From a bacterium (lineage in GTDB: Bacteria; Patescibacteriota; Minisyncoccia; UBA6257; WO2-44-18), in contig JAUSKF010000004.1 in NCBI GenBank assembly GCA_030646995.1, positions 84,404 to 148,403 of the forward strand: a stretch of 64,000 nt of DNA, given 5' to 3'. The translations under genes and the position numbers were made by a program. The notes beneath the pieces were generated by a model. It did no database searches. It saw only the letters and a list, made by a program, of their open reading frames with translations, and had not been told where the DNA came from. This document shows, piece after piece, positions 1 to 64,000 of this stretch; positions within the stretch are counted from its first letter, which is position 1, and the number at the start of each line of letters is the position of its first letter.

Positions 1-210
1 TCTCCGTTGAGAGCCATGCCTGCTTTCAACACCGATTCCACGGCTTTTTTATTTATCACTGGTAGAGTTCCGGGGTGACCAGTACAAATCGGGCAGATGT
101 TTATGTTTGGATGTTTCTCTTCTGGGTCGTTAAGACAATCACAAAACATCTTGGTTTGCGTTTTCAGCTCCGCGTGAACTTCCAGACCAATTGTGGGTTT
201 ATATTGCATA
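1..210 (-). CDS. gatB: Asp/Glu-tRNA amidotransferase subunit B, N-terminal fragment (gene continues beyond window start)
   Basis: Reverse-strand translation from ATG at 210 gives MQYKPTIGLEVHAELKTQTKMFCDC...NICPICTGHPGTLPVINKKAVE, matching the conserved GatB N-terminus (IGLEVH, CxxC...CPxC). Confidence 0.7.
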
Positions 211-280
211 TTTCTCGTTAGTCTTATTATACTTCAACCAGGCTCATTGAAAAAAGACCCCTAGAAATAGAGGAGGCAGG

Positions 281-1213
281 ATGAGACTTCGAGAGAAGAT
301 TATGTATTGCGCTATGCCGACCCGATTGACTCATTTGAGCGCCAAGGTGCGCCGAATTGCCTGGCAGGCCGGCTTTGCTCCATCGATTCCTTTTGATGTA
401 GGGCCTTTCAAATATTTTGAAGGCGGCATTATTGGACGGACGGAAACCCTGCGCTTTATGATCGATTATATGAAAATCTGCGGAACGGTCGGAATTTTCG
501 GAATTTCCGAAGGCGTGATGGGAGAATTGAAAACCGCGCTCGATGAAGGAAAGAAGATCCGGGTTTTCCCGGGATTGGATCCCGAGTGGGATGCAATGTA
601 TGAAAAGTTGAAGTGCAAATACAGCGATCTTTTTGCCCGGCTACGCGGGCCGCATCAGTTGTTTAATCTCGTTGGAGCTAAAGCCATCGGAAAAACCTTC
701 TGGTCTAACTGGCTTCTCGAGCAACTCGGCGATTGTTTGGCTAGAGTGAAAAACACCACAACTCGCCAACCTCGCGATAAAAGAGATTATGAATCTTATC
801 GGTTCGTTACCAAAGAGGAGTTCTTGAAATCGCGAGCGGAACATAAATTTCTGGAAACGGTCTGGTATCACGACAATTACTATGGCTCCTCGCTCGGCAA
901 TATCCGGAAAGTGCTGAAGCACTGCAACGGCATCTGCGCGCTGACCCCAAAGGGCGCTATTGCGCTTAATCGGCATCGACTGGAGGTCAACCTGACCACT
1001 ATCCTACTAGTGGCAAAGTCTCCGGACATTCTGATGAAGAACTTTTCGCGCCGAAAGGATATCAACCCTGAACGGCAGAAACGGCTCTTGGAGGAAGCTC
1101 GCTCTTTTACTCTGCCTCCAAGCGTGCCCCATAAGAAAATCATAATCACCGGCAACAACGAGGAAGACGCAAAAAATATCTTGAAAATCGTAAAGCCTTT
1201 GATTGCAGAATAA
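281..1213 (+). CDS. guanylate kinase-like protein with ~120 aa N-terminal domain of unknown function
   Basis: C-terminal half carries GAKAIGKT (degenerate P-loop) and TTRQPRDKRDYESYRFVTKEEF...NYYGSS, resembling the guanylate kinase TTRxPR...DYxFV...YGTS core; the GExDG motif is absent. N-terminal 120 aa unrecognised. Confidence 0.55.
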   Translation: MRLREKIMYCAMPTRLTHLSAKVRRIAWQAGFAPSIPFDVGPFKYFEGGIIGRTETLRFMIDYMKICGTVGIFGISEGVMGELKTALDEGKKIRVFPGLDPEWDAMYEKLKCKYSDLFARLRGPHQLFNLVGAKAIGKTFWSNWLLEQLGDCLARVKNTTTRQPRDKRDYESYRFVTKEEFLKSRAEHKFLETVWYHDNYYGSSLGNIRKVLKHCNGICALTPKGAIALNRHRLEVNLTTILLVAKSPDILMKNFSRRKDINPERQKRLLEEARSFTLPPSVPHKKIIITGNNEEDAKNILKIVKPLIAE

Positions 1214-1215
1214 TT

Positions 1216-1246
1216 AAAAACCGCCCTTTAGGGGGCGGATTTTTTA
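1216..1246. terminator. bidirectional rho-independent terminator
   Basis: aaaaa-CCGCCC-ttta-GGGGCGG-attttttt; GC stem flanked by A-run and T-run, lying between convergent genes. Confidence 0.6.
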
Positions 1247-1247
1247 T

Positions 1248-1761
1248 TTACGAAGAGCTTCCACCGTTCAGCCACTTACGAAGCCAATTATCCCAGATGA
1301 CATCAAGGTCGGAGGTCTTCATCTTCGGACACTGGATAGTGAAGATTCTCTTTCTTTCTGTTTTGGAGATGATCGCCATAATGCAGTGCTTGTCGGTAGG
1401 CTTGAGCATAATCGTGGGAATCTCTTTGGCGTGAGAGTGAAAAACCTCGCCGAGAGTATTGTCGCCCACATACCCAAATTCCCTCTTCTGCCCTTCGAGC
1501 GGCAAGGGATTGAAGATTAGGCAAACACCACCCATATTCCCGACCTCGTTGATCTTGTCCAGATGGGTGAGCACCAAGCCAGAGCTTTCGCGAGGAGAAG
1601 TTTTCGGACGAAGCCGTTCAGGCTTCTTGATGATCTTCTTGCGATGGAATTTAAAATCCGGATAGAAGACCAGCACGCCCTTCTTCTCCAGAAAATTCAC
1701 AAATGATTGCAACTCCTCTTTGAATCGCTGACTGCAACAGATCACCAGTGGACGATACATT
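1248..1761 (-). CDS. hypothetical protein (171 aa)
   Basis: ORF track 1248..1904 trimmed to the internal ATG (MYRPLVICCSQRF...) preceded by GGAGG. The longer start overlaps the dCMP deaminase gene. No recognised motif. Confidence 0.45.
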
Positions 1762-1824
1762 AAGCCTCCGAAGTAATCGAAGTTCTGCCTTAAAAATAAC
1801 AAAACAAAATCGAGATAGCAACGG

Positions 1825-2394
1825 CTAAACCAAATTTGAGGGAGGGGCCAAATGCTCACCAAATTTATCGTGCGGTAAGTCTTTAAACAATCCACCCGAG
1901 CCACGGGAACGTTTTATTCCGCGGCCTAGTACTTTTAAGATTGCCTCTGCTCCGCCTGGCCATTCTTCAAACTTCACTCCCTTCTGCGCAAACATTTGCA
2001 TTGTTGCTTCACGAGCTTTTGCGTTGGAATAGGTGCCGGCAGTAACCACCCTCGTAATTCCCTTTTGCATTAATACCTTCGAACAGTCCACGCAGGGCGT
2101 GCCCACTATGTAAGCGGTTGCTCCGCGTAAATCTTCCCGCACGGTATTTAAAACTGCGTTCACCTCACCATGCAAAGTGCGCACGCAATGGTTATTCTCC
2201 AAAAGATGCCCCGCTTCGTCGCAAGTCTCCAATCCCGACACGGACCCATTATATCCCGTGCCGACTACGTGCTTATCTTTATTTACCAAAACACAGGCGG
2301 TGCGTAGCCGATCGCAAGAGCCGCGATTGGAAAGCCACCAAGCCTGCACCAAGAAAGTTTCGTCCCAATTGGGTTTATGGCTCAAAGAATCCAT
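1825..2394 (-). CDS. dCMP (deoxycytidylate) deaminase, zinc-dependent CDA fold
   Basis: SWDETFL N-terminus; HGEVNAV and PCVDCSKV motifs (H-x-E ... PC-x-x-C zinc ligands). Confidence 0.8.
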   Translation of the reverse strand: MDSLSHKPNWDETFLVQAWWLSNRGSCDRLRTACVLVNKDKHVVGTGYNGSVSGLETCDEAGHLLENNHCVRTLHGEVNAVLNTVREDLRGATAYIVGTPCVDCSKVLMQKGITRVVTAGTYSNAKAREATMQMFAQKGVKFEEWPGGAEAILKVLGRGIKRSRGSGGLFKDLPHDKFGEHLAPPSNLV

Positions 2395-2552
2395 TACTTC
2401 CTATACTACCAAACCATTCACTCTTTTAAAACTTTTTGGCGCAGGGCAGCTGCCTCTAAGGAACATGCCGGAGACGATTTTGATTGGTTTGTTTGTTAAT
2501 ACAAACGAAAAATCGTCGAGGGAGAAGAAAAACAGCCCGCAGGAGACTGTGG

Positions 2553-2813
2553 GCCCCTATTTCCACATATTCCATCTAATTTGGAAGCTAAAAAATGAGG
2601 CAAGTTCGCGAAGTGAGCCACAGCTTTACAAGCGTAAAGCTAGGCGAACGAACAAAGAAATTGGCCATTTTTTAGCTTCCCGAAGGGCGGGTTAATTTTG
2701 AATAGCTTCTTTGTTACTCGGATTAGACATAGAGTCTATGTCTGCATCCTCGTGGTCGCGAATCTATTCAAAATTAACTCCGCCAAATTGATGCGATATG
2801 TGGAATTAGGGGC
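2553..2813. mobile_element. MITE-like non-autonomous element, copy 1 (~261 bp, 18 bp terminal inverted repeats)
   Basis: Terminal inverted repeats gcccctatttccacatat (2553-2570) / atatgtggaattaggggc (2796-2813). Internal palindrome gacatagagtctatgtc (2726-2742). Homologous to the element at 20237-20504. Confidence 0.5.
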
Positions 2814-2857
2814 CAATTCTGTTTCCGAGGAGGCAGTTGACCGATAAGCCAGAAAGT

Positions 2858-3289
2858 TTATTTCTCTATTACCTCGATGCCCATATTCTTAGCAGTACCG
2901 GCGATAATTTTCATTGCCGCCTCCACATCATAAGCATTCAAGTCAATCATTTTGCGCTCGGCAATCGCCCGCAAGTCAGCTTTGGTAACTTTACCAACTT
3001 TGGTTTTCAGCGGATCACCAGAGCCTTTTTCAATGCCGGCAGCTTTCTTCAACAAAGCGGAAGCCGGAGGAGTCTTCAATTTGAAATCAAAGCTACGATC
3101 TTCATAAATCGTAATTTCCGCCGGGACTACGTCGCCAATCATTTCCTTTGTGGCGTCGTTGAACTTCTTGCAGAAGTCCTGAATGTTTACGCCGTGCTGA
3201 CCTAAAGCCGGGCCGATCGGCGGCGCTGGGTTGGCCTTACCGGCCTCAATCTGTAACTTTAATACTGTTTTAACTGGTTTTCCTGCCAT
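2858..3289 (-). CDS. rplK: 50S ribosomal protein L11
   Basis: [36 protein letters not shown]... canonical L11. Confidence 0.95.
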
Positions 3290-3312
3290 AAATTAAGTAA
3301 AGAGATTATAGC

Positions 3313-3867
3313 TTATAACTTTTGAACCTGCAAGGAATCAAGCTCTACCACGGTGTCGCGTCCGAAAATTGCCACCAGCACCTTAACTTTGCCCTTTTCC
3401 TCATCAACCTCCGCCACCTTAGCGTCGTAGTCCTTGAAAGGACCATCGGTGATTTTGACAGACTCACCCACCTGCAACTCTACTTTGAACTTTACTTCCT
3501 CCTCTCCGCCGCTGATTCGCTTCAACAAAGATTCAATCTCGTCTTTAGAAAGAGGGGTCGGCTTGGTACTGTCCGGACCCACGAAACCGGTAACACGTGG
3601 CGTGTTGCGCACGACATACCAAGTGTCTTCGGTGAGAATCATTTCCACCAGAACGTAACCGGGATAAATTTTTTCCTCCACGGCGCGACGCTTGCCGTTC
3701 TTAATCTTAATCATCTTCTCTTTCGGAACGATAATGTTAAAAATCTTGTCTCCCATAGCCAAAGACTCCACGCGTTGCGTTAAGTAGCGCGCTACGGCAT
3801 CTTCGTAGCCCGAATAAGTGTGTACGGCAAACCACTCCCTTTCTTTTTTAGTTTCTACCTTATCCAT
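3313..3867 (-). CDS. nusG: transcription termination/antitermination factor NusG
   Basis: WFAVHTYSGYE N-terminal NGN domain; C-terminal KOW (VGESVKITDGPFKDYDAKV). Confidence 0.9.
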   Translation of the reverse strand: MDKVETKKEREWFAVHTYSGYEDAVARYLTQRVESLAMGDKIFNIIVPKEKMIKIKNGKRRAVEEKIYPGYVLVEMILTEDTWYVVRNTPRVTGFVGPDSTKPTPLSKDEIESLLKRISGGEEEVKFKVELQVGESVKITDGPFKDYDAKVAEVDEEKGKVKVLVAIFGRDTVVELDSLQVQKL

Positions 3868-3875
3868 TTTTATTA

Positions 3876-4058
3876 TTAAATAATTTGGCTAAGCAGATAA
3901 GCGAACGCGGTGTCCAAAACTCCCAAAAACATTGCTATGGCAACCGAAAAAACCACTACGATCATCGTTAGCCGCATTGTTTCTGAAAAAGTGGGCCAAT
4001 TAACCCTTGTGAACTCCTGTCTGGCCTCCTGCCAAAAAGCTGTAACCTTACTAAACAT
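3876..4058 (-). CDS. secE: preprotein translocase subunit SecE
   Basis: 60 aa, single TM (MIVVVFSVAIAMFLGVLD) after a conserved basic N-terminus (EFTRVNWPT); lies directly upstream of nusG as in the canonical secE-nusG-rplK cluster. Confidence 0.8.
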   Translation of the reverse strand: MFSKVTAFWQEARQEFTRVNWPTFSETMRLTMIVVVFSVAIAMFLGVLDTAFAYLLSQII

Positions 4059-4160
4059 TAATACCTATTCTATATCACGATTAAGAAAAAGTCAACGTCA
4101 GACTGACAATATAGGCTTAATTATGCTACAATAACGCCAGCACCAAAAATAGGAACGGCT

Positions 4161-4505
4161 ATGAACATTGACTGGTACGGGAATGACGGCAGCTGCAATC
4201 CTCTCCCAGGAACTATGGCGACAGCCACTTGCGGAGTTTGTGGCTCGCCGATGAACGTCGAAAGAAACGTTCTTGCCCCAACCGGCCTCGCAGAAGCTAT
4301 GTCCGGCAATAAGCATCTACACGATCGGTTCACCCGCCCCAATAAAACCCGGGATTGGCATGCGGAAATTAATCGCCTCCTAATGGCGATATACATAAAA
4401 GAAATCGATGCGCTGGTGAGTTTCGAAAAGATTAATCTCGAGGAACTTAGGAAAGATGCCGCAAAAAAGATCTTAGAAATTCTCAATGCCAACGGAATAA
4501 AATAA
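4161..4505 (+). CDS. hypothetical small protein with Cys cluster (CGVCGSP)
   Basis: AGGAA RBS before ATG; followed by its own terminator; plus-strand inside a minus-strand region. Confidence 0.4.
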   Translation: MNIDWYGNDGSCNPLPGTMATATCGVCGSPMNVERNVLAPTGLAEAMSGNKHLHDRFTRPNKTRDWHAEINRLLMAIYIKEIDALVSFEKINLEELRKDAAKKILEILNANGIK

Positions 4506-4507
4506 AT

Positions 4508-4536
4508 CGCCCCGACTCTGTCGCGGGCGGTTTTTT
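4508..4536 (+). terminator. rho-independent terminator
   Basis: CGCCCCGAC-tctg-TCGCGGGCG followed by tttttt. Confidence 0.6.
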
Positions 4537-4591
4537 ATTAAAAAGCGCATCGCGCTACATACTTGGCCAACTACCACCTAATAATTTAATC

Positions 4592-4747
4592 GAGGCAGAC
4601 ATTTCTTCCCCGAAACCCGAGCGAGCTTAATCGGCTTTGGAGGTTTTTGTATAATATATCTTTAACAAAAACCCGATTAGCGCGAGCGCCAAGCGGAGTT
4701 CGCCGCAGGAGCGAATGAAGCGGGTTGAGGGAAGAGATGTCTGCCTC
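4592..4747. other. hairpin-closed ~155 nt element in gyrB 3' region (candidate structured RNA)
   Basis: 18 nt near-perfect inverted repeat arms gaggcagacatttcttcc (4592-4609) and ggaagagatgtctgcctc (4730-4747), with 17/18 complementarity. Confidence 0.25.
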
Positions 4748-4748
4748 G

Positions 4749-6749
4749 TTAAATATCCAAATTCTTTACGTACTTAGCCCGGCTCTGAATAAATTGCTTA
4801 CGCGGCTCAACTTCTTCGCCTAAAAGAATATCAAACAGACGGTCCGCTTCTTTGGCGTCGTCAATCACCACCTTCAATAAAGTACGATTAGCGGGATTCA
4901 TCGTGGTTTCCCAAAGCTGTTCCGGGTTCATTTCTCCAAGACCCTTGTACCGCTGGACGTTAAGACCCTCTTTCGGCAACTTATCCATCTCGGCCTGCTT
5001 ATAAATATATTTCACCTCTTTCCCCTTCTGCACGTGATACAACGGCGGCTGGGCGATATACAAATACCCGCCTTCAATAATCGGCAAGAAATGACGGTAG
5101 AAAAGCGTGAGCAGAAGCGTGCGGATGTGAGAGCCGTCCACGTCGGCATCAGTCATCAGTACGATTTTGTGATAGCGAAGCTTTGTGAGATCGAAAGATT
5201 CAGCAATGGCGGTACCGAGAGCAATCACCAAAGATTTAATTTCTTTGTTGAGCAACATTTTATCAATACGGGATTTTTCCACGTTCAAAATCTTGCCCTT
5301 CAACGGCAAGATAGCTTGCGTGCGGCGGTCGCGGCCTTGCTTGGCGCTTCCACCGGCAGAGTCTCCCTCAACGATAAACATTTCTGAATCTTCCGGATTC
5401 CTCGAGCTGCAATCAGCCAATTTACCCGGCAGGGTCAGTCCTTCGAGGACACCCTTACGCAAAACGGTATCCTTAGCAGCTTTCGCGGCCTTACGCGCCT
5501 TGGCGGCGAGCATACAACGCTCAATTACACGGCGGGCGTCCGCGCTATAGCGCTCCAAGAAATCCTTCAAAGCTTCACCGGTCACAATTTCCACAGCCGT
5601 GCGAGCTTCGGTGTTGCCTAAGCGAGCCTTGGTCTGACCTTCAAATTGAGGCTCGCGAAGCTTCACAGAAACAATCGCAATCAAACCTTCACGCACATCA
5701 TCACCGGTGAAATTCTCATCATCTTTGCGAATGTATTCTCCAGAGCGGGCGTAATCGTTGAGCGAGCGGGTAAGAGCCGAGCGGAAACCGGTGAGATGCA
5801 TACCACCGTCGGGAGTGTAGATATTGTTGGCGAAGCTCAACTCCTGAATTTCCATCTCACTGTTGTAAATGAAAGCCACCTCCACCTCAACGTTCTCGGA
5901 ATCTTTTTGGATATAAAAAGGAGTTTCCTGCAACGGTTTTTCTCCTTTACTCAAATATTTAATGAAGGAAAGAAGGCCACCGTCGAAATAAAAGGAGTGG
6001 AACTGCTCATCTTTTTCATTCCGCAAATCCACCACTTCCAAACGGATGCCCTTGGTCAAGAAGGCCTGCTGGCGAAGATGGTCAAGAATACGCTTTCTAT
6101 CAAATGGATTATCTTTTCCTGTGGCGGCCGGAAAGATTAACGGGTCGGGCTCAAAAGTAACTTTGGTACCGGTGGTTTTAGAACTGCCGATTTTTTTTAC
6201 TTTATATTGCGGCTTGCCCTGCTTATATTCCTGCGTGTAGACTCCTCCATCGCGGTTTACTTCCACCTGCATCCAGCTGGATAACGCGCACACTACGGAA
6301 ACACCCACACCATGCAAACCGCCTGACACTTTATAAGACTCGCCGCCGAATTTACCACCAGCGTGCAAGGTGGTCATCACAGTTTCCAATGTGGATTTTT
6401 TCGTTTGCGGGTGAACTTCTACCGGAATACCGCGGCCGTCGTCCACTACCGAGATACGGTTTTGAGGCAACAATTCGATTCGGATATTTTTCGCATATCC
6501 GGCCATGGCTTCATCAAAAGAGTTATCCACGACTTCCCAGATCAAATGATGCAAACCGGCGAGATCAGTCGTGCCGATATACATACCCGGGCGCTTCCTG
6601 ACAGGGTCCAAACCCTCCAAAACGTAGATGTCTTTCGCGGTATAAGAGCCGGGCTTATTTGAGTCCTTAAGGGAAAGCTTCTCGTCCTTCACTTCGGTTT
6701 TTCGGATCTCACTTTTTGGTTCTTTTTCCTCTTTTTTCGCCATAAGCAA
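4749..6749 (-). CDS. gyrB: DNA gyrase subunit B
   Basis: GLHHLIWEVVDNSFDEAMAG ATPase motifs; GLHGVGVSVV; C-terminal Toprim (EGDSAGGSAKQGRDR). Confidence 0.95.
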   Translation of the reverse strand: MLMAKKEEKEPKSEIRKTEVKDEKLSLKDSNKPGSYTAKDIYVLEGLDPVRKRPGMYIGTTDLAGLHHLIWEVVDNSFDEAMAGYAKNIRIELLPQNRISVVDDGRGIPVEVHPQTKKSTLETVMTTLHAGGKFGGESYKVSGGLHGVGVSVVCALSSWMQVEVNRDGGVYTQEYKQGKPQYKVKKIGSSKTTGTKVTFEPDPLIFPAATGKDNPFDRKRILDHLRQQAFLTKGIRLEVVDLRNEKDEQFHSFYFDGGLLSFIKYLSKGEKPLQETPFYIQKDSENVEVEVAFIYNSEMEIQELSFANNIYTPDGGMHLTGFRSALTRSLNDYARSGEYIRKDDENFTGDDVREGLIAIVSVKLREPQFEGQTKARLGNTEARTAVEIVTGEALKDFLERYSADARRVIERCMLAAKARKAAKAAKDTVLRKGVLEGLTLPGKLADCSSRNPEDSEMFIVEGDSAGGSAKQGRDRRTQAILPLKGKILNVEKSRIDKMLLNKEIKSLVIALGTAIAESFDLTKLRYHKIVLMTDADVDGSHIRTLLLTLFYRHFLPIIEGGYLYIAQPPLYHVQKGKEVKYIYKQAEMDKLPKEGLNVQRYKGLGEMNPEQLWETTMNPANRTLLKVVIDDAKEADRLFDILLGEEVEPRKQFIQSRAKYVKNLDI

Positions 6750-6815
6750 TACATAGATTATAGCAAAATTATGGGGAAAAGAATAGTATAAAAACAGTAC
6801 CTTTTGGGAGCAATT

Positions 6816-7124
6816 ATGAGCCTCAGCGAAAACGAGGAAAAAGCCTTGAAATTAAGCGAGGAGATGCATGGTTTGCTGGAAAAATGGCTCGGTAAAGATG
6901 GACCGGAGTGCAATGCGGCAATTCAACGCGTTGGCGCAATCAAAAAAGAAATTAATTCTTTCGGTTTCTGGGTAGATTGGCTGGCCAGCATGAAGCTGCA
7001 GCCAAACCCCGACGACAATAAGTTCGAGGTGACAGTAACCGTTTCCAGGCCTCGGCCGGATCTCACTCCACAAGAGAAAGAAATCTACGATATCTGGTTC
7101 AAGCAAATGAACGGAATGAAATAA
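6816..7124 (+). CDS. hypothetical protein (~102 aa)
   Basis: GGGAG RBS then ATG (MSLSENEEKALK...); own terminator downstream. Confidence 0.4.
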   Translation: MSLSENEEKALKLSEEMHGLLEKWLGKDGPECNAAIQRVGAIKKEINSFGFWVDWLASMKLQPNPDDNKFEVTVTVSRPRPDLTPQEKEIYDIWFKQMNGMK

Positions 7125-7126
7125 CT

Positions 7127-7152
7127 AAAAGAGGCCTTAGGCCTCTTTTTTG
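7127..7152. terminator. bidirectional rho-independent terminator
   Basis: aaaa-GAGGCC-tta-GGCCTC-tttttt between convergent ORFs. Confidence 0.6.
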
Positions 7153-7153
7153 T

Positions 7154-9169
7154 TTAACGTATCTCCGCTCCGAATTTCTCTTCAAGTACAGAAGTAATTT
7201 TTACCATTTCAGCATTCACTTCTTCGTCGGTGAGAGTGTGGTCGTCGGCTTGGAAAACCAACCGGAAAGTTAAGCTCTTGTGATCTTTCTTAGTGTTCTT
7301 GTTTTCTACCGAAGGATCATAGTAATCGATAAGATCCACGTCGTCTAAAAATTGTGGAGCGGCATTTTCCATCGCCTCCATCAGTTTATCCACGCGAGTT
7401 TCCTGATTCACGAATACCGAAATATCCCTATCCACCGAAGGATATTTAGAAAGCGGCTCATATTCTTTTTCCTCCTCTACTAATTTCAAAAGCTTATCCA
7501 AGAAAATCTCCGCTACTGCCGTTCCTTCGGAACCACGCGGAATTCCCAAATAACCGAGTACCTCATGATTGGCTTCAACGCGCAATCCACGATCCTGCTC
7601 TAAGTGCTTCAAATCCCAATCAAGGTCACGGAAAAAGAAATCGGTAAGGCCAACAGACTTCAGTAATTCATCAAGCAGGCCCTTCAATTCCAGAATCGGA
7701 TTTTCCGATTTTGAAGCCAGCGCCACCCCCAACATTGCCTCTTCTTTAAAAATCCCCTCTTTTTCGGTAAACACTTTTCCGACTTCAAAAATCCTCACGG
7801 AATCAAAGAATCGGAAGTTGTCTTCCACATTTTTTATCAGAGCCACAGTTAAATCAGGACGCAAATATTGGAAATCGGCGCTCACAGGATTCAGCAACGC
7901 CGGCGCGCCCCACCACTTCGGATCGGCGTATTTAGTCAGATCTTGCCTAGATAGAAAGGTATGGTTATAAACCTCACTCAAACCAAAACCCTGCAAAACT
8001 CCGCGTAATTTATCTTTTAATACAATATTCTCTTCTTTGTGCGCCGCCTTAATTGGAACGTGCGGGGCTTGGGATTCAAGCTTCTGGTAACCATAGAGAT
8101 TCACAACTTCTTCAACTAAATCCTCAAAAATCGAAACATCATTCCGCCAAGCGGGAATTTCCACAAATCGGCCGGTAATCTTGAAGCCGAGTTTTTTCAG
8201 ATACCCCAAAGCCGCCTTTTCTTCCAGCGACAATCCGGTCAGCTGATTGAAACGTTTGATATCAAATTTCAGCAGACGCTTCGGGTTCTTGGAATAATTT
8301 ACATCTGTCAGTTCACCAATTTTTGCCTTCGTTTCGTCTTTCAACAAAACCGTAGCTCTCTTCATCGCTACTTCGGCAAGCATAGGCGACAGACCGTGAG
8401 AAAATCGGCCGGAAGCATCAGTAAATAAATTCAAATCTCTGGCAGTCTTATAAATTGAAGGACCGTCGAAGCTGGCAGCCTCCACAATAATTTTCCTAGT
8501 GTCTTGGCTGACTTCCGCGCGCTTCCCTCCTTTTATTCCGGCAATCGCCAGCGGGCCCTGAGAATCAGCAATAACGAGATGGCTAGAATTCAACTTGTGG
8601 TCGGCGCCGTCGATGGTGCGAATCGTCTCCCCTTCTTGCGCCATCCGGACTTCAATCGGACCCTTCACTAAATCGGCGTCGAAAGCGTGTAGAGGCTGGC
8701 CGGTTTCAAGCATCACGTAATTCATCACGTCTACCACCGAATTAATCGGGCGCTGACCGCAGGCCATCAAAATATTTCTTAGCCACTCGGGAGAAGATTT
8801 TACAGCCGGAACTTCCAAATATCGCCCGATGTAGCGGCTACAGGCTTTCTTAGAAGAAATTGATATTTCGACAGCGGGATTTTTTAATTCTGCTTTCGGA
8901 TCACGCCCAGCCGATATATCCACTAAGCTGCCGCCAAAAAGCGCCGCGCCCATCCGCGCGATTCCCCAGTGGGAGGAGGCGTCGGAATAGCGATTCGCGG
9001 GAATGGAAATTTCCAATGTATCAGAAGCGCCGCCCTGCCCAGGCAATCCCTGAAGCACGGTTGGCACATCTTCCGCTTCAAAGGCATGAAAATTCAGCTT
9101 TTCTATTAAAGCTTCTTTGGAGGAAATTTTCGGCGCCAGTTGTTTGAGTAAACTATATGAGAATTTCAT
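7154..9169 (-). CDS. pheT: phenylalanine--tRNA ligase beta subunit
   Basis: MKFSYSLLKQLAP start and B3/4 and B5 regions typical of PheT; lies downstream of pheS. Confidence 0.9.
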   Translation of the reverse strand: MKFSYSLLKQLAPKISSKEALIEKLNFHAFEAEDVPTVLQGLPGQGGASDTLEISIPANRYSDASSHWGIARMGAALFGGSLVDISAGRDPKAELKNPAVEISISSKKACSRYIGRYLEVPAVKSSPEWLRNILMACGQRPINSVVDVMNYVMLETGQPLHAFDADLVKGPIEVRMAQEGETIRTIDGADHKLNSSHLVIADSQGPLAIAGIKGGKRAEVSQDTRKIIVEAASFDGPSIYKTARDLNLFTDASGRFSHGLSPMLAEVAMKRATVLLKDETKAKIGELTDVNYSKNPKRLLKFDIKRFNQLTGLSLEEKAALGYLKKLGFKITGRFVEIPAWRNDVSIFEDLVEEVVNLYGYQKLESQAPHVPIKAAHKEENIVLKDKLRGVLQGFGLSEVYNHTFLSRQDLTKYADPKWWGAPALLNPVSADFQYLRPDLTVALIKNVEDNFRFFDSVRIFEVGKVFTEKEGIFKEEAMLGVALASKSENPILELKGLLDELLKSVGLTDFFFRDLDWDLKHLEQDRGLRVEANHEVLGYLGIPRGSEGTAVAEIFLDKLLKLVEEEKEYEPLSKYPSVDRDISVFVNQETRVDKLMEAMENAAPQFLDDVDLIDYYDPSVENKNTKKDHKSLTFRLVFQADDHTLTDEEVNAEMVKITSVLEEKFGAEIR

Positions 9170-9173
9170 TCCG

Positions 9174-10160
9174 TTAGAATTGATTTATAAATCTTAAATC
9201 GCCGGAATAAAACATCCGGATATCAGGAATTTTATATTTAATCATCGCCAATCGCTCCAGCCCGAATCCGAAAGCAAAGCCCTGATATTTTTTTGGATCA
9301 AGCTTCACTTTATCCAGAACCGAAGGATGCACCATTCCGGCTCCCATCACCTCCAACCACTTGCCGTTGAATTCCACATCTACCTCCAAACCCGGCTCCA
9401 CGAACGGGAAATAACTAGGCCGGAAGCGGATTTTAGCTTCACGCCCGAAGAATTTTTTAAAGAATTGCTCGATTACATATTTAAAATTCGCCAAATTCAC
9501 ATTTTCACCGATCATTAAGCCTTCTACTTGATGGAAATTGATTTCATGAGAAGCATCGGTCGCCTCAAAACGAAAAACTCTACCCGGCACGATAATTTGA
9601 AAAGGCGGCTGATTCTTTTCCATATAGCGGATCTGCATCGGGCTGGTATGTGTGCGCATCAGCATTTTCCCCAAGTTCTCTTTCTGCCCAAGCCAAAAAG
9701 TGTCCCACATATCGCGCGCGGGATGATTGGCGGGGATATTCAAAGCATCGAAATTATAATATTCAGTTTCCGCCTCCGGTCCTTCCACCACGGAAAAATT
9801 TAAGCCCAAGAAAATTTCTTTAATCTTATTTTCGATCTGTGTGAGCGGATGCAAATGACCCACCGGCATCTTTTTTCCGGGCAAGCTGACATCTACTTTC
9901 GCAATCGTTGGCGCTGATTTTTTCGCCAGCTCCGCCAATTTTTTTTCTAACGCTGATTCAATCTCCATACGCAAAGCGTTGGCAGCAGGGCCAACTTTTT
10001 GTTTCTGGGCAAGTGACAAATCCTTCAAAGATTTCAAAACTCTATTCAACTCGCCATCCTTCCGGCCAAGATATTGAACCTTGAGGTCCTCAAGGCCCTT
10101 AACGTCTTTTACCGCCTTAATATCTTTCGCAAAAGCACTCTTTAGCTTAGATATGTCCAT
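9174..10160 (-). CDS. pheS: phenylalanine--tRNA ligase alpha subunit
   Basis: Class II motifs (FRPSYFPFVEPG, GAGMVHPSVL, FAFGFGLERLAMIKY). Confidence 0.95.
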   Translation of the reverse strand: MDISKLKSAFAKDIKAVKDVKGLEDLKVQYLGRKDGELNRVLKSLKDLSLAQKQKVGPAANALRMEIESALEKKLAELAKKSAPTIAKVDVSLPGKKMPVGHLHPLTQIENKIKEIFLGLNFSVVEGPEAETEYYNFDALNIPANHPARDMWDTFWLGQKENLGKMLMRTHTSPMQIRYMEKNQPPFQIIVPGRVFRFEATDASHEINFHQVEGLMIGENVNLANFKYVIEQFFKKFFGREAKIRFRPSYFPFVEPGLEVDVEFNGKWLEVMGAGMVHPSVLDKVKLDPKKYQGFAFGFGLERLAMIKYKIPDIRMFYSGDLRFINQF

Positions 10161-10261
10161 TGCCTACAATTATAGCAAAAGGGCTCTGTTAAGGCTAATT
10201 TTAACGCTAAATTGCCCTATCTGGCCCTATTTACTATTCACTATTGCCTATTCCCTAACCC

Positions 10262-11248
10262 CTATCTTAAAAACTTAGCGGCGTCGTTGGGGTCAACGGA
10301 ATTTAGCTCAACTCCGGAGCCTTGTTCAAAGGCCGCCCGAATAGAGACCTTCGGATACACCTCAATATGCCAATGGTAGTGGCCATATTTTTTCTTGTCT
10401 TTAATCGGAGCGGTGTGAATGAAAAAATTATAATCCGGATCTTTAAGTTTATGCTCCAGTCTTTTTAGAACTGTCTGCAAAGCCTCAACCACGTAAGCGA
10501 TGTCTTCGTCATAAGAATTTTCAAAATTCGGCAGATGTTTTTTCGGGAAAATACGCACCTCAAACGGCAGACGGGATACGAACGGCGTAAAAGCAATCGC
10601 TCCCTTGTTTTCAAAAACAATTCTTTTTTTATCCTTTGTTTCCCAAGCTATCATTTCGCAATGAACGCATTTTTTATTTTCTTTGTAATATCGGGCAGAT
10701 CCCTGCAGAGAGTGATTTACATCCGGCGGAACAATTGGCATCGCCAACAATTGATAATGCGGGTGATAAACCGAAGCGCCGGCGGTCGGACCCCAATTGT
10801 GGAAAATAAGCGTGTAAGCGATGCAGGGATCGCCGTAGAGCATCAAGTAGCGGTCACGGAATACCTGAAAGACCTGATTGGCATCTTCTTTGGAAAGCTT
10901 CGCGAAATTTTTATGATGATCTCTGGTAATTATCAAATCGTGATGCCCGACTCCCGGCAAAACTGAATATGGGCCGTTCTTAGAAATGGTCCCGCAAACT
11001 TTCTGATGTACTACTGCCGGATATTTATTTTCCAAAACCTGAATCTGCCATTTTTTCCGTTCGGGGTAAGTCAGAATCGGCTCACGATTTCCTCCTGCTT
11101 GCGGATCCTCAAACGGGCACTCTTTAATAGACGCTTTTCTGCGCTTCACTAAACGGATAGCGGATTCATGCGGGCGCTTGGAACGCCCCGGTGCCATAAT
11201 AATCCAGTCACCCGATACCATATCCTGCCTAAGTTCTGATTTTTTCAT
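10262..11248 (-). CDS. galT: galactose-1-phosphate uridylyltransferase family (HIT-like, HxHxQ)
   Basis: CPFEDPQAGGNREP zinc/N-terminal motif, HPHYQ active-site motif, duplicated HIT-like halves. Confidence 0.75.
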   Translation of the reverse strand: MKKSELRQDMVSGDWIIMAPGRSKRPHESAIRLVKRRKASIKECPFEDPQAGGNREPILTYPERKKWQIQVLENKYPAVVHQKVCGTISKNGPYSVLPGVGHHDLIITRDHHKNFAKLSKEDANQVFQVFRDRYLMLYGDPCIAYTLIFHNWGPTAGASVYHPHYQLLAMPIVPPDVNHSLQGSARYYKENKKCVHCEMIAWETKDKKRIVFENKGAIAFTPFVSRLPFEVRIFPKKHLPNFENSYDEDIAYVVEALQTVLKRLEHKLKDPDYNFFIHTAPIKDKKKYGHYHWHIEVYPKVSIRAAFEQGSGVELNSVDPNDAAKFLR

Positions 11249-13053
11249 TAGAGTGAAGATTTTCCGTTACTAATTCTATTGTCATAATACCATTGCATTA
11301 CATCACGCGCGACAGGAACGGCGTTCAAACTCCCCTCTCTGGAGTTTTCTATCAGAACCAGTACAGCAATCTCGGAATTTTCCGCCGGCGCATAACCTAC
11401 AAAGAAAGCATTAGTGCGGGTATTATTGGCAACCTGAGAACTTCCGGTTTTACCGGCGGACTTCATCGGCAGATAAACCAACATGTTCGCCGTGCCATAT
11501 GGCTTGCTTACTGCATCTTCCATTCCCTGCCGGACTTCCTTCAACTCCGACGCCCAGTCGGAGTAATCAAACAAAACTTCGGGGTCATTCTGCTTATTTA
11601 CCAGATGCGGGCGGAAAATTTTACCGTTATTGGCGATGGAGGAAATGAAATTAATTAATTGAAGCGGGGTCAGCTGAAGGTCGCCCTGCCCGATACTCAC
11701 GTTGTAGGTGTCACCGATGCGCCAGATTTGACCGGTGCGTTTCTCTTTTTCTTCCGGCTCGGGCAAAAATCCGCTACTCTCCGACAAAAGATCTATTCCG
11801 GTTTTTTGCCCCAATAAAAACTTCTCCCAATAACCACGCAATCTTTCTATTCCTAAGCCCTTGAATCCCTGAAATCCACCCCCTAATTCATAAAAATAAA
11901 CGTTGCTTGAGCGCGCCAACGCCGAACGCAAATCAACCCAACCATGAGCTTTCCAATCCAAAAATCTACTTGGATTTTCCGGAACATAGGGATTAGGAAT
12001 CTCAATTGATCCTGTAGATAAAATCTGAAAATCCGGCTCCACGATTTTCTCATGTAAAGCAGCTAGGGCAACTAAAGGTTTGATTGTAGAGCCCGGAGTA
12101 TAAGTGCCCGAAACGGCACGGTTAAATAATGGCTGACTGCGGCCAACAAGATACTTAGAAACGTTATTGTTATCGAAGCTCGGCAGGCTAACCATTGCCA
12201 GCACTTCACCACTCTGCGGGTCTAGGGCTATTCCCACCCCCGCTTCCCGGCCCAAGCCCGCCAGAGCAGATTTCATTCGATCATAGAAAAATTTCTGCAG
12301 CTGACTATCTAAAGTCACCACAAGATCTCCACCGGCTCGCGGAGCCTCTGCGACTTTTCTATCCAAAGTTTTCCCCAACGCATCGCGATAAATAAACATT
12401 TTTCCATCAATACCACGTAAAATTGAATCGTAATAAGCCTCTATGCCATCTTTCCCGACGAGATCCTTGGAAGAATCCGACTCGCCGACATATCCCAGCG
12501 TGTGACTATAAACCGGACCGTCAATATATTCGCGGACATAGTCGGAAGTAATTTCAATTTCCGGAAAATTTAGACTATTTAAAGAAATGGTTTGAGAGCG
12601 GCTAATGTTGCGCGCAAGAGGAATAAAATTTCTTTTTTCCAAATTAGCTTTACGCACAAACTCCTCCAACTCTTCCGAATCGGAGCCAAGCACGTGAGCA
12701 ATCTCCCCAATCATCGCCGACCAGTCTTCGTTCTTCTTTAAAAGATCAGCGACATTCAAAAAGGCGCTGAAGGAATTTTTATTTTCTACCAACGGATTAC
12801 CAAAGCGATCTTTGATGATACCTCGTGGCGCCGGCAATTCCACTTCCCTGTGCAAATTCACCAAAGCGCGCTCCTGATAAAATGAACCGCGCGCGACATT
12901 AAGATAGGCTGAGCGGCCAAAAGCAATCAAAGCGAGGGCAACTACTACTGCGCCCACCAATAAAAAAGTCCGCCGAGAAAGCGGCCGCTCCAGATAATCC
13001 GACTCTTGTTGCTCTTCATTGAACAACAAATCTTCTACGTTCAACTCCTTCAT
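11248..13053 (-). CDS. mrdA: penicillin-binding protein 2 (elongasome transpeptidase)
   Basis: STIKP (SxxK), SSN (SxN), KTGS (KTG) transpeptidase motifs; single N-terminal TM; lies upstream of mreDCB. Confidence 0.85.
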   Translation of the reverse strand: MKELNVEDLLFNEEQQESDYLERPLSRRTFLLVGAVVVALALIAFGRSAYLNVARGSFYQERALVNLHREVELPAPRGIIKDRFGNPLVENKNSFSAFLNVADLLKKNEDWSAMIGEIAHVLGSDSEELEEFVRKANLEKRNFIPLARNISRSQTISLNSLNFPEIEITSDYVREYIDGPVYSHTLGYVGESDSSKDLVGKDGIEAYYDSILRGIDGKMFIYRDALGKTLDRKVAEAPRAGGDLVVTLDSQLQKFFYDRMKSALAGLGREAGVGIALDPQSGEVLAMVSLPSFDNNNVSKYLVGRSQPLFNRAVSGTYTPGSTIKPLVALAALHEKIVEPDFQILSTGSIEIPNPYVPENPSRFLDWKAHGWVDLRSALARSSNVYFYELGGGFQGFKGLGIERLRGYWEKFLLGQKTGIDLLSESSGFLPEPEEKEKRTGQIWRIGDTYNVSIGQGDLQLTPLQLINFISSIANNGKIFRPHLVNKQNDPEVLFDYSDWASELKEVRQGMEDAVSKPYGTANMLVYLPMKSAGKTGSSQVANNTRTNAFFVGYAPAENSEIAVLVLIENSREGSLNAVPVARDVMQWYYDNRISNGKSSL

Positions 13054-13517
13054 CTTTTGAATATATTCTCTTCATTATCGCCTAATTGCCGTAAAAGGTC
13101 ATAAAACAATAAACTAAAAATTGAGGTGTAGAAAATCTCCATCCCCACCGCCAAGGGAGCGCCAATAAGATATCCGAAGTCTGCAATTAAATAAAAAATT
13201 ATAATCGCAGAAGCTGCCAAAGCCAGATTATTTACTGATTGACGCCAAGGCAAAACTCGGCCAATAAAATAGAAGATGGCCAGCAGAAAAACCCAGATTA
13301 ACAAGTCCAACTGAAAACCGGACTCAAAGCGTAGAAACAAAATAGATTCAACCACTAAAAAAATAAAAACGGGAAAAGAAGTTACGAAAAATGAAGCGGC
13401 CACCAAAACCGCAAGTAAAAGATTGGGCTTGATTCCGAGAACGGAAAAAAGGCCGGTGTTTTGCAGTAGCCCGGCCAACGGAACCAAGGTAGCGGCCAGA
13501 ATAGTTCTTTTAATCAT
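13050..13517 (-). CDS. mreD: rod shape-determining protein MreD (polytopic membrane protein)
   Basis: 155 aa, ~5 TM helices, positioned between mreC and PBP2. Confidence 0.6.
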   Translation of the reverse strand: MIKRTILAATLVPLAGLLQNTGLFSVLGIKPNLLLAVLVAASFFVTSFPVFIFLVVESILFLRFESGFQLDLLIWVFLLAIFYFIGRVLPWRQSVNNLALAASAIIIFYLIADFGYLIGAPLAVGMEIFYTSIFSLLFYDLLRQLGDNEENIFKR

Positions 13518-14119
13518 TTCAACAAAACCACCACACTCCTCAAATCTTTAGAGTTATAAGGGAAAATCAATCCCGCCTCTTTGAAAGAATGGGCGACTAA
13601 ATTATTAACCTCCGCCACTTCTCCCACTTTTAATCCGTAAGGTAAATCCTTTTTTGCTGATATAACCTGATCACCAATATTTATCTCCTGATCTTTATCA
13701 ATCAAGGTCAGTTTTGGATCTTGGCCGCCAACCAAGAGAGCATCATGCTCCATAACTCCAATTCTCACAGGTAAAGACCAATCTTTATCAAAGATAGTCC
13801 GCACCAAAGACTGATCTTCTGAAACTTCAATGATCTGGCCAATTAAAATATTCCCCTCCAGCGTGACGGGCATACCAACCCTGACTCCGTGAGTTGCTCC
13901 CGCATTGATGGCAATTAAATGTTTATAGTTCAACGGAAAAGAGGAATAAACCAATGCGGAAAGCCCAATTCGCTTACCCTGCTGAACCAGCTCCGGTTGA
14001 GACAGAGGACGCAGTCCCACCAAAGAAGCTAGGTTATTTTTAAATCCTGTAAAAAAATTATTTACCAGGAAAAATGCCGCAATACCAATGAGTATTAAGG
14101 CGGAAATAAACCTGCTCAT
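13514..14119 (-). CDS. mreC: rod shape-determining protein MreC
   Basis: N-terminal TM, then beta-rich periplasmic domain; synteny mreB-mreC-mreD. Confidence 0.7.
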   Translation of the reverse strand: MSRFISALILIGIAAFFLVNNFFTGFKNNLASLVGLRPLSQPELVQQGKRIGLSALVYSSFPLNYKHLIAINAGATHGVRVGMPVTLEGNILIGQIIEVSEDQSLVRTIFDKDWSLPVRIGVMEHDALLVGGQDPKLTLIDKDQEINIGDQVISAKKDLPYGLKVGEVAEVNNLVAHSFKEAGLIFPYNSKDLRSVVVLLK

Positions 14120-14122
14120 AAA

Positions 14123-15172
14123 CTAAATTTTTATATCTCTCGGCCGAAGAGGGTTATCTATGATTTGCTGATACTTGGCTAAATTCTCTACAGCTACACC
14201 GGTGCCGCGCGCCACGCAGGTAAGCGGATCGTCCACGATATTTGCCGCCACGCCCAACTCGCGGGCGATCAAAGCATCCATTCCTCGCAGTAAACTTCCA
14301 CCACCGCAAAGATAAACTCCTTTCTTTAAAATGTCGCCGGCCAATTCCGGAGGCGCCAACTCGATGACTTCTTTAACCGCTTCAAGCATCGATTTCAAAG
14401 ATTTCACGATCGCCGCGCGCACGTGAGTCTCCCGCACGATCGCCTCTCTAGGCAAACCGCTGGCCAAATCTCGGCCCCGCACCGCCATTTCCATCTTGTC
14501 GCTCTGCGGAATAGCCGAACCGATGTTGATCTTTAGCTCCTCGGCAGTCGGCTCACCAATGGCCAATTTAAATTCATCGCGCACGAAACGCATAATATCG
14601 TCGTTTAATTTATCACCGGCTACTTTCAAACTCTTGGCGATCACTGATCCACCCATAGAAATAATAGCGACTTCGGTCGTGCCGCCACCGATATCAATGA
14701 TCATATTCGCAGTCGGCTCATCGATCGGCAGGCGCGCACCCAAAGCGGCGGCGATCGGCTCTTCAATTACATAAGCGCGGGAAACTCCGGCGCCCACGAC
14801 GGCGTCTTCTACGGATTTTCTTTCTACTTCAGTTAAATTGCTCGGCACGCCGATGACGGCTTTTTGGAAGCTGTAAAAAATACTGGTGCCGCCTAAGCGC
14901 TTCAAGAAATGGCGGAGCATTTCCTGCGTCATTTCAAAATCAGAGATAACTCCATTGACCAGCGGGCGAATTACATTGATGTGCGCCGGAGTGCGGCCGA
15001 TCATTTTGCGCGCTTCGTCGCCGATAGCGAGGATCTGATTAGTTTTCGCGTTGACTGCGGTGATCGAAGGCTCGTTGATCACGATTCCCCGCCCCGCGAG
15101 ATAAACTAGCGAGTTCGCCGTGCCTAGATCGATACCGACATTTTTAGAAAAAAAGGCCAATGGGGATTTCAT
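14123..15172 (-). CDS. mreB: rod shape-determining protein MreB (actin homologue)
   Basis: GIDLGTANSLVY phosphate-1 motif, DIGGGTTEVAI phosphate-2. Confidence 0.95.
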   Translation of the reverse strand: MKSPLAFFSKNVGIDLGTANSLVYLAGRGIVINEPSITAVNAKTNQILAIGDEARKMIGRTPAHINVIRPLVNGVISDFEMTQEMLRHFLKRLGGTSIFYSFQKAVIGVPSNLTEVERKSVEDAVVGAGVSRAYVIEEPIAAALGARLPIDEPTANMIIDIGGGTTEVAIISMGGSVIAKSLKVAGDKLNDDIMRFVRDEFKLAIGEPTAEELKINIGSAIPQSDKMEMAVRGRDLASGLPREAIVRETHVRAAIVKSLKSMLEAVKEVIELAPPELAGDILKKGVYLCGGGSLLRGMDALIARELGVAANIVDDPLTCVARGTGVAVENLAKYQQIIDNPLRPRDIKI

Positions 15173-15470
15173 TGCTTAAATAAAGTACCTACATTTTAAT
15201 TCACTGGAAAAAATTTGTCTAGGAAAGTTTCTAGCTTTTGGTACCCTCAGGAAATTGCTTCTCAGAGATGGTGTAGTCCCGCTCCAGCGGCGGGACTCAC
15301 CTCGTGTCTCGCTCCGCCACTTCCGATTACGGAAGAACCGAGCTGGCGAAGCTCCGACACGCTCCTCGAACCAATATGCCTTCGACCAAAAGCTCGCAAC
15401 AGCAACCACTACCCCGCGGGGTAGTAGGAAGAAAAAAACCGCCACATCTTTCGACGTAGCGGCTTCACGA

Positions 15471-15833
15471 TTAAGAACTCACCTCCCCGAGTAACACCCA
15501 CTGATGCTCCCACTCCATCACCGTTTTGCCGGAACGGCTGATATGCGCAGGATAGTAGCGGATCTGATAACGTTTCCGGTTGTGCTTGATGACGCTACGC
15601 GACTTGGCGTTGGGATGAAGAGCGTCAATCTCCAGCTGAAGCTTCTCTTCCTCCGTACGCTCGATTGCCCCACTCTTCTTCAAGTCTTCCTCGATCCAAC
15701 GAAGCTGGTTGGCGGCATTATGGATTAGAGACGAGTACTTGTTGGGATTGTTACTCGAATCGTTGGCAGACCATTCATTACAACGACGCAGTTCCTCATA
15801 CGCCCTCGCCAAATCGTCGAAGGTATAAGGCAT
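15471..15833 (-). CDS. hypothetical protein (120 aa)
   Basis: GGAGG RBS 6 nt before ATG; strong sigma70-like promoter upstream. Confidence 0.5.
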   Translation of the reverse strand: MPYTFDDLARAYEELRRCNEWSANDSSNNPNKYSSLIHNAANQLRWIEEDLKKSGAIERTEEEKLQLEIDALHPNAKSRSVIKHNRKRYQIRYYPAHISRSGKTVMEWEHQWVLLGEVSS

Positions 15834-15866
15834 GGGAGGCCTCCAAAGAGTTTCTAGGTTGTTTTG

Positions 15867-15896
15867 AATCTACGCACAATATAGCACAAATGTGCC
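15867..15896 (-). promoter_or_regulatory. sigma70-like promoter (TTGACA-18-TATATT on minus strand)
   Basis: Read on the minus strand: TTGACAaaataggcacatttgtgcTATATT, ~35 nt upstream of the ATG at 15833. Confidence 0.4.
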
Positions 15897-15973
15897 TATT
15901 TTGTCAATAGCTCGTAAGCCGGATTCAACCTTCAAGTGCAACACCCAATGCTTCTAGCCGCCTTCCGTAATCA

Positions 15974-17209
15974 CTAAACTCTAGTCGCTGTTTTAATAAG
16001 CTCCTTAATGCCAACTAACTTCACCTTATCCGAGTCACGGCGTTTGAGTTCGATCTTATCTCCGGTTTTCGGGCTGACCACGGCGCGCCAAGTGATACCC
16101 AAAAGATCGGCATCAGCAAATTTTGCGCCAGCGGAAGTATCACGATCGTCGTAGAGCACTTCTACTCCGGCTTTCACCAGTTGCTTGTAGATCGCGTCAG
16201 CGGATTTATTGATGCCAAGCAAATGAATCTTGAATGGCGAGACAGCTTCCGGCCAGATAATGCCATTGGCGTCGTTGTAGACTTCTACAATCGTGCCCAT
16301 TACGCGAGTCGGGCCAATTCCATAAGAACCCATTATCACCGGCGACTGCTCCCCTTTTTCATTGGTGAACTTCAAACCAAAGGCTTCCGAAAAGCGAGTC
16401 CCCAAACGGAATACGTTGCCAACTTCAATCGCCTTTTCTTCTTTCACTTCCGCGTTGCACTTCGGGCAAAGATTTCCGCCACGCACTAAAGCAATTTCTT
16501 TGTTCTGCGCGAAATCACACTTGGTGCAATAAACGATTGTGTCCTCACCCACAGGAGTCGGCACCTGAAATTCGTGAGTGTAGTCTTTGGTAAAAGCGCC
16601 ACCGGAAGCTTCGGTTAATTTCGCTTTCAACCCAACCCGTTTGAAAATTTTGTGATAAGCCTTAATTACTTTTTCGTAATAAACATTCAGATCTTCCACG
16701 GAAGTATGGAAGCTGTATAAATCTTTCATAGAAAACTCGCGGCCTCGAAGAATACCGCTCTTTGCCCGAGCTTCGGCCCGGAACTTCGTCTGAATCTGAT
16801 AAGCCGAAAACGGCAAGTCTTTGTAAGAGTTAATGAAATGGGTAGCAATGGAAGTAATTACTTCTTCGTGTGTCCAACCCAAACCAATATCTTCGCCAAA
16901 TGGAGATTTGAATTCATAGGCCACGTCGGTGTGCCAACGCTTGGATTTTTCCCAATATTCTTTCGCCACCAAGGCCTGCATCAGCATTTCCTGCCCGCCG
17001 ATGGCGTTCATCTCTTCTCGAATTATCTGATTGATTTTATTTAAAACCCGATAACCCAATGGCAAATAAGAATAAACACCGGCAGACATCTTGCGCACAA
17101 ATCCGCCACGCGTAAGCAGTTTAGCGTTGACCGCCTCTTCTTCTTTCGGAGCAGTTTTAGAAGTTTTCGTGAAAAGCTCGGATTGCTTCATTAAGTAGAA
17201 ATCTAACAA
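15974..17209 (-). CDS. proS: proline--tRNA ligase (short bacterial/archaeal-like form)
   Basis: Class II motifs (FRAEARAKSGILRGREFSMKD, GSYGIGPTR), C-terminal anticodon-binding domain. Confidence 0.9.
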   Translation of the reverse strand: MLDFYLMKQSELFTKTSKTAPKEEEAVNAKLLTRGGFVRKMSAGVYSYLPLGYRVLNKINQIIREEMNAIGGQEMLMQALVAKEYWEKSKRWHTDVAYEFKSPFGEDIGLGWTHEEVITSIATHFINSYKDLPFSAYQIQTKFRAEARAKSGILRGREFSMKDLYSFHTSVEDLNVYYEKVIKAYHKIFKRVGLKAKLTEASGGAFTKDYTHEFQVPTPVGEDTIVYCTKCDFAQNKEIALVRGGNLCPKCNAEVKEEKAIEVGNVFRLGTRFSEAFGLKFTNEKGEQSPVIMGSYGIGPTRVMGTIVEVYNDANGIIWPEAVSPFKIHLLGINKSADAIYKQLVKAGVEVLYDDRDTSAGAKFADADLLGITWRAVVSPKTGDKIELKRRDSDKVKLVGIKELIKTATRV

Positions 17210-17240
17210 AAAAGCGGCCTTTAATAAAGGCCGCTGGGAT

Positions 17241-18266
17241 TTACTTACCTGCTTTCTCTTCTTTTTCTTTTTCGGCTTCCTTCTTCAAAAAATCTTCGTG
17301 AAACTCGTAGCGGTAAACGTACTTCCTTATTATAGAGAAGGATTCGGTGCCGTCTTGCGAGAAGTCCAAGCTCCAATCTTCCTCTGATTTACGAGGATAA
17401 TTGATATTGTACGCAATCTCGCTTTCCTGGCTCAACAACTCGATTCCATGAAGCTTGGAGTAGGCGCGTTCGATTTCGGAGCGTCCAATAGGAGTGCGGT
17501 AAAGATACTTGCCATCCACGATTTCGTTCGAGAAGATGGTTCCCTTTACCTTATCTCCTCGTTCGTCGTACTCCTCTTTATGGCAAATTGCTCCTCGACA
17601 ATCATAGTCGTAGCGGATCTCGAGAGAGTTATCTTCGCGATAAATCCGAAAATCTTCATAGTGAGTAACATCGTCTTTCTTATCCCACTTATAGGAATCC
17701 TGATAGATCGAAAGCAGCTTTCCGTTTCCGTGAGTCGGATTACGCTGACCGGGCTGGCTCCAGTTTGCGTATTTGTAAGTAAGCCTCCGAACTCCCCAAC
17801 GATCAAAGGCCTCCATCGATATCGGCAGACCTTTTTCGTTGAACTGCCACGTCTCTTCGGGGTCACTCCTTAAATCTCCCTCAAGCTCACATCGCCAAAA
17901 AATCACAGTAAAAGCGCCATCGCCACGGTATTTATACTCCCAGAACTTTTCACGAACCCCGTTCAGTAGGTAGGTTTTCTCTAAAATCCTACCCCTCTCA
18001 TCTAGTTTGTAGGAAAACAATTCCATAATGTTCGGACAGCATCCTTCCCTGTTGACATATTCCGTCTCGATAGAAATCAATCGCTGATTTTCATCAAAAG
18101 CAAAAATTTCCTTCTTGTATATTGGAGGCGCGGCCTCTTTGCTAACATGGGAAAAATAAAAATCTCTGTGAATCTTCTTCGCGCCTTTCGGGGCAGTGAC
18201 TATTTCCGGAGGTTCGGCAAAAGCGGAAATGCCAAAAAAAATCACGAACAGGAAGCTGAATTTCAT
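17241..18266 (-). CDS. secreted YD-repeat-like protein, paralogue 1
   Basis: Signal peptide MKFSFLFVIFFGISAFA|EP after trimming to the internal ATG; repeated Y-x-Y-D/N-x-x-G-K/R motifs. Confidence 0.6.
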   Translation of the reverse strand: MKFSFLFVIFFGISAFAEPPEIVTAPKGAKKIHRDFYFSHVSKEAAPPIYKKEIFAFDENQRLISIETEYVNREGCCPNIMELFSYKLDERGRILEKTYLLNGVREKFWEYKYRGDGAFTVIFWRCELEGDLRSDPEETWQFNEKGLPISMEAFDRWGVRRLTYKYANWSQPGQRNPTHGNGKLLSIYQDSYKWDKKDDVTHYEDFRIYREDNSLEIRYDYDCRGAICHKEEYDERGDKVKGTIFSNEIVDGKYLYRTPIGRSEIERAYSKLHGIELLSQESEIAYNINYPRKSEEDWSLDFSQDGTESFSIIRKYVYRYEFHEDFLKKEAEKEKEEKAGK

Positions 18267-18386
18267 GACTTTTCCTTTCAAAGAATCCCTCACATAATTT
18301 ATGTAAGGGACAAGTCTGGGGAGATTATACCAGAAAACTACCCAAAAGAAAAGCCCCACGTTCTCTAGAGACCGTGGGGCTTAAAA

Positions 18387-19214
18387 TTATTTCTTCAAAA
18401 AGTACTGGAGCTTGGCGCGCAAAGTGCCACCCTTAACCCATTGCCCGTTCTTCATCGCATAGGAAGTAGAAACATCTTCCGTCTTCCTTTCGCCCAATAT
18501 GGCCAGATCCGCATAAGTCGTCGAGTAAACACTCTTGCTTACGGGATTCTTACCGACTTCATCATAGCGAACAGACTCTTTCTTGTCGCCACGGTCATTG
18601 TAGCTGGTGGTTTCACGGAGAACATCGCCACTGTAGACTTCTTTCTTCTCCAGCTTGCCGGCATCGGTATATTCATAAACCTCCCAAGAAATCGGCTTAG
18701 TGGCGCCGTCAGGAGTTTCCTCCATCTTCACAAGTTTGCCGTCCTTATTATAGGAAAATTTCTTGACGGTCTTGTATCCTTCCAATTTCAATTCCACCGT
18801 AAGAAGATTTCCTTTGTCGTTCCACTTTTCGACATAAATTGAATCTTCAGAGCGCTCCCCTTCGTCGTCATAAGAATAACCATTCAACTCCCAGCTACCA
18901 TCTTCGTTGTAGGTGTAAACCCAGACGCGCCCCAACTTTCCATCAACATAATCGGTGCGCTCCGCAATCTTTCCATCAGCGCCATACTTATGAGTGTACT
19001 TAAAATCGAGAGCAAATATTCCGCTGGTAACCACGCCGACCAAATCACCTTCCTCGTAAGACCGCACGGCATGAATCAACGACTGCGAATCACCTCCGGA
19101 ACTTTCAAGAAAAATTTCAACTTCAACATTCTTGAGATTCGGATTTTCCTTGGCAAAAGTGGTGTCCTGAGCAAATACGGGAGCGGAAATAAGTAGCAGA
19201 GCAAAAAGCTTCAT
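18387..19214 (-). CDS. secreted YD-repeat-like protein, paralogue 2
   Basis: Signal peptide MKLFALLLISAPVFA|QD; repeats SYNKDGKL, YEYTDAGKL, SYNDRGDK, RYDEVGK. Confidence 0.65.
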   Translation of the reverse strand: MKLFALLLISAPVFAQDTTFAKENPNLKNVEVEIFLESSGGDSQSLIHAVRSYEEGDLVGVVTSGIFALDFKYTHKYGADGKIAERTDYVDGKLGRVWVYTYNEDGSWELNGYSYDDEGERSEDSIYVEKWNDKGNLLTVELKLEGYKTVKKFSYNKDGKLVKMEETPDGATKPISWEVYEYTDAGKLEKKEVYSGDVLRETTSYNDRGDKKESVRYDEVGKNPVSKSVYSTTYADLAILGERKTEDVSTSYAMKNGQWVKGGTLRAKLQYFLKK

Positions 19215-19304
19215 GACTCTCCTCCTCTTCTTTTAATTAACTAAGAATAATTTTATATAAAAAAATCCCGCCTTACAAGGCGGGCATTCAAAATTTACTG
19301 ATGG

Positions 19305-20135
19305 TTACTTCGCGTATTCATACTCAAAAGTGCTGCGACCCGAGGCTCGCGGAATCTTTTCATCTCCGACAAAAACCTTCCAAATTTCACTAATCCGCTT
19401 ATCGCCAGCTTTGTAACCAGGAGTAATTTCTACCCGCTGGGCGACATTACCCAAACCATCGTACTGCGCAAACGAAATCATATCGCCGCGGGTGTTGAAA
19501 ACCGCCTTATCTACAGGGTCGCCATCACCGGAATTTGTCTTGGCTTCCTTGAGATGGCCATTGGCGTAGTAGGAGTAGGTCACAATTTCATCCACTTCCT
19601 TGGTGCCATTCATGGTCGAGGAAAGAGTGGATTTAGTCAGTTTACCCGCAACGTCATATTCGTTTTCACGCCTACGAACCAACCCGGAAACATGAACATT
19701 CTCAGCCGAGAGCCATCGGCCGCCGATGTCGTAAGCATAGTCGACAACCGTTCCGGAAACTTCTTTCCCGTCGGCATCACAACGATAAACCCTCACCTTG
19801 TAACTGCCGTCTTCGACGTAAGTGTAACTAAACTTTCCATATAGCTTACGATCAGCATCAAGCTGTCGCCGCTCTTTCGGATGACCCTTGTCATCGTAGT
19901 CATGCTCATAGTAATTCACGCTATTACTTGGACCCTCTACGGTAATAGAAACCAGAACGCCGTCCTTATAACTTTCGGTACGGGTCAGCATCAGAGTGCC
20001 TTCTGGGTCTGCGCTATCAATGTAGAACTTAGAAATTTTCTTGGAAATCTTTTCATCAACTTTCTTGAAGAAATCCTCGGGATCGCTCGCCAAAGCGAGA
20101 CCGGCGAAAAACAACAGAAAGAGAAAGCTTTTCAT
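19305..20135 (-). CDS. secreted YD-repeat-like protein, paralogue 3
   Basis: Signal peptide MKSFLFLLFFAGLALA|SD; repeats HDYDDKGH, YRCDADGK, NEYDVAGKL. Confidence 0.65.
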   Translation of the reverse strand: MKSFLFLLFFAGLALASDPEDFFKKVDEKISKKISKFYIDSADPEGTLMLTRTESYKDGVLVSITVEGPSNSVNYYEHDYDDKGHPKERRQLDADRKLYGKFSYTYVEDGSYKVRVYRCDADGKEVSGTVVDYAYDIGGRWLSAENVHVSGLVRRRENEYDVAGKLTKSTLSSTMNGTKEVDEIVTYSYYANGHLKEAKTNSGDGDPVDKAVFNTRGDMISFAQYDGLGNVAQRVEITPGYKAGDKRISEIWKVFVGDEKIPRASGRSTFEYEYAK

Positions 20136-20197
20136 TTTCTATCCTTTCAAAGTAACCAAGGATTATTTTATAACAAACCCCGTAAAATGGCTACGCC

Positions 20198-20236
20198 ATC
20201 ACGGGGCAAGAAAAAAGCCCCGTAAAGACGGGGTCA
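20198..20236 (-). terminator. rho-independent terminator of the 20509-21345 gene, displaced by element insertion
   Basis: Read on the minus strand: CCCCGTCTTTACGGGG followed by cttttttcttg. It lies just beyond the left terminal inverted repeat of the MITE-like element. Confidence 0.5.
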
Positions 20237-20504
20237 GCCCCCTATTCCCACATAAGCTCTAGCAGCGTTGTGAGGTATAAATTCTTTATTTCGAGGAAGC
20301 GAATTTTGAGGCATAGACTCTATGCCCAAGATGAGCTGACATAGAAATAAAGAATTTTAACCACAACCCTCTGGGATGCGGGATTTTATTATTTATTACT
20401 TCGTTTCTCGGACTTGGAGTAGACTTCTACATCTGCGTCCTCAAAGCCTCGTACTAAATAAAAAATCCCCGCATCGCTGCGGAGAATATGTGGGAATAGG
20501 GGGC
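20237..20504. mobile_element. MITE-like non-autonomous element, copy 2 (~268 bp, 18 bp terminal inverted repeats)
   Basis: Terminal inverted repeats gccccctattcccacata (20237-20254) / tatgtgggaatagggggc (20487-20504). Internal palindrome ggcatagactctatgcc (20310-20326). Region 20400-20450 aligns with 2715-2760 of copy 1. Confidence 0.5.
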
Positions 20505-20508
20505 TAAG

Positions 20509-21345
20509 CTACTTCTTCTCGTAAAACTCATACTGATACAAGACGTGGCCGCGTTTCAACGCCAGCGCCCTCTTCTCTATTTTACTGTCCATCCATTCAT
20601 CTTCGGTAATCCGTCCGTCCTTGTCGTAGGTGTACTCATGAGCCAGCTTAGCCACCACCTCGCCACCATAGTAATCGTAAACGGCGCGCTCCTCCAGGTC
20701 TCCGGCAAGGTTGTAGCTGGATTCTGCGGACAGATAGCCCATGTGGTTGACGGTAGTCGCGCGACGCAACTTACCGTCCTTATCGTATTCGAAATCAGTA
20801 GTATTCCGAATCTTTCCCTCAATCACTTCCTCGCTCTTCTTTAGTACTCCGTCATCGCTGTAATGATTGACGATCTTGGTTTTAGAGCCGCGGCATTGAG
20901 CGCATTCCCATTCTTTCAGGAGCCCCTTCTTGTCGAAGCGTGAGATGTAAAGCAAATCTCCCGTGGCAAGAATGATTCGCTGCTCAATCTCCAAATTGCC
21001 GTCAACGTCTCTCTTGTATGTCCAACGCTCTAAAGTCTTTCCTTTGTCGTCAATCTCCAATCGTTCCTTAATCTGGCCATCATCTCCATAGATATGTTTA
21101 TAGATAAGTTTTTCGGTCTTGCCGGTGGAATCCGAGAGCTCCTTATTTACCAAATCACCCCTATCATCAAAGGTTTCGGTAACCTTGCGGTCAAAATACT
21201 GCACGGTCGGATTCTTATCATCTTCATCCCAATATTCGGTGATCCGTGCTTTCATTCTCGACGGGGGCTTTTCGAAATCAGCAACTTCAGCAAAAAGACT
21301 TCCTCCGTAAAAACAGGCGAACACGATAACGGACAATTTGTGCAC
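20509..21345 (-). CDS. secreted YD-repeat-like protein, paralogue 4 (GTG start)
   Basis: AGGAGG RBS; signal peptide; repeats YTYDKDGRI, FEYDKDGKL, YKRDVDGNL. Confidence 0.65.
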   Translation of the reverse strand: MHKLSVIVFACFYGGSLFAEVADFEKPPSRMKARITEYWDEDDKNPTVQYFDRKVTETFDDRGDLVNKELSDSTGKTEKLIYKHIYGDDGQIKERLEIDDKGKTLERWTYKRDVDGNLEIEQRIILATGDLLYISRFDKKGLLKEWECAQCRGSKTKIVNHYSDDGVLKKSEEVIEGKIRNTTDFEYDKDGKLRRATTVNHMGYLSAESSYNLAGDLEERAVYDYYGGEVVAKLAHEYTYDKDGRITEDEWMDSKIEKRALALKRGHVLYQYEFYEKK

Positions 21346-21392
21346 GGCTGCCTCCTTTAAAAAGCTGGAATTAGGATAGCGGTTTTCTAAAG

Positions 21393-22406
21393 TTAGAACA
21401 AGTGGACAACGTCCCGAATAGTAACGGCAATTATCAGCAGGAGGAGAACAAGAAACCCGGCGGCATTAACAGATCTTTCCATCTCCGGACGCAACGGCGA
21501 GCCTTTAATTTTTTCAAGAATAATAAACAAGAATCTTCCTCCGTCCAGTGCCGGAAATGGAAAGATATTGAGAACCGCCAAATTTAAAGAAATCAAAGCA
21601 ATCAACTGAACAAGATAAATAAAGCCCATTGAGCCGGCCTGGTTGGCGATGCCAAAGATGCCGATTGGCCCCACGAAATCCACCAGCAACCGGCCTTGAG
21701 TAATCAGTCCCCAGAAAAGATTCGCAAAGGCCGCCAAAATTCCACCCACAATCATCAACGAAGCCTTCAATCCCTCCCAAAGACTAGCCAACAAAGAATG
21801 CCGCTCTATCCCCGCCTCCACTACCGCCACTCCCAACGCCCCCTCTCCGGAAACTCTTGGTGTAGCTTTAATTTGCAACTCTTCCCCTGCCCGACTAATG
21901 TTCAAAACGATTTCTTTCCCGCGATTCTGATTTATAAAAGAAACGAAATCGCTTCCATTTTGAAAATCCTTCATCTGATCATTAGCCAAAATTCCCACCG
22001 CTTCCGCCGGGCTACCCGGAAGAATTTCCGACACCACTACCACCCGCGGAGTGCCGACAGCGAAAATTAAAGACATCAACATCCAACCCAAGAAGAAATT
22101 CATTGCCACACCGGCGACGATTACCAAAGAGCGTTTCCAAATCGGCTGCACAAAAAAACTTCGCGCGCGCTTCTCCGCATTTATTTCTTCCCACTGATTC
22201 TCTCCATAAAGACGCACGAATCCGCCAAAAGGCAGAAGATTCAGGCTATAAATAGTCTCTCCGATTTTTTTTGAAAATAGACGCGGTGGAAATCCAAAAC
22301 CAAACTCCTCCACCAAAACACCGAACTTGCGAGCCGCCAAAAAATGCCCAAACTCGTGGATTAAGATCAGTAACGAAATACCGATAATTACAATTAAAAT
22401 GTCCAT
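21393..22406 (-). CDS. rseP: RIP zinc metalloprotease RseP (site-2 protease, M50)
   Basis: HEFGHFLAARKFG (HExxH) in TM1, PDZ-like middle region, LNLLPFGG-type motif near N-term. Confidence 0.85.
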   Translation of the reverse strand: MDILIVIIGISLLILIHEFGHFLAARKFGVLVEEFGFGFPPRLFSKKIGETIYSLNLLPFGGFVRLYGENQWEEINAEKRARSFFVQPIWKRSLVIVAGVAMNFFLGWMLMSLIFAVGTPRVVVVSEILPGSPAEAVGILANDQMKDFQNGSDFVSFINQNRGKEIVLNISRAGEELQIKATPRVSGEGALGVAVVEAGIERHSLLASLWEGLKASLMIVGGILAAFANLFWGLITQGRLLVDFVGPIGIFGIANQAGSMGFIYLVQLIALISLNLAVLNIFPFPALDGGRFLFIILEKIKGSPLRPEMERSVNAAGFLVLLLLIIAVTIRDVVHLF

Positions 22407-22489
22407 TGGTTTAGTGTTTCGTATAAAGTATACGGTATTAAGTATTGGGGGAGAATTTATACTTAATACATCACACTGAATACTAAATA
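22407..22489. repeat. AT-rich palindromic intergenic repeat (GTATTAAGTAT family), copy a
   Basis: gtattaagtat ... atacttaatac 11 bp inverted repeat plus the actgaatactaaatacta tail shared with copies at 47395-47500 and 49850-49945. Confidence 0.4.
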
Positions 22490-23044
22490 CTATTCGGAGA
22501 TCTCCTCAATCTTAGCAGAAAGAGAAACTTCAATCTCGCTGTTTGTTTTATCTACGGACTTTTGCGCCTTTTCGCGCGATTTGAATTTCTGATCTTCGGT
22601 AATTAATTTTTCCTTGAAAGCGGACTCAATCTTTTTATTTACATCATCACGCCCGGCGCGGACTTTTATCTTGGCCTCCTCGGTCAGACGCTTGGCCAAT
22701 TTAGTCAATTCTTCACGGCGTTCATCCGTCAGGGCCGGCAAATTAATCCGGATAAGATTACCGTCGGAATTAGCGGTTAATCCCATCCCGGAAGTTTCAA
22801 TAGCCTTAACCACCGCGCTCAAGGATTCTTTATCCCAGACGTTGATATCAATTTCACGGGGAGGAAGAATGCTGATTGCGCCAAGTTGCTGAACAGTAAA
22901 ATCCTGATCCATATACCGGACTTTCAGGTTATCCACCAGTTTTGGGCTGGGCCGGTTGGTACGGACTCCGGAAAGTTCATTTTTCAGATAATCCACGATC
23001 GCTCTTAAATTTTTCTCGAAATCTTTTATTAGTTGTTCTGTCAT
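22490..23044 (-). CDS. frr: ribosome recycling factor
   Basis: Canonical RRF length and motifs (VRTNRPSPKLVDNLKV, LPPREIDI). Confidence 0.95.
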   Translation of the reverse strand: MTEQLIKDFEKNLRAIVDYLKNELSGVRTNRPSPKLVDNLKVRYMDQDFTVQQLGAISILPPREIDINVWDKESLSAVVKAIETSGMGLTANSDGNLIRINLPALTDERREELTKLAKRLTEEAKIKVRAGRDDVNKKIESAFKEKLITEDQKFKSREKAQKSVDKTNSEIEVSLSAKIEEISE

Positions 23045-23102
23045 AAGAAAAAGAATAAATGAAAGGCTGAAAAATAAAAAGCCCCCATTCGGGGGTGGTA
23101 CT

Positions 23103-23529
23103 TCATGCGGCGGGGTAAGCTCGCATCAGCTTGTCGATGCCGCACCAGTTCTCCTGGTCCAGCAGGATGAAATCCAGGACCCACTTTCCCGTATCGCTGT
23201 TATAGCCCAAGAAAGGAACACGGCGCTTGCCTTGCGGATCATTCCAAACAGTACCGGGAAAAATCAGATAGAAATTCGTCCAGCTATGCGGAATGAAATT
23301 CTGACGCTCGAGCAACGCCTCAGCGTGTCTCTGGCCAAGATTGGCATCCAGCTCAAGAGCGCGGATGGCCATACGGTTACCATGGATCAGTCCTTCTTCA
23401 GGATGATGAAACCCGCAGATATCCATAACCACCAGATCATGCTCAACCTCGACATCCCTTTTCAATTTCCAGCCCCTCTCGCGCATGTCGCGGGCGAAGG
23501 GCTTGTCGGCAGTGATGACTGCGTACATG
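23103..23529 (-). CDS. hypothetical protein (142 aa), GC-rich relative to surroundings
   Basis: Trimmed to the ATG preceded by GAGGAGG; the longer N-terminal extension in the ORF track runs through GC-rich non-coding DNA. Confidence 0.45.
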
Positions 23530-23584
23530 AACGCCTCCTCAAATGTGCCGTCGGCTACTATAACACAAACGCCTAGGATAAAAA

Positions 23585-23615
23585 ATACCCCCGCCAGCAT
23601 GCTGCTGGACGGGGG
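23585..23615 (-). terminator. rho-independent terminator (minus strand) ending a ~450 nt GC-rich non-coding segment
   Basis: Read on the minus strand: CCCCCGTCCAGCAGCATGCTGGCGGGGG followed by tattttttatcc. Confidence 0.45.
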
Positions 23616-24061
23616 TTTGAGTTTGCGCCGCAATGGCAGCAACTTCGGACAGACGACCCGATCAACAATCGGGAGCCTTTTCCGGAAACTGCCTGCGGCA
23701 GTACATAAAAATTTATTAAAGAACCCCGCTCGGTTCCCGGCGACTTTGGGGAGATGTCGCTTTGGGGGAGGTGCTCGCCGGTCGCTTATCGCTCGTATGC
23801 CACTGCTGCCACCAGAGCAACAGCTCACGCCTTAGAGGCCGCGATCGCATATGAATTAACGAGCCAAGTACCGGCGTCTCGGGTTTTCGGGAGCCCGAGC
23901 GGGGCGGATATACTTTCTGATTTGCTGTAAGCAATTTTAGCAAGAAATCTTCTGCTAGTCAATGGCTCCGCTATTTGCAGACAATCGGCAAAAAGTAGAT
24001 CAAAACACCCGTAAAGATGGTGAGTAAGATTATTCCAAAAGCTTTGTCCATTACTTTAATT

Positions 24062-24775
24062 TTATACCTCTAATAGCGCCGCTTCAAGCTGAAGCCGCTT
24101 ATTCAAATTAAATTCACTCATTAAAGCCCAGCGCCGCGATAAAGCCTTTAGTCCTTTCCAATTTTTTACCGGATCTTTTTGCAATTCCATCATCATCCCG
24201 CGCACGAAATCATCCACTAAGCGAGGCTCTTCTTCGGTGCGCTCAATAAGAGTTTTGAGAAATTCTTTTCTTTTCGCGGGCGCGGTTTTCATAAATATTC
24301 CCACTTCTTTTACTTCCGCCTCAACAACATTCTCCCCAGCCAAAAATATGCGCTGAAAACGCGACTGAACGGCGGGCGACAAAGCGCCTGGGTCTTTTAA
24401 AAGCAATACCAACAGGGCCCCGGCGGGCGGCTCCTCGGCGATCTTCAAAATTGCGTTCTGGGCGTACAAAGTCAGAGCGTGAGCGTTATCAATTACCAAT
24501 AATCGGCGAATGGAAACAGCGGGTCGTTGCCATAAAAATTCCGAGGCTAACCGAATTAAATCAATCCCGCCATCGGCGTGAGCATCATAAAAAATACTGT
24601 CATTTAAAACCCGAGTCGGCGCCTCCCAGTTCCCTGCTTCTAAAAAATTAGCCAAGCATTTTGCCGCTACTAGTTTTTCTTTCTCTGTGCCGTGTCCGAA
24701 AAAAATATAACTGTGCGAAAGACGCTCATCTTTTATCAAGTCGGAAAAAAGTTTTTTTAAATCCCCTGCTTTCAC
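24062..24775 (-). CDS. holB: DNA polymerase III delta-prime-like clamp-loader subunit
   Basis: Degenerate P-loop (FFGHGTEKEK); LVIDNAHALT Walker-B/DExx-like motif; EEPPAGALLVLL and SRFQRIFL sensor-like motifs typical of delta/delta-prime. Confidence 0.7.
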   Translation of the reverse strand: MKAGDLKKLFSDLIKDERLSHSYIFFGHGTEKEKLVAAKCLANFLEAGNWEAPTRVLNDSIFYDAHADGGIDLIRLASEFLWQRPAVSIRRLLVIDNAHALTLYAQNAILKIAEEPPAGALLVLLLKDPGALSPAVQSRFQRIFLAGENVVEAEVKEVGIFMKTAPAKRKEFLKTLIERTEEEPRLVDDFVRGMMMELQKDPVKNWKGLKALSRRWALMSEFNLNKRLQLEAALLEV

Positions 24776-24789
24776 TAACTAAGTATAAC

Positions 24790-25797
24790 CTAGCGCTTGT
24801 TCAAAAGCGTTCGCTTGTAGACTTCCAGATGATTCAGAATCAAGCCGGTACCCTTGGCAACGCAATAAAGCGGATCTTCAGCGACGTAGGTCTGCACGCC
24901 GGTCATCCGCCGGAAAAATTCATCAATATAACGCAGATGCGCGCCGCCGCCGGAAAGAATAATTCCCTTTTCCATAATATCCGCTACCAATTCCGGAGGA
25001 GTGCTATTGAAAACGCTTTGCACGGAAGCGGCAATGTCGAGCAAGTGCGGATTAAGCGCTTCAGCAATTTCGTTGGAGGTGATTACTAAATCTCTAGGCA
25101 AGCCCGAAACTAAATCCCGGCCACGAAGACGGTATTCCAATTTTTCTTTAGTCGGCAAAGCGGAACCGATTTCAATCTTCACATTTTCCGCGCTCTGCTC
25201 TCCCAAAAATAGAGAGTACTTTTTCTTAATATAATCCATAATCGCCTGATCGAATTTATTTCCGGCAACCCGCAAGCTGGCCCAGGAAACAATTCCGCCC
25301 AAAGCAACCACGGCCACCTCGGAAGTGCCGCCGCCGATGTTGATAATCATATTGCCGGAATAGTTGTTAATCGGAACGCCGGCACCCAGCGCGGCCAAAA
25401 TGGGTTCTTTTACGATATAAGCCTCTTTGGCGCCCGCTTCTTTGGCGGCGTTTATTACTGCGCGTTTTTCGGTTGGAGAAATACCGGCAGGAACGGAAAT
25501 TACCACCTCGGGCTTAAAGAAATTAAATGAGCCGGAGGCCTTAGCGATGAAATACTTCATCATCGCTTTGGTGATGTAGTAGTCGGCAATCACGCCTTCC
25601 TTGAGCGGACGATACGCCACAATGTTGTCGGGTGTACGGCCGATCATATCTTTGGCTTCGCGGCCAACAGCAAGAACGGTGTTGTCGGGTACACTCAAGG
25701 CAACGATGGTTGGTTCGTTGATAATAAAACCCCGGCCCGGCACGAAAACAATCGTGTTGGCGGTTCCTAAGTCTATTCCGATTTTTCGTGTAAACAT
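24790..25797 (-). CDS. MreB/Mbl-like actin homologue (second paralogue)
   Basis: GIDLGTANTIVF, INIGGGTSEVAV motifs. Confidence 0.85.
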   Translation of the reverse strand: MFTRKIGIDLGTANTIVFVPGRGFIINEPTIVALSVPDNTVLAVGREAKDMIGRTPDNIVAYRPLKEGVIADYYITKAMMKYFIAKASGSFNFFKPEVVISVPAGISPTEKRAVINAAKEAGAKEAYIVKEPILAALGAGVPINNYSGNMIINIGGGTSEVAVVALGGIVSWASLRVAGNKFDQAIMDYIKKKYSLFLGEQSAENVKIEIGSALPTKEKLEYRLRGRDLVSGLPRDLVITSNEIAEALNPHLLDIAASVQSVFNSTPPELVADIMEKGIILSGGGAHLRYIDEFFRRMTGVQTYVAEDPLYCVAKGTGLILNHLEVYKRTLLNKR

Positions 25798-25813
25798 TTT
25801 TTTGTGTACTTTG

Positions 25814-27124
25814 TTAGTCGTTAGTCGTTAGTCGTTTGATGTCTGCCCCTAGTTTCCGAAGTCGCTCATCCAAATTTTCATATCCCCTGTCCAATTCTTC
25901 AATACCATCAATCTCCGATTCTCCTTCGGCAACAAGAGCCGCGATGACGTGAGCAATTCCGGAACGAAGATCTCTTACGGTCAACTTCGCGGAATGCAGC
26001 TTACTCGGCCCCGTGATCTCTGCGCTGTGAAGAAAAGTTTTTCCGGCGAACCGGCAGGGAACCTCCCCTAAACACTTTGCTTGTACTTTAATCTCCGCGC
26101 CCATTAAATTCAAGTCTTGCGCATAACCGAAGCGATCTTCGTAGACTGTTTCATGCAGCGTGGAGACTCCGTTAGCTTGGGTAAGTAGGACTGCCACCGG
26201 CTGCTGCCAGTCGGTCATAAACCCAGGATAAGTATCAGTTTCAATGGCAGTCGGGCGAAGCGGGCCATCCACGGCTTTCCAAAATTCAATTCCGCCATCC
26301 GATACTTGATAGTCTCCACCCACGCGGCGCAAGACACTCAAAAATGTTGAAAGTGTTTCCTGACGCGCATCTTTCACTAAAATCCGTCCGTTGGTGGCTA
26401 CTGCCAAGCAAGCAAAAGAAATCGCCTCATTACGGTCGGGCATAATCCGGTGAGTAGCTCCGTGTAAACTTTCTACTCCATCAATATAAATTGTACGGTT
26501 GGCGCCGAATTCGATAATCGCGCCCATTTTTTGAAGCAGTTTTATCAAATCCAGAATTTCCGGCTCAAGAGCCGCATTTTGTATTTCGGTGCGCCCCTTG
26601 GCCAAAACAGCCGCTAAAATTGTATTTTCGGTGGCGCCGACGCTGGGATAGCGCAACCTTACTTCCGTCCCATGCAGGCCATCTGGGGCAATGGCAACAT
26701 AACGATCCTCAAGTACTTCGATCTTGGCGCCCATCGCGGTTAGGGCATCAATGTGAATATCCACGGGGCGTGGCCCAATCTTATCTCCGCCCAACATAGG
26801 AACTTCAGCCTTGCCAACGCGAGCCAACAACGGGCCTAGGGCGAGAATTGGAATCCGATTCCGACGAGTCAAAGAAACTACTTTGAAATTAGTAATTTCC
26901 GGAGTTTCAATAGTAAGAGTATTGCCGCTCTTGGAGATATGACTGCCAACGGCCCGGCAAAGCTCTTCGGTGATTTTTGCATCGCCGATATCAGGGAAAT
27001 TTTCCAAAATGCACGGCTCGGAAGTAAGAAGCGAAGCAATCAGCATTTTCGTCGCCGCATTCTTCGCGCCGGCCAATTTTATTTCGCCCGAAAGCTTATT
27101 TCCACCCCGAATTAAAAACCTCAT
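25814..27124 (-). CDS. murA: UDP-N-acetylglucosamine 1-carboxyvinyltransferase
   Basis: Length ~430 aa; KLSGEIKLAGAKNAA N-terminus and catalytic-loop Cys region (EPC). Confidence 0.95.
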   Translation of the reverse strand: MRFLIRGGNKLSGEIKLAGAKNAATKMLIASLLTSEPCILENFPDIGDAKITEELCRAVGSHISKSGNTLTIETPEITNFKVVSLTRRNRIPILALGPLLARVGKAEVPMLGGDKIGPRPVDIHIDALTAMGAKIEVLEDRYVAIAPDGLHGTEVRLRYPSVGATENTILAAVLAKGRTEIQNAALEPEILDLIKLLQKMGAIIEFGANRTIYIDGVESLHGATHRIMPDRNEAISFACLAVATNGRILVKDARQETLSTFLSVLRRVGGDYQVSDGGIEFWKAVDGPLRPTAIETDTYPGFMTDWQQPVAVLLTQANGVSTLHETVYEDRFGYAQDLNLMGAEIKVQAKCLGEVPCRFAGKTFLHSAEITGPSKLHSAKLTVRDLRSGIAHVIAALVAEGESEIDGIEELDRGYENLDERLRKLGADIKRLTTND

Positions 27125-27191
27125 GAGCGTAAGTATAACCCAAAATTAGAATTTTGGGTTTAACGGTTTTGGCGACCCCGCTGAGCGGGGT

Positions 27192-27593
27192 TTAGCCACG
27201 CTTAGCGTGGCGAATCAAAACTACCGTCATCGCCGCTCCCGCTAAACCCAAAGACAGATCACTAAAAGTATCAGAGGCCGGCTCTTGCGGCATACCGGTA
27301 AGAATATTCACAAAATATTCATAAAACTCCCAGCCCACCGCCACAAGAGCAACAACGCCCAGAGTTAAAATGAGGAACGGTAATAACCGGCCGCTCAACT
27401 CACCAAAATATTTCTGACCCGCAAAATACAAGAACGATACGGAAATGAATCCCCCACCCAAACAATGCATAACCATATCCAAATACCACGGGCGAAAATT
27501 TATAATTTCGTCAAAATACCAAACATCGAAATACACCAATGAAACCATCAAGGCCAACCAAAAGAGCAGGACGGTTTTTAACGTTTGGCCCAT
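27192..27593 (-). CDS. hypothetical membrane protein (4 TM)
   Basis: Hydrophobic segments; overlaps rpsI start by 16 nt. Confidence 0.45.
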   Translation of the reverse strand: MGQTLKTVLLFWLALMVSLVYFDVWYFDEIINFRPWYLDMVMHCLGGGFISVSFLYFAGQKYFGELSGRLLPFLILTLGVVALVAVGWEFYEYFVNILTGMPQEPASDTFSDLSLGLAGAAMTVVLIRHAKRG

Positions 27594-27985
27594 TGCGGAG
27601 CTCGGCGAGCTTTGAGCAATCCGTACTTTTTGCGCTCAACAATACGAGAATCACGGGTCAAGTAACCGGCTGGCTTCAACAACTTACGAAGGTCAGGCTC
27701 AAATTTAACCATAGCGCGGGCGACGGCATTCTTTACTGCGTCAGCTTGTGCATTAATTCCGCCACCATGAACCATAACACTGGCGCCAACACGAGTTTTC
27801 AAATCAGAAATCTCAAACGGCAAAAGAGCCGTGAGTTGATTGCGCAACGACGTTTTGAAATATTCTTTATAATCCTTATTGTTTACAGTCAAACCCTTTC
27901 CGGCAAAAACACGAGCAGAGGCATTGGCGCTTTTACGGCCACCTTTAGCTTGGAAGAAACGGACAATTGTTTTTTTCTCGGCCAT
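27578..27985 (-). CDS. rpsI: 30S ribosomal protein S9
   Basis: C-terminal KKYGLLKARRAPQWAKR. Confidence 0.95.
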   Translation of the reverse strand: MAEKKTIVRFFQAKGGRKSANASARVFAGKGLTVNNKDYKEYFKTSLRNQLTALLPFEISDLKTRVGASVMVHGGGINAQADAVKNAVARAMVKFEPDLRKLLKPAGYLTRDSRIVERKKYGLLKARRAPQWAKR

Positions 27986-27986
27986 A

Positions 27987-28328
27987 TTATTTTTCTATAG
28001 TTAAAAGATTCAAACGTTTTTGTTTCAAAAAATTCTGCGGCAACATACGCTTCACGGCCAACATCAAAACTTTCTCCGGAGATTTTGCAAAAGCCTCCTG
28101 GTAAACCTGCTCTTTCAAGTGACCCATATAGCCAGTGTGGCGATAGTAAATCTTTTGAGTCATTTTCCGACCGGTGACTACAATCTTCGAAGCGTTCTTA
28201 ACAACCACCTTATCTTTTCCGGGGTTGCGTGGCTGATAATCAGGATGCATTTTGCCCTGCAAAATCTGGGCAATCTGTGATGCCAAGCGTCCTAATTTCT
28301 GATCTTTTGCGTCAATTACGTATTGCAT
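27987..28328 (-). CDS. rplM: 50S ribosomal protein L13
   Basis: YYRHTGYMGHLK motif; canonical length. Confidence 0.95.
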   Translation of the reverse strand: MQYVIDAKDQKLGRLASQIAQILQGKMHPDYQPRNPGKDKVVVKNASKIVVTGRKMTQKIYYRHTGYMGHLKEQVYQEAFAKSPEKVLMLAVKRMLPQNFLKQKRLNLLTIEK

Positions 28329-28354
28329 TGTAGGATATTCTTATTGTTTAAACG

Positions 28355-28368
28355 TTTAAATATTTAAA
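28355..28368. promoter_or_regulatory. palindromic TTTAAATATTTAAA intergenic motif (1 of 5) upstream of rplM
   Basis: Exact 14 nt self-complementary motif, ~27 nt upstream of the start codon, in a 55 nt spacer. Confidence 0.4.
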
Positions 28369-28383
28369 GATATGATATATGAG

Positions 28384-28731
28384 TTACTTCACAAACTCAA
28401 TCACCGCCATCGGGGCGGCATCTCTCATGCGGGCCTTGGCCAACTTAGTGATGCGCAAGTAACCGCCGGCGCGATTCTGATAACGAGGCGCGACGTCAAA
28501 ATAAAGCTTCTTGGCAGATTTCTTAGGCAAAGCGGCAAGCAAGCGTCGAAGTGATGCTAATTGCTGCTTTTTGGCGATGGTAACCATTTTTTCCACCATC
28601 GGGCGAATTGCTTTGGCGCGCGCAACCGTAGTCGAAATCTTTTCTTTCATAATCAAATTATTAGCCAATCCTTGCAGGAAAGACTTTCGACGACCCATCG
28701 TACGATTAAATTTTCGCGCGTGCTTTGCCAT
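28384..28731 (-). CDS. rplQ: 50S ribosomal protein L17
   Basis: MAKHARKFNRTMGRRKS... canonical L17. Confidence 0.95.
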   Translation of the reverse strand: MAKHARKFNRTMGRRKSFLQGLANNLIMKEKISTTVARAKAIRPMVEKMVTIAKKQQLASLRRLLAALPKKSAKKLYFDVAPRYQNRAGGYLRITKLAKARMRDAAPMAVIEFVK

Positions 28732-28757
28732 TGTAGTATATTTCTATTATTTAAATG

Positions 28758-28771
28758 TTTAAATATTTAAA
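28758..28771. promoter_or_regulatory. palindromic TTTAAATATTTAAA intergenic motif (2 of 5) upstream of rplQ
   Basis: Exact 14 nt motif in the 45 nt rpoA-rplQ spacer. Confidence 0.4.
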
Positions 28772-28776
28772 CATCT

Positions 28777-29559
28777 TTACTCTTCTTTCTTCTTTTTCTT
28801 AGAGGCCTTTTTCGCTTTCTTTTCCTCTCCTTCTTCTGCAGCAACCGCAGACGCCTCTACTTCTTTGACTTCCACACCGGAAATCTTAACAAAGTGATCC
28901 TGCAAAATATTACTGGACTTTCTCAAAGCGGAAGATGGGGTGATACTGCCGTCGGTTGCGATAATCAAGCGGAGACGGTTGTAGTCAGCGCGCTCCCCTA
29001 CCCGCATATTTTCTACCGAAAAATTTACCTGTACTACCGGAGAGAATAAAGCGTCGATAGCGATAACACCAATCGGCAACTTATCGCTCTTACGGGATTC
29101 AACCGGCAAATAACCCAAACCCTTCTCCACGGTGATTTCCATATCTAATTCAGCATCCTTGCTGGTCAAGGTAGCAATGTGAACGTCGGAGCTAATCAGG
29201 TCAACTTGAGAGTTGGTCTTGATGTCGGACGCAGTCACAACTTTTTCTCCCTTAATCTTTAAAATCAAAACCTGAGGCTCGTCGGTGTGAATTCTAAAGC
29301 GAACTTTTTTCAAATTTAAAGCTACTTCCACCATGTCCTCCTTCACTCCTTCAACGGTAGAAAATTCATGGCTGGCTCCTTTGATTTTTACTTGAGTAAT
29401 CGCGGCGCCCGGAAGAGAAGAAAGCAAAACACGACGCAAAGCATTGCCAAGGGTTAAACCATAGCCACTGTACAATCCCTCAATTTCAAAAACCCCCTCT
29501 TTATCGGTTTCCGAGACCTTTTTGATTCCAACCGTCTCACTTAAATATTGATATTCCAT
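28777..29559 (-). CDS. rpoA: DNA-directed RNA polymerase alpha subunit (N-terminal domain only; no alpha-CTD)
   Basis: Alpha-NTD motifs (GYGLTLGNALRRVLLSSL, DALFSPV); 260 aa ending in an acidic/lysine tail in place of the ~80 aa HhH C-terminal domain. Confidence 0.9.
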   Translation of the reverse strand: MEYQYLSETVGIKKVSETDKEGVFEIEGLYSGYGLTLGNALRRVLLSSLPGAAITQVKIKGASHEFSTVEGVKEDMVEVALNLKKVRFRIHTDEPQVLILKIKGEKVVTASDIKTNSQVDLISSDVHIATLTSKDAELDMEITVEKGLGYLPVESRKSDKLPIGVIAIDALFSPVVQVNFSVENMRVGERADYNRLRLIIATDGSITPSSALRKSSNILQDHFVKISGVEVKEVEASAVAAEEGEEKKAKKASKKKKKEE

Positions 29560-29586
29560 AAGTTTTTTATTCTTTATATTTTACCT

Positions 29587-30201
29587 CTATTTACTATAAA
29601 AGTCAACCACAAGGTTCACATCAAACGGGATGTCGAAATCCTTAGGAGCGGAAAGCATCTTTCCCTCTTGTTTGTCAGCATCGACAGCCAACCAAACCGG
29701 AGCTTCGTATTTCTTTAGTTTTTCTCCCAAATCTTTGAAAAGCGGGTGTTCTTTAGACTGCGGACGAATGGAAACAATGTCTCCGGCTCGAAGCTGAATT
29801 GAAGGAATCGTGGCTTTGCGTCCATTCAACATAATATGGCCATGACTAACTAACTGGCGGGCAACGGAACGGGAAGCAGCAAATCCAACGCGATAGACCA
29901 CGTTATCTAAACGGCTTTCCAACAAGCTGATAATCAACGGACCGGTGACGCCGGGGTTACTGGTAGCTCTTTTTACGATCAAACGCATCTGATTCTCACG
30001 AATACCATAGGTATAGCGGATTTTTTGTTTCTCTTTCAGTTGAGTTCCAAATTCAGAAAGCTGTTTGCTAAAAGATTTACCGTGAGCTCCCGGTTTATGC
30101 GGCCTGCGTGAAGTAACGCATTTTGGAGAATTACAACGCTCCGCTTTCAAAAAAAGCTTTGTGCCTAGCGAACGTTCTCTTTTTTCTCGTGTATCAAACA
30201 T
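29587..30201 (-). CDS. rpsD: 30S ribosomal protein S4
   Basis: S4 domain (VSHGHIMLNGRKATIPSIQLRAGDIV). Confidence 0.95.
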   Translation of the reverse strand: MFDTREKRERSLGTKLFLKAERCNSPKCVTSRRPHKPGAHGKSFSKQLSEFGTQLKEKQKIRYTYGIRENQMRLIVKRATSNPGVTGPLIISLLESRLDNVVYRVGFAASRSVARQLVSHGHIMLNGRKATIPSIQLRAGDIVSIRPQSKEHPLFKDLGEKLKKYEAPVWLAVDADKQEGKMLSAPKDFDIPFDVNLVVDFYSK

Positions 30202-30227
30202 GGATGTATATTTTTATAATTTAAAAA

Positions 30228-30241
30228 TTTAAATATTTAAA
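30228..30241. promoter_or_regulatory. palindromic TTTAAATATTTAAA intergenic motif (3 of 5) upstream of rpsD
   Basis: Exact 14 nt motif in the rpsK-rpsD spacer. Confidence 0.4.
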
Positions 30242-30243
30242 CA

Positions 30244-30696
30244 TTAAATGCGGCGGACTTTGGGTGGTCTTGGACCGTTATGCGGAATCGGGGTTACGTC
30301 TTTAATAGAAAGGATATTGAAGCCATGGTTCGCCAAAGTGCGGACCGCGGAATCCCGGCCTCCGCCTACTCCGCTGACTACCACGTGCACATTGACCGGA
30401 CCGGACTTTTTCAACTTCTCAGCAATCACGGCGATTATCTTCGAAGCGGCAAAAGGAGTGGCCTTTTTCGGACCATTGAAACCCAAAGATCCGGCAGTGC
30501 TCCAAGCGAGTATATTACCTTTATCATCCGATACCGAAACTAGGGTGTTGTTGTAGGAAGCTTTGACGAAAACTTTGCCGGTATCAAATTTTTTGGAAAC
30601 CGACTTCTCGCTCGCCTTTGCAACAGCGGCTTCAGTCTTCTGGCCCTCTTTGAGGACTTCTTCGGTGGTTTGTTTTGTTGGTACTTTTTTACCCAT
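30244..30696 (-). CDS. rpsK: 30S ribosomal protein S11
   Basis: GKVFVKASYNNTLVSVSDDKGNILAWSTAGSLGF canonical. Confidence 0.95.
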   Translation of the reverse strand: MGKKVPTKQTTEEVLKEGQKTEAAVAKASEKSVSKKFDTGKVFVKASYNNTLVSVSDDKGNILAWSTAGSLGFNGPKKATPFAASKIIAVIAEKLKKSGPVNVHVVVSGVGGGRDSAVRTLANHGFNILSIKDVTPIPHNGPRPPKVRRI

Positions 30697-30717
30697 GTTG
30701 GTTGTGTATTTTTAGTA

Positions 30718-30731
30718 TTTAAATATTTAAA
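30718..30731. promoter_or_regulatory. palindromic TTTAAATATTTAAA intergenic motif (4 of 5) upstream of rpsK
   Basis: Exact 14 nt motif followed by a partial second copy (cgtttaaatatt). Confidence 0.4.
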
Positions 30732-30741
30732 CGTTTAAATA

Positions 30742-31125
30742 TTATTTCAACTCGTTTTTACGTTTTCCACTGCCAGCGGTCTTACGAACATTGCCACGCA
30801 CAGTGCGGGAGTTAGTCTTCGTCCTTTGGCCACGGACCGGGAGCTTGCGGGAGTGACGCATACCCCGATATGACTGCAAATCTTTCAATAAATTAATGTT
30901 CTGCTTGATGATTTGACGCAACTCACCCTCAACTTTAAAATTTTTCTCTATATGCGCCTGAATCCGGTTTACTTCCTCAGGGGTAAGAGTCTTGGCACGC
31001 TTGCTCGGATCAATTTTTACCTTCTCTAAAGTCTGGATTGCCAGAGTCCGGCCGATGCCGAAAAGATAAGTCAGCGCTATATCAATACGCTTGTTGTCTG
31101 GAATATTTGATCCGGAGATTCTCAT
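30742..31125 (-). CDS. rpsM: 30S ribosomal protein S13
   Basis: MRISGSNIPDNKRIDIALTYLFGIGRT canonical. Confidence 0.95.
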   Translation of the reverse strand: MRISGSNIPDNKRIDIALTYLFGIGRTLAIQTLEKVKIDPSKRAKTLTPEEVNRIQAHIEKNFKVEGELRQIIKQNINLLKDLQSYRGMRHSRKLPVRGQRTKTNSRTVRGNVRKTAGSGKRKNELK

Positions 31126-31143
31126 TGAAGTATATTTTATTAT

Positions 31144-31157
31144 TTAAATATTTAAAG
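31144..31157. promoter_or_regulatory. palindromic TTTAAATATTTAAA intergenic motif (5 of 5) upstream of rpsM
   Basis: Exact 14 nt motif in the rpmJ-rpsM spacer. Confidence 0.4.
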
Positions 31158-31177
31158 ATTTAAACATGGCGCTTCAC

Positions 31178-31291
31178 GCTAGCCCTGCCTCTGCTTATGC
31201 TTCGGGTTTTTGCAAACAACATAAACCCGTCCTTTCCGGCGGGTTGTCTTACAGTTAATGCAAATTACCTTTACGGATGAGCGTACTTTCA
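31178..31291 (-). CDS. rpmJ: 50S ribosomal protein L36 (not in the ORF track; below its length cutoff)
   Basis: Hand translation of the minus strand gives [37 protein letters not shown] (37 aa) with a CxxC...C...H zinc ribbon; sits in the expected infA-rpmJ-rpsM position. Confidence 0.85.
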
Positions 31292-31345
31292 TAAATACAA
31301 AAGATTTAGCAAGTATATACTAATATCGTAAAAAACGCAACTCGC

Positions 31346-31561
31346 TTAAAGACGCCGAATTATCCTAGCTCGAGTGTCCCCATAAGGACTGAATTCCAAC
31401 AGGACCTTATCTCCCGGCAAAATCTTAATATGGTGTATGCGCATTTTGCCTGAAAGATGGGCAAGTACCATTTTATCCGGAGGAACACTGACCCGAAAGG
31501 TGGCCGCCGGCAAAGCCTCTTCTACTCTCCCCTCAAGCACCCTGACGTTCTTTTCTGCCAT
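31346..31561 (-). CDS. infA: translation initiation factor IF-1
   Basis: S1-like OB fold; 71 aa. Confidence 0.95.
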   Translation of the reverse strand: MAEKNVRVLEGRVEEALPAATFRVSVPPDKMVLAHLSGKMRIHHIKILPGDKVLLEFSPYGDTRARIIRRL

Positions 31562-31597
31562 GTTGCGAGTAATTATAGCAAATTATGAGCGGTTAGT

Positions 31598-33145
31598 CTA
31601 ATCAACCGACACCGTAACTTTAGCGAGATTATTCGGAACCTTGGTAACCCAGAAAGGCCAGAGCGAGATGACTGCCGAATCTACATCCTTCATAGCCCCA
31701 ATCAGGCTCTTCAGCTCCACCTCTGACTTACCTAAGAACCGCGCCTTCAGAGCTTCGGCGTCGATATTTTTTGCCACAGAGCTTTTAAAATCAATCGGGA
31801 AGCTTATCCGGCCGGCGGCAAAATCCGCGCGAGCCTTTCCATAACTCAACTCATGACTCTTAATCACATACTCATCTTTTAATTCCTGATTAATCTTTTT
31901 CTCCAGCATCTTCATCATGTCAGCCTCTTTGAAGGCCACCGCATTAATTTGACCATCCGCCTTCACGCTAAAGTTGCCCGCCGAATCAACTTGAGTAATC
32001 ACCTCCTGCTTTAAAATACTAAAACCGGAAGCGCCGTCGATGATTTTAAAATCAGCCGGAATCTTTTTTACCAACTCATCATTCAATAGTTTTTCTAATG
32101 CCTCTGCTACGGCGGTTTTTCCTTTTTTGAGGTCAGCATCGGTCGGAAAAGCGGTCTCTCCGATAAATCCACCGGTCATCGCCGATTTTGATTCACCATA
32201 GAAAGCCTGATATTTTGGCGTGCCTTTAAATCCGGGGATGCTCAAATAACTCACGGGTCCGATATTATATGAAGCCCCTGCCTGATCAGCGACTACCGTA
32301 GCCTCCAAACTTGAAGCCACTATCTTCCCCTCCACAATTTTTGCCGCCGGCACGATAATGCTTTGCGCTAGGCGGAAGATTTTTCCATCCGGAGCGATAA
32401 AGCGGGTAGTTGCTACTAAGGGTTGCGGGTCGGAGCTGTAGGCGTTGAAGATGGTAATGGTACCAGTAGCTTTCTGTTGGACATTCTTCTTTCCGGTAGC
32501 CGGAAAGGAAAGCTGATGGGATTTCTTTTCAGAAAAAGATTGGCCGGGAATGGTAGCGAGCGCCGGATCGATTACCGCTGATTTTTCCGCCCTCACTGAA
32601 TCTTTGTAAGGCCAGACCTGTTTGACGCTCACGATTTTTATCTCCGCGCTAGGAAGCACGGTCGCGGCCACGATGCCCGCAACTACTACAACCGCCAGTA
32701 CTGCTCCCCCGCCGATAAAACCGGTCAGCCGGCCACGAATGCGAGCCGCAATGGGCTTCCGCTGAACCGACTCCACCAGTTTCTTTTTTTTGATATCCGC
32801 CTCTTCATCATCTTCTCGGCTTTTTTTGGAAGAAACGATATCGTAAAACTGGCGGCGAGAACGTGACAAAATCGGGTTCAACGATTCCAACCCCGAAAGA
32901 CTGGCCAACTCAATAACCTTATCATCCACCGATTCAATCACAATTTTCTTTTTCAAAAGCTTTGACTCTCTGGAGATGAGATGGAAATTAGAAAGCGAAT
33001 CAGCCAACTTGGAAAATCGGGGAATACTTAAAACGATTTCTTTGGCGTCGGAATCGATTAATTTTTCTACTACCAAAGCCACCTCATCGCTTTTGCCGAC
33101 GGCGATTTTTTTAATTCGATGGATGTTTGGTTTCGTGGGACTCAT
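31598..33145 (-). CDS. hypothetical membrane-anchored protein (cytoplasmic N-domain, one TM, large extracytoplasmic domain)
   Basis: TM segment GFIGGGAVLAVVVVAGIVAATVL at ~aa 150; no recognised motif. Confidence 0.5.
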   Translation of the reverse strand: MSPTKPNIHRIKKIAVGKSDEVALVVEKLIDSDAKEIVLSIPRFSKLADSLSNFHLISRESKLLKKKIVIESVDDKVIELASLSGLESLNPILSRSRRQFYDIVSSKKSREDDEEADIKKKKLVESVQRKPIAARIRGRLTGFIGGGAVLAVVVVAGIVAATVLPSAEIKIVSVKQVWPYKDSVRAEKSAVIDPALATIPGQSFSEKKSHQLSFPATGKKNVQQKATGTITIFNAYSSDPQPLVATTRFIAPDGKIFRLAQSIIVPAAKIVEGKIVASSLEATVVADQAGASYNIGPVSYLSIPGFKGTPKYQAFYGESKSAMTGGFIGETAFPTDADLKKGKTAVAEALEKLLNDELVKKIPADFKIIDGASGFSILKQEVITQVDSAGNFSVKADGQINAVAFKEADMMKMLEKKINQELKDEYVIKSHELSYGKARADFAAGRISFPIDFKSSVAKNIDAEALKARFLGKSEVELKSLIGAMKDVDSAVISLWPFWVTKVPNNLAKVTVSVD

Positions 33146-33184
33146 ATATTTTTATTTCAGAATGTCGATATATCGAAATTTCAT

Positions 33185-34360
33185 CTAGACAGGCGACAGC
33201 CAACGTACCCGTCGCTTAGCCATCTGGCTCATCCGATCGTCTTGCGGGGCAAGGTACCATTCCAAAACATTCGCAAGTAGGCCGAAGGAATTCTTAGACT
33301 GGGCTGTATGCTTAAATTTTATATCAAAGCCGAAGTTTTTGCTAATTATGTCAAGGTCAAGAAGCCGTAATTGGGCCGGCTTACCAAGCTCACCGCGAAA
33401 ATTCGCCACAAACATCGCCGGCAGGTCAAAGGACGGGTTTACAAATACCAAATTGGTATCCATTTTTTTAATCGCCTGTCCGATACCGTTAGCCAACATC
33501 TGTAATTCCCGGCCGAGCAAAGCCTCAACTCGCCGCTTGAAAGTTACAGAAATAAAACCTTGATTATACAAGCCAATAACTTTGGCCGCGGTCTCAGAAT
33601 CCACGGAAAGATCGGCGGCCAAAGAAGCATTAAGGTTATTTTCTCCCCAAGGGAAATGATCCCAATAAGAATTTTGCGATCCGGAGGAGGCAAACATTAA
33701 AGTTTTTCCGGGAAAAATGTTGGCTACGGCAAAATTTTCCGCCGCCTCTGATTTAGCAATTACGTTAGCCCAAGCCGTGCCGTTCTCCGAAATAAACACC
33801 ACCTGATTGATCGGCAGGGAATCTTTCAATGACTCGGCGAATTGCCGCAGTAAAAAAGTTTGGCTGAAAAGAATTTCTACCGTCTTCGCCTTGAATCCAA
33901 CCGGATTCACTACCTTGTGCCCATCTAATCGCACTCCCCGGATTTTCACGTCCGACAGCACTACGTCGAGATCGCTAGTTGACATTTTTACGGCCACCCT
34001 ACTCCGCTGACGATCAAAAAATTTCCAGATTGCTTGAGAGATAAGATTGTCCAACTCCGGCTCATCGATAAGCTCCTTGAAACGATCACGCACTAGAACT
34101 ACGGAAGAATAAATAGTAGTAGCTAAATGCGAGTCTAATCCCAAAATTATTTTGTATTGCGCCAGCCGGCCGAACTTTTTCAGAAGCTTTTTGAGGTCCG
34201 GGCCGGTATGCGTTTTAATGAATTTGAGTTCTTTATTATCAAAATTAGCTTTTATATAGGCCACCCGATTGCTATTCTCCAGAATTTCGACGACCAAAAA
34301 CCTATCATCCTTTCCTCTCAATAACGACGACAGTTTTGTTTTTAGTAGGTTAAAATCCAT
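33185..34360 (-). CDS. hypothetical protein, possibly divergent actin-like (FtsA/PilM-type) ATPase
   Basis: Size and alternating beta/alpha pattern; weak resemblance only. Confidence 0.35.
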   Translation of the reverse strand: MDFNLLKTKLSSLLRGKDDRFLVVEILENSNRVAYIKANFDNKELKFIKTHTGPDLKKLLKKFGRLAQYKIILGLDSHLATTIYSSVVLVRDRFKELIDEPELDNLISQAIWKFFDRQRSRVAVKMSTSDLDVVLSDVKIRGVRLDGHKVVNPVGFKAKTVEILFSQTFLLRQFAESLKDSLPINQVVFISENGTAWANVIAKSEAAENFAVANIFPGKTLMFASSGSQNSYWDHFPWGENNLNASLAADLSVDSETAAKVIGLYNQGFISVTFKRRVEALLGRELQMLANGIGQAIKKMDTNLVFVNPSFDLPAMFVANFRGELGKPAQLRLLDLDIISKNFGFDIKFKHTAQSKNSFGLLANVLEWYLAPQDDRMSQMAKRRVRWLSPV

Positions 34361-34431
34361 CCATTTTTAGGTGGAGGTCACTTAAGTTAAGTATACCATC
34401 TCAAACACCAGTATTTACGCGCTACTCGAGC

Positions 34432-36195
34432 CTATTCTACAATTCCCCTGATACGGCGAACTCCAGCGGAAACTGCCTCTTCTTTGGCAATCTTAAACTT
34501 CCCTATCGTTAGGGTGTTAGACACGTGGGGACCGCCGCAGAATTCTTTGGAAAATGCCGAAGGAATATCGTGGCCGACATAATAAACCTTCACGCGCTCG
34601 GGGTATTTATCCAAAAAGAAATGGAGCGCCCCGGTTTTCGCGCCTTCTTCTTTCGCCATCTCCTCAAAACCCACCGGCAGGTCTTTCTGGATCTGCTCAT
34701 TCACTAAGTCCTCCACTTCTTTAATTTCTTCGACTGTCAGCTTCCGCGGGAAGATAAAATCAAAACGAGTACGCTCTACGGTGATATCAGAGCCTTTTTG
34801 CTGAACTTCATTGCCCAAAACTTTCCGAAGCGCCGCCTGCATCAAATGAGTCGCAGTGTGCAAACGAGTTACTTTCTTTAATTCCTCGGCGTCTTTCGCT
34901 TTCAATTCTCCAGTGTCCAGAAGCAGACCATGACCGCCGAATTTCTTTTCTACGCCCGCGCGAGAAATTTCTTGATGCTTTTTAAATTCTTCATCAAACT
35001 CGGTGCGATCCAATCCCTTGCTCGCCTCCGGAGCCAACTCTTTAATCAACTCAAATGGCAGACCGAAAGTTTCGTAAAGATAAAAGCCTTCTTTAGAACT
35101 GATGGCGGGGTATTTTTTAATTTCTTTCACGCCGAGCGCGATTGCCTGCTCGAACTTATCTTTCTCCGCCTCCAAGACCTCCAAAATCCTCAACTCTTTA
35201 ACTTCCGGATAAATATTGCCGAATTTTTCTTTCACCCACTCCACCGCCATCCCAAAGAGATTCCCGTGAACATCGTGGATGGTCTGATAAGCCAAAACGC
35301 GGCGAAGTAGGCGACGCAAAATATATCCTGCCTCTTTATTAGAGGGACGCACGCCGTCGGCGACCAAGAAAATGGAGGAGCGAAGATGGTCGGCGAGAAT
35401 ACGAACAACTCGATCTTCAATTCCCGGCGCCATCTCGCGGATCTTGGCGATTAGATCGCTGAAAACATCTGTCTCAAAAACACTCGGCGCGCCCTGCATC
35501 ACCGTTACCAACCGCTCAAAGCCCATGCCGGTATCAATGCCAGGGGTTTTCAAATTTTCCAGAGTCTTGTCGGACTTTTGGTAGAACTGATTGAAAACAT
35601 TGTTCCAAATCTCCACCCCCTCGCCTTTTTTCGCCTCCTCGGCAGTCTTAGCTACATAAATTTCAGTGGTCGGCCCGCAAGGACCTTCACTGCCGGTTGG
35701 ACCCCAGAAATTGTCGGCTCGGCCACGTTTAAATATTTTCTCCACCGGCATGCCGAGTTCTTTGTGCCAGATATCAAAAGATTCGTGATCATATGGAACT
35801 GCTCCCTCCCCGGCAAACACGGTGACATAAACCAATTCCGGATTCACTCCGAGAACTTTCGTGACATATTCATACGCCCAATGAATCGCTTCTTTTTTGA
35901 AATAACCGCCAAAAGAAAAATTGCCGAGCATTTCAAAAAAAGTGAGATGAGTTTTATCGCCGACTTCATCAATATCGGAAGTGCGGAAACATTTCTGGAC
36001 AGAAGTCGTACTTAAACTGCCGAAATCTTTTTGCGCGTTCAGTTCTCCGATAAAATATGGCTTGAACTGCTGCATACCGGCAGTCGTCAAAAGCACCGAG
36101 GGGTCGGTTGGCAACAATGACGAAGACGGCACGACAGCGTGCCCTTTGGACTTGAAGAAGTCCAGAAATGATTTACGAATCTCCTCGGAGGTCAT
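34432..36195 (-). CDS. alaS: alanine--tRNA ligase (catalytic + editing domains; lacks C-terminal C-Ala domain)
   Basis: N-terminal class II core (FLDFFKSKGH, TTAGMQQFKPYF); editing-domain HTATHLMQAALRKVLG and CGGPHV zinc motif. Confidence 0.9.
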   Translation of the reverse strand: MTSEEIRKSFLDFFKSKGHAVVPSSSLLPTDPSVLLTTAGMQQFKPYFIGELNAQKDFGSLSTTSVQKCFRTSDIDEVGDKTHLTFFEMLGNFSFGGYFKKEAIHWAYEYVTKVLGVNPELVYVTVFAGEGAVPYDHESFDIWHKELGMPVEKIFKRGRADNFWGPTGSEGPCGPTTEIYVAKTAEEAKKGEGVEIWNNVFNQFYQKSDKTLENLKTPGIDTGMGFERLVTVMQGAPSVFETDVFSDLIAKIREMAPGIEDRVVRILADHLRSSIFLVADGVRPSNKEAGYILRRLLRRVLAYQTIHDVHGNLFGMAVEWVKEKFGNIYPEVKELRILEVLEAEKDKFEQAIALGVKEIKKYPAISSKEGFYLYETFGLPFELIKELAPEASKGLDRTEFDEEFKKHQEISRAGVEKKFGGHGLLLDTGELKAKDAEELKKVTRLHTATHLMQAALRKVLGNEVQQKGSDITVERTRFDFIFPRKLTVEEIKEVEDLVNEQIQKDLPVGFEEMAKEEGAKTGALHFFLDKYPERVKVYYVGHDIPSAFSKEFCGGPHVSNTLTIGKFKIAKEEAVSAGVRRIRGIVE

Positions 36196-36324
36196 TCAAT
36201 GATTTTATAGATTCCAAAGACAATTCTCAAGTTAATACAATATGGTAATCCTACGCTACGCTCAGGATTGCTACTGCTAACCAAATTTTCTGCTTCTTTG
36301 AATTGAAAATTTGGAGCAGTAGGT

Positions 36325-36358
36325 AAAAAAATCCCCTCCGGTTTTTACACCGAAGGGG
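36325..36358 (-). terminator. rho-independent terminator of GC-rich cassette
   Basis: Read on the minus strand: CCCCTTCGGtgtaaaaaCCGGAGGGG followed by attttttt, immediately 3' of the stop at 36380. Confidence 0.5.
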
Positions 36359-36379
36359 AACTGGCCTCGTGAACTATGC

Positions 36380-36799
36380 CTACACGAGCATGTATTTGAC
36401 GGCGGTCTCCATCACCAGCGACGCCGCCTTCAGGCTAGTGAGCCGGAGCTCACCCACCCAGAAGATCGGGGTGCCGGAGTACGACAGTTGGATCTTCAGC
36501 TCCTGCTGAAGAACCAACTCCTCCCCGGTCGGCATCTGGATACGATACTCCAGAATGCCGGTCGGGATATCCCCGAACGCGCTCTCTTCGGGCGCGCACC
36601 GGAGGTTGGCCATGACCCGCACTCCGCTCTCAAAGAAGAGAACGAAGTCCGGGTCGCACTTCAGCGCCCGCTCGACACCCTCCACGATGGAGGGCGCCAG
36701 CTTCTGGATCTCCGCGAATTCCTTCGCGAAGGTCCGCCCCGCCGGGGAAAGCTCCGACAACGACCTGACTGCCCGTCTGCTCGTCGTGGTGTTGCTCAT
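36380..36799 (-). CDS. hypothetical protein (139 aa), GC-rich cassette gene
   Basis: ORF with downstream terminator; ~60% GC against a ~45% core. Confidence 0.5.
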   Translation of the reverse strand: MSNTTTSRRAVRSLSELSPAGRTFAKEFAEIQKLAPSIVEGVERALKCDPDFVLFFESGVRVMANLRCAPEESAFGDIPTGILEYRIQMPTGEELVLQQELKIQLSYSGTPIFWVGELRLTSLKAASLVMETAVKYMLV

Positions 36800-36875
36800 A
36801 ACTTTTCTCCTTGAGTAGAATTTCTTGATTAGGCGATCGATCCGCGATGGACCGATCTAGCCCCGGAACCGGCGA

Positions 36876-37259
36876 CTACAGCATACGCAGGCGACCCGCC
36901 ACCGTGATGGCAATAATCACCGGCTTGACCTCCGGCCCACGATTCATCCGGTAGGCCCACTCTCCGGAACTGGTGTTCCGGACCCTGACCGTACACGCGC
37001 CCGACGGCGTTCTAGTGCTATCGGGTTTCAGGATCCAAACCCCAATCTCCAGCTGGAGATTGGCGCCGTGGCCGGTCTGGAAGCTCGAAAAGACGAGCTT
37101 CGATTTCAATCGGCCACCAACCTTCAGAAGATCGTCGATCTGCTCGACGATTTTCTGTTTCAGCCGCCCCCAGCCCGTCATGAGCTGGTGCTGAACCTCG
37201 TCGGCGGCAATGCCAATCCGAGGCCGGTCGTAGAGCGTAAAGCATGTGTTGACGGCCAT
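36876..37259 (-). CDS. hypothetical protein (127 aa), GC-rich cassette gene
   Basis: AGGAGGAGG RBS; promoter TTGACA-17-TAGACT upstream, inside the repeat. Confidence 0.5.
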   Translation of the reverse strand: MAVNTCFTLYDRPRIGIAADEVQHQLMTGWGRLKQKIVEQIDDLLKVGGRLKSKLVFSSFQTGHGANLQLEIGVWILKPDSTRTPSGACTVRVRNTSSGEWAYRMNRGPEVKPVIIAITVAGRLRML

Positions 37260-37339
37260 ACACCTCCTCCTAAATTAGTTTTCAAGGTTAAGCTTAGATC
37301 ACCTCAATCCAAGCCAAGAAAGTCTAGCATACTTGAGCC

Positions 37340-37540
37340 TATTTGTCAAGGGCTCATGGCTTCCTACCCCAAGCTCCTCATAAGACCTTCGGCGGCCAAA
37401 CCGCGACTTATTTAAGCTATTTTTTCGGCCCTAAAATTGGGGTGCGCCAAAATAGCTAAACGCACGGGGCTACGCCTCGGAATCTTATTCGGAGCATTGG
37501 GGTAAAGCCTGATTCGCTTTGTTAAAACTGGAACCAAGAA
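37340..37540. repeat. GC-rich intergenic repeat, copy A (~200 bp)
   Basis: Aligns along its length with 46440-46690 and partially with 57790-57875. Shared blocks include gaccttcggcggcc, ggccctaaa, cgcacggggctacgcctcggaatc, ttcgcttt and aagggctc. Confidence 0.55.
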
Positions 37541-37544
37541 TCCC

Positions 37545-39305
37545 CTACTCGCTCACTTCTACGGCCCCGCCCATGCCCGGGTTTAAATGGTCGTGATACT
37601 TCCAAGAACCTGCCTTTTCAAATACAAAAGAATAAGACTCCCCCTCGCTTAAACCGCCCAGGGAATCAAAGCCCGGTAAAACTAAATGGGTTGGGTGCGA
37701 CGCCGAAGCCGGCCAGTGTGGACGAATATCTTTATTCAACCAGGTAACTTTCGCGCCAGCCGCAACTTGAATCATCGGAGGCTCAAATCCGGTGGTAGTG
37801 ATAAAGACCGTAATTGATTCCGGCTGAAGAACGGAGGTAGTTTTAATGGGCACATGGCCGATTGCTTCATTGGCCGGAACAGAATTCAACGCTTTGGGAA
37901 CTTCAATCGATTTAGGATTTTCTAAAGCTCTAAAAAATTCTTCAATAGTAGAAAGAAGAATCTTAACTGTCCGCAGGGAAGCCGCGATGCTTTCCGGAGC
38001 CTCTTCTCTTTCGATTGATTTAGCCAAGGCAACAATTCTTCGCTCGGCCTCGCTTAGCAAAGAGAATAGTTTCGGATTCTGCTCTTTAGTAAAGTCGGAC
38101 TTATTTACCTCGGAAAGCCAAAAGTCATATACCTTATTAATATTTTCCAAATCACTCTCGGCATCCGATATATCCGGATTCAGCTGATTAATCGCATTTT
38201 TTAAAGCGGCCTGGGCGGCGGTAGCCTGTCCGAAAGCTCCTCCATAATTACCTTCTTCTAAAAACTTCTCGGCTTGCAAAAGACCGAATTTTGCCCGCTC
38301 CACCAGCTCCTTGGGAGCGTTTTTTACGGATACCCGCTCACTAATCATCTCTTCCACCCTGGCCAGCAAGTCTTGCGCTTCGGCCATGGCCTGTTTGGCC
38401 CGTTCTTCGCTGATGCCTCCGGCATCTTCAATCTTGGATAAAATTCTCTGGCGAATAATATTTAATTCGTTACGCAATGCCGAGGTAAGCACTTTTTCTC
38501 GAACTTCATCAATAAGCCGTAATCGACGCAAACGATCTCCGGACAACCCGCTTAAATCCCCCAATTCCCCGCCAGCCAATACTAATCCCTCCAATTTTCC
38601 ACCAAATTTCAAAAGTAAATCCTCGCGTAGAAAAGAAACGGATTTTTCCGCTTCTCCTGAAAGCGCTTCTCCTAAACGATCCGCCAAATCGGCGGCCCGC
38701 AACTCTCTGAAGGGATCGTTAAGCTCCTGAACCTCCAAAAGAAATTGAGCCTTGAAGTCTCGTGGGTTAACCAACCGAATCGGCGCCTGCGCCAAAGCAG
38801 CTGCCAAGGAATCAACCGCTTTTTCTATTTTCTCTAATGAAGCTTTTTCATTCGAATATTTATTGGACAAATCTTCCAGCAATCGGAAGTGGCGCAATCC
38901 CTGTGAAATCAAATCCTCCGAAATAGCCGACAATTTGGAGCTTCCGAGCTCGTCTTTGATGGCCTCGAGATTTTCCATCAGCCGGGAAAGGCTATCCAAA
39001 TAACTATCCAATGCGCGATCAATGGCAAAAAGATTGCCGGTGGCAATTTCCTCCAGCTTCTTAAGTTCTGCCGCTTTTTCGTTCAAAACATTCAACTCCA
39101 ACTGGGCACGATTGCTGGCGCTAGCCGAGAGTAACTTGCGGAAACCCCGTCCCCATTCTTTCAAAAAATAGAAAGGATTCGAAGGCAAAAGACCGGAGCT
39201 TTGGATGCCCAAATCACCCCCTTCTTGAGCCAAAAGGAATGCCTGCGGGACCGTTATAGACAATGCAACGGCCGCCGTTATAAGTATCTTATGTAGTTGT
39301 TTCAT
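37545..39305 (-). CDS. secreted coiled-coil-rich protein with C-terminal cupredoxin-like domain
   Basis: Trimmed to the internal ATG giving signal peptide MKQLHKILITAAVALSITVPQA. C-terminal KVTWLNKDIRPHWP...YHDHLNPGMGG resembles a plastocyanin-like fold but has no Cys. Confidence 0.55.
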   Translation of the reverse strand: MKQLHKILITAAVALSITVPQAFLLAQEGGDLGIQSSGLLPSNPFYFLKEWGRGFRKLLSASASNRAQLELNVLNEKAAELKKLEEIATGNLFAIDRALDSYLDSLSRLMENLEAIKDELGSSKLSAISEDLISQGLRHFRLLEDLSNKYSNEKASLEKIEKAVDSLAAALAQAPIRLVNPRDFKAQFLLEVQELNDPFRELRAADLADRLGEALSGEAEKSVSFLREDLLLKFGGKLEGLVLAGGELGDLSGLSGDRLRRLRLIDEVREKVLTSALRNELNIIRQRILSKIEDAGGISEERAKQAMAEAQDLLARVEEMISERVSVKNAPKELVERAKFGLLQAEKFLEEGNYGGAFGQATAAQAALKNAINQLNPDISDAESDLENINKVYDFWLSEVNKSDFTKEQNPKLFSLLSEAERRIVALAKSIEREEAPESIAASLRTVKILLSTIEEFFRALENPKSIEVPKALNSVPANEAIGHVPIKTTSVLQPESITVFITTTGFEPPMIQVAAGAKVTWLNKDIRPHWPASASHPTHLVLPGFDSLGGLSEGESYSFVFEKAGSWKYHDHLNPGMGGAVEVSE

Positions 39306-40272
39306 AGTAATTCCAGCTACACCTTGTTGAGAGCAGAACTTGCCTGCCGAAGGCATGGCTGGAGGCAAAAAGCTATCTAAAATGGGTAGATTTGGACTCT
39401 GCCCAACAAAAAAGGCCTTAACAGACCTTAGGGATACTATATCACAAAGGGTATCGGAAAACAATCCTCTTTGGGGAATAAAAAAGCCCCCGTCTGCGTG
39501 AGCAAGCGGGGGTAAATCTGGGTCGCGTGGTAGCGGGTTGGGGGCGTAAGCCTCGCCATTGTCCTGCCCATCGGCAGGCATCGCGCTACCGACGCAACCT
39601 TTTCGAGAAAACTGCGCGCAGTCCGCGGTGTGGCCCCACCGCGGTGTAGAGGCCACTCATTCGCCTCTATGTTCCGGCGAGCCCCTGAGGGTACTCTATT
39701 CTCTCCGCGCCATCCAATTAAGCGGAGTTCTATAAGGCCGGAATTGACACGCACCACTCTTGTGATGCGGCTGCCAGGGTGGCTGCGCGCGCCCACCTGC
39801 ACCAAAAAGGATCCTTGTCCCTCGCGTAGATCATCAGACCTTACGCAAGGGACTTGTCCCATACATTAGAAATGTACGGTCTCTAACACTACAGTCATTC
39901 ACTAAAAGCACTTCGTTTTTCTAGCTTTATGGAACACACTGCGAAGCCCTAATCCCCCTTTATAGCGGGATGGGCAAGCCCGCCTGAGGCGGGTAAATAA
40001 AAGACCCTTTTTGATGCGGGTGGACTACTTAACGTTCTAGGAGAGATTATAGCGTATAACCTAATTCTTGTCAAGCCCCCACACCAAACGAGAAGTTTGG
40101 CTGAATTCTTTTGCTTCTCGTTGTGGTGTGGGGGTCAAGGGCTCCGGCATGTTCCTCGAAACTACTCCCTGCGCTTTGGAAAAAAACGCCTCCGAGACGT
40201 TCCTTGAAGATGTTTTCCCAAGATAGTAACCGACCGGTGTTATCCCGCGAGATAACACCCCATCGTTGACTA
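39306..40272. other. ~1 kb GC-rich, hairpin-dense non-coding block
   Basis: No credible ORF; ORF-track entries here are Arg-rich translations of GC-rich DNA. Multiple long perfect stems, e.g. 40078-40136, 39968-39998 and 39630-39680. Confidence 0.3.
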
Positions 40273-40311
40273 TAAAAACAAAAATCCCCTACCTTCTGCA
40301 GAAGGTAGGGG
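40273..40311 (-). terminator. strong rho-independent terminator (11 bp perfect stem)
   Basis: Read on the minus strand: CCCCTACCTTCtgcaGAAGGTAGGGG followed by atttttgttttt. Confidence 0.55.
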
Positions 40312-40411
40312 CCGGATGACGTGTTCGCGCTAGTTTAGCGGGCGGCATCGCTTGGGATCAATCATCGCTGTTAGTTGCCCGCAAGGATCGCGACGCGAAC
40401 ACGCTGATTCG

Positions 40412-41014
40412 TTACTTGTTTGTTGAATCCTCAGCGGGAGTGTTCTCTCTGCGGATGCGATCCACGATCGCCTTGCGCTCCCGCCGGTTTCTTTCTGCCT
40501 CTTGATAGCCACACTCCACTTTTTCCAAATCGACCCTATCCCAATACGCCATTCGCTCCCAAACCTCGAACGGGACGCGCACATAGACATCGTCCCCGTC
40601 GGGGCTGATGAGTTGCGCCACAGACTCCCGCGGATCGACGAGCTGAAAGAGCTTGACCCTCTTCACCCGGTAACCGTCATAGTCGAGCATCTGTCGAAGC
40701 GTCAACTCCGGCCCGCGACGCGCCCGGAAAAATTCACCGAACTCGCCGAAGTACCAGATGCTGAACGCAAGCGCGAAGACCCCGGTGGAAATTAGCGTTG
40801 CAGGATGCGTGCCTACCGCCTTCAGCTTCGCCAGCGGCTTTCGGAAAGGGTACATGGCCACACCCACAACCTTCATGAAGGCGTTGCGCAGCCAGCCATT
40901 CCTCTGCTCCAGCATTCCTTCCAGCTCATCAATCCGCCTCTGCTTCTCGGTGCACAACTCCACATAATCCGGCTGGTCGACATACTTGGAACCGTCCTGC
41001 GGGGCTTCACTCAC
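40412..41014 (-). CDS. hypothetical single-TM protein, GC-rich; probable GTG start
   Basis: AGGAGG 6 nt before GTG at 41014; the ATG at 41053 lacks an RBS. TM segment LISTGVFALAFSIWYFGEF. Confidence 0.45.
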   Translation of the reverse strand: MSEAPQDGSKYVDQPDYVELCTEKQRRIDELEGMLEQRNGWLRNAFMKVVGVAMYPFRKPLAKLKAVGTHPATLISTGVFALAFSIWYFGEFGEFFRARRGPELTLRQMLDYDGYRVKRVKLFQLVDPRESVAQLISPDGDDVYVRVPFEVWERMAYWDRVDLEKVECGYQEAERNRRERKAIVDRIRRENTPAEDSTNK

Positions 41015-41347
41015 AGCTTTCCTCCTTGTAAGGGACTGGCGAGATATTAGCATGTCAAACTGAATTCGTCAAACTATAAAAATCCCTGCCGGCAGGCAGG
41101 CCCTTCAATAAGAACAAAGCGAACGAGGTTACTTTTTGTTCTCGTAGCTCCTCAAAGCAGAGGCGAAGGCGTGTTGGTTCAAGGAACATCTCGGAGGCGG
41201 TTGGGCTTGGCTCGTTCGTTGTCCATATTTACGAACGAACAACCGCCGAGAGAGAAGAAAACCCCGCCGTTGGAGTGGGGTTATTCTGTGTCCGAGAATC
41301 AATACGCCAGAGCCCTTTGCGAGAGAATAAAAGTAGCCGAGTGAGCC

Positions 41348-42652
41348 CTAGTAGCCTTCTAAGGTGTGTGCCTTCCCGTGCCCCCGAATACGAACCAAAG
41401 CCTTAGCTTCAATCTGCCGAATACGCTCACGAGTAACGCCGAATTCCTTGCCCACTTCTTCCAGAGTGTGGGTCACGCCATCATCCAAACCAAAACGCAT
41501 GCTCAAAATCTTCTGCTCGCGGGGAGTCAGGTCAACCAAAATTTCTTTGATTTTGTCACGGAGTAAAGTTTGAGAAGCTACCTGTGAAGGAGTCAGGTTG
41601 CGGTCGTCGGGAATGAACTCCGAAAGGGTGGAATCCTCATCATCATCGCCTACTGGAGATTCCAAAGAAACGACGTCCTGGGAAATTTTCTGAATGTGGC
41701 GGATCTTTTCTACCGGTATATTCATCTCAATAGCAATCTCTTCCGCCAAAGGCTCACGGCCCAGCTCTTGTAGAAGACGGCGTTTGGCCTGCGTGTATTT
41801 AGAAATTGTTTCCACCATATGCACCGGAATACGAATGGTGCGGGATTGGTCGGCTAAAGCGCGGGTAATGGCCTGGCGAATCCACCAAGTGGCATAGGTA
41901 GAAAATTTAAAACCACGGCGATAATCAAATTTATCGACGGCACGGGATAAACCTATGTTACCTTCCTGCACCAAATCCAAAATGCTCAAATTCGGAGAGC
42001 GATTCACATACCGCTTGGCGATAGAAACCACTAAACGCAGGTTGGCCTGAATGAAATGACGGCGGGCTTCTTGGTCCCCTTTTTCAATTTTCTTCGCCAA
42101 CTCCCTTTCTTCCTCGCCTTTCAAGAGTGGGGTCTTACCAATTTCTTTTAAATACATCTGTACAGCGTCAGGCAAATGCTCGCCTACGGTCGCCTCCTCC
42201 AATTCTTTAGTGCTAATCTCTTCTTTCGGAAGTTCAATTAATTGATTGGTTTCTATTACTTTAATCTGGGACTCTTCGAGTTTGTCGTAAATCTCTTCTA
42301 AAAAGCTGATATCGTCTTCAACATGCGGAAAATAATTCAAAACCTCGCCGTCGGTCACGAAACCGCGACTTCGGCCTCTTTCGATAAGCTCACCCAAGGC
42401 CTGCAAATCAATTTCCCGTTTCGCGGCTTTTTTGCCGGTGAGTTTACCCTGTTTTGCATTAGATTTCTTCGAGAACTTCTCCACCTTCTTGGACTTCATA
42501 GTAATCCCCTTAGCCTTTCTAGACGCCTGCCTACCGGTAGGCAGGGCTTTTTTAACGGTTTTTTTGACCGTCTTTTTAGCTATCTTCTTAACTTTTTTAA
42601 GCTTGCTCCGTGAGAGCGAAGCAACTTTACGGGGTTTCAATTTTTTCACCAT
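41348..42652 (-). CDS. rpoD: RNA polymerase sigma factor RpoD (sigma-70) with lysine-rich N-terminal extension
   Basis: Region 2 (IAKRYVNRS...[16 protein letters not shown]), region 4 HTH ([24 protein letters not shown]). Confidence 0.9.
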
Positions 42653-42674
42653 AAGTAGAAAACGACCCTGCTTG

Positions 42675-44426
42675 CTATGCCAAAGTCGCTTGTTTCTCTA
42701 AATTCTGCATTTCTTGAAGTACTTTGTCAAAGGCAGAGAGGGCCGCTGTAAGCTCAGCCTCATTATTCTTCTGCTCGGCGAGTTTAATAGACCAGAGCAA
42801 TTCCTGCTTATGGGAGCGCAAATTTTCCATCTTTAACTGACGCACCAACTCCAATAACTCGGCTTTGGCCTTAACTTCGTCGGATTCAAAGTCCAAACCG
42901 GATCGTAAGCTGACTAAATCAGCCACCGGCTTCAGTTCAACATTCAACGACAAAGATTTCGGGTCCCTACCGTGCTCCAAAATAGCCCTATAACTTTCCG
43001 GAATATGCTCAATGTTATTTTTTATATCTTCATAGAAAGCCGGATGATTTAACACTAGCGAAATAGTCCGCTGGCTAATCAGATCCTTGCGTGATAATTG
43101 CGGAAGTTTGGCTTTTTCGGCGGGCTCCACAGCCGAGTCGGTAAATTTCGGCGCCTCATCTTTGATGTTCAACATTTCTTCCTCCAGCGTTGTCTGAGCG
43201 ACACCACTCTGATCGGAAATAATTTTCAACCAATGCGAACGCTCCACTGGGCTAGCTATCACCCGAAGTCGGGATAAAAGCGCCCGTACATTCTTTTTCC
43301 AAACCAGCGTGTCGGAACGATTAGATATTTGATGCTGACTAATCAAATATTCCATCGCCGGCTTAGCCTCGGAAACCAGCTTCACCATCATTCCGGGATT
43401 CGCCTGCGCGATATCTGCCGGATCCTTCACGCCAAGATCCGCCGGCACCGACAAAACTTTAATCGAAAAATCGGCGGCATTTGCCAAATCAATCGTGCGT
43501 TCGGCGGCCATTTTTCCGGCGGCGTCCTGATCGAAAGAAAGTACTAAAGAATCCGAAAGGCGTTTGAGATTACGGAGGTGATCAACGGTGAGCGCCGTTC
43601 CGGATGTCGCCACCAAATTCTTCACTCCGTCCTGCCAAGACATTATCAAGTCCATCTGACCTTCCACTAGTACGGCGGTACGGCTGTCGCGGATAAAATT
43701 CTTGGACTTATCCAGGCCATAAAGTAGCTTCGATTTATTGAAAATTGGCGTTTCGGGCGAGTTCACATATTTCCCTAAATTTTCCGATTCAAATCCCGGC
43801 ATAATTCTTCCCGTAAAAGCGATGGTTTTGCCGAAAGAATTAATCAACGGAAACATTATCCGATTACGGAAACGGTCCCGAAAAGTACCGCGGTCGGTTT
43901 TCAGAGAAAGTCCGGCTTTTTCAATCGCGGTGATTGCATAGCCTTTGCCGAGTAAAAATCTGGTGAGGACTTCGGGTTGGTCGGGAGCGAACCCGATTTC
44001 AAACTCTGCTATAGTTTCCGGCTTCAGGCCTCGGGATTTTAAATATTCGCGGACGGCGGGGGTGAGTTGGGATTTGAAAAAGTCCTTAGCTAAGCGATTA
44101 GCTTCATATAAAACATTCAGGGCTTTCTGATCAGGTCCGGAAATTTGCCCGATATCCACGCCTGTTTTTTCCGCGAGAATTTTCAAGGCTTCAAAGAATT
44201 CTATATTTTCAAAACGCATCAAGAATGCAAAAATATCTCCTCCGACATTACAACCGAAACAATGCCACATCTGTCGGTCAGGCGAAACGATAAAAGACGG
44301 GCTCTTCTCTTTGTGAAACGGGCAATGGCCTTTGAGATTCTTTCCGGCAGGATTCAACGGCACGTAAACTCGGATAAAATCCGCGATATCCAACTTATCT
44401 TTTATCTGCTGGGTGTTATCCGACAT
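42675..44426 (-). CDS. dnaG: DNA primase
   Basis: CHC2 zinc finger ([11 protein letters not shown]...[11 protein letters not shown]); TOPRIM (LVEGQMDLI); lies upstream of rpoD. Confidence 0.9.
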
Positions 44427-44532
44427 GCCTTGATTTTACTCGATTTATACCATTGTAGGCAATAAAAAGACCCAGCATGTCTCTAGATCGTTATGGTTCA
44501 ACAGTTTTTGATAATTCGAGAGAAAGTACTAC

Positions 44533-44877
44533 CTAAAAATCCATCGAGGACTCCAGCTTGGGCAAATTAATGGTGTCGATAAGAGCCATTTTCAAGCTAG
44601 CAGCCTCCTTTTCAATTACCGGACCGTCATAATCTCCGCTGTGCGCAGTTGAGCCTTTATAAACCGGCGCTTTCTGGTCAAGGTGCAGATTAACCACCAA
44701 TTTTTTCGTGGTTTTATTGAAAGAAGCATAGACGTGAAAACGCGGATACAAATTATCCGATAGGCCGCGATAAAAACGCCACTCCCCCGTTTTTTGGTCG
44801 TTGCCGTCAAAATGATAACCGACCGAACGCATCGAGTCGGTAAGATTCTCGGTGAAGTTTAGAAATTCAATTGTCAT
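44533..44877 (-). CDS. hypothetical protein (114 aa)
   Basis: Translationally coupled to the upstream cupredoxin-like gene (start at 44877, stop at 44878-44880). Confidence 0.45.
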   Translation of the reverse strand: MTIEFLNFTENLTDSMRSVGYHFDGNDQKTGEWRFYRGLSDNLYPRFHVYASFNKTTKKLVVNLHLDQKAPVYKGSTAHSGDYDGPVIEKEAASLKMALIDTINLPKLESSMDF

Positions 44878-45306
44878 TTATTTAACTCTTATTTCGCCGG
44901 TCATTGTGGCGGGATTGTCGGAGGAATGATAAGTGTAGGTGCCGGGGAAATTAAACAGATGAGTAAAAAGCTCGCCGTATTTAAGTTGGGTAGAATTCGC
45001 AAGTTTAGTCAGTAATCCGGCCGGTTGAGAATCAAAGTTCACGGAATGAAAAAGTTCGTCACCATTCTTCCAGAGAACCTTCGTCCCCGGGCTGACTACA
45101 ATCCTACGAGGATTAAAATCAAAATCTTTCATATCTACCAGCACCTCCGTGATTCCCCGCAAATCAAAATATCCGGCTGGCACCTCTTCTGTAAAAATAC
45201 CCTCCTCTTTCTCCGGCAGTCCCGATTGAAAATAATTAAAAAATACAAATAAACCGGCCAAACAAATAGCGGCGGTCAATACTCCAATTAGAAATAAACG
45301 CTTCAT
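44878..45306 (-). CDS. secreted cupredoxin-like protein (Cys ligand replaced by Ser)
   Basis: N-terminal TM/signal; PGTKVLWKNGDELFHSVNF...PGTYTYHSSDNPATMTGEIRV matches the plastocyanin/pseudoazurin pattern except C->S. Confidence 0.55.
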   Translation of the reverse strand: MKRLFLIGVLTAAICLAGLFVFFNYFQSGLPEKEEGIFTEEVPAGYFDLRGITEVLVDMKDFDFNPRRIVVSPGTKVLWKNGDELFHSVNFDSQPAGLLTKLANSTQLKYGELFTHLFNFPGTYTYHSSDNPATMTGEIRVK

Positions 45307-45336
45307 ACAAGAAAAGTCTAACGCAAATTCCGGTAA

Positions 45337-45374
45337 TAAAAAACCTCTGCAATTACGCAGAGGCTTTGTTTGTT
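45337..45374. terminator. bidirectional rho-independent terminator
   Basis: aaaaaaa-CCTCTGC-aattac-GCAGAGG-ctttgtttgttt. Confidence 0.5.
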
Positions 45375-45375
45375 T

Positions 45376-46431
45376 CTAAAATGGCTTTATTTGCTTCAGC
45401 AAATCGGAAGCCGGATTAAACCTGAACTTCTTCACCGGTTCGAAGAAGTCACTACATTGCTCAAGCGCAAAGACAATCTCTTTCGCTTCTTCGCTAGTCA
45501 AACTTTCCTTCATTCCCTTCTCCAAAACTTCGATAGTGTATTTGGGGGAAAGAAGCTCGGGATCTCGGCCGGGCACTCTCTTGGCCCGCTCTTCGAGCAT
45601 CCGCCTCGGCAACTCTTTCGCAAGGAACCAAAGCGCATCGCGAAGTTTTGCATAAGTCTCAGAGCTTGTGTCAGCGTTGCATTCTTTCACGGCTCGGAGA
45701 ACCGACCGGAAAGAAGGCGGCCTCTTAACTGATGCCGCGCGGCAGGCCAACACTCCGCCGATGCCTCCGCCATCCGCCCTTTCTGGCGGAGGCGGATCCG
45801 CTTCAAGCACTTCGCAAGATGGCAGGAGAAGGATTGCCTCGGAATCAATCTCCTTCTCTTCGGGCTCGGCCGATGCCAGCCTGACATCGGAAACCAACAG
45901 CGAACAAGGCAGATTCAAATTTTTCAAAGATTGCGGGATGTGGTCGTAGGAAATAACATGTACCAATTTTCCGGCGACAATCAGCGCTTGCACCAGCTTG
46001 AAGAACGGCTCACCGCCATCCCCTGTGCAAAGCACTACTCCCTGAACGCGAGCATCGTTAGCCATCAGCAAACCGATTTCGCAAAGGGCCAAATCCGCAG
46101 AATCCTTCCCTTGTGGAACCAGAATCACGGAAGTGAAGTCGCGATCAATGAGGCACTGCATCATCCGAGAATTATCTTTGCGCATCGCCACCGGCTTCTT
46201 CCGAATGTCAGCGCTCTCTCCATGCACAACAGACTTCGGGGCAGACAGCGCAGCATCTGCGCGAATCAAAGGTCCAAATTGACCGGCAATTCGATCAGCT
46301 TGATCAATCGCTAGATTCAAAACCTTTACATCCGTCAGGCTGCAACCATCATCGTGCCTTGCCTGAATAGTCAAATTTTCAACGTCCATCAAGATGACAC
46401 TGCCCTTGAGCGTACTCGTCTCCGCATGCAT
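45376..46431 (-). CDS. NYN-domain (LabA-like, PIN-like nuclease) protein with C-terminal extension, GC-rich
   Basis: VILMDVENL...DSADLALCEIGLLMANDARVQGVVLCTGDGGEPFF matches the NYN D...EN...D...GDGDF pattern. Start trimmed to the ATG preceded by GGAGAGG; the longer ORF runs into the repeat. Confidence 0.55.
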   Translation of the reverse strand: MHAETSTLKGSVILMDVENLTIQARHDDGCSLTDVKVLNLAIDQADRIAGQFGPLIRADAALSAPKSVVHGESADIRKKPVAMRKDNSRMMQCLIDRDFTSVILVPQGKDSADLALCEIGLLMANDARVQGVVLCTGDGGEPFFKLVQALIVAGKLVHVISYDHIPQSLKNLNLPCSLLVSDVRLASAEPEEKEIDSEAILLLPSCEVLEADPPPPERADGGGIGGVLACRAASVKRPPSFRSVLRAVKECNADTSSETYAKLRDALWFLAKELPRRMLEERAKRVPGRDPELLSPKYTIEVLEKGMKESLTSEEAKEIVFALEQCSDFFEPVKKFRFNPASDLLKQIKPF

Positions 46432-46439
46432 GGCTTTTC

Positions 46440-46690
46440 CTCTCCAAGACAGCGGTGATATCTTACTAATTTTTTGCCAAAAAGTAAAGGGCTCGCTCGG
46501 TCTTTGCATAACTTCTCACTCGACCTTCGGCGGCCATGCCGCGACTCACTTAACGAGATTTTTCCGGCCCTAAAGGGACACTTCGTTCCCGAAAAAATCT
46601 CTATTCGCACGGGGCTACGCCTCGGAATCTCGTTCGAAATTATGCAAAGGCCTCATTCGCTTTATAAAAAATCTCCGCAAAAATGCGGAG
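46440..46690. repeat. GC-rich intergenic repeat, copy B (~250 bp) carrying the promoter of the NYN gene
   Basis: Homologous to copy A. On the minus strand TTTACT-17-TAAGAT promoter at the left end, aligned with TTGACA-17-TAGACT in copy A. Confidence 0.55.
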
Positions 46691-46691
46691 A

Positions 46692-47339
46692 CTAATCATC
46701 ACGTCGAGGGCAGGACTCACCAAACAGATAACCGAAGGCCATAGCAAAGAGTCCGCCGGCTACCACATCCACAAGGTTGTGCTGTTTCACGGTTAGGGTG
46801 CTAATGGTAATCAATGCGCCCCAAAGCATGAACAGTACACCCTTCCGATAACGCCCGGCGGACATCAAGAGAAATGGCCCAAGTAAGCTGAAAAAGGCAT
46901 GCCCGCTGGGAAATTGATTGGCGGCCACATCGGTAGCCCGCAACCAGAGCACGGCGCCGTCAAAGTAATTCAGACAATGCACTACCGGCGTAGGATAATT
47001 ATGCGTCGTCGGCAGAAAGAAATAGAAAAGACTCAAGAGCAGACCACCGAGCATGTATGCCCAAAAAAGATTCCGAAGAACTAGTCGATTACGAACCGTC
47101 AGAAAAATTAGGGTGACTTGCAGATAGAGAGTCAGGTAAATTACTACCGTCCACGACACGAAAGGGATGGCCTGGTCGAGATGATAGAATGGCGTGACGT
47201 CTGGTTCCAAAATTAGAATTTTCGGAATAATTGCGTAAGTCGCGCCAGCCATTATCCAAAAGATAATAAGGGCCTTAAATTTCTCTCGCCAGCAAAAAAC
47301 AAAAGTATCTCGCACCTCCTTCCACCACTTCAATATCAT
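46692..47339 (-). CDS. PAP2-family membrane phosphatase
   Basis: PSGHA and VKQHNLVDVVAG motifs (PAP2 motifs 2 and 3), 5-6 TM. Confidence 0.6.
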   Translation of the reverse strand: MILKWWKEVRDTFVFCWREKFKALIIFWIMAGATYAIIPKILILEPDVTPFYHLDQAIPFVSWTVVIYLTLYLQVTLIFLTVRNRLVLRNLFWAYMLGGLLLSLFYFFLPTTHNYPTPVVHCLNYFDGAVLWLRATDVAANQFPSGHAFFSLLGPFLLMSAGRYRKGVLFMLWGALITISTLTVKQHNLVDVVAGGLFAMAFGYLFGESCPRRDD

Positions 47340-47394
47340 TTTTCAGCCTCCTCTTTGATTCAAAAAACTAGGAAGAGATTAGCACGTAGACTTG

Positions 47395-47500
47395 GGTTAG
47401 TAAACCCAAATCGGTATTTAGTATAAGGTATCCGGTATTAAGTATGCCCTCGCTCAAATACGGAATACTTCATACTTGATACTAAATACTAAAAATCCGG
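47395..47500. repeat. AT-rich palindromic intergenic repeat (GTATTAAGTAT family), copy b
   Basis: ccggtattaagtatg ... atacttcatacttgatactaaatactaaaaa. Confidence 0.4.
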
Positions 47501-47520
47501 CATTGCCGGATTTTGTTTTT
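47490..47520. terminator. rho-independent terminator downstream of tRNA-Pro (bidirectional hairpin)
   Basis: aaaaa-ATCCGGC-att-GCCGGAT-tttgttttt. Confidence 0.5.
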
Positions 47521-47521
47521 G

Positions 47522-47592
47522 TCGGGGCGCCGGGAATCGAACCCGGCCTATACGCACCCCATGCGTACGTACTGCCGATATACTACGCCCCG
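47522..47592 (-). tRNA. tRNA-Pro (anticodon GGG), CCA not encoded
   Basis: Hand-folded cloverleaf on the minus strand: acceptor CGGGGCG/CGCCCCG, D-arm GTAT-ATCGGCA-GTAC, anticodon stem TACGC/GCGTA with loop ATGGGGT, T-arm CCGGG-TTCGATT-CCCGG, discriminator A. Confidence 0.85.
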
Positions 47593-47607
47593 ATATTTAC
47601 TTACCAA

Positions 47608-47644
47608 CCAATCCTACTAAAAATCCCCTTCGAATGAAAGGGAT
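47608..47644. terminator. hairpin terminator downstream of rpmB
   Basis: aaaaATCCCCTTcgaatgaAAGGGATttttatttt. Confidence 0.4.
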
Positions 47645-47645
47645 T

Positions 47646-47876
47646 TTATTTTGCTGGAACTGTTTCTGGAGCTTTCGGCTTTTGGTACTTCGGAAGAGGC
47701 TTATTCTGACTCCTTAAGCATTGAGTACAAACCAAAGCTCTTACTCCGGAAGCGAGACGAGTCCTCTGCAAGTTCGGATATTTGCGAGTCCAATTGGTCG
47801 GGTTGTAGTGACCACGCAAAAGAACGCGGGTACCCGCCATCAGAGATCCTTTTTGACATACTGCACACTGTCTCAT
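47646..47876 (-). CDS. rpmB: 50S ribosomal protein L28 (Cys4 zinc-ribbon type)
   Basis: MRQCAVCQKGS...RKYPNLQRTRL...CTQC; trimmed from the ORF-track TTG start to the internal ATG. Confidence 0.65.
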   Translation of the reverse strand: MRQCAVCQKGSLMAGTRVLLRGHYNPTNWTRKYPNLQRTRLASGVRALVCTQCLRSQNKPLPKYQKPKAPETVPAK

Positions 47877-47918
47877 ATTGAATACTATGATAATCGATTT
47901 CTTGAAAGCGGTCAACTA

Positions 47919-47943
47919 TAAAAAAATCCCCTTATGCGGGGGA
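47919..47943 (-). terminator. rho-independent terminator overlapping the stop codon of the 47932 gene
   Basis: Read on the minus strand: ATCCCCCGCATAAGGGGAT followed by ttttttt. Confidence 0.45.
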
Positions 47944-48522
47944 TCCAAATTTGAAATTCTTCTGATCCGGCTGGCGGAAGTTGAAGCCGAAGGACGCAGT
48001 CGTGACCATTGTGTCTTTGAAGGTGCGGCCAGTGTAGAGCGCGTCTTTCTTTCGAACTAGAGTAAGAAATCCCGTCGGGGCAAAGGGCGTCGTCGGCTGG
48101 ATTACCAGAAGATAATCTTCATAAGCCTCGCGCCCCGGATTCGGCAAATAAGCTTCGTTGACTACCATTCCGATTGCCTTCTGACCGGCATAATCAAAAA
48201 TAACTTCCGGCACATTGCCGCTAGTCACCTTGTCGATGTAATCCTGATTCAGAAAAAAATCGATCACTACCGAGACCAGGGGGATCTTCGAGAAAAGCTT
48301 AAGGAAAAACTGCCGCAGTTTCGGTTTACCAATCAGCCAACCAATGAACAGAATGCCTAGAGCATACACCGCCAAATTCAGTGGCAGGTTGATGATCTTT
48401 GCATCGCTGAACGAAATAACAAAGTTCGACAGCAACGACAAAGCCCAAATGATAAAAGACACCAGAATCGCAATTACACCCGACCAGATAAGACCGGCCT
48501 TAAACGTCTTCCAGATTTTCAA
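47932..48522 (-). CDS. hypothetical membrane protein (two N-terminal TM helices plus soluble domain; DUF502-like architecture)
   Basis: Hydropathy pattern only. Confidence 0.4.
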   Translation of the reverse strand: MKIWKTFKAGLIWSGVIAILVSFIIWALSLLSNFVISFSDAKIINLPLNLAVYALGILFIGWLIGKPKLRQFFLKLFSKIPLVSVVIDFFLNQDYIDKVTSGNVPEVIFDYAGQKAIGMVVNEAYLPNPGREAYEDYLLVIQPTTPFAPTGFLTLVRKKDALYTGRTFKDTMVTTASFGFNFRQPDQKNFKFGSPA

Positions 48523-48533
48523 GTGAAGCCCTC

Positions 48534-49061
48534 CTATTCTTTAGAAGCTCCTTTAGCTAAGGCCAAGTTTACTAACAAAGCGCTAAGAATACCAATGAGC
48601 GCGCCGGCCAAAATATCCAACGGCCAATGAACGCCCGCCACCACCCGAGCCACTCCTATCAGAAAAGCTCCAAGCAAAAAGAGACTCCCCTTCTTCTTAT
48701 CGAATAAAAATACCGCAAAAGCCAGGGCAAAAAATACGGATGCATGGCCCGATGGAAAAGACGCCACATTGCCATGATTAAAAACGGGAACTAGGTTCAG
48801 TTCTACAAACGGCCTAGCCCGAAAGAATAAAAATTGAATAACCTCCGCGATAATTCCACGGGAAATAATTACCGCCAACGCCAATAAGGAAAATTTATAA
48901 AAACGATGCCTCCAGCTTTTTTCCCACCAAAGAAGTCCGACAACCAACAAAATTAACAAGTAGGCCAAGTACTTACCAAAAAAAACTATCAATCCGTCCA
49001 TAAGGGCTGATTGATTGGCGAATCCGTGCAGGAAATTAAAAATAGCTAAATCGTATCCCAT
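48534..49061 (-). CDS. PAP2-family phosphatase (undecaprenyl-diphosphatase BcrC-like)
   Basis: PSGHA, RVVAGVHWPLDILAG motifs. Confidence 0.65.
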   Translation of the reverse strand: MGYDLAIFNFLHGFANQSALMDGLIVFFGKYLAYLLILLVVGLLWWEKSWRHRFYKFSLLALAVIISRGIIAEVIQFLFFRARPFVELNLVPVFNHGNVASFPSGHASVFFALAFAVFLFDKKKGSLFLLGAFLIGVARVVAGVHWPLDILAGALIGILSALLVNLALAKGASKE

Positions 49062-49154
49062 GTAAGTGTTCGCTAATAATGCTAATTATGACAAATAATG
49101 CCAATAAATCCTATTCGCATTATTAAATTAAATTCGTATTATTCGCGATTACTC

Positions 49155-49355
49155 CTAGCGGCGGACGAACGGAAGCAAACCCATATAGCGGGAGCGCTTA
49201 ATGGATTGAGCTAATTTTCGCTGATGTAATGCGCAAGTACCTGTATAACGAGGGTCGATAATTTTAGCTTGGCCGGAAGTAAACCGACGCACGAAGGCGA
49301 CGTCTTTGTAATCGATAACCTCGATATTCTGCGAGCAAAATATGCACTGAATCAT
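49155..49355 (-). CDS. rpsR: 30S ribosomal protein S18
   Basis: IDYKDVAFVRRFTSGQAKIIDPRYTG canonical. Confidence 0.95.
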   Translation of the reverse strand: MIQCIFCSQNIEVIDYKDVAFVRRFTSGQAKIIDPRYTGTCALHQRKLAQSIKRSRYMGLLPFVRR

Positions 49356-49383
49356 AAAGTAAATCTATTATAGACTAACTCAA

Positions 49384-49845
49384 TTAAAATGGCAAATCCT
49401 CCATCTTAATATCTTCGTCAATCTGAATAGTCGGAATCGGCTCAGCTCCGCCGGCTGGCGGACGGACATCAGCCGAATTAGCTGATTCCATAGGCTTACC
49501 GGAACTTCCTACACCTCCTGATCGCGGCCCTAATTCAATTCTGTCGGCTATAATCTCCGTGGTGCTACGGTTCTGACCCTGCTTGTCCTGCCATTTACGG
49601 GTCTGCAATCTGCCCTCCACTAAAGCCAATCCCCCTCTAGTTAAAAACTTACCGGCGATTTCCGCCGAACGGCCCCAAACGACAATATTATGATACTCCA
49701 CCTCTTCTTTCTTTTGACCCGCCTTGTCGGTCCAATAGCGATTAGTAGCCAAGCTGAAGCTGGCAACTTGCTGACCGCCGGGAGTACTGCGAAGAATCGG
49801 ATCAGCAGTCAACCGACCTAGAATAAAGACTTTATTGAGATTCAT
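49384..49845 (-). CDS. ssb: single-stranded DNA-binding protein
   Basis: OB fold (NKVFILGRLTADP...HNIVVWGR), Gly/Pro-rich linker, acidic tip ...EDLPF. Confidence 0.95.
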   Translation of the reverse strand: MNLNKVFILGRLTADPILRSTPGGQQVASFSLATNRYWTDKAGQKKEEVEYHNIVVWGRSAEIAGKFLTRGGLALVEGRLQTRKWQDKQGQNRSTTEIIADRIELGPRSGGVGSSGKPMESANSADVRPPAGGAEPIPTIQIDEDIKMEDLPF

Positions 49846-49849
49846 ATGT

Positions 49850-49945
49850 GATTAGTATTAAGTATTTTGTATTAAGTATCAAGTATAATTCGCATACTGA
49901 ATACCGGATACTTTATACCTAATACTACTAAAATAGCCCCAATGG
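49850..49945. repeat. AT-rich palindromic intergenic repeat (GTATTAAGTAT family), copy c
   Basis: gtattaagtattttgtattaagtatcaagtata ... atactgaataccggatactttatacctaatacta. Confidence 0.4.
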
Positions 49946-49946
49946 G

Positions 49947-50390
49947 CTATTTTAGAATTTCCTCAAGTTTCTCCGACAAGGCTTCGTTGCTGAGAGTAGT
50001 CGATGCGGGAGCTTTCCTTTCCACCCTTCCAGCCGTGGCCGGCTTTCCCGCCCCGGCGGGTAAACCGGCAACCTCGGCCTGCCCTGGCATAACCCTCGGA
50101 GCCGGCATTTTCACCGGAGGGGTGAGAATCAAGAATCTCAAAATCGGCTTTTTCAACTGGAGGGTTCCATGAATCAATTTCACCTCTGCCGGTTCAGCAG
50201 TAAAATGGCAAAAGCCAAAATACGCAGTAGCATGCTTTTTAATCGAGTAGGCCAAGGTAATGGAAGCTACCGATTTCTGATGAGTAATCTCAGCGCCATT
50301 CTCCTTCAAAACCGAAACTACCTCCTGCTCCGCCTCCGGAGTGTCTAAGAGATAAGAAATTTCGTATTCTTTTCTAGATTCCTCTTTCAT
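49947..50390 (-). CDS. rpsF: 30S ribosomal protein S6 with Pro/Ala-rich C-terminal extension
   Basis: YEISYLL start; rpsF-ssb-rpsR synteny. Confidence 0.85.
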   Translation of the reverse strand: MKEESRKEYEISYLLDTPEAEQEVVSVLKENGAEITHQKSVASITLAYSIKKHATAYFGFCHFTAEPAEVKLIHGTLQLKKPILRFLILTPPVKMPAPRVMPGQAEVAGLPAGAGKPATAGRVERKAPASTTLSNEALSEKLEEILK

Positions 50391-50414
50391 TTTTCTAGTT
50401 AGTAGATATTAGCG

Positions 50415-53400
50415 TTAAGCGACCGCCTCGTCAACTGGCTCTTCATCAGCCAGTACAGCGTTGAAGCCTGTGCCGACCGGAATCAATCGGCCGATGATTA
50501 CGTTCTCTTTCAAGCCACGCAAGCCGTCTACTTTGCCTTCAAGAGCTGCGGCAATCAAAACACGAGCAGTTTCTTGGAAAGAAGCGGCGGACAAGAAGCT
50601 TTCGGTAGACAAAGCAACTTTGGTGATACCCATCAACATCTGCACGGCTTTCGCGGGTTCTTTTCCGGCTTTCTTGATAGCGCGGTTTACCTCCAAGAAC
50701 TTAGATTTCTCCAGCACATCGCCCGGCACAAATTCAGTATCGCCGGATTCTTTTACCTTAACGCGGGAGAACATCTGACGCACGATTACCTCGATATGCT
50801 TGTTGTTGATGCTGGCACCTTCAGACAGGTAGATTCTTTGAATTCCATTGATGATGTATTTCTGAGCCGCCTCTGCGCCCTTCAACGAGAAAATTTCTTT
50901 CAGGTCTAAGTTGCCCTCACAAAGCTGATCTCCTCTCTTTACTTCATCTCCCGGTTTAACAAAGACATCCACCAAACGGGACACAGTGTACTCTTTGGTT
51001 TCTTTTTTGGAATTAACTTTAATAACCTTCGACAAACCTCGGTCTTCGATGGTATCCACGATTCCATCTTCTTCAGCCAAGAAGGCGCGTCCTTTCGGAG
51101 GGCGAGCCTCAAAAATTTCTTCAATACGAGGCAAGCCGTGAGTAATGTCAGATCCGGCAACGCCACCGATGTGGAAAGTTCTCATAGTCAGCTGGGTACC
51201 AGGCTCACCGATAGATTGAGCGGCAACTACACCAACAGCCTGACCAAGCTTGATTGCGCTATTGTTGCCCAAATCGTAACCGTAGCAAGCCGTGCAAACA
51301 CCATACAAAGTCTTGCAGGTAATCGGAGAACGCATTTTCACCGCTTCAATCTTAGACAAATTAACCAATTCAGCCTGCTCGCGATTAATCATTTCTCCTG
51401 CTTTAACCACGGTCTTGCCGTCTACTTTAATGTCTTCCAAGGAAGTACGGGAGAACAAGCGGCTGCCCAAAGTGCTGCCGAATTCCATTCCGTCAGCGCG
51501 ATCAACGGTAATACCCTCTTTGGTTTTGCAGTCCTCTTCACGAACTACCAAATCTTGGGACACGTCCACCAAGCGGCGGGTTAAGTAACCGGCAGAAGCG
51601 GTTTTTAAAGCGGTATCAGTAGAACCTTTACGGGCACCGTGAGTGGAAATGAAATATTCCAACACACCCAAGCCTTCTTTATAAGAAGAACGGATTGGCA
51701 ACTCGATTGGTTCGCCTTTCGGGTTTTGCACCAAACCTTTCATACCGGCCATCTGTACCGGCTGGGACCATGTGCCACGAGCGCCGGAATCAATAATCTG
51801 GTAAACGGAACTTTGCGAATTAAGAGTTTCCGGAACTAATTTAGCAACCTCTCCTTTAATCTTTTCCCAAACTGAAATTACACGGGCGCGGCGTTCGGAA
51901 TCGGTCAGTAAACCTTGCTGATACTGCTCCCGAATTTCCGACACTAAAACTTCCGCCTTTTTCATTAATTCGGGTTTCTGTGGAGGAATCACCAAATCAG
52001 CCATACCCCAGCTGATACCGGATAAAGTCGCGTATTCGAAACCTAAACGCTTGATACCATCAAGCACTTCGGCAGTCTTTTCAATTCCGTATTTGTGAAT
52101 TACAGCGGCGATAAGTTTCGAGAGCTCCTTTTTGCTCATCTTTTTATTCACGAAACCAAAGTCCGGAGGCAAAATCTGATTGAAGATTACGCGACCCAAA
52201 GAAGTGGTTTCCGCGTGAGGAGAACCAATCTTGATTGGAGCGTTAATCGCCAACATATCATGATGCTCGGCGGTAATAGCTTCCTCATTAGTAGAGAAAA
52301 TCTTTCCGGCGCCAACTGCGTCTTCTTTAATATTGGTCAGGTAATAGCAACCCAGAACGATATCTTGAGTCGGCACGGTAATCGGATCTCCGGTAGCCGG
52401 CTTCAGCAAATTAACGCTAGAAAGCATGATTTCTCGGGCTTCTTTTTGAGCCTGCTCGCCCAATGGCAAGTGAACGGCCATCTGGTCACCGTCGAAGTCA
52501 GCGTTAAAAGCGGAGCAAACCAAAGGAGGAATGCGGATAGCCAAATCTTCGGTCAGAACAGGCTGGAAAGCTTGAACACCCAAGCGATGCAAAGTCGGAG
52601 CGCGATTCAAAAGCACTTTGCGTCCCGCGATTACTTCTTCCAAGATTGCCCAGATTTCCGAAGGAGCTTGTTCGATTAAGCGGTTAGCATTGCGGATGTT
52701 GTAGGCCAATCCCCTTTCAATAACTTTATTGATTACAAACGGCTTGAACAATTCCAAGGCCATTTTTTTCGGAAGACCACACTCATTCAACTTCAAATTC
52801 GCGCCGATGACGATAACCGAACGGCCGGAATAATCTACGCGCTTACCCAAAAGGTTTTGGCGGAAACGGCCCTGCTTGCCCTTTAACATGTCCGCCAAAG
52901 AGCGGAGCGGGCGACGCTGGCTCGAAAGCTGTTGTGTTCCGAAGCGGGCGGAATTGTCGATTAAAGCGTCCACGGATTCCTGCAACATACGTTTTTCGTT
53001 GACCACGATTACATCCGGAGCTTTTAATTCCAAAAGCTTCTTCAAGCGGTTATTGCGGTTAATAACGCGGCGATATAAATCATTCAAATCAGAAGTCGCG
53101 TAACGGCCGCCGTCCAAAGCCACCATCGGACGCAAATCCGGAGGCAACACCGGCAAAACGGTCAAAATCATAGAAGCCGGATCAATGCCAGTCTTATAAA
53201 GAGAGGTGGCTAATTTCAAGCGGCGCAAAACCAACCGTTCTTTCAACGGATCTTTCACGGTCTCGGCTTCTTTCTTCATTTCGGAAACCAAAGCTTTCAA
53301 ATCCAAATTGGATAAGATTTTCTGCAAAGCCTCGGCGCCGGTGCCGGCTTGGAAGATATCCGCAAACCGCTTAGACAAATTAACGTATTCAACTTCGGTC

Positions 53401-53963
53401 AAAATCTTACCTACATACAAAGAAGCGATTTCCTTTTTCGCAGCCGACATACCGGCGCGCAATTCTTCCGTCTTCACGCCTTCTTTGCGGGCAGATTTCT
53501 TACGAGTAGAAAATTCTTTTTCCAAATCCTCCATCACCCGCTTTTTCGCGTCTTCTTTTACTGCAGTAATGATGTAAGAAGCGTAATAAATAACCTTCTC
53601 CAATTTCATTATCGGAGTGTCCAAAAGCACGCCAATCTTAGATGGGACGTTCTTGAAGAACCAAATGTGAGCTACCGGAGCGGCCAACTTGATGTGACCC
53701 ATTCTTTCGCGGCGCACAATCGCGCGGGTAACTTCTACTCCGCACTTGTCGCAAACCACATTCTTATAGCGAATACGGCGATATTTACCGCAATAACATT
53801 CCCAATCCTTAGTCGGACCGAAAATACGCTCGGAGAAAAGACCGTCTTTTTCCGGACGCTGGGTGCGGTAGTTGATGGTTTCCGGTTTGATGATTTCACC
53901 GAAAGACCATTTCAGAATGTCTTCAGCAGAGGCGAGTTTTAATTTAATGGCTTGAAAGTTCAT
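50415..53963 (-). CDS. rpoC: DNA-directed RNA polymerase beta-prime subunit
   Basis: Zinc finger CxxC...CxxC near the N-terminus, NADFDGD catalytic motif, 1182 aa. Confidence 0.97.
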
Positions 53964-53973
53964 GTTTTTGTAG

Positions 53974-57180
<3,207 letters not shown>

Positions 57181-57789
57181 TAGGTGGTTATTATTTTTTA
57201 GGGTGACGTTTATATTAATGGCGACCCTGTCTAACCATTTTGGTTATTAAATTTTATTAAAATTGCGTCTTTCTTCCGCATGACTCTTCTACGGGGCTTG
57301 CCCCGCACCTTATTGCGTCATAGGCAGGCAAACTTCACGTCATAGAAAAGGTGCGGGGTCAAATTCAGAAAAACGCCAAAACCCAAACCACGCTTTTTAC
57401 CGATTTGAGCGTAGCTTATGGATTTCTTTAATTAGTTAATAGTGTATACCCGTTGACAAAAATTGTCAAGGGTGCGTTGGGGTGTGCCCGGTGCTACAAC
57501 AAATATGACCTAAGCACAAACCTCTATTTTCCACACAAACTTGCCGAAAGCTACTCTAATCTAGCCTGTTGGTTGTAGCACCGGGTGTGGATAACTCCCC
57601 TTGACCGCACTTGGCACTTTCGGGCGATCACTTCTCGGAAACGGCATAATTTGCTTCCAGCGAGCAAATTTACCTCTCCCTCGGCGATTTGTCCCTAATG
57701 AGCCAATCCAAATCGCCTGCGGCATGTTCCTCCAAGTAATCCGCCCTACGGCCAAGAGCAGTCTGCGTTGGTGCTGGTTGGGGAAATAA

Positions 57790-57875
57790 AAAATCCTATT
57801 CGCGCAGGGCTACGCCTCGGAATCGAGTCCGGAGTTTGGAACAGGGGCTCGCTAAGTTAGAAATCCGCCCACGCC
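57790..57875. repeat. GC-rich intergenic repeat, partial copy C
   Basis: aaaaaatcctattcgcgcagggctacgcctcggaatcgag...gggctcgct aligns with the 3' half of copies A and B; immediately 3' of the restriction-modification gene stop. Confidence 0.45.
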
Positions 57876-57907
57876 ACTTCGTTCACGAGATTCAGCCAAG
57901 CCTCAAT

Positions 57908-60283
57908 TTAAAATCCTGAAGGATAAGGCAAAGACCTTATATAGTCTTCCATAAATTGCCAATCAGGATTATCGCTCTTACCAATGGGAAGTTTAATTTT
58001 TTCGAAAGGCAATCTCATAAGCCTTACTTGTCTGCCATAGGCATACTTATACTTCAATTTACTTAGTATAGTTACCAAAAATAAAGAGCTGAATTTACTA
58101 AGCTCAAAGTCAATCGGAATAAGCGTGTGCACATTGTCGTCGCTGAAATATTTATAGTCATGATAAAAAACATTAAAAAACATATCGACGGTTATTTTAT
58201 TTTGAAATATCTTCTTCTTGCCTTGGAACTCCTCCAAAGAAATGTATTCGGAAACACCGTTGTTATTTTCTCCAGCTGTTATTAGTGGGATCTCGCCATC
58301 TATACGATCGGGCTTTGTCAATCTCTCCCCTTTCTCAAAGCGAAATAGATCACCCAAGCCAAACACTCTCCAACTGCGAGTATCTATTAATTGCTCCTTC
58401 TTAGTAGAATCTTTATTTTTTAACAAGAACTCAGCCATTTCGCTTTTCCCGTTTTTAAATAAAAACGCAGCTACATTCACTGTATTTTGAATAAATTCTA
58501 ATCCACTAATTCTTGAGAAATCAGTCTCGAGATACGCCTCAGCGCACCACTCATCATCTTTGGTGATCTTTTTAAGAACACAAAAACCAGGAATTTCTTT
58601 TTTCCCGTAAAAAGCCGCCAACCATGCTTCTCTTATATCTCGCCATTTGTCGGTAGCGACCCTGCCATCCCTTTTATCTTTTCTAAAACCATCATTTTTC
58701 CAATATCCGAACCAGCTCTCGTGATGCTCGTCGCTATCATGTGGGGTATGAGCCGTAAAAACCATAATACAAGTAACGGTTCCGATGGGGTAAAATAGGT
58801 CATCCGGCATACTCATCACCGCTTCTAATCTATGCTCGCTGAGAAGTTTTTCACGAAGTGGATGCTTGGTATCGATCGCTAGAGACATTGGCACAATTAC
58901 TATCCCCGTCGCGTTCTTACTCAACCCATCAAGCATGCGAATGACGAAATCCCACTCATGCAAATTGTCACCTTTTTGTGAATATGGTGGGTTCATAAAA
59001 CCCGCGTTCGCTTTATTTTTAATTTTATTGAAAAGAACGTCATCGAAACATGAACCTTGATAAAGATTAGTCTTCCCATCACCTCGCAAGATCATGTTCG
59101 AAACAGCTAGAGCAAACATTTGGGGTTCTTGCTCGATGCCAATAAGGGAGTTGGATAGTATTCTTCTTTTCTCTTCCGCCGAAACTTTTCCAGTCATTTT
59201 TTTCATCGCCGATATCAGAAAACCGCCAGTTCCGGCGCATATATCAAGAACGACTGAATTCTTGTCTAGTTTTGCCAACTCTGAGAATAAGTCGGTGATA
59301 TGTTTTGGGGTTAGAACAATACCAAGACCCTTACCATCACCTCCGGTATAACGAATAAATTCACCATAAAAATTGCCTATGATGTCAAAATCATAGTGAT
59401 CTTTGGTGAAGGGCTGAACGTGCATTTGTAAATCTCTGATTATGTGTAGTAAAGGGGATTCGTTTTTCTTGGCGTCAATCTTTTGTAACTCAGGATGGTG
59501 TGCTATAAAACTAAACGCGTTTACAACTGCTTTCTTCTTAGCTTCATGCGTGTCTCCAAGCTCCGCTTTATCTATAATCTTTTTTAAAGAATTAAATGTC
59601 TCGTTGGCCAATTCTTCTCCTTCGTATTTCTTGTATGCAACCTCAAAACCCTTATCCATGAGAGCTAATAAAACACCGCTAACTAGCAATGGCTTTTGGG
59701 CTTCAGTAATCTTCGCATAATCGCGCATGTAATCATGCAACTCCCGGGAAAAACGCATTAGATCAGAATGCCGGGACTTTGCTAACGCAGGATCAAATTT
59801 CGCACGCTCAATATACCTATTCCAAGGCAGTATTTTCTCGATTTTTCTATTATTTTCATCTAATAAATCTGTATAGGTAGAAGAGTTTTTAGGATATAAA
59901 TATGTACTTACTTTGTAATCACTTTCATCTTCGCCGCTAATACCAATGGCAATAACATTAAATTCCCGGGCCAGGTGACTACCATACAAAAGAGCGCCAT
60001 CAACTGCATAATCCTTGTACTGATCCCTGCTTTTTGATTCGTGATATTTTAAATCCGCTTTGCATTCGATGATTAGTAAAAAATCATTGTCGTCTTTTTT
60101 CCTAACAATAAACTCCGGCTTTCCCGATCCTAAACCAGACTTACTGGCATTTTTTAGTAATTTTTGGATTGTGGGATTGTCGCTTTTTTGTTCTTCAACA
60201 ACAAATTCTGCATTATCAAAAATACCCGCCTTTGTCAGAAGTTTACGAGATAGGTTTTCGGTTTTTTTCTCGTTCTTAGTCAT
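57908..60283 (-). CDS. single-polypeptide Type IIG/IIL restriction-modification enzyme (MmeI-like: N-terminal PD-(D/E)xK nuclease, gamma-class N6-adenine methyltransferase, C-terminal HsdS-like target-recognition domain)
   Basis: DFLLIIECK nuclease motif; methyltransferase motif I VLDICAGTGGFL before motif IV NPPY; C-terminal region with HsdS-type TRD pattern. AT-rich (~33% GC). Start trimmed to the ATG after a GGGGG RBS. Confidence 0.75.
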   Translation of the reverse strand: MTKNEKKTENLSRKLLTKAGIFDNAEFVVEEQKSDNPTIQKLLKNASKSGLGSGKPEFIVRKKDDNDFLLIIECKADLKYHESKSRDQYKDYAVDGALLYGSHLAREFNVIAIGISGEDESDYKVSTYLYPKNSSTYTDLLDENNRKIEKILPWNRYIERAKFDPALAKSRHSDLMRFSRELHDYMRDYAKITEAQKPLLVSGVLLALMDKGFEVAYKKYEGEELANETFNSLKKIIDKAELGDTHEAKKKAVVNAFSFIAHHPELQKIDAKKNESPLLHIIRDLQMHVQPFTKDHYDFDIIGNFYGEFIRYTGGDGKGLGIVLTPKHITDLFSELAKLDKNSVVLDICAGTGGFLISAMKKMTGKVSAEEKRRILSNSLIGIEQEPQMFALAVSNMILRGDGKTNLYQGSCFDDVLFNKIKNKANAGFMNPPYSQKGDNLHEWDFVIRMLDGLSKNATGIVIVPMSLAIDTKHPLREKLLSEHRLEAVMSMPDDLFYPIGTVTCIMVFTAHTPHDSDEHHESWFGYWKNDGFRKDKRDGRVATDKWRDIREAWLAAFYGKKEIPGFCVLKKITKDDEWCAEAYLETDFSRISGLEFIQNTVNVAAFLFKNGKSEMAEFLLKNKDSTKKEQLIDTRSWRVFGLGDLFRFEKGERLTKPDRIDGEIPLITAGENNNGVSEYISLEEFQGKKKIFQNKITVDMFFNVFYHDYKYFSDDNVHTLIPIDFELSKFSSLFLVTILSKLKYKYAYGRQVRLMRLPFEKIKLPIGKSDNPDWQFMEDYIRSLPYPSGF

Positions 60284-60478
60284 GGAAAACCCCCAAAGCA
60301 GTAAAAGCAAAATTATCTCCTATTGTTTGATTATATCATCTTCGCTTATATCGAAAACGGAAAAGAGTAAATAATACATATAGCAAAGCTATGCCGAGAA
60401 AGCTCCTCAGGGCGTGGATCCAATCCTCGCCCTAGCCGCCTTCTTCCATTTTACTCTCTAGGTTAGTAAATTCCTTTC

Positions 60479-61633
60479 CTACTTTATCGCCTTAATGAAA
60501 CTGATTAGTGCCTCGGTTGCTTCCGCGAGATCTATTGAAACTGGAACATCAATACCATGTGCAATATCGTGCCTTAGTCTAGTAATGGGCGTGATTGGAT
60601 CCTTTTTATTATCGGCTTTGCAGATTCGGCCTACTTTCTTTGATTTAAAATAAGCATTGAACATATACTCGTCAAAATCAGTGTAAGTATCACCTGTGTA
60701 CCTACCACTTTTTTCTTCACGGCGCTTTAAATATTCATATAATTCTAAATAGTAACTCTCGCTCGCTACTCCAAAAATGAGGTAATTAATCTCACCATCT
60801 GACTTATAAGGAAGCACCCCTACGCCATCCATTCTTTTCACGGCGGTCGCATCCTTCTTGGTATCATCGCGATATATTTGGTAAATTGCCTGCCCCTTAC
60901 CCAGCTCTATAAAATATGGATCATGGGTCGTAATAAGAACTTTCGCGCCCGGCCTTTGAGAAAGCTTAAAGAGGGCACCATATAAGCTCTTTTTCCATTT
61001 TGGATGTAGGTATGCTTCTGGCTCTTCGAAAACTATTAAAATTTTCTCTTCTTCTCTAATCTCTCTTTCGGCGTAGTACCGAATAAGCGCTGCAACTATG
61101 AGACGCTGCGCGCCCATTCCAATTTTTTCAAAATCCACCTCACCAACTTTTGTTTTATATAAATCTTTTACGAAGGCTTTTATCAGCTTAATAATCAAAT
61201 CTTCCTTAAAACTATCCTCGGATATCTTCAGATCAAACTCCTTCTTCTCCAAACCAAAATCATTCAAAATCCTATTTACTCCGCCAACAAATTCTTTTTT
61301 CGCTTTAGACGTTTCAAATTTATTCGCTAAATCCTTAAGCATACTTTTATCGAAAATCGGGCCGAGGATAAGCTTTAGGAGCTTAAAAAAATCAGTCGTT
61401 GTTGCGGAGGTCTTTGTTTCTTCGTTCTGTGGCTGAGTATTCTCTGCGGGAATAAAAATAGGCTCATATTCTCCCATTGCTTCATGATCCATAATTGCCT
61501 TAACTAAGCTTGTTTTTCCGCTATTATTCTCGCCAGCCAAAATTGTGTAATTTCCCAACTCTAATATTATTTCCTCGGTGATACTCGTCCCATCTTGCTT
61601 AGGTATAGTAAGTTTCATTTTATTGAGCTTCAT
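60479..61633 (-). CDS. AAA15/ABC-type ATPase with ~130 aa C-terminal domain carrying an Rx4-6H (HEPN-like) motif
   Basis: Walker A GENNSGKTS, Q-loop-like GMGAQR, Walker B ILIVFEEPEAYLHP, H-loop VLITTHDP; C-terminal TRLRHDIAHG. Start ambiguous (61648/61633/61618). Confidence 0.65.
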   Translation of the reverse strand: MKLNKMKLTIPKQDGTSITEEIILELGNYTILAGENNSGKTSLVKAIMDHEAMGEYEPIFIPAENTQPQNEETKTSATTTDFFKLLKLILGPIFDKSMLKDLANKFETSKAKKEFVGGVNRILNDFGLEKKEFDLKISEDSFKEDLIIKLIKAFVKDLYKTKVGEVDFEKIGMGAQRLIVAALIRYYAEREIREEEKILIVFEEPEAYLHPKWKKSLYGALFKLSQRPGAKVLITTHDPYFIELGKGQAIYQIYRDDTKKDATAVKRMDGVGVLPYKSDGEINYLIFGVASESYYLELYEYLKRREEKSGRYTGDTYTDFDEYMFNAYFKSKKVGRICKADNKKDPITPITRLRHDIAHGIDVPVSIDLAEATEALISFIKAIK

Positions 61634-62883
61634 GTGCCCCGCTGCCATCTTCTAATTCCAAAGTTTTTATCTGTGGTAAAGAAACTAAACCGCTTAAATC
61701 CCCATACATGCCTACTGTGTTCGTAATTACTTTTTGAATTTGCTTTTCTCTCTCAGACCAAATCTTTTCATATGCCAGTCGTTCTTTTCTTAAACCTTCA
61801 CCCATATTAGTGAAAGCCTCAACGATTGCCTCTACCCTCTGCCTAAACTCCACGCCAGTTAAATAACTGTAAAGTACTTCCATCTTTTCATTCTTGCCAA
61901 CCGACATTGCCCTCTCCCTCGTGACTGCTTCTAAATTCATTCGTATGGCCGTAGCTAAAGCTATAGAAAGCTTCGTGTCGCAAATCCAAACTCCGTCTCG
62001 AAAAATAAATCCCTTCACCCCCTCCGGCAAAACCGCAGAAACAATCACTGCTACATCAGCCTTAATCGCTCTTTGATCATCTTTTAACTTCTGAATCCAT
62101 CCCTCGCTCCAAGCCTTGGTTTTTTTAGATTCCCAAACAATTTTTCCGCATAATCGACCGCCACGATCCAAAACTTTCTGAATAACATCGGCGCCGGTAA
62201 CTCCTTTGGGGACTGGCAAAATTTCATCAATCGGAAATTCAGATCTCAGTATTTCTTCAAGTTCCAATTCCAGAACCTCGCCCTGAGTTTGCTGCGATCC
62301 TTGTTCTAGCTTGCGCATCAAATCAGCGTTCGCTTTCGTAACGTCCGAGATTTTTTTATTCAGTTCGGCAATTTTATACCAACTTTCCTCTACGGCCTTT
62401 TTATTAGCTTCTTCTGATATCTTTTTTCGTTCCTCATCTAATTGCCTCTGCTTCTCTAGTTCAAAGTTCTTTTTGTCCTCTTCAAGTTTATTCTTCTCTT
62501 TGCGTAGCCGTAACTCATTTCCATTCGCTTCCTCTAACTTTTTATCCTTTTCTTTGAGCTGTTCATCTAAAAATTTTAATTCAGACAACTTTTGCTTTTC
62601 TGCCTCAGCTTGAGCCTGCTTCCGCAAAGCAGGTTTCTCAGCGGCAATCTTTTCGTTTACTTTCCTGTTAACCTCCGCTTGCGAGTTTTGTTGAGCCTCT
62701 AATAATTTGACCTGCCCGGCTTCTAATTCTTTTCTCTGTGTAGTAATTTCGGCTTCTTTTAGCCTGCTTTCTTCGCCAAATTCTTTTTTTAATTTTTCTT
62801 TTATTTGATGAGTCAAAACCTCATCCATCGAAAATAACGCACGGCATTTCGGACACTCAATTTTTTGCCCTGGGGTTTCCATT
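61620..62883 (-). CDS. DUF2130-like protein: N-terminal zinc ribbon, long coiled coil, C-terminal PD-(D/E)xK-like domain
   Basis: ECPKCRALF zinc ribbon; ~250 aa K/E-rich coiled coil; GADVIQKV...IVWESKKTK (D...ExK). Start trimmed to the ATG at 62883; the longer extension runs through GC-rich DNA. Confidence 0.55.
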
Positions 62884-63007
62884 TTGATTTTAATTGTTAC
62901 TGATTCTACCAGAAAATCTGGTATACAGGAACTCGCTGCGCCCCAGGAAGGAATCAAGTCTTCGGGAAATAAAAAGCCCCGCTTATTAGGCGGGGCCACT
63001 TTCTTAC

Positions 63008-63409
63008 TTAACCACCTAGGACGGGATAGTGCTGCTGATGGACGTGGTACTTGAATCCATGGAACTCGCTGATGTAAATCTTGTTCACCATATCGCCGCA
63101 TCGTTTTTCGGGTTGGCCAACTTCGATGCACAGATCACTGAACGGAATCTCGGGGAATGCTTCCCGCGCAAGCGCGATTAACTGACTCATCTTCGGAAGC
63201 ATTGCCAGCGATCGCGGACCCGCAACTGCGACGAAGGTGATTTCCACAACTCGCGCCGAATCCTTGAACTCGGTCATCACTGCCGTCGTCTTTGTGTCTT
63301 CCGCTTTCCCATTGGCCGACATGAGATGCGACAAATCCTTCGTCGCATTCACTTCCCGAGCTTTTTTCCACGCCGCCTTCAACTCCGGACTTGCGCCTTT
63401 CATGGCCAA
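63008..63409 (-). CDS. hypothetical protein (133 aa), GC-rich
   Basis: AAGGAGG RBS; minus-strand promoter TTGCTT-17-TATTAT at 63432-63460. Confidence 0.45.
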   Translation of the reverse strand: MAMKGASPELKAAWKKAREVNATKDLSHLMSANGKAEDTKTTAVMTEFKDSARVVEITFVAVAGPRSLAMLPKMSQLIALAREAFPEIPFSDLCIEVGQPEKRCGDMVNKIYISEFHGFKYHVHQQHYPVLGG

Positions 63410-63506
63410 CCTCCTTAATTGGGCTTAGCAGATAATAGCACGAATTAACCTGAAAAGCAACTATCTTTGGCCAGAGTCCACTATTGCCCTGCTGTGGACA
63501 AATTCG

Positions 63507-63534
63507 TTGACTATTGCGGAAATTCTGCTATATT
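63507..63534 (+). promoter_or_regulatory. sigma70-like promoter TTGACT-16-TATATT (plus strand)
   Basis: Consensus-like -35 and -10, divergent from the minus-strand promoter of the 63409 gene. Confidence 0.4.
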
Positions 63535-63540
63535 TTAGGT

Positions 63541-63592
63541 ATTAGGGCTTCGGCCTCCGAGGACCCCGCAGAAATGCGGGGTCCGATTTTTT
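63541..63592 (+). ncRNA. candidate ~50 nt small RNA or leader (UUCG-loop hairpin + GAAA-loop terminator hairpin)
   Basis: Promoter-to-terminator distance ~50 nt; GGCttcgGCC and GGACCCCGCAgaaaTGCGGGGTCC followed by tttttt; no ORF. Confidence 0.3.
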
Positions 63593-63749
63593 ATAATGAC
63601 TCTTTCCATATCGCTTTGAGAACTTTGAATTCTTCCTCGCCCAGAACCACCGCTGACCTTCTGTGGAAAAAGCACTTGACTATGCAGGCCTGCGGGTATA
63701 TAGTCTTAATTGTAAAGGGTGTCCCAGGTGTGGGCGCCCCCTTTGCTTT

Positions 63750-64000
63750 TTATGGGACTTTTATAAGATTTTTGCTTGATACCAACCTTATTAAACCCTC
63801 ATTCTTCTTTGTAAAATCGTCCTTAATTGCCCCGCCTATAATGTCTGACATTTGCATTGCATTTACATATCGAGAATCAACGTGCGTTATATGATTGATT
63901 CTTTCTCTATCTTTATCTTTGATGTACTTTTTCACTTTTTTCATTAGATAGTTGTCAAAGGAGTCGAATTTCCCATCTAGCAATCTCCGATCTGTTCGAT
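63750..64000 (-). CDS. hypothetical protein, C-terminal part (reading frame stays open to the window edge)
   Basis: No in-frame stop between 63983 and 64000; AT-rich. Confidence 0.3.
   Translation of the reverse strand, partial: RTDRRLLDGKFDSFDNYLMKKVKKYIKDKDRERINHITHVDSRYVNAMQMSDIIGGAIKDDFTKKNEGLIRLVSSKNLIKVP

Follow-up and report, generated by a model that had tools for sequence, protein, structure and literature searches.

A probable stand-alone structured RNA gene of Patescibacteria, with predicted promoter and terminator, in the longest non-coding block of a 64-kb window

Introduction

New biology has repeatedly come out of large orphan RNAs, among them OLE, ROOL, GOLLD and raiA. One of the partners of OLE is a membrane protein encoded beside the OLE RNA, and OLE is conserved throughout. 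The genomes of the Patescibacteria (candidate phyla radiation) are tiny and contain very little DNA that is non-coding, and to our knowledge almost none of the RNAs of these bacteria have been studied by experiment beyond the universal ones.

One account describes OLE as working as an RNP (PMC9723947), another describes ROOL and GOLLD as forming RNA-only assemblies (PMC12286853), and the smtA motif (“Soda Lake RNA”) is a complex ncRNA candidate of more than 350 nt, from one narrow clade, that was judged too long for a cis-regulator (PMC11109978). The RNA presented here lies in a 64-kb stretch of a Patescibacteria genome (the window), and it is comparable to OLE, from anaerobic and extremophilic Firmicutes, in its large size (~600 nt for OLE), its intricate fold, its predicted independent transcription and a function that was long elusive. 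The membrane-protein neighbor of OLE also has a parallel, in that a small membrane protein family (the 213-aa gene of the window and its one to three paralogues) is found directly upstream of the RNA in five loci. Unlike OLE, however, the RNA belongs to a different phylum and has no Rfam similarity to it, its middle is highly variable, and the upstream gene changes in three of the homologous loci (L164, L171, and L181), so that the link with the protein is not constant. With ROOL and GOLLD it shares the size class (~500–800 nt), the many hairpins and the lack of a known enzyme partner, although it has no Rfam match or phage or tRNA neighborhood, and gives nothing in phage, viral or plasmid collections. 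The smtA motif was likewise found as a long, relatively GC-rich intergenic region, but its organism and sequence are unrelated, and the RNA described here has in addition an explicit consensus promoter, a terminator and a mosaic domain history.

Results

The non-coding block occupies positions 39306–40411 of the window, between two minus-strand genes, the 213-aa gene with its stop codon at 40412 and the 586-aa gene with its ATG at 39305, and both ends are confirmed by the NCBI-annotated proteins P0001 and P0003, which are 100% identical to the two flanking translations. As the initial annotation had stated, it is the longest non-coding stretch of the window, no other gap between ORFs of 120 aa or more being as large (the runners-up measure ~776, 727, and 592 nt), and it contains no credible ORF: stops occur in every frame, with 4–10 in each of the six frames of the RNA part, and the sole long ORF of the window copy (141 aa, 39437–39862) is not kept in the homologues. 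The description of the block as GC-rich applies only to 39400–39850 (57–60% GC), since the block overall has 52% GC vs. 46% for the window. The stems that had been cited are all present, at 40076–40134 (~20 bp, one bulge), 39975–39990, 39623–39644 and 40286–40311, the last of them being a terminator, as was proposed, of the intrinsic type and on the minus strand. Read on the minus strand, the block is a composite of one RNA, a 3′UTR element, two terminators, two promoters, a spacer and an mRNA leader. In other words, what survives of the proposal of a large, unclassified structured RNA is a conserved structured RNA, bounded by promoter and terminator and without Rfam match, but not one RNA of 1.1 kb; the predicted RNA (40038–39480, minus strand) occupies about half of the block.

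The predicted sigma-70 promoter of the RNA gene (40046–40074, minus strand) consists of TTGACA, 17 nt and TATAAT, with 12 of 12 consensus positions in the promoter scan, and it is the only exact TTGACA-N16-18-TATAAT in the 64 kb, where 0.01 would be expected. In L163, L164, L171, L082, and L181 the promoter is again exact, TTGACA-N16/17-TATAAT, followed by 7 nt and then by AGAACGTT. The sequence AGAACGUU, common to the window RNA and to the copies in five other Patescibacteria assemblies, would mark the 5′ end (40038), and the 3′ end would lie within the U tract (39480–39486), giving an RNA of ~559 nt (39480–40038, minus strand) that is delimited by fold z, helix map and homologues and has no Rfam or ARAGORN match. 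Its intrinsic terminator (39480–39512, minus strand) is formed by CCCCCGCUUGCUCACGCAGACGGGGG and then CUUUUUU (inverted repeat I12, helix map), and a C-run/G-run hairpin with a U tract stands at the same place in every homologue. A chance-level Rfam alignment to NsiR1 happens to display this same terminator hairpin and U tract.

On the minus strand, the region 39460–40045 has an MFE of −271.6 kcal/mol and a z of −10.5 (100 dinucleotide shuffles), vs. a z of −6.8 on the plus strand. Among 108 minus-strand segments of equal size it is the 4th by fold z (10 shuffles each), as three others fold as far below their own shuffles, and thus hairpin density alone is not unique to the block; z-scores of a 200-nt sliding segment, which breaks up the long-range helices, are uninformative for the RNA gene. 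The predicted fold has three parts, a 5′ domain that evolves slowly, a GC-rich domain of hairpins that evolves fast, and, on the 3′ side, a three-way junction right before the terminator.

The 5′ domain (39791–40025, minus strand) is closed by a 25-bp long-range helix, P1 (40025–40000 with 39816–39791), from which a multi-helix junction opens with hairpins P2–P6; it has the invariant core UUCCRUAAAGCYAGWAAAWCGAAGNGCUUU and includes an invariant 14-nt loop. Independent MFE folds of four homologues reproduce one architecture for this domain, 97.6% of the alignment cells are paired (alifold and pair counts), and double changes are found in P1, P3 and P5, among them an A-U to G-C change in P1 of L181 and likewise of L164 (read by eye). 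These double changes are four, a number that 64 of 500 shuffles also reach, four of the five 5′ domains being too alike for significance. There are, moreover, at least eight conserved G-U pairs, which on the opposite strand would be A-C mismatches. The central domain (39614–39790, minus strand; helix map, alignment A3), closed by GCGCGCAG/CUGCGCGC, varies in sequence and length between homologues, and no homology to it was found in the extra upstream unit of L181.

The 3′ module (39520–39600, minus strand) is a three-way junction in which Pa (GGUUGCGU/ACGCGACC) and Pb (GGUAGCG/CGCUACC) close the hairpins Pc (CCUGCC/GGCAGG) and Pd (GGCG-AGGCUUA-CGCC), with an A-rich linker ahead of it. A covariance model, R1, built from the modules of L166 and L168, matches the window module with 28.6 bits (E 1.5e-4 with default filters, 1.5e-5 with filters off). 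When the modules, together with the paralogous A element described below, are fitted to the R1 structure (alignment A6), 94% of the cells are paired, and pairs changed on both sides number 10, vs. 3.4 ± 1.5 in shuffles and at most 2 when the partners are slid.

This A element (40322–40401, minus strand), in the 3′UTR of the 213-aa gene, has an outer stem of 10–12 bp, GCGUGUUCGCG/CGCGAACACG, around GCGGGC/GCCCGC (inverted repeat I10), and its resemblance to the 3′ module of the RNA is reflected in an R1 match of 18.5 bits (E 0.014, filters off). It is 93–97% identical to L082 over the first 35–44 nt and 81% over the next 80 nt, where the adjoining protein reaches only 38%. In its predicted position between stop codon and gene terminator, and in being far better conserved than its coding sequence, it is similar to the elements embedded in 3′UTRs and to the 3′UTR-derived sRNAs that share the terminator of the mRNA; what distinguishes it from these is its structural relationship with the 3′ module of a neighboring stand-alone RNA, which is unusual. 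The initial annotation had also seen motifs shared with the repeat family of the window, a relationship that was not supported, as the repeat copies are not matched by a covariance model made for the element with gggggcgtaagcctcgcc; a kinship between the 3′ module and this 130-nt family was looked for and not found. Beyond the A element follows the intrinsic terminator of the 213-aa gene (40276–40311, minus strand), a 13-bp perfect palindrome (11 pairs and a 4-nt loop in the scan; inverted repeat I1) and then AUUUUUGUUU, kept in L163 and L082. The next segment is a variable spacer (40141–40275, minus strand; inverted repeat I6, alignment A2), with a 12-bp palindrome (40236–40259) and a weak hairpin with U run, which is missing in L163, L082, L171, and L181 and partly similar in L164.

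The initial annotation had proposed that the block be compared with related genomes for conservation and covariation and run against Rfam. The RNA proved to be conserved in at least five other Patescibacteria lineages, with compensatory changes in the 3′ module, and cmscan of the whole window with all 4227 families of Rfam 15 gave nothing for the block at the gathering threshold; at E ≤ 10 (39100–40600) only chance-level matches appeared, and at E ≤ 1 five homologue loci gave nothing either. Copies of the RNA occupy the same locus in five other Patescibacteria assemblies (L163, L171, L181, L164/L165, and L082), always one per locus and in the same position, the complete copies being five (window, L163, L164, L171, and L181) plus one fragment, with lengths of 430–820 nt. 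Four full-length 5′ domains are 84–91% identical, vs. 46–73% (protein) and 64–72% (DNA) for the adjacent 586-aa gene, and judged by these identities the RNA is evolving more slowly than the adjoining protein gene. Its history is mosaic: L164 carries a minimal 5′ domain of 125 nt, L166 and L168 retain the 3′ module on an unrelated 5′ domain, and L181 retains the 5′ domain while R1 does not match its 3′ part. The homologues came only via relatives of the 586-aa protein. RpoD-anchored scans of genome and metagenome contigs, covering 160 loci, gave none with the RNA (nhmmer); it is absent from ~40 other Patescibacteria rpoD loci, and also from L083, the closest by RpoD (81%) in the scans of large collections.

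Upstream of the RNA in L164, L171, and L181 there is an Asn-codon-rich ORF, for which a DGR template repeat was considered and rejected, because the substitutions show a period of three and the 241-aa protein of the window (23103–23828) carries the domain again at its C-terminus.

Discussion

We hold it likely that the block consists of successive transcription signals of the minus strand, with a single, hitherto undescribed RNA gene among them, and that this gene gives a structured ncRNA which stands alone and is restricted to the clade; nothing of the kind turned up in a search of the literature. The gene has the general traits of a stand-alone bacterial ncRNA gene, namely a promoter of its own, a Rho-independent terminator of its own, non-coding sequence, and conservation with structure-preserving substitutions. 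In this arrangement, the 213-aa membrane-protein gene would be followed by a conserved structured 3′UTR element and by its intrinsic terminator, and then the RNA gene would be transcribed from the consensus sigma-70 promoter (40074–40046), starting at 40038 and stopping in the U tract at ~39480. The product would act free and would be stable, with the conserved unpaired loops and junctions as putative sites where a protein or RNA partner makes contact and the variable hairpins as expansions that could be tolerated, a pattern like that of the RNAs that serve as RNP scaffolds.

It would probably represent a new functional RNA, one that belongs to a small group of ultra-small bacteria. That 0.4–0.8 kb should be spent on a strongly promoted RNA (as far as the predicted promoter indicates), better conserved than its protein neighbors, points to a function important to the clade. 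As a candidate it offers putative ends that are well defined, a fold that can be tested, and natural deletion and expansion variants that mark the essential parts, such as the minimal 5′ domain of L164 and the 3′ module placed on another body in L166 and L168; RNA modules would, moreover, be exchangeable between transcripts within one locus. Much more tentatively, the RNA may be the first of a new class of large, modular RNAs of Patescibacteria, in which a 5′ junction domain of extreme conservation is combined with a 3′ module that can be separated from it (also found alone in an mRNA 3′UTR, and on a different 5′ domain in sister lineages), and which would act as RNP scaffolds or self-assembling RNAs with a cellular role specific to these reduced symbiotic bacteria. 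If so, a link of the RNA with the adjacent clade-specific membrane and secreted proteins would be possible.

The principal alternative, which we find doubtful, is that the RNA is a long cis-acting leader of the 586-aa secreted-protein gene, in which the 3′ junction and the terminator would be a riboswitch-like or protein-dependent attenuator that sets the read-through from the strong promoter into the gene, with the A element and its terminator doing the same one unit upstream. The association is certainly constant, as the RNA, or the shorter version of L166 and L168, is directly upstream of a 586-aa homologue in each of the eight loci that are full-length (window, L163, L164, L171, L181, L166, L168, and L169/L170); the 3′ module, which is the part common to both types of RNA, lies 8–30 nt ahead of the intrinsic terminator, the classic layout of an aptamer and its expression platform, and an element like it also precedes the terminator of the 213-aa gene. 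However, between the RNA terminator and the gene there are a conserved promoter and a conserved leader. The former (39436–39464, minus strand), read from the sequence as TTGTTT, 17 nt and TATAGT with an upstream TG (extended −10), follows the conserved pattern TTGnnn-17-TGnTATAGT, and the motif UUUGUGMUAUAGUAUCCC is conserved in the window, L163, L164, L171, and L181, while L166 and L168 have it in a slightly altered form (UAUACUAUC/UAUAGUAUCGG). The latter (39306–39429, minus strand; terminator scan, inverted repeat I2, nhmmer and blastn matches to L163, L164, L166, and L171) begins with a terminator-like hairpin, AAGGUCUGUUAAGGCCUU, and a U run (39429–39412), and a second hairpin (39312–39363) ends beside the AUG. 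A promoter and leader of its own for the 586-aa gene argue that the RNA is a separate unit. In addition, the most conserved part is the 5′ domain, 200–500 nt away from the terminator; an alternative antiterminator pairing was looked for by eye and none was seen; a length of 430–820 nt with a freely varying middle is atypical for riboswitch leaders; and there is no Rfam riboswitch or T-box match at E ≤ 10 in 39100–40600 or at E ≤ 1 in the homologue loci. A search for targets in trans did pair the 5′ strand of P1 with the hairpin of the 586-aa leader (−21 kcal/mol), a value that ranks only 8th among 52 leaders, and therefore the complementarity is not distinctive.

Far less probable is that the block is decayed mobile or foreign DNA, a GC-rich island without RNA function of its own whose hairpins are the remnants of palindromic elements, as the initial annotation had also contemplated. 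For the core of the RNA this fails, the identity of the 5′ domain being far above that of the neighboring coding DNA; it fits only the 59-bp hairpin (40076–40134) with a stem of ~20 bp (inverted repeat I4), within the segment 40070–40140. The hairpin is flanked by a 6-bp direct repeat, gtcaag (40070–40075 and 40135–40140; CTTGAC on the minus strand), and hairpin and duplication are present in two of the six loci where the position is visible (window and L164), with a single CTTGAC and no hairpin in L163, L082, L171, and L181, an arrangement suggestive of an insertion that duplicated 6 bp precisely at the −35 box of the RNA promoter. Near-perfect palindrome, flanking repeat and presence in some loci only are shared with the palindromic insertions of REP or MITE type, unlike which it is single-copy in the window and lies exactly where the duplicated CTTGAC restores the −35 box. 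Beyond the hairpin and the patchy distribution, the idea of mobile DNA could appeal to L083, where rpoD, the 586-aa homologue and alaS are tightly packed without the 213-aa gene or the RNA, to the free variation of spacer and central domain, and to the hairpins of other GC-rich stretches of the window. Against it, promoter, start sequence and terminator are kept in every copy, the substitutions in helices preserve pairing, and the RNA is present once per locus in a fixed position, with no further copy found within the 64-kb window. Nor do the collections of mobile DNA contain it: in viral contigs the 3′-module motif gave nine matches, none upheld by the covariance model, and the 5′-core motif none, while the RNA was unmatched by blastn in phages and plasmids. 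The neighbors match no transposase, integrase or defense family, PADLOC, PHROGs and NCBIfam giving weak sub-threshold matches to the 586-aa gene only and none to the others.

Equally improbable is a very divergent copy of a known RNA (tmRNA, RNase P RNA, 6S RNA, SRP RNA or T-box) that the models would have missed. Patescibacteria RNAs can be unusual, the locus adjoins rpoD, and by eye there is a likeness between GGUAGCGCG in the 3′ module and the T-box core GGUACCGCG, as there is between GAUUUGACGGGG in L166 and L168 and the tmRNA 5′ region. Yet no such RNA is matched at E ≤ 10 with permissive filters in 1.5 kb of the window or at E ≤ 1 in the homologue loci, and the models of OLE, ROOL, GOLLD, raiA and HEARO (Rfam 15) do not match the window or the five homologue loci either. 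The absence of tmRNA and RNase P RNA, already noted in the initial annotation, was borne out: ARAGORN finds neither tRNA nor tmRNA in the block and, across the window and six homologue loci, no tmRNA at all, the ends of the RNA are not paired with each other in the folds, there is no acceptor stem ending in CCA or T-arm, and the P4 motifs of RNase P, GGAAAGUCC and ACAGAA, are absent from the sequence, with no Rfam match and a length of 430–820 nt. An ORF-like GCU...UAG UGA, together with GAUUUGACGGGG, had suggested a tmRNA, which was rejected on the negative results of ARAGORN and Rfam. The sole candidate for a tag, GCU AGA AAA ACG AAG UGC UUU UAG UGA in the P4 loop, reads in the five copies as ARKTKCF, ARKTKRF, ASKSKCF, ARKSKGFQ and ARKSKGFQRI, without an ending of the ...LAA type and with a stop that shifts position. 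6S RNA is a rod of ~150–250 nt with paired 5′ and 3′ ends and a large central bubble, and was rejected for an RNA of such length with a multi-branch 5′ domain, an unpaired 5′ end, a 3′ terminator and no Rfam 6S match.

That the block codes for one or more small proteins is scarcely credible, since, although ORFs of 40–141 aa can be drawn on both strands, those of the block have no Pfam match, every homologue has 4–13 stops per frame, the longest ORF shifts frame and position from one homologue to another, and the indels between them are not multiples of three.

Organization of the block on the minus strand

The minus strand carries nearly all the genes of the window, and the order around the gene-free block (39306-40411) is dnaG (42675-44426), rpoD (41348-42652), a membrane-protein gene of 213 aa (40412-41053), the block itself, a secreted-protein gene of 586 aa (37545-39305), two small GC-rich genes and alaS (34432-36195), all on this strand. 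The NCBI MAG proteins Q7S83_02205 and Q7S83_02200 match the 213-aa and 586-aa products, respectively, at 100% identity; the 586-aa product has a signal peptide, read from the translation, and weak DUF5667 and cupredoxin matches, and the nearest relatives of the window's RpoD belong to Patescibacteria/Parcubacteria MAGs. The block, described as non-coding in the initial annotation, fits exactly between two annotated genes, and the stems reported there were found at 40076-40134, 39975-39990, 39623-39644 and 40286-40311; its GC richness holds in part, with 52% in the block and 56% in the candidate RNA against 46% in the window, and a peak of 57-60% at 39400-39850.

Read on the minus strand, the block begins directly after the 213-aa stop codon with a stem-enclosed element (the A element, 40322-40401), followed by a perfect terminator detected in a terminator scan (40311-40276), a variable spacer (40275-40141) and a 59-bp palindrome between CTTGAC direct repeats (40140-40070), the only feature that fits the earlier suggestion of mobile debris. 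A promoter scan places TTGACA-17-TATAAT at 40074-40046, the sole perfect consensus promoter in 64 kb (expected 0.01), from which an RNA would extend from 40038 to about 39480. Its helix map comprises a 5′ domain closed by a long-range helix of 25 bp, P1 (40025-40000 paired with 39816-39791), a central domain closed by GCGCGCAG/CUGCGCGC, an A-rich linker, a three-way junction (the 3′ module, 39600-39520) and a terminator (39512-39487) with its U tract. The 586-aa gene has its own promoter, TTGTTT-17-TGTGATATAGT (39464-39436), and a leader (39429-39306) that opens, according to the terminator scan, with a terminator-like hairpin; a transcript from this promoter would begin with that hairpin and a U run, which could be a 5′ stabilizer or an attenuator. 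Within this promoter and leader (39306-39464), some 45 nt are nearly invariant in the closest five lineages and recognizably kept in two further loci, L166 and L168.

Fold strength and known RNA families

The minus strand of 39460-40045 folds at −271.6 kcal/mol (z = −10.5, 100 dinucleotide shuffles), and the plus strand gives z = −6.8. Ranked among the 108 minus-strand windows of equal size, each compared with only 10 shuffles, the RNA window comes fourth (z = −8.2), so that hairpin density alone is not unique to this region. With the same 10 shuffles, the 586-nt minus-strand windows 45320-45905 (inside a NYN-domain gene), 35944-36529 and 2542-3127 exceed it (z from −8.9 to −10.8), and 20122-20707 lies well below its shuffles but is weaker (z = −6.4); 20136-20508 is an intergenic gap.

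The earlier impression that no known family is present was borne out, as Rfam release 15 has no match in the block and only one in the whole window, tRNA-Pro at 47522-47592; at E ≤ 10, the region 39100-40600 yields only chance-level matches far under gathering scores, and ARAGORN finds no tmRNA. These negatives and the absence of defining features argue against tmRNA, RNase P RNA, 6S RNA and SRP RNA, as Rfam negatives and absent defining features do against OLE, ROOL and GOLLD; with no Rfam match, a T-box is unlikely. A coding reading is ruled out by Pfam and reading-frame analyses, and searches of viral, phage and plasmid collections gave no sign that the RNA is phage or plasmid borne. No defence or mobile-element genes lie beside the RNA among the neighbors searched.

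Homologs and conservation of the 5′ domain

RpoD-anchored scans covered 160 loci and found the RNA in none; their best RpoD match (L083, 81%) carries rpoD, the 586-aa homolog and alaS in a tight array and lacks both the 213-aa gene and the RNA. The contigs bearing it were reached by way of proteins related to the 213-aa and 586-aa products: L163 (586-aa identity 73%) aligns across promoter, RNA and leader (nhmmer E = 3e-90), L164/L165 (65%) have a shortened RNA, L171 (55%) and L181 (46%) a full one, and in L082, where the 586-aa gene is not visible and rpoD DNA is 82% identical, the contig stops 52 nt into the RNA. All copies have an exact TTGACA-N16/17-TATAAT, 7 nt and AGAACGTT, and the lengths to the terminator are 559 (window), 627, 433, 818 and ~470 nt. 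Among 181 loci and the window, the 5′-domain profile matches only these RNA-bearing loci and the window.

The comparison with related genomes proposed initially came out in favor of a conserved RNA, the 5′ domain being 84-91% identical (window, L163, L171, L181), whereas identity in the neighboring 586-aa gene is 46-73% for the protein and 64-72% for the DNA. When four copies were folded independently by MFE, the architecture was the same in each, and in the four-sequence alignment standard pairs occupy 97.6% of pair cells, with four pairs changed on both sides, in the predicted helices P1, P3 and P5. Transitions of the G-U/A-U or G-C/G-U type account for many of the changes, and at least eight conserved G-U pairs are compatible with the minus strand only. 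The double-change count was reached in 64 of 500 shuffles, a control that is not decisive because variation is so low. L164 represents a natural minimal form, without P2, P3, P5 and P6, which has P1, here carrying the A-U to G-C double change, together with the invariant hairpin AAAGC-YAGWAAAWCGAAGN-GCUUU and a large internal loop. Each copy has a central domain of its own length and sequence.

The 3′ module and its second copy

In L166 (identical in L169 and L170) and L168, with 586-aa identities of 56-57%, a shorter RNA of ~290 nt occupies the same position, with a similar promoter context, TATAATCTCCCTTAGA, an unrelated 5′ domain, and a three-way junction and terminator that are recognizably the same. 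A covariance model built on these two modules, R1, matches the window module at 39520-39600 with 28.6 bits (E = 1.5e-4 under default filters and 1.5e-5 once these are switched off), the L171 module (E = 5e-4) and the A element at 40322-40401 (18.5 bits, E = 0.014, filters off); the rest of the window and ~40 further rpoD loci from Patescibacteria gave no credible match. In the five-sequence alignment, itself fitted to the model, 94% of cells are paired and 10 pairs changed on both sides, against 3.4 ± 1.5 when shuffled and at most 2 with partners slid. The 5′ end of the A element is 93-97% identical to L082, whereas identity in the protein immediately before it is 38%, and the A element is therefore a second conserved structured element of the block. 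The initially proposed kinship with the repeat family (~130 nt) found no support for the module, whose covariance model does not match the repeats.

Interpretation

The promoter, start, fold and terminator are conserved and the RNA is non-coding, and the reading with the best support is an ncRNA gene that stands alone, is structured and strongly promoted, and is limited to one Parcubacteria-type subclade; its transcription would be independent of the 586-aa gene downstream. The main rival is that it would be a long attenuating leader of that gene, with the module and terminator as a regulatory switch; this accounts for the fixed position of the RNA and for the pairing of module with terminator, but it does not explain why a conserved promoter lies between the RNA and the 586-aa gene or why the distal 5′ domain is more strongly conserved. 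As for the putative separate ncRNA gene, its unpaired loops and junctions are invariant, its peripheral hairpins expand freely and its modules are exchangeable, and since RNP scaffold RNAs share this pattern, we favor by analogy a trans-acting RNA that would bind a partner. No such RNA is described among Rfam families or in the literature searched, and we rate it as a new family within a known general kind, the large orphan structured bacterial ncRNAs; what is unusual is the mosaic history of its modules and the second module copy within an mRNA 3′UTR.

Neighboring genes and repeats

Small single-pass membrane proteins with a conserved C-terminal half (GPELTL..YQGW..VRV..DVV..ERIRRGE) form a clade-specific family that includes the 213-aa product and has no match in Pfam, NCBIfam, PADLOC or PHROGs. 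Five loci have one to three tandem paralogs in the interval from rpoD to the RNA (L166 3859-5494; L168 1903-2944; L163 558-1106; L082 582-1259; window 40412-41053); in L164, L171 and L181 the gene immediately upstream is not of this family. In these three lineages a small Trp/Asn-rich ORF (..YLNWDGERWSLNFNWLDNEWNDNDRLLRPR..) lies immediately upstream of the RNA (L164 64-252, L171 29-217, L181 128-346), with coding-like evolution, an in-frame TAG in L164 and L171, and in all three no stop before its own terminator hairpin; its domain also ends the window's 241-aa protein (23121-23258). Between this ORF and the RNA promoter, L181 has an extra unit (380-600) consisting of TTGACA-17-TATTAT, ~170 nt of GC-rich hairpins and a strong terminator, which may be another small RNA.

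The ORFs at 36380-36799 and 36876-37259, with GC of ~60% and no Pfam match, are real conserved genes; L163, L164 and L171 carry homologs of 31-37% identity downstream of their 586-aa gene, and GC-rich islands in this genome are therefore not simply junk. The ~130-nt repeats lie on the minus strand (37374-37505, 46512-46650, 57788-57845; 69-76% identity to the reference copy), each directly past a gene stop codon, with GAGGCGUAGCCCCG and a long hairpin. An AT-rich 46-nt unit occurs five times in 28326-31167, each ahead of consecutive small genes, and AT-rich GTATTAAGTAT-type units occupy three intergenic sites (22414-22492, 47414-47491, 49848-49927); both types are likely to be promoter or UP-type regions that are shared. 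The gap at 57181-57907 (727 nt), third in size among those between long ORFs, includes a promoter-like CCCTTGACAATTTTTGTCAACGGGTATACACTAT together with part of the ~130-nt repeat family.

Follow-up and report, generated by a model that had tools for sequence, protein, structure and literature searches.

A candidate horizontally acquired island of separable defence modules: a Type IIG restriction-modification enzyme and a DUF2130/ATPase-HEPN cassette

On balance, we favour the view that three genes upstream of rpoB form a horizontally acquired defence island of separable modules, in which a Type IIG restriction-modification (R-M) enzyme adjoins a cassette encoding a DUF2130 protein and an ATPase with a HEPN domain. 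The genes lie in a 64,000-nt stretch of DNA, referred to here as the window; their content, the folds and invariant motifs of their products, the indel that contains them and their recurrent adjacency to one another were established computationally.

Results

Position, extent and composition of the island

The island consists of three co-oriented minus-strand ORFs, found exactly where they had been predicted at 57908-60283 (791 aa), 60479-61633 (384 aa) and 61620-62882 (420 aa), and the NCBI annotation gives identical products (MDO8466947-49). The host is an uncultured CPR bacterium (a Parcubacteria genome). The overlapping or abutting gene ends were also as described: the ATPase is annotated to start with an ATG at 61633, and the DUF2130 stop codon (61622-61620) falls 14 nt inside the ATPase ORF. 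A terminator-like hairpin with a T-run (62975-62997, minus strand) separates the upstream small ORF from the DUF2130 gene and suggests that the DUF2130 and ATPase genes open a transcription unit of their own. The ATPase and R-M genes are about 195 nt apart, so that the R-M enzyme may not be co-regulated with the pair.

Two synteny anchors, also present in the closest relative (GCA_964361985.1), bound the interval 57182-63492, which measures 6310 nt in the window versus 790 nt in the relative. The anchors are two matches at 80% identity, one of L223:5923-12643 with window positions 57182-50451 and one of L223:4978-5133 with window positions 63647-63492. Since this close relative, with rpoBC at 80% nucleotide identity, lacks the block, the block is an indel of ~5.5 kb; the extra DNA carries four ORFs. 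The predicted drop in GC is real but had been overstated, the island having a GC of 0.392 (GC3 0.375-0.385) against 0.488 for rpoB and 0.473 for rpoC (GC3 0.54 and 0.51, respectively), that is, 39% versus 47-49% and not 33% versus 45%. The suggestion that the island occupies the usual place of rplJ-rplL before rpoB finds no support: in the relative, too, rpoB lacks a preceding rplJ-rplL, and the genes upstream of it are FtsW, YceG and PemK.

Both proposed flanking elements were found, although one of them does not delimit the island. Copy C of a 58-nt dispersed repeat lies at 57788-57845, with other copies at 37448 and 46593. All copies sit just 3' of a minus-strand gene, and because two of those genes are unrelated ones the repeat is not island-specific and marks no island boundary; it has no significant fold and no Rfam match. 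The fourth ORF within the indel is the GC-rich one (63008-63403, minus strand; 131 aa; GC 0.53), an orphan that has no match in Pfam or PHROG and forms a singleton cluster in a collection of 15 billion proteins.

The restriction-modification enzyme

Motifs, Pfam and PADLOC agree that the 791-aa protein combines nuclease, gamma-class methyltransferase and target recognition in one chain, as had been proposed. Its N-terminal PD-(D/E)xK nuclease carries PEFIV (60104-60118) and ECK (60059-60067), its gamma-class N6-adenine methyltransferase carries DICAGTGGF (59219-59245) and NPPY (58982-58993), and a single HsdS-type target-recognition domain (TRD) occupies residues ~612-791, all on the minus strand. 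The best matches are N6_Mtase (1.3e-27) and Methylase_S (1.4e-19) in Pfam, and REase_MTase_IIG (6e-117, residues 5-612) and Specificity_II (6e-20) in PADLOC. The Type IIG assignment therefore stands, but the MmeI-like label attached to it was rejected: the Pfam search found no MmeI domains, the methyltransferase and TRD are of HsdM/HsdS type, and sequence matches in the PDB were to HsdM only. The enzyme presumably resembles the BcgI type (Type IIB/IIG), in which a single chain carries the PD-(D/E)xK nuclease together with an HsdM-like gamma methyltransferase and specificity is supplied by an HsdS-like part. Pairs of RM (614 aa) and S (312 aa) genes occur among its close homologues, whereas the window enzyme has its single TRD fused to the RM chain. 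The R-M enzyme is a mobile module in its own right: one such split copy, at least 90% identical, occurs elsewhere without DUF2130 or the ATPase.

The ATPase-HEPN protein

Pfam, PADLOC and PDB comparisons identify the 384-aa protein as an OLD-like ABC ATPase (AAA_15 5e-22, AAA_21 8e-19) with a C-terminal HEPN domain. The claim that it holds every ABC/AAA15 motif was borne out, since the residues of Walker A (GENNSGKT, 61511-61534), the signature (GMGAQR, 61103-61120), Walker B (FEEPE, 61016-61030) and the H-loop (TTHD, 60920-60931), all on the minus strand, are invariant in 38 homologues. Walker B has E instead of D, which we count against our preferred explanation. The best partial matches in PADLOC are Old (1e-26) and AriA (8e-25), the best PDB match of the ATPase profile is the OLD-family nuclease 6p74 (1.4e-18), and the solved structures and defence models closest to it are those of OLD, PtuA, AriA and GajA. 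Residues ~275-384 (60482-60811, minus strand) model as a HEPN fold and contain TRLRHDIAHG, with the Rx4H motif RHDIAH at 60557-60574. The reading of this sequence as a HEPN Rx4-6H signature is upheld by the invariance of its R and H in 38 and 65 homologues of 20-63% identity, and the residue after the R is polar, mostly H, N, D or Q. The HEPN domain is probably an RNase.

The DUF2130 protein

The assignment of the 420-aa protein to DUF2130 was confirmed (PF09903, 1e-63), as was its nuclease-like core: D232...E251-x-K253 (62124-62189, minus strand) is invariant in the alignment, and the C-terminal domain models as a PD-(D/E)xK nuclease fold. The rest of the proposed architecture needs correction. 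In place of a four-cysteine zinc ribbon, only one CxxC is conserved (C10, C13; CPKC, 62844-62855, minus strand). The Lys/Glu-rich helical stretch, judged by eye from the sequence and alignment, is about 170-190 aa long and not ~250 aa; a length of about 255 aa applies only to 500-aa relatives. An N-terminal coiled coil followed by a C-terminal PD-(D/E)xK nuclease domain is also the plan of RmuC (PF02646) and, we presume, of Shield ShdA. In contrast to these, DUF2130 forms a Pfam family of its own and bears a CxxC at its N-terminus, and the protein has no RmuC Pfam match at E<=0.01. Indeed, neither it nor the ATPase matched the RmuC, RecF, RecN or SbcC families; a place in housekeeping families such as RmuC, RecF or RecN is what the original prediction had said would speak against it. 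The family is found at 55-80% identity across Nitrospirota, Omnitrophica, Patescibacteria, Elusimicrobiota, Gammaproteobacteria and Brocadiaceae, a sequence pattern that indicates horizontal transfer. Such strong conservation is atypical of defence effectors, and it too is a point against our explanation.

The pairing across genomes

An ABC ATPase lies directly downstream of DUF2130, co-oriented and usually with a gap of <30 nt, in 26 of the 61 dereplicated loci that have downstream sequence. Nine of these ATPases are of the HEPN type, nine are AAA_15 proteins with or without OLD_TOPRIM, six are AAA_13 and two are SMC-like; DUF2130 is paired equally often with other ABC ATPases (OLD-TOPRIM, AAA_13) as with the HEPN type. 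The two genes are often wedged between hsdM and hsdS, and HsdS is the co-oriented next gene in five of the 61 loci. Upstream of DUF2130 we found HsdM-type genes (13/80 loci), RhuM-family genes (6/80) and a third cluster (seven loci, mostly divergent) whose scanned representative is an N6/N4 methyltransferase. One locus (L219) has the order RhuM/Fic, HsdM, DUF2130, OLD, HsdS with overlapping ORFs, and an Aliarcobacter plasmid carries DUF2130, an OLD ATPase, a UvrD helicase, a methyltransferase and RhuM. DUF2130 also precedes SIR2, an LCAT-like lipase, DUF6119, Cas12a or HsdS, and it occurs without an ATPase partner on rhizobial and Sulfurimonas plasmids.

From the side of the ATPase, DUF2130 is adjacent in four of 22 family loci and missing from the other 18, while about 57% of DUF2130 loci have no downstream ABC ATPase. 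The pairing is thus facultative, and each gene is commoner without the other. Conservation of the pair as neighbours without the R-M enzyme had been proposed as a check; tight adjacency does recur, but only in 4/22 and 9/61 loci. Members of one DUF2130 group at >=95% identity have three different downstream genes, and across 12 pairs there was no co-divergence (Spearman rho 0.02), identities ranging over 64-97% for the DUF2130 nuclease domain and 27-77% for the ATPases. The ATPase often stands alone or adjoins DUF2779 or methyltransferases, and a DUF2779/Cas4-like nuclease is directly 3' of it in L004, L013, L014 and L085. Almost all genes around family members belong to R-M or defence, including an EcoRI methyltransferase with GmrSD-HNH, a C5 methyltransferase, an N6/N4 methyltransferase and a Type III Res, and, in a second set, integrase, NERD, GmrSD and TIR.

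Discussion

The original prediction knew of no named system with this pairing. DUF2130 indeed has no model in PADLOC, NCBIfam or PHROG, but the general kind, in which R-M or defence loci contain an ABC ATPase whose nuclease is fused to it or encoded next to it, is already described, as in PrrC/RloC and HEC-01 to HEC-04. PrrC and RloC are R-M-linked proteins that join an ABC ATPase to a HEPN anticodon nuclease (PMC3710099). Like the window ATPase they have about 380-400 aa, with an ABC NTPase at the N-terminus and, at the C-terminus, a HEPN domain that has an essential R...H motif, and they lie beside or within R-M operons as predicted second-line abortive RNases (PMC3710099). However, the window ATPase core is AAA_15/AAA_21, with no AAA_13 match in Pfam, its HEPN part has no detectable sequence relationship to theirs, and the partner is a Type IIG and not a Type Ic system. 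The closest ATPase core is that of the OLD family (P2 Old, class 1/2 OLD, GajA), whose OLD-TOPRIM members fill the same slot downstream of DUF2130 at other loci; the window protein has HEPN instead of TOPRIM and is much shorter (384 versus 530-650 aa). Septu PtuAB, PARIS AriAB and HEC-01/02/03 are likewise two-gene cassettes, in which a protein with a nuclease fold accompanies an ABC ATPase of the AAA_15/21 type, and they often lie inside other defence systems. Defence has been demonstrated for embedded ABC ATPase systems with TOPRIM, NERD or PIN (HEC-01 to HEC-04), and HEC-02 pairs its ATPase with a PD-(D/E)xK (NERD) protein (bioRxiv 10.1101/2024.01.29.577857). Here, in contrast, the partner is DUF2130 and not HNH, DUF4435-TOPRIM, NERD or PIN, its gene comes before that of the ATPase, and the ATPase has its own HEPN effector.

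It is possible, though we lean against it, that the three (or four) genes, defensive or selfish, are unrelated and have simply piled up at a variable hotspot before rpoB. The ATPase-HEPN protein would then act on its own as an abortive RNase encoded by one gene, as OLD, PrrC and RloC do, and DUF2130 would be an R-M-associated gene that works independently, comparable to RhuM or Fic; defence-island clustering and cassette shuffling would have brought them together with no functional partnership. The site is indeed a variable hotspot, because the relative carries a PemK toxin there, and the R-M enzyme is demonstrably independent. DUF2130 and the ATPase are apart in more loci than together, their divergences are uncorrelated, and both the varied genes behind one DUF2130 allele and the SIR2, lipase, DUF6119, Cas12a and HsdS neighbours fit such shuffling. 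Yet the adjacency in 26/61 loci, usually with overlapping or closely spaced genes, is found in four or more ATPase subfamilies and in several phyla and is far more specific than general island clustering; in the window the two ORFs share 14 nt, and a terminator lies ahead of them.

A role for the pair in DNA repair, recombination or mobile-element maintenance seems unlikely to us, whether as an RmuC/Rad50-like coiled-coil nuclease with an SMC/RecF-like ATPase or as an addiction module stabilising the island or plasmids. The coiled coil, PD-(D/E)xK domain and very high conservation of DUF2130 do recall housekeeping DNA-processing proteins, and the alignment suggests that its single CxxC could link two molecules through a Rad50-like zinc hook. 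Relaxase, ParA and ArdC-like genes lie near DUF2130 on rhizobial conjugative plasmids, and HEPN domains also serve as toxins of toxin-antitoxin systems (PMC3710099). Against this stand the absence of RmuC, RecF, RecN and SbcC matches, a patchy distribution that leaves the closest relative without the block, near-identical DUF2130 proteins in separate phyla, overwhelmingly R-M or defence neighbours, and the defence ATPases that are nearest to the window ATPase. Least of all do we expect DUF2130 to be a regulator or anti-defence-type protein without effector function, such as a guard or antitoxin restraining the downstream ATPase nuclease or R-M enzyme, or a leading-region factor of conjugative elements. 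Its constant place upstream of variable toxic effectors, its extreme conservation beside changing partners and its proximity to an ArdC-like metallopeptidase on conjugative plasmids would suit such a role, but the invariant D...ExK and intact nuclease fold argue for enzymatic activity, and its frequent position between hsdM and hsdS is a site of known second-line effectors.

We therefore return to the defence island of separable modules, for which a role in defence, RNase and DNase activities, a trigger and any physical interaction are inferred. In our model, the stand-alone Type IIG enzyme would restrict unmethylated incoming DNA. The second module would be a translationally coupled DUF2130 to ATPase-HEPN cassette, whose ATPase can be seen as an OLD-type ABC ATPase with the TOPRIM effector swapped for a HEPN domain. 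Its ABC head may sense an infection cue, for example DNA structures that are aberrant or foreign, or an anti-restriction factor of the phage, upon which a nucleotide-dependent rearrangement would unmask or assemble the HEPN Rx4H site. By analogy, this would be the logic of PrrC/RloC, and also that of P2 OLD and PARIS, where an ABC-ATPase sensor releases a tRNase; P2 OLD has been reported as a DNA-sensing tRNase (bioRxiv 10.64898/2026.07.10.737580). From its repeated place before several types of ABC-ATPase nuclease, we infer that DUF2130 is a DNA-directed accessory to whichever ABC ATPase follows, acting as a DNA-end or structure binder or as a nuclease. The best reading is thus an abortive RNase resembling PrrC and OLD that has DUF2130 as its DNA-nuclease accessory and adjoins an independent R-M enzyme. 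Cleavage of tRNA or other RNA would arrest translation, and the resulting abortive infection would give the cell a second line of defence behind restriction.

Results

Read along the minus strand, a small GC-rich ORF (63403-63008; 131 aa, GC 0.53) and a terminator-like hairpin (62997-62975) precede the DUF2130 gene (62882-61620; 420 aa), the ATPase gene (61633-60479; 384 aa), a gap of ~195 nt (60284-60478) and the gene for the restriction-modification (R-M) enzyme (60283-57908; 791 aa). A 727-nt spacer carrying one copy of a dispersed repeat then leads to rpoB (57180-53974) and rpoC (53963-50415) on the same strand. The same products appear in the NCBI annotation of the MAG (MDO8466946-50). 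As had been read from the sequence, the DUF2130 stop at 61620 lies within the ATPase gene, the two overlapping by 14 nt. The GC content of the island is 0.392 against 0.488 for rpoB, 0.473 for rpoC and 0.462 for the whole window, and GC3 is 0.375-0.385 in the island, 0.54 in rpoB and 0.51 in rpoC; the lower GC of the island in the original prediction was therefore right in direction, but its figures of 33% and 45% were not. The RpoB protein falls in a cluster of at least 90% identity with those of Parcubacteria/Patescibacteria MAGs, and the host is a CPR bacterium.

The closest relative, GCA_964361985.1 (L223), is 80% identical to the window at the nucleotide level over rpoB-rpoC, and the two share downstream synteny (S6, SSB, S18, PAP2 and further genes) as well as an upstream anchor (L223:4978-5133, equivalent to 63647-63492 of the window). 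Since the distance between anchors is 790 nt in the relative and 6310 nt in the window, the window holds ~5.5 kb of extra DNA, comprising the small ORF and the DUF2130, ATPase and R-M genes, and this block is an indel relative to GCA_964361985.1. The genes upstream of rpoB in the relative are those for FtsW, YceG and a PemK toxin, the last of which occupies the position of the island (L223:4642-5034, compared with ~63590-64000 of the window), which marks the stretch before rpoB as a variable hotspot. The island had been thought to sit where rplJ-rplL would normally precede rpoB; given the gene order of the relative, and that no L10 or L12 gene was found in the window, we abandon this view and regard the insertion site as a variable hotspot, not as a displaced rplJL operon. 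In another CPR genome (L081:12148-13054), a member of the ATPase family lies ~5 kb upstream of rplJ-rplL, with an LCAT/DUF7379 protein nearby.

Several further features of the region were noted. The 131-aa ORF inside the indel is an orphan whose GC content exceeds that of both host and island; it has its own RBS, is followed by the terminator, has no Pfam or PHROG match and is a singleton in a collection of 15 billion proteins. The gap between the ATPase and R-M genes carries a -10-like GATATAAT; it also holds a TTG at 60310, preceded at 7 nt by AGGAG, and this alternative R-M start would add nine residues relative to the annotated ATG at 60283. A 58-nt dispersed repeat (core GATTCCGAGGCGTAGCCC on the minus strand) occurs at 37448-37505, 46593-46650 and 57788-57845 (copy C), each time directly 3' of a minus-strand gene, the copies at 37448 and 46593 following unrelated genes. 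At these two sites a second, 63-nt repeat (37374-37436 and 46512-46574) precedes it to form a composite element of ~130 nt. The 58-nt repeat is dispersed behind three unrelated genes, forms no significant fold and matches nothing in Rfam; copy C was therefore discarded as an att site or a boundary of the island. Elsewhere, an AT-rich 46-nt direct repeat (…TTTAAACGTTTAAATATTTAAAGAT) is present five times between short genes at 28326-31167, with 400-1470 nt from copy to copy, and may be a shared promoter/operator element.

The ATPase matches Pfam AAA_15 and AAA_21, and its best relatives among defence models and solved structures are OLD, AriA, PtuA and GajA, in each case over the ATPase core only. 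Across 38 homologues of 27-63% identity, the Walker A motif, the GxGxQR signature, FEEPE, LHP, TTHD and residues R354 and H359 are invariant. A HEPN signature had been proposed for the C-terminal tail, and R354 and H359 remain invariant when 65 sequences are compared, the position after R354 being mostly H, N, D or Q. The predicted fold of this region agrees, being an all-alpha, up-down helical bundle of the kind expected for HEPN, with the Rx4H motif placed where helix 3 ends. The Pfam model HEPN_RiboL-PSP (PF18735) scores the ATPase below its gathering threshold (17.7 against 28.4 bits, E 0.0034); a precomputed match to this model exists in three homologues. Judged by sequence and modelled structure, the protein is an OLD-type ABC ATPase in which a HEPN effector, a putative RNase, replaces TOPRIM. 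The tight family is small and mostly Patescibacterial: of 1.84 billion sequences searched, 78 representatives reach E<=1e-30. The same C-terminal region recurs in a much larger set of AAA_15 ATPases of 450-590 aa (P0312-P0386), where it has no Pfam annotation; Rx4H lies within the last 110 residues in 48 of the 64 hits of at least 430 aa, typically as I-R-N/H-x-I-H/D-H-P-E-N. One protein of this set (P0314) is fused to BspA-type LRRs.

The 420-aa protein belongs to PF09903 (COG4487) at 1e-63, with 215 bits against a cut-off of 26.7 over positions 4-253 of the 255-position profile. At E<=1e-10 this very large family gives over 6700 hits, and identities of 55-80% extend across Nitrospirota, Omnitrophica, Patescibacteria, Elusimicrobiota, Gammaproteobacteria and Brocadiaceae. 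The nuclease-like core that had been proposed alongside a CxxC ribbon was upheld, as D232, E251 and K253, like many other positions, are invariant, and the C-terminus is modelled as a restriction-endonuclease-like, PD-(D/E)xK-type fold carrying the conserved D...(D/E)xK. The ribbon was not, as the N-terminus has only one conserved CxxC (C10, C13). No family in PADLOC-DB v2.0 matched at E<=0.01, nor did any in NCBIfam or PHROGs. In the literature searchable, the family figures solely among members of the PD-(D/E)XK clan without a known function (PMC3424549), and nothing on defence appears under DUF2130, COG4487 or PF09903; neither 'DUF2130' nor 'PF09903' occurs in the supplements of two defence-discovery papers.

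The R-M enzyme matches the PADLOC model REase_MTase_IIG at 6e-117 (residues 5-612 on positions 8-613 of 614) and carries a PEFIV...ECK nuclease motif and the methyltransferase motifs DICAGTGGF and NPPY. It is a predicted Type IIG enzyme, with nuclease and methyltransferase in a single polypeptide, to which one target-recognition domain (TRD) is fused (Pfam Methylase_S, 1.4e-19, residues 637-783). It had been called MmeI-like. However, at E<=0.01 Pfam returns only N6_Mtase, Methylase_S and FtsJ and none of the MmeI models (N-terminal, helicase-spacer, Mtase, TRD, C-terminal), and its sequence relatives in the PDB are HsdM proteins only, so that label was dropped; the architecture may be BcgI-like. 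The R-M part shares at least 90% identity with a 614-aa RM protein whose gene overlaps a separate 312-aa S gene (L224:7001-9780, L225:1669-4448), in an unrelated, non-CPR-looking context with a MASE1 histidine kinase and GH10 and with neither DUF2130 nor the ATPase near. Such identity in such a context would imply a very recent inter-phylum transfer, and the fused TRD would imply that the window enzyme arose by RM-S fusion or TRD swap.

Conservation of the gene pair was surveyed from both sides. Among 22 independent ATPase loci (16 GTDB genomes, five look-ups and the window), DUF2130 lies directly upstream of the ATPase in four (the window, L010, L012 and L013) and a DUF2779/Cas4-like nuclease directly downstream in four (L004:9131-10624, L013:9178-10656, L014:9149-10654 and L085:2248-3741). 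Other neighbours include an EcoRI methyltransferase with GmrSD-HNH, C5 and N6/N4 methyltransferases, a Type III Res and an integrase/NERD/GmrSD/TIR set, and several copies are solitary. The DUF2779 protein, of ~495 aa, combines a Cas4-like PD-(D/E)xK domain with an RNase_H-like region and often overlaps the ATPase-HEPN gene before it by 4 nt; it also follows the ATPase at L103:2820-4298, and all three genes are present in L013 and L103.

On the DUF2130 side, 80 metagenome loci (L087-L166) formed 68 groups at 95% identity, 61 of which had at least 700 nt downstream. An ABC ATPase is the next co-oriented gene in 26 of the 61: nine of the HEPN family, eight AAA_15 with OLD_TOPRIM, one AAA_15 only, six AAA_13 and two SMC-like. 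HsdS follows in five, and the remainder include a methyltransferase, a giant SF1 helicase-nuclease and, with DUF2130 6-103 nt directly upstream, Cas12a/Cpf1 (L158:7286-11116), a SIR2_2 protein (L099:7267-8616), a 1204-aa LCAT-like lipase (L106:7366-10980) and a DUF6119 protein (L136:7245-8762). Gaps from DUF2130 to the next gene are typically -10 to +30 nt. Upstream of DUF2130 stand HsdM-type methyltransferases (13/80 loci), RhuM-family proteins (6/80) and a third cluster (seven loci, mostly divergent in orientation), the scanned representative of which is an N6/N4 methyltransferase. In L219 the ORFs overlap in the order RhuM/Fic, HsdM, DUF2130, OLD, HsdS, and an Aliarcobacter plasmid has DUF2130, OLD ATPase, UvrD helicase, methyltransferase and RhuM. 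No paired locus elsewhere carries the Type IIG enzyme of the window. Co-occurrence of the pair apart from this enzyme, which the original prediction had raised, thus recurs, but the pairing is not obligate. Divergent DUF2130 proteins of 34-38% identity also occur alone on rhizobial conjugative plasmids (L168, Mesorhizobium pMLa, and 31 Bradyrhizobium plasmids); on pMLa, the one plasmid inspected, the gene lies near a relaxase, ParA, DUF736 and an ArdC-like zincin, unlike the R-M-embedded context.

Discussion

The ATPase resembles several known systems, each in part. It shares its core with the OLD family (PADLOC Old, 1e-26, partial; profile against PDB 6p74, 1.4e-18), but the C-terminal TOPRIM of that family is missing, with no OLD-like_TOPRIM match; an OLD-like TOPRIM is present in alternative DUF2130 partners. 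AriA, PtuA and GajA match partially, over the core only, whereas their partners AriB (DUF4435), PtuB (HNH) and GajB (UvrD helicase) are all absent from 57181-64000. PARIS, Septu and Gabija were rejected on these grounds, as were MADS, Menshen (NsnB), PD-T4-4 and HEC-01, with partial core matches, absent partners and NCBIfam scores far below cut-offs (MAD2, 22 bits against 720; MAD3, 30 against 420). PrrC and RloC likewise combine a C-terminal HEPN nuclease domain with R-M linkage, but theirs is an AAA_13-type (SbcC/Rad50-like) NTPase and the window ATPase has no AAA_13 match; membership of the PrrC family is ruled out and the likeness is an analogy of architecture and context only. The housekeeping alternative that had been named, RecF-, RecN- or RmuC-like proteins, fell away, as no such family matched in Pfam or NCBIfam and RmuC (PF02646) did not match DUF2130 at E<=0.01. 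A phage origin was also rejected, since 2.9 million viral contigs hold just one full-length ATPase-family member and DUF2130 occurs in just seven Helicobacter prophage records, at 29.5% identity, with no PHROG.

The original prediction of a candidate undescribed defence module was essentially right in its observation, with several wrong details, and its interpretation is partly supported. We tentatively propose, as a possible rather than a probable reading, that DUF2130 is the conserved core of unrecognised, widely transferred R-M-embedded cassettes, in which a near-invariant coiled-coil PD-(D/E)xK protein would act together with interchangeable ABC-ATPase effectors (AAA_15-HEPN, OLD-TOPRIM, Gabija-like OLD+UvrD and RloC-like AAA_13). 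The window would then represent the HEPN version of a new defence system that comes in several flavours. On this proposal, the lone N-terminal CxxC might form a zinc hook similar to that of Rad50. DUF2130 proteins at least 95% identical to one another (L148, L151, L162, L163 and L164) precede three different genes, HsdS, AAA_15-OLD_TOPRIM and AAA_13, which suggests that cassettes have been exchanged in the position right after DUF2130. In the main rival reading, the DUF2130, ATPase and R-M genes are neighbours that act autonomously within a defence hotspot. DUF2130 without the ATPase on rhizobial and Sulfurimonas plasmids counts against obligate partnership, as do the three different genes that follow the near-identical DUF2130 group and the lack of correlation (rho 0.02) between DUF2130 and ATPase divergence in 12 pairs, and the split RM+S copy elsewhere argues that the R-M enzyme is an independent, recently transferred module. 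In the same 12 pairs, identity across phyla is 64-97% (median 89%) for the nuclease domain of DUF2130 against 27-77% (median 43%) for the ATPases; near-invariance beside rapidly diverging partners is unusual for a defence-island gene and suggests that DUF2130 recognises something conserved, for example a DNA structure or host machinery.

PrrC/RloC, found in R-M loci, place a HEPN anticodon nuclease under the control of an ABC NTPase (PMC3710099), defence activity has been demonstrated for embedded systems of an ABC ATPase and a nuclease (bioRxiv 10.1101/2024.01.29.577857), and P2 OLD is reported to be a DNA-structure-sensing tRNase (bioRxiv 10.64898/2026.07.10.737580). By analogy with these, the ABC head would sense an infection-linked cue and would then license the HEPN site to cut RNA; RNA cleavage would arrest translation as a back-up to restriction. 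DUF2130 may be a DNA-directed accessory nuclease or sensor common to several ABC-ATPase effectors. The window system would be a candidate for ABC-ATPase-based immunity associated with R-M loci, a kind already known; the association of DUF2130 with such systems has no description in the literature searchable. If true, our reading would add DUF2130, with thousands of homologues and a function unknown since 2012, as a new partner class for ABC-ATPase-based immune systems. It would also define an OLD-to-HEPN effector swap linking OLD, PARIS and PrrC-type tRNase immunity, and would provide a concrete candidate system for the CPR/Patescibacteria, whose immunity is poorly known.
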